Source of the DNA: Ylistrum balloti
Lineage: Eukaryota
DNA: 64,000 nt
Direction: 5' to 3'
NCBI RefSeq assembly: GCF_031769215.1
Contig: NW_026782196.1
Span: 930,001 to 994,000, forward strand
The first letter of the stretch is position 1. Each line of letters starts with the position of its first letter. Of the stretch, positions 1-64,000 are shown piece by piece. A program made the translations under genes and the position numbers. Under the pieces are notes generated by a model that did no database searches, was not told the origin of the DNA, and saw only the letters and a program-made list of their open reading frames with translations.

Positions 1-12819: not shown

Positions 12820-14159
12820 TTCGACAGTGCATTCCTTTAGTGTAAAAAACCCTCTCTGATGTTTTCCCTCAAAGGGATCAAATGAAATGATGGCAGACTA
12901 AGCTACCCCAATCTATACCTATCTGTTTGAAGGTGACTGCCAGTGTTAGTCAACCAAGCTAATGTTTGATATTGCTTATTGATGCCTTCTTGTGATGTGT
13001 GGTACGTTTAAACTGGCTAATGATAAAATCATAGACGTGATTGGAACAGAAACACTTACATCTTTTTTGCAATGAGGGTCTCGAATGGAGATACATAAAA
13101 CCTACTTACAGGTGAATCTTTTGTTTTTCATAATTTAAGAGACACGTAAACGTAGGCAGATAGTAAATAAATGAATACAAAAATTATCGATATTAAGAAA
13201 ATTTTCATTACATTTTCACAGGTGAAATATGCAAAAGTATCAAACTCATATGTGTAATTTAATCTCTCATTTTTATTTGTGAAAACATAGAACACATGTC
13301 ATCTGTTAAAGTTTACCAATCAAAACACCTGGTAAGAGAAATAATAACTACTAAAAATACAATAAACAGAATATATAATAGTAAAAGTATTTATGCGACT
13401 CGCATCCAAAAAATAATAATATCAATAAACAGTTATATAACATTTAAAGTCTTTTTGCTGCTCAAAATAACACCAATAAAAGAATAAATAAGAATGGTCT
13501 TTCAAAAAGATGACTTTTGATTTTATTTTATTTGTAAAACAACTTCTATCTTGACGTCGGTCATCAGTTTACATAGAATCAGAATACAGTACAATCATAC
13601 AAATACAAGCAACTGCAACCAAAATATAACTACAAATGTTTACGAAAACATGGAAAACAAAGAAGAGGATGGATTTTGAAATTCTATTGTCCTGTGTGTT
13701 GTGGATTGTTCGATTCTAGATGTGTTAAGGGATGCTTCCTCCGGCCACATTGTCACATAAAGTACCAGTACTCCACTTGCGTTATCGGCAGCCGAACAAG
13801 TTCATCACCAAACTTATTTAAGGTGTCTCTAGTAATCATATTTTAACAAAGATTACAACAGGTGTCTCACATAACATTACATTACGTCGCCTGTAAGTTA
13901 TATAACAAGCTACAGTGTTCTTTACTTTCTGATAAATCAATAACTCTTTAAACAATATTAGATTTATTGACATGCCCGCAAGGATTGGAAAATTGGTCAG
14001 ACATGCTCTTCTACATCAGCCGCTCGATCTTTTCTTTCACTGAGACTAACATGTACAGCTATCCACCAAGCCGTATGATGAACGTCATGATTGCAATATC
14101 CCCATTTTTAATTTTCCATTTCTGGATAGCAACATTCCTGCATTCCCAAACTATGGCTT

Positions 14160-14560
14160 TTGCATGTTACAGTTGATTTTGATATTCAAGGGCCTTTCCC
14201 AAATATCACGATTTTCGTACAAGATGTCGACAACTGACAGACAAGTAAGAACAAAGGGTTTAATGAGATGCTTGATTATAGCAAATATGGTTAAGTTTTA
14301 CGGTCGTAATAGTTATCTCGTTGAGAAATATTGTATTTCTTTTTGCGGTATGAAGCTGGACGTGTTTGATGCTGGTTAATTTGCCTGTTTGTTCCGTGGT
14401 TGTATAACCTGTTCTAATTGTTGAAGTGCAATTTGACTCGAAGATGGAAAATAGTTTGACAAAGATTTATTTGGCGGGTGTCGTCAATGAAGCTCAGGGC
14501 GCTTATTCTTCCGGAACACCTGGTCTTTTTCTCCTACTTTTTCAAGATTCTCCATGTATT
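14160..14560 (+). mobile_element. Second 3' remnant of the same RT-element family
   Basis: ORF LQLILIFKGLSQISRF...KFYGRNSYLVEKYCISF parallels 11971-12159, then ggcgggtgtcgtc...gcgcttattcttccggaacacctgg. Confidence 0.65.
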
Positions 14561-15977
14561 TTATAATAAAGGAAAATGGACGTCCAATTGGTGAGATATA
14601 GAATTGATTTTGTTGATGTGGCATCAATATTTAATATAATACTTAAATGAAAAAATAACACATCGGTACCAAGAAGTTGTAATTGTACAGATAGAAACAA
14701 CTACATCCAAAATGTAAACGAGGTCACACATACTGTCATGATATACTTTGTCATCAGGTCTCACCCTTAAAGTTCACACCCTGCTTTTATTCTTTGTTGT
14801 TGGTCACCGTGCACAAGTCAACAAGGAAAAGGTGCGATGATGTTGACATGGGGACAATGCCTATGCTTTGTAGAGAGATATGACACAAGGTAGTACAATA
14901 TCATGGTGTTGACCCCTGCGTCAGTAACGCTGCTTCTTGAATATTGACTTCGCAGTTGATTACATAATTCTATAGAAATGTAGAATGCTTCCGGAGTAAG
15001 GAAACCTTTCCCAGCCTACTTCTTGTACCCACTGTTGTTTTCAATTGTCCGACGTAATGATTTTCCGACATATTTCAGCGATATGATGGCGTTTTTTTTG
15101 TTTGTTCGTTGTATCGATCTTTTTGTGTGTCTTAATTACATTTTAACTGAGCTAAACAGCTTTGTGTGCAAGCCTTTTTATCACCTAATTACTGATAAAC
15201 AATGCATTCCGAATCAGTAGTATATTTTTTTATTGGTTTCACAGAAGTTGTTGCGTCCACAGCCGGAAACAATGAGGTTGAAGCTGCGTGACATTTCAAT
15301 GGTTGAAGATAAAGATTATTGGTTTGTGGTATAATGAGGAAACTTTCGTAAGATCAAGTTTAATGAACTTGTTTTAACGAACGTAGTGTTATTTATTTAT
15401 TTCCGGGATTTTTAATCTCAGAAATGCAGTTACCGAGTTCTATGACGTCATAGCTTCGAATTGTGTCGATCAATGAAATGTTTTTGACAATGATGATGAC
15501 AACGTGTTGAGGAAATGACTGTAGATGATAATGTCACTAAAAGCGAGCGTTTTATGGAACTGTGCGTGAAATTCAAAGTGGTTAATATCCCCAACAAAAT
15601 CAATTAACTGACATTTGATTCCGCATTGAGCGGAAGTGTCGCTGAAATGTAGCAATGCAAGCAATGTAAACTGGCGATCCATTGATTGGATGAGAAATTT
15701 ATCGACCCACAACATATCTTTTCAAGCTTCCATATGGAAATGAAACCACACTACAGATCTTAAATAACTTGTATCACGAACGTTTCCGTCATTGGATTGT
15801 AAAGGTAGGGAAAATGATTGGAAGTACGACGTTTGCAAAGTTATCTTTCTTCGACCCATACATACACTTATAGAAATATTTAATCTTTCTATCAATATAT
15901 GATTTATAATTATCGCCATGTTTGTGAATTATATAAAGCATTGATTGAATGCCGCCCACGATGAACTAATGTAACCA

Positions 15978-18670
15978 AAGTAACACATCTGTACATGTGT
16001 CTGAATGTATGATGATAACGTAACACACCTGTACATGTGTCTGAGTGTATGATGATAACGTAACACATCTGTACATGTGTCTGATTGTATGATGATAACG
16101 TAACACATCTGTACATGTGTCTGAGTGTATGATGATAACGTAACACATCTGTACATGTGTCTGATTGTATGGTGATAACGTAACACATCTGTACATGTGT
16201 CTGAGTGTATGATGATAACGTAACACATCTGTACATGTGTATGAGTGTATGATGATAACACACCTGTACATGTGTCTGAGTGTATGATGATAACGTAACA
16301 CACCTGTACATGTGTCTGAATGTATGATGATAACGTAACACATCTGTACATGTGTCTGAGTGTATGATGATAACGTAACACATCTGTACATGTGTCTGAG
16401 TGTATGATGATAACGTAACACATCTGTACATGTGTCTGAGTGTATGGTGATAACGTAACACATTTGTACATGTGTCTGAGTGTATGGTGATAACGTAACA
16501 CATCTGTACATGTGTCTGAGTGTATGATGATAACGTAACACATCTGTACATGTGTCTGAGTGTATGATGATAACGTAACACATCTGTACATGTGTCTGAG
16601 TGTATGATGATAACGTAACACACCTGTACATGTGTCTGAGTGTATGATGATAACGTAACACATCTGTACATGTGTCTGAGTGTATGATGATAACGTAACA
16701 CATCTGTACATGTGTCTGAGTGTATTGTGATAACGTAACACATCTGTACATGTGTCTGAGTGTAGTATGATAACGCACTGTACACACATAACGTAACACA
16801 TCTGTGTGAGTGATAACACACCTGATATGTGTCTGATATCTGTACATGTGTCTGAGTGTATTGTGATAACGTAACACATCTGTACATGTGTCTGAGTGTA
16901 GTATGATAACGTAACACACCTGTACATGTGTCGGGGTGTAGGATGACAACGTAACACATCTGTACATGTGTCTGAGTGTATGATGATAACGTAACACATC
17001 TGTACATGTGTCTGAGTGTATAATGATAACACATCTGTACATGTGTCTGAGTGTATGATGATAACGTAACACATCTGTACATGTGTCTGAGTGTATGATG
17101 ATAACGTAACACATCTGTACATGTGTATGAGTGTATGGTGATAACGTAACACATCTGTACATGTGTCTGAGTGTATAATGATAACACATCTGTACATGTG
17201 TCTGAGTGTATGATGATAACACATCTGTACATGTGTCTGAGTGTATGAGTGTATGATGATAACACATCTGTACACATGTGTCTGATGTGTATGTATGATG
17301 ATAACGTAACACATCTGTACATGTGTCTGAGTGTATGATGATAACGTAACACATCTGTACATGTGTCTGAGTGTATGATGATAACGTAACACATCTGTAC
17401 ATGTGTCTGAGTGTATGATGATAACGTAACACATCTGTACATGTGTATGAGTGTATGGTGATAACGTAACACATCTGTACATGTGTCTGAGTGTATGATG
17501 ATAACGTAACACACCTGTACATGTGTCTGAGTGTATGATGATAACGTAACGTAACACACATGTGTACATGTGTCTGATGTGTATGATGATAACGTAACAC
17601 ACATGTGTAACACATCTGTACATGTGTCTGAGTGTATGATGATAACACATACACTGAGTGTATGGTATAACACACCTGTACATGTGTCTGAGTGTATGAT
17701 GATGTAACACATCTGTATGTGTAACACTGATGTGTATGATGATAACGTAACACATCTGTACATGTGTCTGAGTGTAGTATGATAACGTAACACACCTGTA
17801 CATGTGTCGGGGTGTAGGATGACAACGTAACACATCTGTACATGTGTCTGATTGTATGATGATAACACACCTGTACATGTGTCTGAGTGTATGATGATAA
17901 CGTAACACATCTGTACATGTGTCTGAGTGTATGGTGATAACGTAACACACCTGTACATGTGTCTGAGTGTATGATGATAACGTAACACATTTGTACATGT
18001 GTCCCTGTACATGTGTCTGAGTGTATGATGATAACGTAACACATCTGTTCATGTGTCAGAGTGTATGGTGATAACGTAACACATCTGTACATGTGTCTGA
18101 GTGTATGATGATAACGTAACACATCTGTACATGTGTCTACGTTTGTGATGATAACGTAACACGCCTGTACATGTGTCTGAGTGTATGATGATAACGTAAC
18201 ACATCTGTACATGTGTCTGAGTAACACATTTGTACATGTGTCTGAATGTATGGTGATAACGTAACACATTTGTACATGTGTCTGAGTGTATGGTGATAAC
18301 GTAACACACCTGTACATGTGTCTGAGTGTATGATGATAACGTAACACATCTGTACATGTGTCTGAGTGTATGGTGATAACGTAACACATCTGTACATGTG
18401 TCTACGTTTGTGATGATAACGTAACACGCCTGTACATGTGTCTGAGTGTATGATGATATCGTAACACACCTGTACATATGCCTGAGTGTATGATGATAAC
18501 GTAACACATCTGTACATGTGTCTACGTTGATGATGATAACGTAACACATCTGTACATGTGTCTACGTTTATGATGATAACGTAACACATCTGTACATGTG
18601 TCTACGTTTATGATGATAACGTAACACATCTGTACGTGTGTCTTAGTGTATGATGATAACGTAACTCATC
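15978..18670. repeat. 40-bp satellite array, ~65 copies, intergenic
   Basis: gtgtatgatgataacgtaacacatctgtacatgtgtctga with 40-nt periodicity. The long minus-strand ORFs here are artefacts of this repeat. Confidence 0.97.
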
Positions 18671-19561
18671 AAATTACGTACATGTACCTAGAGTGAATAA
18701 GAATGCTTAAACACAAATATCTATCTTCTAAGTTCCTTTTTTCTGTTTCGTCCAAATCAATTTTGAATTTAGCGCCATACATATGACCCGGTACAGAAAA
18801 CAACTAGAAAAGTGTATGTGTTTCCGTTTTAAGTTTTAATTATTTGTAGGAAACTAAGCAGATTTTTCTTTAAATTGTTAAAACCGCATTTATCACTTAA
18901 TATATGATTGTATAATGAATGTAACCCATTTGGTTTTTGTTTTGTTTGCTTTGTTATTGGTATATCATATCCAAATACAGAGTTCAAGTCGTGACTCAAT
19001 TATCGGGATGGAAATTATAACAGAAATGATTTTATAATGGATGCACGTCTCTAACGAAAAGATGTGGTACTTAGTGGGTAACTGTTTATTGGAAAGGTTT
19101 CTAGAAATATCTTAGGTAAGCAGTTTGGTACCATATATCGTTAGGTCAGATCCGGGATCTTTCTAACTCGTTTTAACATATTACAAACAAGGATATTTCA
19201 TTTAAAACAACGATAAGTTATTATTGTTATTACTGTTTCACATTCTAGTACATTTATCTCAGTAAACATTACCCCGATATTGCCTTGTTTTGTCCAAATA
19301 AAAGAATGTGATGATGACAGGTTGAGTAGGAAGTGCAAATATCTGGCGATGATAAGCGGGCATTTTAAACAAGGGTCATAAATTTATCGCACACCGACTG
19401 CGTGACGTACAGCAAAGCTAATTTCAGCGTACTTGGAACACAACTATTTACTTTCGGTTTCACAATCGAAGATTGAAGAAGTACAAGCTACTAGTACGGA
19501 AGTAGAGAGTACATTCAGAGTCCCTTGTTGACATCAATGTTGACCTTTTTCACCAGTAACT

Positions 19562-22500
19562 ATGGAAAGTAGCAGAGATGTATCAATGAAGTTATCTATA
19601 CAGGAAGGCTTTTTAAATTCAAAGGTGTTAACCGAAAAATGGCGACTTCAGAGCTTTCTCGTCCTAGGAACAGAAAGTGGTGCTTACAAACCAGGAAATA
19701 AAGATATTCGAAGGAAGGAAGTAAATAGTATTGAAAGGTATTGTTACACTTCTATGGATTATATGTATAGGATTAAGGCATTAGCACGTTATCATTGTTT
19801 ACTGTACTGTAACGACAACAGATACTACTTTTTGTGTTGTTAGCCGTAAGGTTATGTACTCGGATCCAGTATCGTAGGTTGTACCATATGGTGACAGTAT
19901 ATATATGTATATATAACATAGTTAGTTTGATATATATATACATATAGTGAGTTTGATATATATATAATGTTTGATATATAAATAAATAAATAAATATATA
20001 TATATATATATATACTCGGATCCAGTATCGTTATTATTCTCTTTATTGCCTCCAGAGATGAAGATTACAGAAGAATGTTGAACATATATACAAAGCGTAC
20101 GATACATATATAAATGATTACAGAATATGAATAACATAGATACACACTTTATGCTTTAGGAGTAGGCATATCAAGTGCAAATTAAGCGAAAGGGGGTATT
20201 TTAAGGTATACCCAAGAGTTTCAAAATACAATTTTCTGACACAAATCAGGTAAACTATAATGAATTGTTAAGTCACATGACTCCTACAAAATGTACATGG
20301 ACTATTTGTTATCTTTATCATTATATATATTAATTATAATATAGTTTACACATCTTGAACACACAAATACAGGATTTTATCCTGAATTCAATCAGCTCTT
20401 CTGCACTAATTTGATAGTTTACATTTCCTCCAATCAATATATGTAATAACTGAAGGTCTGGGAGAGAGTGTAAATAAACACTAAACAGTATATCAGTGGT
20501 ATTAATTATACTGTATATATATATACTCGGATCCAGTATCGTAGTCCGTGGTTGTACCATGTTGTGACAGAATATATATATATAATATATTCCTACACGT
20601 TAAAGTTTGATGACTTATTAAGGTACGTGTTTGGAAGAACTTGTGTAAACACAAGCCAGAACTAGTAGGATATCAGACGGCTGGTAGTAAAATAGCGAGC
20701 GGTGAAATGATTTAAATGGCTAAACTTTGATGCATATCTCAAAACGGTTTATTTTACAAAGAGGTTGAACAATGGGGTTGGGACAGAATTGTATATGACC
20801 ATAATACCTACATATACACGTGGTGCGGTTTCAACAAAAGGCATGAGCTCAGGTCTGATATTTTAGCCATATAGAGATTGTCTCCCTTTAGTCATCACAC
20901 GCATTAGGCCACGTTTCATGTAACATGTTGGAACATTTTAGGGAAGGTAGGTAGGAAGGCAAATATATTGTTCACAAAATAATTTGAAATGAAATAATTT
21001 AATTATAATTTAATAATTTATTATTTCATAAAGGTGAGAGATCTTAACTTAAACAGCTCCTCTTTGAAAATTGCATTCAAACGTTTAAGATAGGTACAAA
21101 ATGTTAAGGTAGATAGGTGTACCGGAAACAGGATATATATACCTATATGAGTGAATAAAACTATTTATTGATTTCAGTTTGATTGACCTTGGTGATGGCC
21201 CGGATGTTGTCAAGACCATATGTTTGACAAATAAGGCGGGAAGGGGTTGTCACCGACTACCTGTGATGTACGCATTGGCTTTGTGTACTCGGTCCACCGA
21301 CTCCATCACAAAGGAAGCTGCTTATGCTGCGCTCCAGGAAATATGCCCGGAACCCTCAGACTTACTGACATTTGTCATGTTTTGTGAAATGGTGAGCGGG
21401 GGAACAGGATGGGGTAGGGCACAACGTCGGGCTATTTCTGACTGGTACAACAGCTTCAAGGACAGGCCTCTGGAATTAGCAGAGGGAGTTACGAAGGAAC
21501 GGAGTAGCGGTCAGTGGACTCACAAAGACATTGTCAGATTGTCTCATGTAAAACCAGTGTCCGCCTTCGTCCAGTTGATCATAAGATATATCACCAAAGG
21601 TCTTGTCGAGGCAAAGAAATTGCCGTCGCCAGTTGATCCTGATCAAGCTAAACAGTGGCAAGGCATCTTAAGATACTTCGAGGCAGTTGAACAGACACGG
21701 CAACATACCGGAAGTATGGAAGTAGAGGGGAAGCTTGACATCATAAGGGAACATAGACTAGAACCAGCACATTTGTCTGTTGCTCTGCTGAGATCCCCTC
21801 TCGTTTGGAACGTGTTGCTGCAGCATATTCCTCTTAATCTAGTAATTCAGAATATTTCCAAGGTAGATGATACCCCTGACCAGAAAACAGTTCTGGAAAG
21901 ATTGGAAGATGAGAATGAGCTTCAAAAAGCACACGTGAAACCATTCGAAATATTGATTGCAAGGAAAGAAACCAAGAATGAGAATGTCAGGACAACTTTA
22001 GCACGATCTTTCGAGATTTGCGTTCGCCATGTAAAACATACAGACAAAAAATATTCTGTGATAATGGCCGTCGACGGTAAATTGGATACCGATTTACATG
22101 GTACAAAATCAGGTACTGTAAAAGAAGCCATAGCCACAACAGCAATAACAATCGCGAGAGTAACACATCCGGAATCGGAGATTGTCACATATCCTGCCGG
22201 CAAGGAGAAGACGAAGTTAGATATCCCAAAGACAAACGCCCTTAAATATTTGTACGAACATGCCCAATTAAATGGGACAAATGCCACCTTTGTAAAGGAT
22301 GTAGAGAATGCCTTGCGTTTAAAGGATGCCGTGGTAGTGTTGATGCACTCACCACCTGATATATTCAAGAAAAGATTGTCCTCGTTATTTCCCCGTAAAG
22401 TCTCAACTCGATTGGTAGTTGTCAATTTTGACAAAGACGATGACACGGTGATAAATTCCAATAATCCATTTTTGCTGAACGTGATAGGATTCGATGGCAA

Positions 22501-22567
22501 TACCATTGAAGCCATCATGCGTTTTGTAGAAAGACACGAAAACACGGCGTTGAACACGGGAATCTAG
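19562..22567 (+). CDS. RO60-like: Divergent Ro60 (TROVE2)-like RNA-binding protein, TROVE plus vWA-like domain, ~521 aa; join(19562..19737,21178..22567)
   Basis: Exon 1 RLQSFLVLGTESGAY resembles the Ro60 motif RLHRFLCFGSEGGTY. The phase-2 junction AG|gtattg...tttcag|T continues into LIDLGDGPDVVKTI. Exon 2 contains YALALC...TKEAAY, GTGWGRAQRRAISDWYN, VTK...WTHKDIVRLSHVKP and a C-terminal LLNVIGFD, all collinear with Ro60. Confidence 0.9.
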
Positions 22568-23564
22568 AAATAGCCGTTGTTTCTGGTGATAAAGACAGGA
22601 AACATTAAGACGTTAACATGTCGACATTTCCTTTACACTCTTCGCGAGTTCTGATTGTTTTAATCAATTATTTGATCGAATGTGTGTGTGGGTTTTATTT
22701 TTACAATTTTATTATTTTCTTTTCATTACCTAGTCCGGTTAGCGTTATACCAATGCTTATTGTTCGTTCGTTTTTTTCTGAAAATTGCGATTCTAGCCAA
22801 GAACAACTCGGTTGATTTCGATTAAAATTGGTCAATAGTATCCTTGTGGAAATGACTAATTTTTGCGACACTTAATTTTGTATAAATAGTAGGCTACCCC
22901 ACCTTTTTGTGAAAGAGAGCGGAGAGGCCTTTGAGAAATTCTTAACAATGCTACAACGAACAGAAGTGTTACGTGTGATTACTTAAATATCGAAGCATAT
23001 TGTAAATTCTTACTGATGTGAACTATAAAATATCACAATAAAATGCAGAATTAATGCTCTATATCAAAAATATAAATATCATTTGGAAACCTCTGTATTT
23101 TATTTCAGTGTGTTAACCTTACCTGTGATTTTTCAATAACCCTTTTGGTCTAAGAAAGTGCTCTAGTGCACGCGTACCACAGACATGACCAACAAAACCG
23201 TTTTGCGTGTATCACCAGTAATAATATGCGTTCCGACAGCTGTCAAGTACCTATTGTATATTGTATCTTGGACCAATCAAGAAGGAATTGATTTTGAGGC
23301 GTTCACATCCAGACATAGCGACTGGCTTCATGTTTTAATAGCGATACCTGTGACCAGGTGTTAATTGAAACACGTAACGGATAAGTTATTTGATACGAGT
23401 CATGAGAGTGCTGCAGTAATGATAGATCTGTGGTGTTACATTTGATAGGCTACAATTGGCTTGAAATAATATCAAACATCACGTATCACGGAGAAACTTG
23501 CATGTGTTACAAGAGCACAGACCATATAACGTTACGAGAATCATCCTTGAAAACGACGGTGAAG

Positions 23565-26500
23565 ATGTTGGACTTTTACAGTGTGTTTGTTATGGTGTTC
23601 TACCAAAGCTCTGTAATTGGTTCTGTTACGGAGTTTTATGTCGGAGTGGCCATGATTTTTGATGCCAATACCCCTTACGACGTGGAGAGGGTAGGACCGG
23701 CTATAGATATCGCCATTGAAAGGGTTAACAGGGAAATCCTCAATGGCTCGTACAGGGTGGTCAAGATAGAGCGACACTACGGGAGCGTTTGTAGCAATTC
23801 CCGGGCATCAGGTAAGGATGTATACATATGTATATACAAGAACATACACGGTATTAGATATTCTTACTTCTAAATATTAAATATGTGAAAAGATTTTGTC
23901 AGATATACGTGATCATAGTCCCGAGACGAGTATTCCAAATTTTCGTATTCCAGAAGACTTGTTCTGATGAGGAGGTGGTAAGTGGTTTTGGGTGCGTATG
24001 GGGGCATATTCCTTTCATCCAGTCATTTTAGGTCGTATTACCTAGGTTGCAGTTACGATAGGCCGTGTTATTTTATAAAACTAACACCGTTTAATAACTA
24101 CAGGTATAAATATGTTATCGTAAGCCAACGGTTAGTATTTCGAAATATTACGACTTGAAATAAATTGAAAAGTCGCGTTACTGAGCTGTAATAATATCAA
24201 AAGTCGCGATACTGAGCTGTAATGATCTCAAAAGTCGTGTTACTGAGCTGTAATGATCTCAAAAGTCGCCGGTTACTGAGCTGTAATAATATCAAAAGTC
24301 GTGTTACTGAGCTGTAATGATCTCAAAAGTCGTGTTACTGAGCTGTAATAATCTCAAAAGTCGCCGGTTACTGAGCTGTAATAATATCAAAAGTCGCCGG
24401 TTACTGCGCTGTAATAATATCAAAAGTCGCCGGTTACTGTGCTGTAATAATCTCAAAAGTCGTGTTACTGAGCTGTAATAATATCAAAAGTCGCCGGTTA
24501 CTGCGCTGTACTGATCTCAAAAGTCGTGTCACTGAGCTGTAATGATCTCAAAAGTCGCCGGTTACTGTGCTGTAATAATCTCAAAAGTCGCCGGTTACTG
24601 TGCTGTAATAATCTCAAAAGTCGTGTTACTGAGTTGTACTAATATCAAAAGTCGTGTTACTGAGTTGTACTAATCTCAAAAGTCGTGTTACTGAACTGAA
24701 AAAATCTCAAAAGTCGCGTTACTGATCTTAAGGTAATGGACGACAGCAGTACGCCACTATAACATCGCTGATCTGTTGGGTTTCTATAAGTTTGGAATAA
24801 TGTTACACACGCTTAAAAGTAGTAATATAATATTATCCTGTTTATCAATCATAGCAAGATATATTATCCTGTTTATCAATTCAGACCTTCCTTCCGATAT
24901 AATATTATCCTGTTTATCAATTCAGACCTTCCTTCCGGTATAGTAAGATATAATATTATCCTGTTTATCTACTCCTTCCGGTATATAAGATATAATAAAT
25001 CAATAACCTTCCTTCCGGTATAGTAAGATGTAATATTATCCTGTTTATCAATTCAGACCTTCCTTCCGGTATAGTAAGATATAATATTATCCTGTTTATC
25101 AATTCAGACCTTCCTTCCGGTATAGTAAGATATAATATTATCCTGTTTATCAATTCAGACCTTCCTTCCGGTATAGTAAGATATAATATTATCCTGTTTA
25201 TCAATTCAGACCTTCCTTCCGGTATAGCAAGATATAATATTATCCTGTTTATCAATTCAGACCTTCCTTCCGGTATAGTAAGATATAATATTATCCTGTT
25301 TATCAATTCAGACCTTCCTTCCGATATAGTAAGATATAATATTATCCTGTTTATCAATTCAGACCTTCCTTCCGATATAGCAAGATATCATATTATCCTG
25401 TGTATCAATTCAGACCTTCCTTCCAATATAGTAAGATATAATATTATCCTGTGTATCAATTCAGACCTTCCTTCCAATATAGTAAGATATAATATTATCC
25501 TGTTTATCAATTCAGACCTTCCTTCCGGTATAGCAAGATATAATATTATCCTGTTTATCAATTCAGACCTTCCTTCCGGTATAGCAAGATATAATATTAT
25601 CCTGTTTATCAATTCAGACCTTCCTTCCGGTATAGCAAGATATAATATTATCCTGTTTATCAATTCAGACCTTCCTTCCGGTATAGCAAGATATAATATT
25701 ATCCTGTTTATCAATTCAGACCTTCCTTCCGGTATAGCAAGATATAATATTATCCTGTTTATCAATTCAGACCTTCCTTCCGGTATAGCAAGATATAATA
25801 TTATGCTGTTTATCAATTCAGACCTTCCTTCCGGTATAGCAAGATATAATATTATCCTGTTTATCAATTCAGACCTTCCTTCCGGTATAGCAAGATATAA
25901 TATTATCCTGTTTATCAATTCAGACCTTCCTTCCGGTATAGCAAGATATAATATTATCCTGTTTATCAATTCAGACCTTCCTTCCGATATAGTAAGATGT
26001 AATATTATCCTGTTTATCAATTCAGACCTTCCTTCCGGTATAGTAAGATATAATATTATCCTGTTTATCAATTCAGACCTTCCTTCCGGTATTATTATTT
26101 CTTTTATTTCCTCCATATATACATTGACATTGTAGAAAAAAATTGTGCGTTTGTACACACATATACACATAAGAAGCATTTAAGTTAATACAATGTAAGC
26201 AATAGACAGAGTTTACGTACGCAAAATATATACATACAACAACTCCTAAAGTTAAGAAAATAAAATAATTTAAGGTTATCCTTACAGTTAAGTCAAATAC
26301 ATATTATAATCATATGATTTAATATGTGAATATTTCATTTTTAAGTCAAAATGACCAAACATTACAATTAAACAGCATGATATTGTTGTAGGATTCTGAC
26401 GATGAAAACTATTGAATTTAATCTAAAATCCTCTAGTTCAAATGGGGATATATCGCAGTCGATAATACCCCCGAGAAGATCGTGTATTAAATGATAGTTA

Positions 26501-29500
26501 GACAATTCATTAAGGTAAACTACAAAATCTATGTCTTTCACTGTGCTGAGTAAGCACCAGAGCTGGTCTCGTAAACTCTCTGTGTGAGAGCATTCGAGCA
26601 CGCTATGGATAATGATATCTTTATACTTGAAGCCACAGTAGTGACACAGGTAAATATTTTCATTTCGCGCATTTTAACGCTTAGTTTAACAATTCGTTTG
26701 ATATAAACACCATGTTGTGGAAAACGTAGAGCAAGTTTCCAAACCGGGTAAGGATGTATAGTGTTATGTAAGAGAATAAATCGAGAAAAATCACAATCTA
26801 CGTACATTCTTTCACATAATCTAGTTTCTTCATATTTTCTAACATGACCATTAATTAAAATCTTCTATTGTGATTTGTTAGGAAATACACCATTTTTCAT
26901 GAATTCAATAAGACATAGTACAAATTATATTTTTTTTAGAATATAAACAATATCAGGCACAAACCCTCTACTAAATGGGTCAGACTGAATTCAAATAACC
27001 GTTTAATAAAAATCTCGCATGTTAAATACCCCACATTCATTAAACAAATTCTACCAAGAAATTGCATTTTCTTTATACTGATATATACTTCAATTGAAAA
27101 CCACCCAAGCAAAGATGTAGACATGTCCGTTCTAGTTCTTAAATTGAAACCTTGAATTGATTTAACAATGAAATTCTGTGCCTTTCCTAACATATAAATT
27201 TCTCTTTGCTTTAACTGCCACAATTCACAACCATACAATGCTGAAGGGTAAACTTTAGACATGACTATTTTTGCAGTAGGTAGTTTATTTCTCTTTGCTT
27301 TAACTGCCACAATTCACAACCATACAATGCTGAAGAGTAAACTTTAGACTTGTCTATTCTTGCAGTATTGAAGGATTGAGCGTATATGGGTGTGCCCCAG
27401 AACGAATCAAAGACATTACTCCACACTTCAATATGGTGGCTGATATGTGCCATTTCATTATTTCGTTTTTTCGCCGCGAAAGAACGACAATTGTCGTTTT
27501 TTCGCCGCGCTAAACATCGTCTTTTCGCAGCAACAGAACGAAATAACGTAAGGCGAAATAACGAAAATATAAAGTCGCTGTTTGGCGACCCGAAATACTT
27601 TGCCCCGCCGTTTGTCGTTATTTCGCCCCGCCGTTTGTCGTTATTTCGCAGCGAAAAGACGACGTTTGTCGTTATTTCGCCCCGCCGTTTGTCGTTATTT
27701 CGCAGCGAAAAGACGACGTTTGTTGTTATTTCGCGGCAAAAAAACGAAATAACGAAATGGCACATATCAGCCACCATACTTCAACTTAGAACAAGCGCGT
27801 TCTGTGCGTTAGATATTATTATTTTTGCTGTTCAACGAAACACCAACATGTGTAATACTTTCAACAATTGGTAATTTCGAACCATACAGAGTCACATCAC
27901 ATGATACACTTGATTGGTTTTTGGAAGTGAAAATAAGGATCTTAGATTTAGCGGAAGAAATTTCCACTTTCGGCTGTATAACTCACAAAATGAGAGTAAA
28001 TGCTGTAAATCATAAACGCTGTTACTAACAAGACATATATCATCGGCTTGTGTGGGTATATCGACGCGTGAGGATAACACTACTGACCCTTTTCCGCTAG
28101 CTTCAACATGATTTAACAGACCATTTATAAAAACCAAATACAATTTCGCAGATAACGACCCACCTTGTAAAATCCCTCGCTTTATAGTTATATAATTTGA
28201 CTTAAAACCGTTGAAAATGACTCGACTAGTAAAATGAAAGTACATCTGATACATAATATTCCACGTTCTCCTTTTAATACCCAAGTTGTAAAGCTTATAG
28301 AATAGCCCGTCTTGTCAAACACAATCGAGGGCTTTATTACTATCTAAAAAGACAACAAACACTTCGGATGCATGGTCTAGATTATAATTGATGTTTTCTT
28401 GTAAATTAAAGGACGTACATAAACTACATAAATCCTTGCGATAGGCTGACTGGCGTCGGTTTGGAAATGAGTCTGACTCTAGGACTGGACTTAAACGGGT
28501 AGACAAAAAAGACTCAAATATTTTGAAAAATACAGGAATAAATGTTATGCCTCTGTAGCTGTTTGGATCGTCCTTCGGTTTCCGATTACCTTTGAACAGT
28601 GTAATTATCGTGCCCAATTTCCACGATTTTGGAATATATCCATACTTAACAATAATATTAAAAAGATATGTTATATGTGTGACAAGTGAACTGTTACAGT
28701 ATTTAACATGCTCAAACACAAGACCGTCTGGACCACCTGACTTTTTTGTTTTAAGACCTTTATATATCGAATAAATCTCTTCAAATGTAAACTCATTTTC
28801 TAGAAAGGTATCATGGTCAGTTTTGATGTTTTCCTTAATTGTCAATATATCATGTTGAACCTGATTTAAAGTATTAGCATCAAACATTTCGTTACTTTCA
28901 CTTTCAAAAAGCTTGCCAAAATGTTTACCCCATGCATTTACGATTTATCTCGGATCACGTAGGACCCGGCCATCATACTTCAACTCAGTCTGGGCTAATT
29001 TCGGTTTATGTGATTTACTTTTATATAATTGCCAGAATAGCGTTTGATCAACTTCACCGGACTGATCAATTTCAACAAATTGCCGACTCATATACTCGTC
29101 GAAAACATTTATTTCTAAAAATATTTTTGCATAATTTATAATCTAGAAAGTGAAAGTCATTACCTGAAAATAAACGTTATCTTTACACAATTTTCTTTTA
29201 AACAACATTTTGCTGTGTATCTCTGTTAATTGTTTGTTCCAATATGGTTTAAGATGTCCATTAAATGTACGTTTCTGAATGCAATGTTCTGACGCCTTTA
29301 ATAAAACATTTTTTAAACTTTCATAATATGAGTCAATCTCGTCATTCCATTTGATTTTCTCTGGAACAGTAATTAAACTGAGCTCAGAATCTACAATAAA
29401 CTTGTAATTGTTAATTTGACCATTATTCAATGCTTTCCGCCAGTTATATTTGGCATTATTTGTCCAATTGGTTAACGTAACTTGGGAATGTCGATACTAC

Positions 29501-31841
29501 AATAGACTGGGAGGTGATCTGATGAGTTTTCACCATCATCTAAGATTTCAGATTTTCTTACCAAATCTACCATACTACTTTCAACAACAATGTGGTCTAT
29601 TGTTGTACAGTTGCCAGAGACAGGACAGAAAGTGTATTAAGGCCCACTGCAATCACCTTGGACATTAACAGATACTTAATTATTTCTACTAAAAAAAGTT
29701 CCAAAAGCACTTGATCTAGCCTTACTGGGAAACTGATAATTTTCACGTTAAAGTCTCCAATAATTATAGCCCTCCCTTTTTCTAAATATACGGATACAAG
29801 AGATTCTAATGTATCTATAGTTTCCTTGAAAACATCCAAGTGTCTTAATGATGCTGGCATGTATACCGAAAAAAACATAGATGAAATTACGTTCAGATTC
29901 CAGAATCTCCATGCCAACCATTCGAGGACAATCTATAGTAATTTCCTGAACCCTTAAACTAGATTTGTACAGAATGCAAACGCCACCTCTAATATTGCAC
30001 GTATACCGAAACGGGTTTACCTTGCGGACTGGTTTTACAATGCATGAATAACCGGATTGGATGGAGGTATCAAAAAAGGACAAATGATATTCCCTTATCC
30101 AATGTTATGAGAGACTGCAAACATCAATTTTACGGTCTTCCAAACACTTTAACAAATATAGTTTACCTGACATTATTTACCATCCGGTATAGTAAAATAT
30201 AATATTACCCTGTTTATCATATAGTCTTTAATCAGTGTTATTTAAATTGAAACACGGTATAATGGATTTGAAGGAATTTGATGGAATGGAACATCGAGAA
30301 AGTGGTTTCTTATTATTAATCAGAATATCGGGTACCAATTGTATCTGTTTAAAACTAGTTCTGTTAATGAGATCGTTGTCCCTGGTTTTAAATTGATATA
30401 AAATACAGATACTTCATAACCATTTCCACTTCTTCAGAAATTTTTATTTTTATTTGCGTTTAAACTGAAAAGTTAATAATAAAAGAGAACAATGTATCTG
30501 TCGGTGATATACTCAATAAATTTATTTACCAGTTTATGAGGAACAGTTCGTGTTTAGTCAGTTCCGCCGTTATTGCTATAAGAGAAACAGACATTCTCGA
30601 AAGCTCGCAAAATACAGTTTTCAATTGTTGTTTATGTAACGATAAATATCTTCTTAAGTATTAATTACTTATACACTGTTTTAACGAACTATGATAACTT
30701 AATTAATAGTTTTAAATGACCGTCACACTAAACGTCAAAACACAAATTATTGATAATTTAACGAAATAGTTTTAAATGACCATCACACTCAACGTCAAAA
30801 CACAAATTATTGATAATTTAACTAAACAGATTTAAATGACCATCGCACTCAACGTCAAAACACAAATTATTGATAATTTAACTAAATAGATTTAAATGAC
30901 CATCGCACTCAACGTCAAAACACAAATTTTTGATAATTTAACTAAACAGATTTAAATAACCATCGCACTCAACGTCAAAACACAAATTATTGATAATTTA
31001 ACTAAATAGATTTAAATGACCATCGCACTCAACGTCAAAACACAAATTATTGATAATTTAACGAAATAGATTTAAATGACCATCGCACTCAACGTGAAAC
31101 ACAAATTATTGAAAATTTAACTAAACAGATTTAAATAACCATCGCACTCAACGTCAAAACACAAATTATTGATAATTTAACTAAATAGATTTAAATGACC
31201 ATCGCACTCAACGTCAAAACACAAATTATTGATAATTTAACTAAATAGATTTAAATGACCATCGCACTCAACGTGAAACACAAATTATTGATAATCTAAC
31301 GAACTATTTACAATAAATTACGACTACAACGCTAGTAACTGATGTTTCAATTCTAACTTATTAGTGTCATTTTTCAGATGATAACAGTAACACCTATCTG
31401 AATTTATTTCAATGAATGAATAAAGAACTCAATGAAAGCTCTTCATCAACATTTAACAAGGGACATATATAAACATGAACAACGTAATCCAATTTCGTAT
31501 ACCGTTATAGTAATAGAAACAAGTTTAAGCTGTTGAAGACATTCTACCCGGCAACCTGTCTGGTGAAAGCGATGATTTAATTAAGGTATCTGATAGACCG
31601 ATATGGAAATCGATTGTCTTTGTTTTACTTGATTGCTGTAAACATCGATCGAAGTACGTGTAATATTACATGTTATATTTCAAGATGTTCCTGGACATTT
31701 ATCGATCTGCTTTTTTCTCTAGACTAAACGTTATACGTGCGAATTAAATGCCTTCGATATATATATAATGAAAATATCAACAGCTCAGTGTCCGGTTCAA
31801 TATATGAGAATAATAATCAGAAACACGATGTGCATTATTAT

Positions 31842-31885
<44 letters not shown>

Positions 31886-34800
31886 ATGAATATTATGAGT
31901 GATTAAAGACAATTTAGATGGTGTTTTCCGTAATATTTTGCAGTTTTGGATTCAGTGATCGAAGCGAGTAGGACAATATAGATTTTCAATCAAGTACATT
32001 TAAATGTAAATACATGCTCTATAACAGACATTGTGAGATATATTACACAAGGGAACACTCAGGAATCAAGGAAATGAGCGTCATTCTGCTTGAGAAGAAA
32101 ATGACATTCATTAAAACAAATCTATATTAGTGAGACTCCAAAATCACCTTCCATTTCATAAAGTGATTTTTATTTATCAATATCGGTGTGTGTGCATTAT
32201 ATAACCTCTGTTTTTTCGATACGAATAATTATTAAGTATTTTTGCGTCTTCGTTACAACATATTTCGAATACTTAATTAAACTGCCCACGTTCAGATGTA
32301 CATTAACATGTAAAACAAGGAATCAGAGATGCTAATAATTCGGTCACGAAAAGTTGACCGATTTTTATACAAACAGGAAATGGAAATATCAGGTTTCGGA
32401 ATAATCGTCTTGATGTCTTCGAGTCTGTTCCGTTGTCTCATCTCAAATAAATCATTCAATATTCCAATAGGAAAATTAATTCAATGGAACACCAAGCTAA
32501 TAACATGGAAATATTGCAGGAGTGGTGGCCGATATGTACTACAGACATGGTATAAACGCCTTGATTGGACCGGCTTGTGCGTATGCATTGGATCCTGTAG
32601 GTCGTCTGGCCAACTACTGGAATATTCCGCTCATTACAGGTATACGTGTTACATTGTATCATTAAATATTACTGCATAGAATCTGAATATCGTCTGAATA
32701 AATACCAGTGGTCGATATTTATCCACATTACTGGTATGGGTGTAATTAAACACAGTGCGGAATAAAAATAGACAAATACAGGCGAATGATACTCAACATC
32801 GTTCGAACCCTGATGTGCTGGGTTTTACTTCGATTAGGAGATTACTTGTGTGGGACCCACAAATGAATTTAGTCGTATCTAGCATTTTGTTTGTATAACT
32901 GCCATAAAACTTTAGTGAAAAACCTAGCACTTTAGCATCACTGAGTCGTAGAAGGACAAAACAGCTGTATGATGTAGCATCACTGACGAGTCGTAGAAGG
33001 ACGAAACAGCTGTATGATGTAGCATCACTGACGAGTCGTAGAAGAACAAAACAGCTGTGTGTTGTAGCATCACTGACGAGTCAAAGAAAGACGAAAAAGC
33101 TGCATCATATAGCATCACTGACGAGTCTTAGAAGGACGAAATAGCTGTATGATGTAGCATCATTGACGAGTCGTAGAAGGACGAAACAGCTGTATGATGT
33201 AGAATCACTGACGAGTCGTAGAAGAACAAAACAGCTATGTGTTGTAGCATCACTGACAAGTCAAAGAAAGACGAAAAAACTGCATCATATAGCATCACTG
33301 ACGAGTCTTAGAAGGACGAAATAGCTGTATGATGTAGCATCATTGACAAGTCCAAGAAAGACGAAATAGCTGTATGATGTAGTATCACTGACAAGTCGTA
33401 GAAAGACAAAGCATATGTATGATGTAGCATCACTGACGAGTCCTAGAAGGACGAAACGTCTGTATGATGCAATTTAATTCATTATTTGACTCTACCCTGT
33501 CTTAAAATGAACTTTTCACTTTTGTGACTTTCGTACAGTCTTTCAGATTGCACATGTGAGACTTTGATTCCCCGAAATTTGCCGTAATGTGCAGTATGTA
33601 CACGGCACATTTAATTGATTTGAATTGTGTAGTGGCACGGTTCAGAATATACACTTGTACTTAGGACCTTTTGAAATTATCAGATGTATGAAAATAATAT
33701 ATGACATATGTTTTGATCATTTTGGATCATGTCTCAGTCGCCACTTGGTTAAAGATTAGTGTCCTTATCATCACTGACGTGTCCTAATAAATCGAAAATT
33801 CTGTATGATGCAGTTTAATTCATTATTTAACTCTACTGCACTTAATTCTAAATATGTATTAAAAAATTAATGACTTGTCTTTTTGTAATGACTGTGTAAA
33901 CACGAATTCATCGCAAATCTTCGCAACTTAAAATGTATCCAAATATCCTTTATCAAATTTTAAGGTCTGGGAGATGGTGGTATGTTTAAAAACAAGACCA
34001 ATTATCCAACCCTCACCAGACTTGCTTATTGCCAGTGTAGACTACGGAGGGTACTGGGTAGTATATTTGAGGAGTTTCATTGGACAGATGTAGCCATTGT
34101 ATATGACGTCAATGATGTTCACTCGGAAGTCCTCGGGTCCACCCTGAAGGTCGGTCTCCAAAAGCAAACTATATATCCTTTCATGTTTCCTTATTACGGA
34201 AAAGACAATCCCGATTTCAAAGCTATCCTTACAGAGGTCGCCATGGTTACTAGAGGTGAGAGATAATGATGTTGAGTGACGAAATATATTTATCTTTAGA
34301 ATTTCGAAAACCAGTGTATAGCTGAAGGCTGGATTTTATCATTTGAAGTCGAACAAATTGTTTAATTGTTGAAAACTGTTACCCACTTTATAGTTGGATA
34401 GAATGTAGTAAGTATTCTGTCATATAACAAATGGTTCCATGTTTATACTGATGTTTCAGAAGTATCTCAAGAACAATTGTATGATATCTGGCGTATTTAA
34501 CTGAATACTAACCGGTGTTTTGCAGTGATAGTCCTTGTTGCTCCTGGAGAGTCCGTGCGGAACCTCATGTTATCGGCTTTCGACCTTGGCTTTATAAACA
34601 CTGGCGAATTTGTTTTCTTCGATATCCATCTATTTTCTTTCCCTGGGGAATATTGGGGCAACCACGACTGGAGACGACACGACACACGTGACCAAGATGC
34701 CAGGAAATCATACGAAGCTATGTTTAGAATCAGTCTTCAAGTCCCGATAAGTGCCGAGTGGACGAACTTTACAAGAGAAGTCAAGTTGAAAGCTCAGCAA

Positions 34801-37800
34801 ATGTACAATTTCTCATTTTCTGACGAAGAGGTATTTTTTATTTTCTGGTGTATAGATTGCACACATCAATTTGATTTCGACATACTAAATACAAACATTC
34901 TAAAAATTCAATGTAACATATCAACACAGACAGCGATCCTTATTTCAATTGTAATATTAAGTGACACATCTATTGCTTTATACAAGCACCTTTTCTGTTA
35001 ACGTAAAGGTATTACATTTTGTAGTTCACCATTAGTTATTTAAATTATTATTCCTAATTGCATTCCTCATGGTAAGCTTGGCTAACCTTCTAAACTTAAC
35101 CCTATCTTATATTCCTAATTTCCAACATAAATACGTCTCTAGCATTCGTACCGGGATGCTTGATACTCGGCATGCTAAATATCTTCATATTTTATACCAA
35201 CAATCTTTGTGTTTTGTTGTCTGATTCTGATAGTAGTGGATACAAGTATATTTACGTAATAAAAATGACATTTCATCTTGTAATTTTGTCGGATAATAAA
35301 GAGTTTTGATGAACGTTGTCTCTCAAGCACTGGTAATATCTTCATGTTGGATTTTATCTTATAAGGTGAATTTTTTTATCGGAGCTTTCCATGACGCAGT
35401 GCTGTTATATGGAATCGCCCTAAACGAGAGTCTCAACAACATCTCAGCGCTAAACGACGGCTACACATTCACCAGAGCGATGTGGGACAGGACATTTCAA
35501 GGTACCGATACTGATTACCTTTCAAAATACCTACACGAGAACAAAGCAAAACATGATATTGATTAAATATCTATATCCGCGAATAAAGTCGTATTTTGGA
35601 ACACGTTTGCCATATCCGGAGACAGTTCCGTGAAAATTGTTTATTTCCGTCAATTTTTTAAGTCAAAGTTACTTCCGGTCTTCGATAAACGCGTGTTTAA
35701 CCATAAAACTCGCTTTTTCACAATTATATTCGTAAATTTACATCATTATCTCAGTTTATTCTATGTCGATCCTTAAACAATTGGTATCTTTTAAAAACTC
35801 GTCAAAAAGTTTTAACAAATTTTTTATTTGATGATGTTCCGAAGTGATGGAATGTACTGTAATGCTTTCAATAGATCTGATCCAGTTTTATTGATGTAGT
35901 TTGAAAAAAAGAAGGTTATGAACTTTGATTAACAATTTTTCATTTTTTTATCATTACTGTATAATAATGCAATATATCGACACAAACTGACGATTCCACA
36001 GATTGAAAATTCTCAGGAATAACAAAATAAAGAAAATCACGTGACTGGCATGGCTAAATTGCCATTTTTGGTCAAACTCGATATGGAACTATTATATTAA
36101 AATGATACAGTGGCTTGAATTTATCAAGTTACCACTGAACTGAAGGACATTAGTATCTCCCCATTACCATTCCTGATTATATCGTTATGGAAACTATAAG
36201 TGCTGATAAATATTGATGGTCTGCTATCACAACTAAACGTATAAAACCAAAATATTGGTGCCGAAGAGTTACCAGTTTCCAGTCATTATCATATAAAAGT
36301 GTAGTGATACATTATTTAATTACTTTTCACTCGATATCTGTGTTTTTATCGATGTCTTTGATGACAGTTTACGCGCTATCTACTCAAATATTTTAATCAT
36401 ACTAAAACGCGCACCACAGATCAGCTTAGAGGAATTCACGGTTCTGTGAAAGATTACTAGGAATAGTGGTAGGACAACAAAGAAACAAATATGTATGTGA
36501 TATGATTCCTGTCTGATATCTCAGCTGATCTTATCATTCTCCCCTTTATTCTTTTCTATGTAATCTCGTAATCGTGCATGCTGTCCTTACCTTTAAGCTT
36601 AAGGGCATGCTCCTCTAGTGTGTTGTGACGAAGTAGCATCTCCCATCTATCTAAGTTTTCTTATCTTGTAAGTTGCCGTTTTGATGCGTTTTTCGTCCTT
36701 TTTGATGTTCTGTTGTTTTATGATAGTTCTGAGTGCTAACACTGTAACATCTGGTACATTGAATTGTAAATGTTTAGTCTTACATGGTGGTGCCGTGTTT
36801 TCTTTTGACATTTTGTTGTTAGTGCTGTTGACAATTTTGTTCGAAGTGGTTTTTTAAATTATTTATACTGTCCCAAATTTTTGAGAGAACTATATTGTGT
36901 GCAATCACAGTATATCGGCATACAACATTCAATAGGCTGCTGAATGTAGTATATACATTCAATAGACTGCTGAATGTAGTAATCTATGTGGTATACTGTA
37001 AGTACTACCGACATCAACCTTTCTCTCTGTTGAAGATATCTTAATCGATGACCCCTTTATATTTTTTAATATCACAGGTGTAACCGGAAGTGTGATTATA
37101 GACGATAATGGGGATCGGGATACAAGCTATTCCATCCTTGACTTGGACCCAAACACAGGCGAATTTCACGTACGTCAAATGATATTTATCATGAACCATG
37201 CTACCTGCGATATATATATATATATACAAACACTTCAGAATAATACAAATATACTGTTTTAAATGAAGACCTATGGTTTTATTAATTCATTAATACTTTC
37301 TGCGGGTTTGGGGATATGACATACTGAAGACTGTGGATGAAACATGACCTCAATTATAGGTGTCAAAATTTGTCATTTACACGAATAAGGACGCGACTGA
37401 TGGGTTGTATGAATGAATAATTGATTTGTTTTCAAAGACCGTGAAATGTTCTTAACCAACATTTGTGATATTCGACGTTAAATTTTTGTTTTCAATGAAT
37501 TTTTACAATGTTTATATTACATCAGTTGACACATCTCTGATACAAGTTTGTACAGTAGCGACTCGTCAATGATATCGATATAGTGTAAACAGTATGGATT
37601 AAATGTACGTTACTGATTACTAACGGTCTCCTTGATTAGAGTTGTATACAGTCTAATGGCTAGTCGCATGGCAATTCGATATGTAACGCCTTTTAATTAA
37701 TAATATATAGATATTACATAATATATTTAATATTTATTTTCGTCACAATTAAGCGTAAAAGTACAACACAGCCATGCATGTGAGGGGCAAATATATTACC

Positions 37801-40800
37801 TGTTGATACTGACCACTTATCTAGGAGAAATACGCTGCACGGCACTTTACATCAAACAATACATTAGATACGTGAACCAGCTAGAGTCAGTCTTGTTTTC
37901 TCTCTGTACTTTTTTGTGCTTCTGAAGGAGTTGCTGGATTTTACAGCTGGAAACATTTATGATAAATTCACTCACGCATCCATCTCTTTTACGTTAAATA
38001 AAGATATTAAATATACACGTTAAGTGTATATTGTGGAAGCTGCAGCAGCTGGCTTTCGCATTCCAATAGAAGTTACAATTAAAGTATTCTTTAAAACGCT
38101 GTGGTAAGTGTTAAATTTATTTTGTAGATGATTTCTTGATGATGTATTTGAGATTTAATTTAGATCCAAGAATGATAACAAAAATCATACCGCAATTAAT
38201 TAATACATATTAAGGAATCCCCAGTCTGTCCACGTTTTACGTTTTAGCTGGACCAGACGTTTATCCAACGCATATGAAGTATTATAAAACGTGTATTCTA
38301 ACATAAACTCTTACTTCCATAAAGTATTAATTGTTATATGATATTCTTTTATAATAACGAATTATCATATATACTCTTATTCCAGCAGCTCCGGGCATCA
38401 TACATCCAAAATTGATCCCAATAATCATTTAACAATATCATTTGTACAATTCATGGACGAATAGAAATATTCATCGGTAGTCCCTACAAAATATTTCCAA
38501 AAACAGCATCATATTGAATTTAGATAAATCTAATGCATAATTTAGAGATAGAAGAACGGCATTTTACCGGGGATATCTGTGCTGTAGCGGTACAGTCGGC
38601 TATGATGTATAGGTATAAAAGTCATCATTTCCTTAGGCTAATGTCACTATAGGGAGTTGATGATAATGATTGTACAAAAAAATAAATACAATTCAATTCT
38701 GACCAACGTGAGATTCGGTGAGCTAGATATCATCCTTAAAACGAAAAAATACATTATACATATAAAATGATGTTACTGTAATAAGGAATACTACCAGAAA
38801 GGCTGGGATTTCATTCAGAAATGATCATAAGATGAAGTCGTGTATATCAGGACGAAACAAAGGGAAACTTAGACTAGAAACTTAACACGTTGTACATCAG
38901 TATTATATTACCAGACAGAGAGATATGACAAGGTGGCGTAGATTTTATTGGGATTCCTAGATATAGATATTAACTTTGTCAGCATGAAACCATGGAAAAA
39001 TCAATACTTTGGCTTCGGGCTCTTACAAAACAATATCCGTACCGTCCATCTCGAGCATATTTAGTAGAACTTTAGTCAGTATGTCGATAAAATGAAGTAC
39101 ATATTGAGCGATTTCTGAAGAACGTCAAGAACATCTGTGAATTCTGAACCGTGCCAGAAAACATTTGAATCAAAACGTGGCATGCAGGTTTTTTCCCATT
39201 TAAAGAATTAATTTTCTATAAGTCACCTAGAAGTATTCCAATACATTTTAAAGTATTGTCGCCTGTCACTGCCTAAAATTAAGTGTTTATGACCTTTCGA
39301 TATCGTTTCAGGTTATCGCTAACTTTTTCGGAGATCGACAATGGTACAATCCTGTTCCCACAAAGTCTGTCCACTGGGCTGGGGGCAGAACAGAACCCCC
39401 TCTTAATACACCTTCGTGTGGCTACCAGGGAGACGACCCTATGTGTTCTAAGAAATGTCAGTTGCTATTTCAGACAGTAAAGGCACATACTATGATATCT
39501 TGACAATTTCGTTTCTCTCCCGCCTCGAACACCAAAAGTGTAGAAAAGTCGTTAAAATACAATATACGAGAAGCAAAATTAATTTGTTATTATTTCTAAT
39601 ATACCAACATGTAATTGATATTTTAATGATATCTTTTTCATGATAATATAACACGATTTCTTTAAGTTTTGTCTTTAGACTAAATATATTATTAATTGCT
39701 GCCGTGAAATAAGAATGTTTAACGAACACCTTGTATCTTTCTGTTTATTAGATTTTTCATACGAACTGAAGAATGTTTAACGGACACCTTGTATCTTTCT
39801 GTTTATTAGATTTTTCATACGAACTCGTCTACGTTATAACTGCTATATCTACGCTACTCTTCGTCATTGTGTCTGGTGCTTTCATCCTTTTCCGGTAAGT
39901 TTTCATGACACATTACGATATTTTGATATAGACATACAAAGAGCTTAGTGAGTTCTATGTTAAACGTTGTAGAGGGAATGTTTACAATTTTCTAAAGACG
40001 TCTGGTTTTGGTGGTCCGTCATCGACGTCATAAAGTCTCGGCTGGTACGAAAATAAACAAACATTACAAAATAAATAGACATTACACATAAGGCAGATTA
40101 CCAGGACAATTACTGCAGTGTATAAGTAAATCGTTGATACATAAAACAGTTTAACGATTTGATTATAACTACACATTGACGGTGTAATTAATTATGTATC
40201 AGTGATTGATTTATCACCCGATTGTGTAGTACACTGTCTTGTCAAACATTATGTTCTGTTGAGGAGGAGGATGATAAACTTTCGATTTGATTAGACGTAA
40301 ATGACGTGTTTCGCACCAATTCTGGTGGGTATATACGATGGACATGGCCAATGTTTCTCGACAGGACCTCATAAATATATCTGAAAGTGAAATTGAAGAA
40401 CTTTGCAAGGTCTTTGTGACCAAAAAGATAAGGCCTTCGATAGACTAAGCCTTGTATGAAAGTTTCAAGAAGTCGGCGAACAACGAGACAGTTTGTTCTC
40501 ATACGTATGCCAATAGCCCTATGAAAGCTTGTACCTTCAGACGCGACGAAGATATTTTCAACCAGAAACTGGATCATTTGGGGAATTTTTCCTCCGTATA
40601 CTTCATTTTTGATTTGGACGTATTTTTGATGATATACGATTTAGTATATATCATATATATGTATCGCCGATTACCTTTATTAGAAAAGTAAAGTTTATTT
40701 ATCCAATATTGCCTTAATTGCATTGATAGTAATTTAATCAAGACACACGGGAAATTCTTTTCGAATTTTGGCAGGGCAAACTATTTTATGGAAGCCAAAA

Positions 40801-43800
40801 TATTTGTATTTTTTTCTTTCTGATAAAGGCATCTTCAAAGAGAGCGAGATCTACAAAATATGGCGTGGATGATAAAATATGACGACATTAACTTTCATGT
40901 CGATGGCTACAGTATGTCTGTAGGATCAGTGGTAAGTAACCGCCTTGTTACAGTATGTCTGTAGGATCTGTGGTAAGTAACAGTCTTGTTACAGCATGTC
41001 TGTAGGATCAGTGGTAAGTAACCGACGCCGCCTTGTTACAGTATGCGTGTAGGATCAGTGGTAAGTAACCGCCTTGTTACAGTATGCGTGTAGGATCTGT
41101 GGTAAGTAACAGACGCCGCCTTGTTACAGCATGTCTGTAGGATCAGTGGTAAGTAACCGCCTTGTTACAGTATGTCTGTAGGATCAGTGGTAAGTAACCG
41201 CCTTGTTACAGCATGTCTGTAGGATCAGTGGTAAGTAACCGCCTTGTTACAGCATGTCTGTAGGATCAGTGGTAAGTAACCGCCTTGTTACAGCATGTCT
41301 GTAGGATCAGTGATAAGTAACCGCCTTGTTACAGCATGTCTGTAGGATCAGTGATAAGTAACCGCCTTGTTACAGCATGTCTGTAGGATCAGTGGTAAGT
41401 AACCGCCTTGTTACAGCATGTCTGTAGGATCAGTGGTAAGTAACCGCCTTGTTACAGCATGTCTGTAGGATCAGTGGTAAGTAACCGCCTTGTTAGAGCA
41501 TGTCTGTAGGATCAGTGGTAAGTAACCGCCTTGTTACAGAATCACGGTAAGATCAGCGATATGTAGTCGACACCGTCTTGCAACGTTGAAAACGACCATT
41601 AGAAGAAGTCATATACACTGTTATATTGTTTGGAGGATTATTTTTTAGTATTTCAGAGGAAGGTATAACTTAAAGACAAGTCATCAACATAATGGAAATA
41701 GATTGATTTAAAAAAACATAACATTTTCAGACACCTATCAGTGAAAAGTCAGGTGATTTTGTCTCTGATACTTCTGCTTATCACAGTTAGTAGTAAATGG
41801 AATCTAGTAACCAATAGTCTGTACATATTCACAATATATTTTCACTACCAAACCCTACACATTGAGATACATGAACCTGCCAAGGAGTTAACCGCCAGTA
41901 TATACATAGTATACATAGGTTCTACACCTGGTTGGCAAAGTAACGCTTTACCAGTATCAAAACATAAAAATCAAGGATGGAGGGCGGGTTGTAAATGTAC
42001 GCGAATCCAAACTCACTTTTATTTTTCCTGTCGTATCTTTGTATAATTTGTATATCACTGCTGTAGTCGTTTTATATATGCTTTTTATGTGTCGGTTCAA
42101 TGTAGAATAACGAGTCAGTTGTATCGCATTAAAATTGCTATAACAGTTCGATTTAATGAGTACTATGCATGGATTGTTTCAGCCAAGCTGCATTGCCTCC
42201 TCGATATCCCGAAGGTCCTCTCGATACAACACTGACCTGACCGGGACCCAATTCCTAGCTGGATTCGCAACATACAGGGTGAAGAATCAAGACACTAGTT
42301 TAAAGAACACCTATTTATAGTTTGAAATTCCTGATACATACATGGGATATACATTACACGGCATTTGTTTAAATATTTCTGTTTAATTTTGTTTCATGTT
42401 TTCAGTTTGCATCGCGAAGTTAGCTCTGAGTTACGTTGCTTTTTTTATTATATTCTTTAATGATGTGAATTTGCAACACTGCTTTAAACAGTTAGACATT
42501 GTCACGAGACAATGATATACATTCCAAAAACTAACGCCCATACAACAGGATATGTTTTCTGTTTGGATTCTATAGTTATGTTTTCTAAATTCGGGTTAAC
42601 ATTTTCCATGGGAGCGGGGACATGAATGTTTCGCAGACGTTTTCTAGTTGTATTTTCTATGTCTTGTATTCTTTCAACTCCAGATACGTAATGCTTGCTC
42701 CGTTTTAATCTATTTGAATAGTGGCACAGTACAATATATATATGTTCTTGATGTTCTTTCGAAATTAGCAGATGTATGAAATTACGAAATGATTTGAATT
42801 ATAGGGCTACTGCATCTCCCCATCTAGCTTTTGAGATTTCCCTCGGTCAGTTGGATTCTCAGTCGCCTCCCATGTTTCAAATTTAGTATCTCTACATGCC
42901 TAGATGGACGAAACACCTGTATGATTCAATTAATTATCTTTTTTGAGGCTGTATTCAATTCTAAATTTGTATCGAAAGACTGTATTCACTCTTGTGGATG
43001 TTCTACAATTTCAGTTTAGGTCAAACACGGATTATTTTGCAGAAAACGAAAGGTATCTACGAGTAATATATTTGTGATCAAACTAGACGCTACTTACTAC
43101 AGCGGGATATTGCTATGTCACTGTATGACTGTTCATTGTATTCCCGGTTTGTAATCTGCCTGTGCCGTCCTCTGCAATAAAGATAATTTGATCATGACAG
43201 TAATAGCTTAGCTTGTCAGTCACGTAGTACGTTCATCAATGAGAATGTGATGACTCTAGAGCGGTATTAAACTCATTAGCGGAGAACGACTATATAACAA
43301 CATGACATGGCACTATTAGATATAAAGGTATTTCTGAGCAGTTTTAACTCCGTATTTGGAAGGAAACAATAATACACGACATGACTGATATACAAATGTA
43401 TCTATTCTGTATTGGAAGCAGTAAACTAGGGCATATTGTAACATGCACGGGTGTCTGTAGTTGTATGTATAGGCATATAACTGTGTTGGTTGATGAAATG
43501 ATCTTCCTTACAAGATTCCAATTTTGTCTTAAAGTTATAAGTTTTGTGAGGAAGACTTAAGGAATGAATTTCACAAATCGCTGTTTTAAAGTGTTGATGT
43601 AAAACTTGTAAAATGCATTTGCTCTTGTATGACCAGGGATCACCAGTTTCTGTCAGAATGGTACGACAGAGGAAGATAGATTTGTCAAGAAATGTACTTA
43701 AAGAACTACAACAGGTGCGTTCCTTTAACAGAGGTGATCGTTGATTAGAATTGATCGTATAATATCAACAACAATTAATTATCACGGCTTATATTTGAAA

Positions 43801-46800
43801 TGATTCGTTGGTTGCAAACCATATTAACCGGTAATTGTTGACTTCGAGTCATTTAAAACACAAAGAAGAAAAGTGATATCAGACACTAGTTTATGGGTTT
43901 AGTAGCCCCGTACATTAAATTTTGATATAAGGTTCAATACCGTTTACCTGTTATTACCAGTTTACGTTCTATCGAATTATCTAAGTATACTAGTTTATTA
44001 TGCGCTCTGTGCATTGCCGTACGGTTCTTATCATCAATTTACTTGCTTAAAAAACTGCATCAATGTTGCTGGTACATCGCAATGTGATGATGGAGATTGT
44101 GAAGCAGTAAACAGCTTCATAAAATAAGTAAATAAATAAAATAAATAAATAAAATAAAATAAAATAGATAAATAAATAAATTAATTAAGATAAAGTAATA
44201 AATAAATACTCTTCAATATACTTCTTTGATATCAAACGTAAACACAAATATTGTAATAAGGAATATATATGTTGAAGGTGCGGTCCATGACGCATGAAAA
44301 CCTGACACGGCTGATTGGCGTTAGTGTAGAAACAAACAAAATCTGTATTGTCCACGAATTCTGCACCAAAGGTTGTATAGAGGTAATAGCAGGTTCACTG
44401 GACCTTGTTCCTGAAGAACAAATGTGTACAAATATCAGTTTGCTTGATGTAACTTTGTGATATTTAACTTATATGTATTCTATTCGATCCCCTTTTCAGC
44501 GTTGTTTTTCCTTACTGATTTCTCGATAGATAAAACAGCGTTTAACATGATATGAATGTTATTATTTTCAGGATATATTAGAAAACGACAACATTAAACT
44601 GGATATATCTTTCAAAATGTCGATGCTTAAGGATGTAGCTGCGGTAAGTACTCAATGCCGTGTGATTAATGAAGGTCCTTGCAGATTTCCACAATATTGC
44701 CCAACATATAGCTCAATAGTTTTTTGTTGTTGATGGGTTCGTAAACTTACAGGTCTTAGAATGGAAGACCAGTGTTAGGCGTTCTAGCACTGGCATACGT
44801 TGTGTACTAAATGGTAAGAAATCGAATGACTTTTCCGGCTGTACTATAATCATATGAACACTAAGGCATAAAGTAATGTGTCAAAATTGTAAAAAAGATT
44901 AAGGAAAAGAAAGTGCACAGGATGGCAATAATGGTAACATATGGAAAAACGGAAACAACCCTATTAAACAGTTTGAAAGGCGTTTGATTGGAAGATTAGT
45001 TTACTCACAATGTAGGCACGTGTATTTCATAGCATAGAACACTCCTAAAATGTATTGACATCAAGGATCCACAAAGTGGAATCCATTACGGACCATAGGG
45101 ACTATACTGGTCCGTTTGGTTACAATGGCTTCCGACCAGTAGCAGACATTCTTTGACTTCTGGTTGGGAACTGAGAACATCATGTCATAAACCTAAAACA
45201 CCTAGCAGAAAGTATGTCCACAGTACTTATCTAAAATATCAGGGATGCAATTCACACAGTGTGGCGTCTATTTTCACCAACACATCCACTGACAAAGTAC
45301 TTGGTATGATTCGGATCCACCTAAAGCAAGATCGACCATGGCAAAAAAACACCAACTTCCATAAGAAAGACATCTCAAGATTTACTAGAAATTGTGCTTA
45401 ATATTATGCGTTCCAATGTATCATCTATCAGCAGCAATGATGGTTTTCTGATTACCGGAAGAGGAGTACAATAACCTCTATTCTCTTACCTGTACTTTGT
45501 TTTTAATGGTGGTGTCTTTTAGGTGTCCACCTTCAGATGACTCTAATTAGAGTGTGTTGTTCGAAAAAAATTAATAACAATGTCTCAATTAGAGAGGAGC
45601 GATGCGGGCAAGTATGGGTTAGAGAACCACATGGTTTTAACTCGGATTTTGAATTAATGCTTCATCAACATATCTATCTTATATTCACATATAGTATTGT
45701 CCAGTGAAAGTTAAAGCGTTTGGTGGTCATCGGTCACGTTAAGAAGGACCAGAGGTCAAAATTGACCACTTTTGAATAAATGAGCAGGTCAAAACCTATC
45801 AACAAATATATTCCATGTTGACAGTTGTTGAGTTCATGTAGAATTATATTTAATCCAGTAGTCCAAATTATCTTGACATCGTATTTCGTAACATGTCGAT
45901 GCTTATATACAATCATATTGTAATATGACAACCTGACATTCTGCAACAGGGGATGTCGTTTATACAGTCGTCATGCTTGAAGTACCACGGGCATCTCACG
46001 TCCAAATGTTGTATGGTGGATAGTCGCTTTGTTGTAAAAATATCAGACTATGGTCTATCCACACTTTACCAGAATGCAAGAATAGCGCATCATGGTCAAG
46101 GTTAGTTGTTCTTTGTTATATTTCGGCTGAGGTGATAATGTTTTGATGTTTGCATGGAAATCTAGAATTGCACTAAATCTGTAACTATGGGATAAGCTTA
46201 ATTGAAAAAAGCTTAATTGAAAGAAGCATTGAAAAGAAATCACTTGGATGTGAAATTGCGCACATCACATACGAATTTTCTATAAAGAATTATGTCCAAA
46301 TGGTTTGTGTTTCATCAGGTGCACTTTCACTTTCATTTTAATTTTTATGTCATGTTTTTGAGTCCGATGAAGAGGATCTTATAAGATTCTGTATCGGTTA
46401 ATAAACTTAACTTAGCTTAGGTGCAATAATCGTATCGCTTACATATCAGAAATGTTATATAGTCATTTTCATGTGGTGTTTGTAGAAAAGTGATGTCATA
46501 CATTAGAAACATAATTAGAAATAATAATTAGTATTGTTTTATTTAAATACCTTACATAATACGTCGCTTTAAAGAACTATATCACAACAGAAATCCTAAG
46601 CTTACAAACACTACCATACAATAGGATCTCGCATTCACTGTGTTCTACTTCAGAGTTGTGGGTTGCGCCGGAACATTTACGTGAAGGAGGCCATACCATC
46701 AAAGGGGATGTATTTAGCTTTTCCATCATCATGGTGGAAATCTTGACCCGTTCAACGCCCTATGACGCCTACAGAACTGTGATGGACGTGGATGGTAAAC

Positions 46801-49800
46801 ACTGTACACCGCGTCTGTGTATCGATCTGGTCAACAAACCAACAACATCTTATCTTATAATAGCTACTGTCGCTATATTTACTCATTCCAAATGTGCGAT
46901 GGTTTATTTTACATCCCGAAATAGCATGTAAACAAATAAATCATACATTGGGGTACGTAAATATACAATTGGCGCTGGAATTGCACTGATGTACACCAAG
47001 AAATAGGTAGTTAATGCTCTTAGAACTTGTTCGATATATCACATTTCAATATCAACAATTGTGAGAACGATTACACATCTTTGAAGGTAATATGATCAGA
47101 ACAAATCTAATTTTTCTTTTGTATAGAGATTGTAGAAAAAATAAAAGAGAGGGACGAGCCACTGTTTCGCCCGATTGTCCCTAAAGACCATGGTTCAGCC
47201 GAACTCATTGATTTGCTGACAAGATGTTGGGCGGAGGACTCGGAGGATCGGCCTGATTTCCATAGTATTCTGAAATCTCTACGGAAGATGATGGGGTATG
47301 TGCATTTCACATCAATATCTTTTTTTGTCTGGGAAAATTTGTTTTGCTTAATTAAATATACAAAATTTCAAAACTTGGCACGAATGACAAAATGTGTGTC
47401 TGCAATATATCCCGAATCGGATTTATATTTAATACGTAACTACAATCGGACAACAGGACAGTGTGAGTGACGACACATACAATTTTGATGTCATCATTCT
47501 TTGCAGGACGAAACATACAAACTTCGTAGACATGCTGTTGCACAGGATGGAAAAGTACGCTACAAACCTTGAGGATATTGTGGAGGAGCGTACACAGCAA
47601 CTGTTGGTAGAGAAGAAACGCTCTGAGGAACTTCTACACCAAATACTTCCAAGGTCTATAACCACCGTCAACCACAGAATAATGTAGATCAATATGTTGT
47701 TTCGTTGAGGATATTTCACCACGAATAAAGTTCCTTTTTAGAAATTCAATATAAAAGACCACTACAAGGAGCGATGCACTCAGAAAAAATTAGCATAAAA
47801 AGTGAGAGCATACGATTATGTACTCCACTTAAATAAAAAAAAATCGTAATAATTTTCATTTCAGGTTTTTATAATTATATCACAATCATACACAAGGTTG
47901 AAAAAAAATTTCCATCTGTTTTTTGTGTATTTGATGAAGCTGACTAATTTCTGATTTGTAAGTTACGGAATTAACTGTACTTGATTGGTTAGTAGTTCTA
48001 TAAATGTTCGAAACTCAAAATCCCACGCCATTGAAATTCTGATGTAAACGCAGAAATAGCAATATGGTTCAGAATATACACATGTAATTGATGTTCTTTT
48101 GAAATTATCCTATACAGGAAAAGAACAAAATTTATTATTGAGGTTATTAAGGTAGTACATTAGTCCATCTAGATTTTGACATTTCTTCCATCAGGTTTTC
48201 ATTTTCTTCATTTGCGCCTTGAATTTCGAAATTTAGGACCTCAGCATTACTGGCGAGTCCCAGAAGGACGACACAGTTGTACGATGCAATTTAATGGATT
48301 GTTTGGCTCTGATGTATCTAATTTTAAATGCGTGGGTTTAAAATAAGCGATAAGTACGTATCTATTTTATTTTAGGAGTGTGGCAAGAGATCTACTGCAA
48401 GGTCGACATGTGTTGCCAGAAAGCTACAGTTCAGTCACAATTTACTTCAGTGACCTGGTGGACTTTACAAGCTTGTGTTCAAAGCTGACCGCGCTGCAGG
48501 TACAAGCATACAGATATAAATCGATATCGTAAACTATGAAATAAGCATTAAAAGATTGAAGTGTTTTGTTTGCAGGTTTATCGAAGGATTAATTTCAATA
48601 TGGTAACGATATTTAAATGGACAGTAAAGACAAATACTAACACCATTCTGAACTTTTGCCTTCGATAAAACTAACAAAAATGTACTTTTATTTCTAATGT
48701 GGATTTTAAAATTCTTAATTTCATTTTTTTTCAGTAAGAGTTCGTAGAACTCGCAGAGGTCTAATTAAAAATTATCGTTTAGTTCGGTAGACTTTTGCAT
48801 TTTTGCATTGTGCCAACTGATGCACGGACTTTCCGCCGCCAATTTATCTGTAAACAAGTAAACAGAAGAGTTCCAAGAGATTAAATCGTTTTATTGTTTT
48901 TTGCCACACGCACATCTAGAATAGTTTGTTTTGTATTCTTATACAAATTGTATTTAGAAGAACAGTATTAAGTATGCTGTTCATACAAACCGTTTGACGT
49001 CATAGCTGTTTTTCCAAACATATGGCGGCATGATAATTGCTCGTAGTTTTGACGCCGTCTCGAATTTAAATCGTACTAGACAAGACATGAGTGATGGCCA
49101 TGCTTATTAAAATCGATTTACTATCTTTGGACGGTTTTGTTCATACCGATGAAGCTTTTTTTCTAGTCGGATGATAATTGTTTTAGGAATGAGTTCTCAC
49201 AAATATCTTGTTCCTATATACATTGTTTCCCAAACAGCGTCACGCACGTGCTGTATGGAGAAGACTGGACACCTTGAGATGACAAAGATCGGAGATATGA
49301 GCGCATGTTTATATATGTATGGAAGAAAGTTGGTCTTTTTCCCTATATATTTCCACGAAACTTGACGGCATTTAGGAGGAACATGTTATTCGTGTTTATC
49401 TGTTATATAAGATTTTGGTATCAAGGTTTTATTCACAGAGAGAACTGTGTTACATTACATATAATGTTTACATAAGTTATCGTAACACATTTTTATTATA
49501 TTTTGAAGGTGATTGACGTTCTCAATGAAGTGTATACACTGTTTGATAACATAATAGACAAGTACAACGTATATAAGGTGAGTCTGGAAAAGGACACGCA
49601 TTTTACTTCTTTAACTTTTGTTATTTTCAAAGTTGACTAAAATCCTTTTTAGTATCATGGTATCATGGGTAAGAATTGTACTTAAAGGTATGAGTATAAA
49701 TAAGTGTAAAACAATCTAGTTTCCTTTTTTTCAAAAAAAGAAAGCATTTCTAACCTGAGATGCCATTTTTTACAAGATCAGAATGTCATTGACAATAGGA

Positions 49801-52800
49801 TTTATAACTGAGTAGGACACGGTGCAGCCAAGATAAGTCTTCTCAATAGAAATATCGCATATAAGTCATTGCATATCTGATTGACCTTTTACCCCAAATA
49901 AAGCTAACAGCTCTTCGTGAAATTATTGTATATCTACAAGATTGTACAAAAGACGCATAAGTAAATAGCACATTTAAATACAAATACTGATTGGAAAGTA
50001 GAGCGAAACTTCATACAATGTTTAGTCCCTATAGAACTGGTCAGTTATGCTACATCATACAGCTGTTTCGTCCTTATAGGACTGGTCAGTTATGCTACAT
50101 CATACAGCTGTATTGTCCTTATAGGACTGGTCAGTTATGTAACATCATAAAGCTGTTTCGTCCTTATAGGACTGGTATGTTATGCTACATCATAAAGCTG
50201 TTTCGTCCTTATAGGACTGGTCAGTTATGCTATATCATACAATGTTTTGTCCTTATAGGACTGGTCAGTTATACTACATCATACAATGTTTCGTCCTTAT
50301 AGGACTGGTCAGTGATGCTACATCATACAGCTTTTTCGTCCTTATAGGACTGGTCAGTAATGCTACATCATACAGCTGTTTCGTCCTTATAGGACTGGTA
50401 TGTTATGCCACATCATAAAGCTGTTTCGTCCTTATAAGACTGGTCAGTGATGCTACATCATACAATGTTTCGTCCTTATAGGACTGGTCAGTGATGCTAC
50501 ATCATAAAGCTGTTTCGTCCTTATAGGACTGGTCAGTTATGCTACATCATACAGCTGTTTCTTCCTTATAGGACTGGTCAGTTATGCTACATCATACAAT
50601 GTTTCGTCCTTATAGGACTGGTCAGTTATGCTACATCATACAGCTGTTTCATCCTTATAGGTCTCGTCAGTTATGCTACATCATAAAGCTGTTTCGTCCT
50701 TATAGGACTCGTCAGTTATGCTACATCGTATAATGTTTCGTCCTTATAGGACTGGTCAGTTATGCTACATCATACAATGTTTCGTCCTCATAGGACTAGT
50801 CAGTTATGTTAAGGGATAAAAACAAAACTAATATAATTTTGTTTTGTATAAAAGCCGTGGACATGTTGAGTTACGTATCATTTGTAAAGAAAATATCTCA
50901 ACTCAAACTGACAAAAATACATATGGAGCATAATCTCATCTATGAAGTTAAACTTCAGACATTGCTGTTTTTCTCTTCTGATGTTATTTGATAGGTTGAA
51001 ACAATAGGGGACGCTTATATGGTGGCGTCCGGTCTTCCTATTCGTAACGGGACGCAGCACGTGACGGAAATCTGTCGTATGGCTTTGGACTTGCTCGACC
51101 AAATTTCAAGTCATACTTTGAAACACAATGTTGTGGACAAAGTGAAACTACGTATCGGTATACATACAGGTAAGTAAAGTTGATTAAGGGGGGACAAGCA
51201 AAACATGCATGAGCTTTCATACACATCGATGAAATGATCAAAACCAAATTAATAATAGCCTTAACCTGTTTAATAAAGCTTGGGATTCGGTTCATGGTGA
51301 TTTAGTCATATATATATACATAGAAACACAAATGATCGTAATCACCTTTTGTATTCAAGAGTTACACCCACATTTTTGTTCCCGTAACAGGTCCCTGTGT
51401 AACAGGAGTTGTAGGACTGAAGATGCCAAGATATTGTCTGTTTGGTGACACTGTCAATACGGCATCCAGAATAGAAACAACAGGCTCTGGTAAGTAACAG
51501 TGGTAGACAGTTCATTACAGTAAGGAAACAACAGGCGCTGATAGGTAACAGTGGTAGACCGTTCATTACAGTAAGGAAACAACAGGCGCTGATAGGTAAC
51601 AGTGGTAGACCGTTCATTACAGTAAGGAAACAACAGGCGCTGATAGGTAACAGTGGTAGACCGTTCATTACAGTAAGGAAACAACAGGCGCTGATAGGTA
51701 ACAGTGGTAGACCGTTCATAACAGTAAGGAAACAACAGTAGCTGATAGATAACAGTGGAAGACAGTTTATCATCGTATCACAAGGTTTTATTCACTATTG
51801 TTTTGTTTTTGTTTTTGGGGTTGTTTGCTTTTTTACAACATCTTCCACAAACGAGGATGATGTAAATGGCTTGTTTGTGCCAGAAACTGTTTATAGACAC
51901 TGAATTTTCTCACGAAACAATTAACTTGTATTTAGAACACGTATAAATTAGAGTAGAAGGCATGCGAGATTTGACATCAGTGGGAAAACATGAGTTTGAA
52001 TATTGATTCAAACTTTGAGTATTTCCGTGTGAACTAGGTTATAGGGCTGTCATTACCGTGGAATTATCAGACACTGAAAAACACCAAATTGAAATTTCCT
52101 TTGGTTTGTAGCGTTGAAGATACACATTAGTGAGGCAACAAAGAAGGCTATGGATGACACGGGCTTGTTTAACGTGGAATGTCGTGGGCAAATAAACATC
52201 AAGGTAAGGGCTCCATTTAACGTTACTAATAATACATCAAAATGAGTTTAAAAGGTTAGTATAAAATAAACATATATTGAATGTAAACTTAGTCTAACAT
52301 AAACATCTATTGGGCTGTAAACTTGGAATTATCAGACACTGAGATAAACATCTATTGGGTGAAATTTCCTTTGGTTTGTCGTTGGAAGTACACATTAGTG
52401 AGGCAACAAACATCTGTGGATGACAACTTGTTTACATCGTGGAATGTCGTGGGCAAATAAACATCAAGGTAAGGGCTCCATTAAACGTTACTAATAATAC
52501 ATCAAAATGAGTTTAAAAGGTTAGTATAAAATAAACATATATTGAATGTAAACTTAGTCTAAGATAAACATCTATTGGGTGTAAACTTGGTCTGAGATAA
52601 ACATCTATTGGGTGTAAACTTGGTCTGAGATAAACATCTGTTGGATGTAAACTTGGTCTGAGATAAACATCTGTTGGGTGTAAACTTGGTCTGAGATAAA
52701 CATCTATTGGGTGTAAACATGGTCTGAGATAAACATCTATTGGGTGTAAATATAAATCTGGTAAATTTAGCTTTACAAAACAGAGAGGTTTATTCCAGGT

Positions 52801-52948
52801 CATGTGATGTAAAATCTGTAATACTTTACTTACTGTAATACTCCAAGTTCAAATAGAAGCCTTTATTCTTCTATTTTTCTTATTTTAGGGGAAAGGCGCC
52901 ATGACCACCTATTGGTTGTTGGAGGAGGTGTCCACCATCCCGTACTGA
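23565..52948 (+). CDS. Receptor (membrane) guanylyl cyclase, natriuretic-peptide-receptor type, ~1033 aa, 23 coding exons: 23565-23811, 32520-32639, 33965-34255, 34526-34830, 35366-35501, 37078-37169, 39312-39456, 39810-39894 (TM), 40829-40931, 42183-42278, 43637-43714, 44278-44382, 44572-44643, 45950-46100, 46654-46794, 47127-47295, 47507-47653, 48376-48499, 49509-49577, 50995-51169, 51391-51489, 52112-52203, 52889-52948
   Basis: All junctions are GT-AG with consistent phases, total 3102 nt. Ligand-binding domain ([47 protein letters not shown]), juxtamembrane Cys pair ([12 protein letters not shown]), TM helix, kinase-homology domain ([39 protein letters not shown]), hinge ([16 protein letters not shown]) and cyclase domain ([38 protein letters not shown]) with the GTP-specifying Glu and Cys. 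The start codon is chosen by its signal-peptide-like context. Confidence 0.93.
24165..24725. repeat. 31/33-bp minisatellite, ~17 copies, cyclase intron 1
   Basis: aaaagtcgtgttactgagctgtaatgatctc and aaaagtcgccggttactgagctgtaataatatc variants interspersed. Confidence 0.95.
24825..26092. repeat. 51-bp minisatellite, ~24 copies, abutting the LINE 3' end
   Basis: gatataatattatcctgtttatcaattcagaccttccttccggtatagtaa repeated; produces the 17-aa pseudo-repeat ORFs. Confidence 0.97.
26093..30179 (-). mobile_element. 5'-truncated, decayed non-LTR retrotransposon (LINE) with APE endonuclease and reverse transcriptase, in cyclase intron 1
   Basis: Broken ORFs show APE motifs ([17 protein letters not shown]), KPYWNKQL, and RT motifs ([49 protein letters not shown]). 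The 3' end has AATAAA plus an (AAT)n tail near 26093-26110. Probable ~11-bp TSD ccttccggtat (26082-26092) / ccatccggtat (30180-30190). Confidence 0.88.
27432..27778. mobile_element. Non-autonomous DNA transposon (MITE) nested in the LINE; ~50-bp TIRs, 6-bp TSD CTTCAA; IS3EU-like termini
   Basis: The left end tatggtggctgatatgtgccatttc...ttttcgccgcgaaa matches the reverse complement of the right end (...gaaatggcacatatcagccaccata). cttcaa occurs at 27426-27431 and 27779-27784. Internal tttgtcgttatttcgc repeats. TAY...RTA termini with a 6-bp TSD fit my recollection of IS3EU. Confidence 0.88.
30700..31305. repeat. 60-bp minisatellite, ~10 copies
   Basis: tttaaatgaccatcgcactcaacgtcaaaacacaaattattgataatttaactaaataga repeated. 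Confidence 0.95.
31846..31886. repeat. (TA)n(TG)n microsatellite
   Basis: Direct reading. Confidence 0.9.
32935..33470 (+). ncRNA. Tandem array of 12 x 45-nt minimal type I hammerhead ribozyme motifs in cyclase intron 2, sense orientation
   Basis: Unit 32977-33020 reads GCAUCA-CUGACGA-GUC guagaag GAC-GAAA-C agcu G-UA-UGAUGU: stem I 6 bp, intact CUGANGA/GAAA core, stem II 3 bp, stem III 2 bp with palindromic AGCU loop, GUA cleavage triplet. Cores are intact in the units starting at 32977, 33112, 33292 and 33427. Confidence 0.88.
33768..33811 (+). repeat. Solitary degenerate hammerhead-like copy, 341 nt downstream of the last array unit
   Basis: tcatca ctgacgt gtc...atc gaaa attct gta tgatgc, followed by the same flank (tttaattcattattt) as the last array unit. 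Confidence 0.6.
39713..39828 (+). repeat. 58-bp tandem duplication spanning the 3' splice site of the cyclase TM exon
   Basis: aagaatgtttaacg(a/g)acaccttgtatctttctgtttattag|atttttcatacgaact occurs twice, with acceptor AGs at 39750-51 and 39808-09. Confidence 0.95.
40240..40600 (-). mobile_element. Decayed Penelope-like-element reverse transcriptase core fragment in cyclase intron 8
   Basis: [14 protein letters not shown]...GIRMRTNC...[13 protein letters not shown]...IYPPEL aligns by eye to the PLE-type RT pattern FLIDNIFV...GIPMGTNC...FRYIDDVLS...IYP.EL, with the catalytic DD mutated. Confidence 0.7.
40909..41539 (+). repeat. 41-bp minisatellite (~15 units) made of the last 23 nt of cyclase exon 9 plus its GTAAGT donor
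   Basis: acagcatgtctgtaggatcagtg|gtaagtaaccgccttgtt repeated; the first unit is the real exon end. Confidence 0.95.
44120..44210. repeat. (AAAT)n-like low-complexity tract
   Basis: Direct reading. Confidence 0.8.
48244..48287 (+). repeat. Solitary degenerate hammerhead-like copy in cyclase intron 17
   Basis: gcatta ctggcga gtc ccagaag gac gaca c agtt gta cgatgc has A6->G and A14->C. It shares the downstream flank (aatttaat..att.ttt...tct) and the upstream ggttcagaatatacac (48066 vs 33639) with the intron-2 copies. Confidence 0.65.
50011..50806 (-). repeat. ~17-18 x 45-bp tandem array of the same hammerhead-derived unit, antisense to the cyclase pre-mRNA (intron 19); most units carry G8->C (CUGACCA)
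   Basis: The reverse complement of the unit is agctgtatgatgtagcataaCTGACCAGTCctataagGACGAAAC, differing at about 4 of 45 positions from the intron-2 unit. Confidence 0.88.
51474..51768 (+). repeat. 51-bp minisatellite (~6 units) made of the last 16 nt of cyclase exon 21 plus intron start
   Basis: gaaacaacaggc(t/g)ctg + gtaagt/ataggt + aacagtggtagaccgttcattacagtaag. Confidence 0.93.
52323..52560 (+). pseudogene. Degenerate tandem copy of cyclase exon 22 and its flanks (pseudo-exon ~52380-52468)
   Basis: Near-identical copy offset by ~264 nt. The acceptor AG is deleted (tttgt--cgttgg vs tttgtagcgttg), there are internal indels, and the donor aag|gtaagg is retained at 52469. Confidence 0.8.
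52550..52752. repeat. 33-bp minisatellite, ~6 copies
   Basis: aaacatctattgggtgtaaacttggtctgagat repeated. Confidence 0.92.
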
Positions 52949-53599
52949 AAATGTTCTCAAGGTTTTAATGCATTTTATGTTGGAGGAGGCGACACTTTCT
53001 CCAACATAAAATGCATGTTCTCTAGGTTTTATTGCATTTGATATTGGATAAACATTTCTTCGGCAGTTTTCAACAATGTCAAATTTGATAAAGTAATGAA
53101 GTGATGAAAAGATACCTCAACGCTCCATGATAATAGACATAACCAAAATCTCGCTAATTTGATCTGTCTGTCAATGTCTTATTTGTGTATCGGTGACTTA
53201 TCATTTGTTGATAAGCAGGAACATTTTAATTTATAACATTGTGATGATAGAATATTGCATGAAGTAGATCATTTCAAAATCCTATCAATATTAGTGACGT
53301 GTAGCTAATACATATGAAGGTATTTATTGACTGGTTGTGGTATTCACTAATATTTACACCACCAACACACCAAAGTGAATAACGTCCGTACTGTGGACAT
53401 AGACACGTTGATAGTGCTACGTTCATTCCATTTGTTAGATCACTCTGTCGATCACAGAGAATTCGTTTTAGTTTATATCAAGATATTTTTGGTATGAGAC
53501 AGCAACACGAGCATGGAATGTGAAAACAAGATTTACACGATCTTATTTTGGCATTATTGTCAGTAAGAATGAATTTAATAAGAAGAATGTGACTAAAAA

Positions 53600-53760
53600 G
53601 CGTTTAATTGCAGATGATGAAGAATTTTATTCTCCTTGTACTTTTTCTCGGGAGTCTCCGTGTAAATCTTACTTTAGTTGATAATTTGGTCTAGTTTTAC
53701 TTAATTTGATTTTGGATTATGATTATGTTCACGTGTTGATATTTTCTTTTCGTTTTTGGG
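53600..53760 (+). mobile_element. Degenerate 3'-end copy of the same RT-element family
   Basis: ggagtctccgtgtaaatct...ctagtttt...ttggattatgattatgtt matches 973-1030 and 12345-12430. Confidence 0.5.
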
Positions 53761-53939
53761 ATAATTTTACTTGTCTTAGACGTGATATTTTTTATTCGAT
53801 ATAACATCCTTTGGCAATTTAGGTAATGTTTTCTTCCTTCTATCGATCCAAATCACATTTATTTTGGCATGTAAATCTATGCATAGTAGGTTTTTCTTCA
53901 AATCTTTCATTCTTATTGCAAAATATGTCAGAGTAACAT

Positions 53940-54340
53940 TTAACAATCTTCATCCGTCTTTCTGTCATAATCTTCATTTCTATCCGTCTTTCTGTCATAA
54001 TCTTCATTTCTATCCCTCTTTTTGTCGTTATCTACAATTTTTTATTCATCCTTTTTTCATATTCTACTTTCGTTTGTCTTTTCGTAATCTACATTTTGAA
54101 CACTTTTTGTCGTTATCTATATTTTTGACGTCTTTCTGTCTTAATCAACATTTTTATCTTTTTGTCTTAATCTACATTTTTCATTCTTTAGTTTTGTCGT
54201 AATCTACATTTTTAGACGTCTGTCTTAATCTACATTTGTATATGTGTTTCAATTTTAATCTAAATGTTTCAGTCGTATCTTTTTTTTTTTTTTTTGTCGT
54301 ATTCTATATTTTAATCCATCTCTTTGTCGTCATCTGCATT
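53940..54340. repeat. Degenerate pyrimidine-rich short-period repeat
   Basis: Recurrent tcataatcttcatttctatccgtctttctg and ttttgtcgtaatctacattt motifs. Confidence 0.7.
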
Positions 54341-54459
54341 TCTTATTCAAACAAATAGAATGCGGTATCTTTTAGACCTACGACTGTTTACGAGGTAGAC
54401 TACCAATCTGAAATTTTGTCTCACTGTGCTTACTTTTCTGACTTGCAATGGCCGTTACA

Positions 54460-54668
54460 TTGTATAAAGTCTTGATTGTTTATAACTATAAATTTTACTT
54501 ATTCTACAACAATTGCGAAACACGCTTGGCCCGGATGTAAGCACGGGAAGGGTCTTATTGTGGGAGGAAACTGGAGTACCCAGGGAAAACCTTTCCACGT
54601 CCGTTTCAGGAGTCGAACCTCGGGCGGCTAGGTGAAAGGCGAGTGCGTTACCATTGCACCGCCCGACC
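54460..54668 (-). mobile_element. tRNA-derived SINE with a conserved central domain
   Basis: The reverse complement begins GGTCGGGCGGTGCAATGGTAACGCAC (box A-like) with GGTTCGACTCC (box B, 54609-54619). It continues GGTTTTCCCTGGGTACTCCAGTTTCCTCCCAC, a core I recall from V-domain-type SINEs, and ends in an AT-rich tail. Confidence 0.8.
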
Positions 54669-57159
54669 ATCCATTAATTGTTTATACGTCGCCGTCAGAC
54701 ATGTAAATGGCGTTTATGCCTATTGATTTTACTTTGGAACAAAAATGTAGGACAGGTGCTTCAATTAGCGAGGTTATTCCTATTGATCATCACGTACTCG
54801 TGTTATTAATGAACAAGTCATCAGAAGAATCTATCGTTTACATACCATAGCTAATCATCTAAAGTACTGTTAATACATCTGTATACAGTGTTATACCGAA
54901 ACGTTTCCCTAATCAGGTCTATCTGGTGTGACCAATTAACAAGAAAACAGTCGATCCTAGCGAATGTTTAAGTTTGATTTGGTATATGTCGGTGGCTTTA
55001 CCATATTCTTATATTCAACAACGAGTAAGAACAGCGGCATCCGAAAGTACAGACATGGGATACGAAACTTAAAAAAAAAAACACCAGAAAACAAAAACAA
55101 AAAAAAAGTTTTGAAAATTTTATAAAAAGTTGTACGAAATAAAAAGACAATAACAAAATTACTTAAGTTTGCAGTACAGTAACAGTCATGTTGACAAGAA
55201 AAAGCGTCACCTGAAGACTAATGAAGACAAAGCTTACTGGTTCATATGAACAACACTTCGCCTGCCCCAACATTTGCGTGTTTCACGTGGGATCTAGCAA
55301 GCAGACAATCATTAGCACTGGTCTGTTAATGGCAACATCCTAACAAAGTGGATTTAAAATGGCTACATTCCGGATGTTGTCCAATCTTCATCCCATCTGT
55401 ATTTATACAAGGACGATCCTTATGGTTTATAAATTTGTTAACGTCTAATCAGAGTAAATGTCACGTTTTACGTTTAATCTTAAACGGGTTCATTCATTGT
55501 GTCCTTCTAATAGTTTAGAACAATAATTGCTCCAAGCAACACAAATAAATTGCTATCGGTAGGAAGTTATAAAACAATTGAGGTTACACAGTAATTTAAA
55601 TGCTTTAATGCCAAATTTAATGGGTAATCGCGTGACTTTTCTTGCAACTAGATGTAATTCAAAGACGTAATACGGGGACAACTCTATAATATAAAATGTA
55701 AGGCTACTCACGGAAAAGCGATAGCATTACTCAACACAAAGGTGTCTTTTTTGCTATTATCTTACAAGACGTCCCGTAAGCTCCGATCCAGAAAGTACAT
55801 GTATGTTATACAGTTAAGTATATGTTGTTTCTAGAAATTGCGTATTTTGGCGTCCACGTTGATGTTCTTCCTTTTTCCAGATAACGGAGAAATTTAAAGG
55901 TGTATGTTCAATGTACGTAGTCTAGCTTGCAATGAAGCAAAAATGCTTAATTTGTAGTCAACTCTGTTATACATAGACTTATGCAGTATAGTAATACAGA
56001 GGAGTCACATAGTATCTTACAAATACAATTATATTGTAGGCAAGAGATTTTGGGATGGGGAAATTCTATTCGGGATGGAACTTGAATTTGAATTATCGCC
56101 GAACTTTAAAAAGAAGATTCCGAACTCCGATTTAGTTATGTCTCTGCTTTACCTCAGTAACTCCACAGTGATATTTCGAAAGCAACAAAAAAAGTTATCG
56201 ACTTTAAAGTTCAGTACGTCATGTAAAAAAAAAAAAAAAAAAACGATGAATGTGTCAGAAAAGATAAAAAAAAAAAAAAGCCTGAGGGATCTTGGTAATA
56301 CCATTGTTTGATCGTTGTGTTCTGTGAAAGTTTGACCGTCTCTCTTCTTCTGTGTTCTTGCTCATTAGTATACGACATCTGAAACTTCTTCTCAAGAAAG
56401 AGCGACAAAAACTTTCACTATAAAATAAAATATAATCGCTTGTCTGTCATGTTTATTATCAGTCCAAAAATGAAAGAAAAACACAACTAGAGACCAAAGG
56501 GAATCTATATAAGATCCATCCTATCCTTCTCAAGAAATAACTATAAAATTTCGTCGTCAAAATCCAATATGGCTACATGAGAGCCATTTTATTTTTTACT
56601 GCTAAATCGAAAATCAGCAGGACACAACTAGCCCCCAGCGGCACCAAATCTGAAATTGAGAAGATAAAAAGAGCCATCTATTACTTTTCAAGAAACAGCA
56701 ATAACAAGAATTGCTTAAGGAGTGATGACAGACAAATAACAGATGCAGGGTGATTTACACAGCTCACCATCTGATGAGAATGGGTAAACAATATAGTGTT
56801 TTTTTTTAATCAAAGCGTTGTTGGAAACCCTGTATCATTATTTCATTTTCAAGGTAGGACTATGTTTCTGCCATCCTTTGCCTTGGTATTCCCACCAGAA
56901 ATCTGTGAATGTAAATGGTTATGGCAGTCAACTTTGTGCCTTAAATTTCTACATACTTATTCATACAGCTACCTTAGTTACCACTGGAGAACAATCCTAA
57001 ATACTAAATCCAGAAATTTGTATAAATATTACCCAACACCCAATACATCTTCAATGAAGCTTCAATAATATCCCCTTAGTAGTTCTAAACAAATATACTT
57101 GTAAAAACTTCTCATATAAACAACCATACTGGTTACTGATGATATTTAAAAAGCCCTAG

Positions 57160-57445
57160 ATAAGATGATAATGTATTTATAAAGATACCAAGCTATAGTC
57201 TGTTTTGAAATCCCTATATAAGATGATAATGTGTTTATATAAGATACCAAGCTATAGGCTGTTTTGAAATCCCTATATAAGGTGATAATGTGTTTATATA
57301 AGATACCAAGCTATAGTCTGTTTTGAAATCCCTATATACGGTGATGTGTTTATATAAGATACCAAGCTATAGGCTGTTTTGAAATCCCTATATAAGGTGA
57401 TAATGTGTTTATATAAGATACCAAGCTATAGGCTGTTTTGAAGGT
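57160..57445. repeat. 59-bp minisatellite, 5 copies
   Basis: gataccaagctata recurs at offsets 59, 59, 56 and 59. Confidence 0.92.
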
Positions 57446-57469
57446 CATGATGTTCATTATATTTTACTA

Positions 57470-57800
57470 AAGCTTTTTGAAATTTTGTGATGTAACCTGG
57501 TGTAACATTAATTTTGTATTACCTCCCCTTACCTAAAATCTTTAGTGTTAAAGCATTACTAATGCTTTTTAAAAATAGTGTGATGTAATCTGGTGTGACA
57601 TTGATTTCGTATTACCTCCCCTTATCTAACATCTTTGGTGTTAAAGCATTACTAATTCTTTTTAAAATAGTGTGACATTGATTTTGTATTACCTCCCCTT
57701 ATCTAATATCTTTGGTGTTTAAGCATCACTAATGCTTTTTGAAACTGAGTGACGTAATCCGGAGTGACACTGATTTTGTGTTACCTTCCCTTACCTAATG
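57470..57800. repeat. Diverged ~77-93-bp tandem repeat, ~4 copies
   Basis: acattgatt..gtattacctcccctta.ctaa.atcttt.gtgtt.aagcat recurs. Confidence 0.8.
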
Positions 57801-60534
57801 TTTACCTACATACAACTATATTACACAAAACAACATCAAAACAACGGTTTCGTTTTATTCACTATTCATCAACAATGATGTATATATCACATGTCTAACA
57901 TTATTTTGCGAAAAAAATCTAGAAAATTGTCTATTGCATGAAAACCAGTACTAATTCATTCAATCCATCAATATGTGCTGTCAATATATCAGATAAAACA
58001 TTGGAGACACCTGTAATTTAATTACAATATAGGACACAAGGAAACTTACCAATTAAAACATACAGAAAACAAACTACTACCTAGCTAGGAGCTGTGATCG
58101 CTCAGTCGGTGCCTGAAGATTTGAAGAACTAGTTTAACACTTTCTATTAAGCAACATAATTACTGATACAATGTATATGATGAAATTAATAATGTTGATA
58201 ATGTTGTATTCAACCTAATAAGATTAATTACCCCCCCTTTAGCACAATCAAACTTTTTGTCTGAGAAAAAGGATAGATGCGTTATATTAAATCTTGTAAA
58301 ATGTGTGACTCACTTCACTGATCTACCAATAAGTAGACTTTTAACTCTTTGTCATTTATTTACTCAGTAGGTTATTTACATCTCAACTCTACATTGTGTC
58401 CTCTGTTGCCAAAGTTTCATTTCTAACTGATTTCATATGGAATCTTTTCACAGTATATAAATCAAGAATACTGTAAACAAACATATGTTAGCGGTAGCCT
58501 TAATTTAGCACTGTAAGTATTGAAAATATTGCACTAAACTGTGATTACAATAATTGCGGTTCACCTTGTTTACATACATCATAGTAATTATCATAGGTAA
58601 GCAGATCCTTCATTGTGCTAATTTGTCAGTAAGTGACATTACATTTGAACTTCATTGTGCCAAATTAAATACATTCACACTACCTGTGATCTTTTTGGCT
58701 GAATACAGTAAGGTCAGCTGATAGCAACAAGGAGTAGAACACACCAGAACTGTGGTCAGTATAGAACACATACCTAGTGTATAAATACATCAAAAACACA
58801 GGTTATGTATAGAGTCAGTGTATAAAATCCTCTGACAGATGACAGTGTATCCCTAAGTCTCATTGTACAATGTAAAAACACCAAGAAAATATGCATCATT
58901 TACAGACATCAACTCATTAGTCAGGTTTGGATTTGTTGTAGTATATATGTACATTAAAATGGACAGAAACTTCACACCAAACCGAGTCAGCCACATTTCA
59001 ATCAGAAAATCTCAATATTTGCTATTTATTGACAAGTTATATATTGCAGTAGAATTAATCTCAATAATTGTATAGGTAACCAAGAGGTATAAAACAATAC
59101 ATAGTAAACCTGTACTCCAGTACGCTTTCTGTCATGGTTTACACACAGCCTCAACATACAACATGGTTAAATCCGTGCAGAAATACAATAACAGGAAGTT
59201 ATTTGGCAGTAAAATACTGATCATTGTATCAGGAAAGTACACCACAATATCCAGGTTTTATGTACTTGTTAAAAAAATAACTTCACAGCAAGTATTCTCC
59301 TTTTATCAAACAGACCCTAACAGCTCACTTAAGAACCAACAGTGTTTCTGATCTCTGAGCAATGGTTCAAAGATAACAAAGCAAGGTTTGAGTGTCTTGT
59401 GTATGAACATAAATTTGGATCCCAGGTTATGCGAAATAAGATTTAAATTTCAATATATGCTTGCAAAAAAAAAAGTTTAGATTGTGATACATGCAATTCA
59501 ATATTTTTGGAAAAAAGAAAAGATCTTTTGTGTACATTAATCTATAAAAAGCAAATTTTAAAGGAATGAAACACAACAGACCACCATGATCTTGAGTTAT
59601 TGTAAATAATGTAGTTACAAATCAACAATGACAATAAATTAAAATGGTTTTGGTTGATGTTTTCCTGTTAAAAGGCTCAAACAATCTCAGACTCAAGTGT
59701 ACAAGACAATGAAATAAGTCATTACATTTGTGAAGAACTGAAATATATGGGTGGGCTTATTACATGACATGAGCCCATTCCTGTATAGAAACATCCTTCT
59801 AGATATATACTTAAAATTAAATTGTGAGTATTTGTAGGATTAACAATAATGGTGTCAGACTTTCAACATTTTATATAAAACAGCTTTGACCCTGATAAGA
59901 GAAACAAACTTATAGTACAAACTATTCCGTTAAACTGAGTACCCCTCTAATCTGAGTTCTACATAAGATTATTTTTTATTAGACTTCAGAATCTCCATCT
60001 TACAAACACAACATCTTACAATATGCCTTAATGTAAAATGTTGCCAAAATGATAATTTTTTCAAGATGTACACACACACTACCTAGATCAGAAGTTAAAT
60101 GGCTGTGAATCTTCTAGCATGTTTTCAAATTTATATTTTCACATATTTTTTGTCAAATTAATCTCTTCAAATTTGTTAACATAGAAATATAAACATTTAA
60201 TCATGATTTTAGACGATTCCTCTTGTTTTATGAAGAGTTATAGATTCCTGTGCCAGATTTCTCTCTGAATTTCATTCACAACCTTTAAAATCAATCAATG
60301 TCTTACCAGCAGTACATAATAAAATATACATATTATGCTGTAAAAATGGCACATGTCACTTACTAAAGAATGCAATATTCTAAGCCTTTTTTGCACAAGC
60401 ACATTAGTCATTTTCATTTTTTCACATACTTCAATTTAGTCACTAACCATGTATTTATAGCATAATTACGATACTGCTGTAGTTCTTCTGTAAAGTTTGA
60501 ATAATAATAATGACACATATTATCATGAAAACTT

Positions 60535-60622
60535 CATATATCTGATCTTTGACACATTTTTTCATATTTCTGACCTTTGACACAATTTTTTCATATATCT
60601 GACCTTTGACACAATTTTTTCT
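60535..60622. repeat. ~30-bp tandem repeat, 3 copies
   Basis: catat(a/t)tctgacctttgacacaattttt recurs. Confidence 0.8.
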
Positions 60623-62444
60623 CTGCAAAGTCTATAAATTATAAGTAATGAAACAGAAGAATGATCAGAAATATATCAGCAATGTAAAATATTTCTTATA
60701 ACAAAAAAATCTGTAACATACAAATTATCAAACTATATCATTTGTCACAAATGTTGTGTATCAAACAACCATTTTCAATGATGAAAATAGAAATCATCTT
60801 TTCATTAACTAATACTCATTAATATGCTACATGTACAGGTATAACACATACAATCTCATTAACTACAGGATACATGTACCTCATGTACCATACGATAAAA
60901 ATCTAGAGACAGTTATTGCCATTCAAAGTAAATATCTGCATATGTATCTGTATAACATCAGGTAACTTTATTCACATTAATTTGACTAGGTCAGAATAAA
61001 AATGATTCAGTTCACAGGAGAGTTAGTTGAACTAATAAATTTGATAATGAAAATTTACATAGATAATAAAGTGATAATTTATAGAGGATGTTCACTGTGA
61101 GATGTAAGCTTGTGCAAATAAATTTTAATAAATATGGAAACAACCCGAGTCTGAAACTGTAATATCAGATGACAATGAAAATTTATCTTCACTCAAGAAA
61201 TTAAATTCTTCACAATCAGATAAATAAAACCATGTTTTAAGTGTATGAAATTATAGGCTTAGTGAGGCTCAATACAGATCTAAAATAAGTCACAGGAACA
61301 CTGTAAATGAATGCAAAATGGTTTTATAATAATCACCTAAAACAGCAATGAATTTCTAGTGGTAAACAAAATGTGTAAAGACCTACATCTTAACTGTAAC
61401 TGTGTCCAGCTTCTGCCTTATAAACAAACCTTAAAAAACATCTTGTCAATCATTAAAGAATTCCTTGTTTATCTTCACATTTATGGGAAATTTTGACTTT
61501 TTGCCAATATTTTGGCATGATTCCTTTATGATTATTAAAACAATTAAAATTTTACTACTTAATACCTTAATTTGTAACATTGTAAAACTGTAGTAAAAAA
61601 AATTCTACACTAAATTATTCCTGAAGTGTACTTAAGTTCTTTGTAAGAAATAAGAACCTTCATTTGCGTTTTATGGTGCAATAGAAAATATTTGATTTTA
61701 ATGAAAGTCACTAGTATTTTTCTGTTCTTCTGAGCTTTGAAAATTAATTTCAACAAAAAAAAAAAACCCCAAAAAACAAAAAACAAAAAAAAGTCATATA
61801 GTAAACATATAGGTTTCTATTTAATCCTTATTTTTTTTTAAACAAAACTAATGTCATTACCTTACTGCTAACATTTTCTAAATTTCTAAACTATTACCAG
61901 AATTGTGGTATGTGTAAAAAGTAGCATTTTCTTGAGTTCTGTTTCTGATTTCCTAATCAACACCGAAATTTATTAAGAATGAAAAGTCAAACCTGCCCTA
62001 AAGGCCACCTTTATAAATACCTGTGTATAAAGGTCATTCACTAGTTTAGGGTTCCAGTACAAATGGGAGTAACTGAACCTTGTTAGAAAAGTCATCTGTC
62101 AATGAAGTCCACTTTTAACTACTCCCTTTACTGACCTTTATAGACAGGTTTGATACTTTTGAATAAAAGACATGAACCAGGGTAGTTCTGGCCTGATATC
62201 ATTATCAAGCAAATGTGTAACTAAATCTACATAAATATAGCCTTTTCTTTAGTACAAGTCATTTTCTAAATACTCATGATCTGGTTTTCATTACTTGTAT
62301 CATCAAACAAGAATTTTTTTATTCAATAGTTGACAAAATTGTAGGAAAAGCAGAAAGCTAGAATGAGATTCCTGTTTCAAAAGTTTCATGACCATATTAC
62401 AAATACTGTACAAACATAAATGTATGATGCCAGATCTATTTGCT

Positions 62445-63395
62445 CTAAGCCCTGAACTTACTAGGATGTATGACATACTCTACAGAACAACCAGACTTAC
62501 TCCTGTGCCTGGCCAAGCCTGACTGCCATTTGTATGTTTTACCACAGGAACATGTATGTAGTTTCTCTGTCTCACCATGTTTCCCTTCAATGTGAACTTT
62601 TAAGTCTCTCTTGCGTTTGAATTCTGATGGACACTGATCACATTTATAGATCTCTATCTCAGTGTTCATGCAGAATTTAGCATGTTGATGTAAGCTGTTT
62701 CTCCAGGAGAATTTAGCATGACACTTCAAACACTGGTAGCTCTTCCTTTGAGCATGGGATGTCATGCAGTGGTCAAGATATAGCTGATATTTGTCATATG
62801 ACCTTCCACACCACTCGCACCTGTAGCTGAGCTCAGACGATGCTGGTCGTGACAGAGATTCCTGTGTCAGTTGGCGAGAACTGGATTCTGTATGGAATGG
62901 GGAATTGTCTAACATGCCATTTGATGTGAGATTCTGAGGATCAAGTCTATGTTTTTGAGGAACAGGATCTTGTGTATGTTTGTTATGGACAAGGTCATGA
63001 CCCCTTGATACAAACGTTTCCTCTCCATGATTTGTACAGTAATGATGCTGCAGGCTGTACTGATCAGTAAATATTATATCACATAATCTACAGCTCTGTT
63101 TCTTACCACGATGAGACCTGGAGTGCTTCAGCATGCTTTGCCTGATTCTTGTCTGGTAACCACACACCTTACACTGGTACATAACTCCTTCTGGTGTGTT
63201 CAAGGTCACTACCTGGTCAAGGTCATCACGATGATCACCAGAATCATCTGGTATTAGAGGTGTGAATGTATTAGTGCGGGAAGTCTCAGCCGTTGTGTTA
63301 TCATATAGCTTGTGTGATATGACCGAGGTGTATGCTTGTGTGTTTGACTTAGTTGGTGAACAAGTAGATCTGCTGTTGGCTTCCTTAACATCTTC
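62445..63395 (-). CDS. Terminal coding exon of a zinc-finger protein (six fingers in 2+4 arrangement; two end in Cys, C2HC type); upstream exons lie outside the window
   Basis: The frame is open from the acceptor tttcttattag|GAA at 63395 (phase 0) to the stop at 62445. Repeated CxxC-x12-HxxxH/C motifs, e.g. YQCKVCGYQTRIRQSMLKHSRSH and YKCDQCPSEFKRKRDLKVHIEGKH. Confidence 0.88.
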   Translation of the reverse strand, partial: EDVKEANSRSTCSPTKSNTQAYTSVISHKLYDNTTAETSRTNTFTPLIPDDSGDHRDDLDQVVTLNTPEGVMYQCKVCGYQTRIRQSMLKHSRSHRGKKQSCRLCDIIFTDQYSLQHHYCTNHGEETFVSRGHDLVHNKHTQDPVPQKHRLDPQNLTSNGMLDNSPFHTESSSRQLTQESLSRPASSELSYRCEWCGRSYDKYQLYLDHCMTSHAQRKSYQCLKCHAKFSWRNSLHQHAKFCMNTEIEIYKCDQCPSEFKRKRDLKVHIEGKHGETEKLHTCSCGKTYKWQSGLARHRSKSGCSVEYVIHPSKFRA

Positions 63396-64000
63396 CTAAT
63401 AAGAAACAAAAAAACTTAAATCAATTCCTCTGTTTAATGCAACAGAATTTTTTCCTTAACCATGCATATATAATTTGGTGAAACCATTTCCCTCCTAATC
63501 CATAAAAGGGCTTTTTGAATATAAGCCTATACATTATATTGGTTACATCTTGTCATGTTTATAATATACCTACAGCTGTAGGAATTCTCCATTCTGATCT
63601 ATAATTTGGATAAATATATACCAAAGCGAAAAAAGAAATCTCGTAAACATATAATGAAATAGGACTGAAAATTGTTCTGTTTTCAAGTTATATTAACTGA
63701 ATTACTTTTTATTCTGATTACAAACCTTGACTTTAACTGCTATCATAGAAGACATTTCTGAAGAATCTGAAAAAAGCACATTACACAATATATATATATT
63801 TAAGGAAAATGTAGTCTCATAATTTTACAAACCTGTATGCTTTTTCTTTGTTTTGTTTTCTTTTTTTCACGTGTGTATCAATATCAAATGCAAAACTTTA
63901 AATGTTTAAAAAATATTTTCATTTCACTTTGGCTAATACATTCAAAGAAAACACAGCTTTTCACTTTAGGAAGAAAGTAAGAAAAAATTTCAGTTTAACC

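What the first reader, a model, noticed from the sequence alone, without database searches (positions are those of the whole stretch)
32935..33470. A 45-bp 'minisatellite' that is a tandem array of minimal hammerhead ribozymes, sense-oriented inside a guanylyl-cyclase intron
SEEN: every 45-nt unit is essentially one type I hammerhead. Unit 32977-33020 has stem I GCAUCA/UGAUGU, core CUGACGA, stem II GUC/GAC, GAAA, and stem III AC-[AGCU]-GU, then A17, with predicted cleavage after 33014. Units 33112 and 33292 have a U15.2-G16.2 wobble. Unit 33427 has a perfect stem I, a 4-bp stem II and a non-palindromic loop III. Unit 33157 has U3. The other seven units carry core mutations. ESTABLISHED: minimal hammerheads with a very short stem III and a palindromic loop are associated with Penelope-like elements and cleave as dimers; tandem hammerhead repeats in metazoans (non-LTR retrozymes) yield small circular RNAs, with monomers I recall as roughly 170-400 nt. 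INFERENCE: here the ribozyme alone has been amplified head-to-tail with no cargo. Neighbouring units could supply dimer partners in cis, cut the nascent cyclase pre-mRNA in intron 2, and release 45-nt-multiple fragments or circles.
Basis: partly seen in the sequence, partly recalled or inferred. Interest (0 to 1): 0.93.

Follow-up and report, generated by a model that had tools for sequence, protein, structure and literature searches.

The report
Hammerhead-ribozyme minisatellite inside a mobile element
This 540-base repeat is twelve back-to-back copies of a 45-base self-cutting RNA motif, but it is one decayed copy of a mobile-element family found thousands of times in this genome and appears to have grown as ordinary repeat DNA, with no sign that it regulates the cyclase gene.

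Summary
Window 32932-33471 holds 12 head-to-tail 45-bp units, each a complete type I hammerhead. Four units keep an intact core, and a fifth has the U3-A8 variant. Neighbouring units can pair their palindromic loops into a 7-8 bp helix III, which gives Rfam type III hits (E about 1e-7, below the gathering score).

The gene-specific reading is not supported. The array is one copy of a genome-wide family. The exact core 25-mer occurs 3,918 times. The family is a roughly 0.3-kb non-autonomous element (head, one hammerhead, tail) whose hammerhead module has expanded to 6-60 units at many loci. At least five more pieces of the family lie in this window.

Expansion looks DNA-level. The array has a 180-bp higher-order repeat. 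Arrays fixed for dead cores (G12A, G17, G8C) are as long and uniform as live ones. Core positions are no better conserved than loops.

One new point: array units are about three times less diverged than the flanks of the same copies, and arrays at different loci share polymorphisms. Arrays therefore evolve in concert across loci or were installed later.

No RNA data exist. Other agents of this scan reached similar readings on other arrays of this genome. I rate it a new variant of a known kind, of moderate interest.

The parts
32932..33471 (+). Array of 12 head-to-tail 45-bp hammerhead units. The first unit has a 3-nt deletion in the core.
   Evidence: TRF period 45, 11.7 copies, plus a 180-bp higher-order repeat; register and unit table.
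32977..33021 (+). Unit with an intact type I hammerhead core. Predicted cut after 33014.
   Evidence: no core or site problem, stem I 6/6, stem II 3/4.
33112..33156 (+). Intact unit with a U15.2-G16.2 wobble. Predicted cut after 33149.
33292..33336 (+). Intact unit, the 180-bp higher-order paralogue of unit 33112. Predicted cut after 33329.
   Evidence: Rfam Hammerhead_1 25.1 bits at 33292-33335.
33337..33381 (+). Unit with U3 plus A8, a possible compensated core pair.
   Evidence: It is the only U3/A8 unit among 500 units examined. The covariation is reported in natural hammerheads in PMC4209133.
33427..33471 (+). Intact unit with a perfect stem I, a 4-bp stem II and a non-palindromic loop III. 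Predicted cut after 33464.
32961..33013 (+). Junction-spanning (type III topology) hammerhead. Helix III is formed by the palindromes of two neighbouring units (8/8 pairs) and helix I is the junction hairpin. Predicted cut after 32969.
   Evidence: Rfam Hammerhead_3 42.3 bits, E 1.8e-7 at 32962-33012; the centroid fold contains it.
33411..33463 (+). Second complete junction-spanning hammerhead (helix III 7/8 pairs). Predicted cut after 33419.
   Evidence: Rfam Hammerhead_3 42.5 bits, E 1.6e-7 at 33412-33462.
33466..33550 (+). 3' tail of the carrier element. The family consensus ends ...TCTTTTGTACAAT.
   Evidence: nhmmer with the tail profile, E 8.8e-8; tail alignment.
33624..33864 (+). Second copy of the carrier in the same orientation, with a single decayed hammerhead (33768-33812) between a partial head (33624-33700) and a tail (33807-33864).
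42694..43011 (+). Further carrier copy (head 42694-42885, tail 42949-43011) with room for about one very decayed unit.
   Evidence: nhmmer head E 3.3e-29, tail E 1.4e-5.
48052..48329 (+). Further single-unit carrier copy (head 48052-48247, unit 48244-48288, tail 48283-48329).
49929..50808 (-). Inverted array of about 18 units with its tail. This is a subfamily variant with G8 changed to C and a mismatch in stem I.
   Evidence: TRF 50011-50808, period 45, 17.9 copies; sequence; array consensus; tail 50056-49929.
39111..39185 (-). Fragment of a carrier head.
   Evidence: nhmmer E 2.8e-6.

Best explanation
The array is the expanded hammerhead module of an old, short, non-autonomous mobile element. 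The basic element is about 0.3 kb: a head of 200-240 bp, one 45-nt type I hammerhead, and a tail of 85-100 bp ending in TCTTTTGTACAAT. Because the hammerhead unit has no spacer and a palindromic loop III, a tandem duplication produces RNA in which neighbours can complete each other as double or type III hammerheads. The growth of the arrays themselves is a DNA-level minisatellite process (unequal exchange, slippage or conversion) that does not depend on cleavage. Arrays at different loci are kept similar to each other by exchange between loci, or were installed into older carrier copies later. The copy in the cyclase intron is a decayed passenger. A few of its units could still cleave in principle, probably weakly, but nothing indicates a role in the gene.

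Shown here: the anatomy, the family, the decay pattern, and that arrays are younger than their flanks. Inferred: the DNA-level mechanism, the retroelement nature of the carrier, and the lack of function.
For: - Family and carrier. The own-genome search gives 189 scored matches out of 1,821 candidates, on many contigs. The exact core 25-mer occurs 3,918 times against 0 for the control. The head has 718-1,268 candidate sites, and the tail is conserved. Copies with exactly one unit between head and tail exist.
- Truncated copies. Some copies are 5'-truncated but keep the tail.
- Fold. The consensus multimers fold by minimum free energy into nested double hammerheads.
- DNA-level growth. The array has a 180-bp higher-order repeat. 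Arrays are fixed for G12A (46 units), for G17 (three arrays) and for G8C. Of 430 units, 47% have an intact core, against 51.5% expected from uniform decay. Core positions are not better conserved than loops. There are no compensatory double changes. The window holds at least 12 unrelated 30-60-bp minisatellites.
- Concerted evolution. Pairwise identity is 88-89% for first and last units but 64% for the adjacent 45 nt of head and tail in the same copies. Solitary units show 70%. Locus L032's flanks have no close sibling anywhere, although its array is 97-99% consensus. The same polymorphisms (G1A, A38G, T44C, C31T) are seen in 10-16 of 22 arrays.
- Passenger status. At least five more pieces of the family lie in this window. 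This copy is the most decayed of the 22 arrays sampled.
Against: - No RNA data were available, so activity in vivo is neither shown nor excluded.
- The family consensus is still a perfect hammerhead, although the flanks have diverged greatly. That suggests the motif is or recently was under selection somewhere, for example in a master element.
- The autonomous partner was not found. No Penelope-like ORF lies within about 4 kb of the 21 arrays examined.
- The exact termini and target-site duplications of the carrier stay fuzzy.
- The flank-versus-unit comparison rests on about 20 loci chosen as best matches to this window.
Confidence: 0.72

Rival explanations
1. The sense-oriented array acts in cis on the guanylyl cyclase pre-mRNA. 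Neighbouring units dimerise, cut the nascent intron, lower or gate expression, and release 45n-nt fragments or circles.
For: Four or five units and two junction-spanning hammerheads are intact on the sense strand. The double-hammerhead fold is thermodynamically favoured for the consensus sequence. Intronic hammerheads are known in other animals (my own knowledge, not checked here).
Against: The array is the most decayed of the 22 sampled. The same gene carries three more sense copies and one dead antisense array, so insertion looks tolerated rather than selected. Minimal hammerheads without loop-loop contacts cleave poorly even as dimers (PMC4209133). A 2026 preprint reports vertebrate hammerhead repeats as depleted from introns (10.64898/2026.07.22.740005). 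No RNA evidence exists.
Confidence: 0.1
2. Arrays are made through RNA. Array or unit transcripts self-cleave to 45n-nt RNAs and circularise. Rolling-circle reverse transcription then yields tandem cDNA, which converts resident single-unit copies by homology. This would explain young arrays in old carriers.
For: Units are about three times less diverged than the flanks, with a sharp boundary at the array edges. Polymorphisms are shared across loci. The pool consensus is still a perfect hammerhead and differs from the solitary-unit consensus at one position only. Circular-RNA intermediates are the accepted model for retrozymes (PMC7229834).
Against: Arrays fixed for G12A, G17 or G8C cannot self-cleave, yet they are long and uniform, and the G17 variant is shared by several loci. 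The higher-order repeats (180 bp here) are a DNA-level signature. Many unrelated minisatellites in the same window show that this genome expands 30-60-bp units anyway.
Confidence: 0.1
3. The carrier is not a retroelement. It is a rolling-circle (Helentron-type) or MITE-like DNA transposon with a central tandem repeat, as described for several bivalve satellite carriers.
For: The architecture is left flank, central tandem repeat, right flank, with variable repeat number. No poly(A) or simple-repeat tail is present and no tRNA-like head. Some copies are 3'-truncated.
Against: 5'-truncated copies that keep the tail are more frequent (about 7, against about 4 that are 3'-truncated). A hammerhead near the 3' end and short tail pieces upstream of the head (partial tandems) resemble Penelope-like elements (PMC8557442). 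No terminal inverted repeats or 3' hairpin were seen.
Confidence: 0.12
4. The array encodes a 15-residue repeat peptide, since 45 bp equals 15 codons and arrays are open reading frames of up to 588 codons.
For: Long open frames run across arrays.
Against: The frames are open in several phases and on both strands. A search of 5.8 billion proteins with a 487-aa array ORF found nothing. The arrays sit in introns and intergenic DNA.
Confidence: 0.01

Closest known systems
Non-LTR retrozymes of metazoans (tandem repeats with type I hammerheads; Cervera and de la Pena 2020, PMC7229834)
   Same: Tandem repeats that carry a type I hammerhead with a weak helix III. They are dispersed through an invertebrate genome, and a mollusc example is known (a mussel).
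   Different: Known monomers are 150-450 bp with non-ribozyme cargo and give 170-400-nt circles. Here the monomer is the 45-nt ribozyme alone, and the arrays sit inside a carrier whose other parts lie outside the repeat. Expression as circles is untested.
Minimal or small hammerheads of Penelope-like elements that act as dimers (PMC4209133; Lunse et al. 2017, cited in PMC6765202)
   Same: A short helix III with a palindromic loop lets two copies share an extended helix III. The motifs are mostly dispersed as non-coding copies. A hammerhead lies near the 3' end, and there are signs of partial tandem insertion.
   Different: No reverse transcriptase plus GIY-YIG ORF was found next to any of the 21 copies examined. 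Helix II is 4 bp, not 7-8 bp. Back-to-back arrays of up to 60 units were not described in the papers I could read.
Schistosoma Sm-alpha / Sj-alpha SINE-like hammerhead retroposons (reviewed in PMC6765202)
   Same: A short (about 0.3 kb) non-autonomous dispersed or tandem element that carries one hammerhead.
   Different: Those elements have a pol III promoter, and the whole element forms the repeat unit. Here no tRNA-like or other known pol III head was detected, and only the ribozyme is repeated.
Newt satellite 2 and the double-hammerhead model (Forster et al. 1988, cited in PMC4209133)
   Same: Satellite transcripts whose hammerheads need a neighbour to form a stable helix III.
   Different: The newt monomer is about 330 bp. 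Here the partners are immediately adjacent, 45 nt apart.

Membership tests
Hammerhead ribozyme (Rfam clan CL00010: RF00163 type I, RF00008 type III) | Conserved core C3 U4 G5 A6 N7 G8 A9 ... G12 A13 A14, the A15.1-U16.1 pair, and H17 not G | tested here: met
   Met in 4 of the 12 window units, plus one unit with U3-A8. The family consensus built from 488 units is a perfect core.
Hammerhead ribozyme (Rfam clan CL00010: RF00163 type I, RF00008 type III) | Three helices around the core | tested here: met
   Stem I is 6 bp, or a 5-bp junction hairpin. Stem II is 3-4 bp. Stem III is 2 bp plus a palindromic loop, or 7-8 bp between units.
Hammerhead ribozyme (Rfam clan CL00010: RF00163 type I, RF00008 type III) | Score at or above the Rfam gathering threshold | tested here: inconclusive
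   Window units fall below it: 42.5 against 48.5 bits, and 25.1 against 34 bits. Family members at other loci pass: type I up to 38.2 bits, type III 49.0 bits.
Hammerhead ribozyme (Rfam clan CL00010: RF00163 type I, RF00008 type III) | Self-cleavage at H17 | not testable with these tools
   No RNA run holds the locus. An in vitro assay is needed.
Hammerhead ribozyme (Rfam clan CL00010: RF00163 type I, RF00008 type III) | Covariation that supports the helices | tested here: not met
   Among 500 units there are almost no double compensatory changes. Variation looks like neutral decay. The structure rests on the match to the known model only.
Non-LTR retrozyme | Tandem monomer of 150-450 bp made of cargo plus one type I hammerhead | tested here: not met
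   The monomer is 45 bp with no cargo. The range for known members comes from PMC7229834.
Non-LTR retrozyme | Accumulates as small circular RNA | not testable with these tools
   No RNA data.
Penelope-like element pseudo-LTR hammerhead | The hammerhead lies in repeats that flank an ORF encoding reverse transcriptase plus GIY-YIG | tested here: not met
   No such ORF lies within about 4 kb of the 21 arrays. The only reverse-transcriptase ORFs seen are LINE-type. GIY-YIG ORFs exist elsewhere in the genome but could not be fetched.
Penelope-like element pseudo-LTR hammerhead | Short helix III with a palindromic loop that permits dimers | tested here: met
   The ACAGCUGU palindrome is present, and the consensus dimer folds as a double hammerhead.
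SINE (pol III-derived head) | Head derived from tRNA, 5S or 7SL RNA | tested here: not met
   ARAGORN finds no tRNA-like sequence. Rfam in E-value mode finds nothing in the head.

The most novel reading that the evidence does not exclude
The 45-nt hammerhead arrays form a genome-wide pool that is renewed through RNA. Multimeric transcripts process themselves into 45n-nt RNAs or circles, which would be the smallest ribozyme-bearing circles known. Their tandem cDNAs overwrite resident copies by homology. This would explain why arrays are about three times younger than their carriers and why the pool consensus is still a perfect ribozyme.
Probability: 0.1. Interest if true: 0.85.

Novelty: new variant of a known kind. 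Interest (0 to 1): 0.5.

Why it matters
Ribozyme-bearing repeats in animals are known as units of a few hundred bases that carry cargo. Here the repeat unit has shrunk to the ribozyme itself, and I estimate roughly 13,600 units in one genome.

That gives a natural concatemer of complete hammerheads. Each neighbour supplies the missing helix III. This makes it a ready test case for three questions:
- whether dimer-type hammerheads work in vivo;
- whether very small ribozyme circles exist;
- how a functional RNA motif behaves once it becomes a minisatellite.

The finding that arrays are much younger than the elements carrying them points to exchange between dispersed arrays. That can be tested by comparing related species. 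For the cyclase gene itself, the array is most likely irrelevant.

Tried and rejected
- RNA evidence. When laid on the locus, X1 behaves like whole-genome DNA contigs: unique flanks at depth about 10 and repeat words at very high depth. It says nothing on expression.
- Autonomous partner. ORFs within about 4 kb of 21 arrays gave only LINE-type reverse transcriptase and an unrelated Mab-21 gene.
- Whole-element tandems.
- Coding reading. A 487-aa array ORF found no protein among 5.8 billion.
- Other species. Two metagenome scans with unit patterns found nothing.
- Literature. Searches by sequence, and by hammerhead plus scallop, bivalve or Crassostrea, found no description of this repeat. Lunse et al. 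2017 is not held, so I cannot exclude that such arrays are among their roughly 150,000 variants.
- Upstream exon. The candidate at about 23.6-23.83 kb had no Pfam or PDB match, so the intron number is unverified.
- Target-site duplications and exact termini could not be settled.
- Selection on the core. The U3-A8 pair occurs once in 500 units, with no enrichment.
Full report
**Observation**

Window 32932-33471 is a tandem array. Tandem Repeats Finder reports period 45, 11.7 copies and 83% matches, and also a 180-bp (four-unit) higher-order period at 91%. In register, each unit reads stem I 5' strand, CUGANGA, stem II hairpin, GAAA, a 2-bp stem III with a 4-nt palindromic loop, H17, stem I 3' strand, and one junction base.

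- Intact cores: units 32977, 33112, 33292 and 33427.
- U3: unit 33157.
- Core or cleavage-site damage: the remaining units.
- Unit 33337 combines U3 with A8, a core covariation reported from natural hammerheads (PMC4209133). It is the only such unit among the 500 I examined, so it carries no statistical weight.

**Match to known hammerheads**

Rfam in E-value mode gives three Hammerhead_3 hits (42.5, 42.3 and 33.3 bits; E down to 1.6e-7) and Hammerhead_1 hits (25.1 bits). All are below the gathering scores.

The type III hits are informative because they span a unit junction. Helix I is the hairpin formed by the end of one unit and the start of the next. Helix III is formed by the CAGCUG palindromes of two successive units (7-8 bp). 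Two such junction-spanning ribozymes are complete in the window, cutting after 32969 and 33419.

The family consensus folds by minimum free energy exactly as the classical double hammerhead when taken as a dimer, and as nested double hammerheads when taken as a 4-mer or 6-mer. The real 540-nt sequence folds better than shuffles (z = -4.2) but into a mixed structure. Better-kept family members at other loci pass the Rfam gathering scores (type I up to 38.2 bits against 34; type III 49.0 against 48.5). No window unit does.

**It is a dispersed family inside a carrier**

A 180-bp piece of the array finds 189 scored matches out of 1,821 candidates across many contigs of the 648.5-Mb assembly. The exact 25-nt core plus stem II occurs 3,918 times, against 0 for the reversed control. 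Since 29% of the units I sampled carry that exact word, this extrapolates to roughly 13,600 units. Arrays have 6-60 units.

The arrays share flanks:
- a head of about 200-240 bp (718-1,268 candidate sites);
- a tail of about 85-100 bp ending in TCTTTTGTACAAT.

The contigs of run X1 give the same head and tail consensus at the array borders.

Copies with exactly one hammerhead between head and tail exist. One lies just downstream of the array, at 33624-33864. The window holds further pieces at 42694-43011, 48052-48329 and 39111-39185, and the inverted array at 49929-50808.

Some copies are 5'-truncated inside the array or inside a single unit but keep the tail. Several copies carry a short piece of the tail end upstream of the head, or two tails in a row. 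This recalls the partial tandems and terminal extensions of Penelope-like elements (PMC8557442).

I found no tRNA-like head. I also found no Penelope-type ORF within about 4 kb of the 21 arrays; the only reverse transcriptases seen are LINE-type. So the carrier is best called a short non-autonomous element, probably a retroelement, with an unknown partner.

**How the arrays grow**

Four lines of evidence point to DNA-level expansion that is indifferent to catalysis.
- The window array contains a duplicated four-unit block.
- Whole arrays are fixed for inactivating changes: G12A in 46 units at L029, G17 at L026, L034 and L035, and G8C in the window's inverted array. These arrays are as long and as uniform as arrays with live cores.
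- Across 430 units, 47% keep an intact core, against 51.5% expected if changes fell evenly. Core positions are no better conserved than loop positions, and double compensatory changes are essentially absent.
- The same 64-kb window holds at least a dozen unrelated minisatellites with 30-60-bp units, so this genome expands such units routinely.

**Arrays are younger than their carriers**

In the same copies, the first and last units of different arrays are 88-89% identical pairwise. The 45 nt of head or tail that touch them are only 64% identical. Measured against consensus, the figures are 94% and about 76%. The drop is abrupt at the array edge, because edge units are as well kept as inner ones.

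Solitary units in single-unit copies are as diverged as the flanks: 70% pairwise and 82% to consensus, from five copies. Locus L032 has an array 97-99% identical to the consensus, yet its head and tail have no close sibling anywhere in the genome. Locus L030's partial head reaches at most 88%. The same variants (G1A, A38G, T44C, C31T) segregate in 10-16 of the 22 arrays.

In-place turnover cannot keep an array near the family consensus while its flanks drift. So either arrays exchange sequence between loci, or they were installed into older copies later. The pool consensus is still a perfect hammerhead. It differs from the solitary-unit consensus only at position 44. This suggests selection on the motif somewhere, for example in a source element.

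I cannot tell whether the exchange runs through DNA (ectopic conversion, extrachromosomal repeat circles) or through RNA and cDNA. The spread of the uncleavable G17 variant over several loci argues against an obligatory self-cleavage step.

**Gene context**

The + strand carries a receptor guanylyl cyclase gene. ANF_receptor exons lie at 33982-34266, in 34525-35001 and in 35306-35566. A cyclase-domain exon lies at 51342-51494.

The first of these exons starts at profile position 87, so earlier coding sequence must lie upstream, and the array is very probably intronic and sense-oriented. A candidate upstream exon at about 23.6-23.83 kb resembles natriuretic-peptide-receptor N-termini from my memory, but it had no Pfam or PDB match. 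'Intron 2' is therefore unverified.

The same intron also holds a LINE on the - strand (26936-30083) and other satellites. With three other sense copies and one antisense array of the family in this gene, and this array being the most decayed of the 22 sampled, a dedicated regulatory role is unlikely. No RNA run was available to test cleavage.

**Comparison with known systems**

Known animal hammerhead repeats have 150-450-bp monomers with cargo and give circles of 170-400 nt (PMC7229834). Penelope-like elements carry minimal hammerheads that act as dimers, with low activity in vitro (PMC4209133, PMC6765202, PMC7761336). Schistosome SINE-like elements carry one hammerhead behind a pol III promoter (PMC6765202).

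The present family works like these, with helix III completed by a neighbour. It fails the defining features of each one: monomer size and cargo, a flanking reverse transcriptase / GIY-YIG ORF, and a pol III head. I found no description of back-to-back, cargo-less hammerhead arrays in the library. However, Lunse et al. 2017 could not be read.

**Earlier notes of this scan**

One search shows that other arrays of this same family were followed up by other agents. They reached similar conclusions: DNA-level expansion inside a mobile element, and many dead units. One of them names the organism as a scallop. I did not verify the organism. The flank-versus-unit age gap is, as far as those notes show, new here.

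**Verdict**

This is a new variant of a known kind, of moderate interest.

Noticed in passing
window 49929-50808 (- strand): A second, inverted array of the same family, about 18 units, in a later intron of the same gene. It is a subfamily with G8 changed to C (CUGACCA) and GCAUAA in stem I, and it has a mixed 44/45-bp register (134-bp higher-order period). Together with the sense array it forms a long inverted repeat pair around most of the gene's exons.
   Followed up: partly
window 33337-33381: A unit with both U3 and A8. This is the core covariation reported as a natural hammerhead variant in schistosome Penelope-like elements. It is the only such unit among the 500 examined.
   Followed up: yes
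window, whole (e.g. 2659-3522, 4365-4796, 6972-7281, 15980-18670, 24168-24725, 25006-26092, 30692-31300, 40908-41539, 51474-51767, 52531-52750, 57150-57442): The window is unusually rich in unrelated minisatellites with 30-60-bp units. One is another 45-bp repeat with no hammerhead (6972-7281). Another is a 40-bp array of about 67 units (15980-18670).
   Followed up: no
window 26936-30083 (- strand): A degraded LINE with endonuclease/exonuclease/phosphatase and reverse-transcriptase pieces, in the same intron as the array.
   Followed up: partly
window 21155-22564 (+ strand): An intronless 470-codon open frame with a TROVE domain and a weak Ro60 vWA match, just upstream of the cyclase gene. 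It could be a Ro60/TEP1-like gene or a retrocopy.
   Followed up: no
loci L029, L035, L031, L026 and others (arrays): Because 45 bp equals 15 codons, the arrays are open reading frames of up to 588 codons in several phases and on both strands (for example repeats of [15 protein letters not shown]). No homologous protein was found.
   Followed up: yes
G000 C422:240415-261997 and C129:50248, 67535: GIY-YIG matches inside 755-codon open frames. On C422 they repeat every 5.36 kb. They could be tandem Penelope-like elements or a tandem gene family. The sequence could not be fetched.
   Followed up: no
G000 C19:1174706-1175810: Exact consensus cores spaced exactly 180 bp apart, seven times. This is a four-unit higher-order repeat like the one in the window array, at another locus.
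   Followed up: no
L032:1-2046 (- strand): A 682-codon open frame with Mab-21 nucleotidyltransferase and Mab-21 C-terminal domains (cGAS/Mab21-like), about 1.3 kb from a hammerhead array.
   Followed up: no
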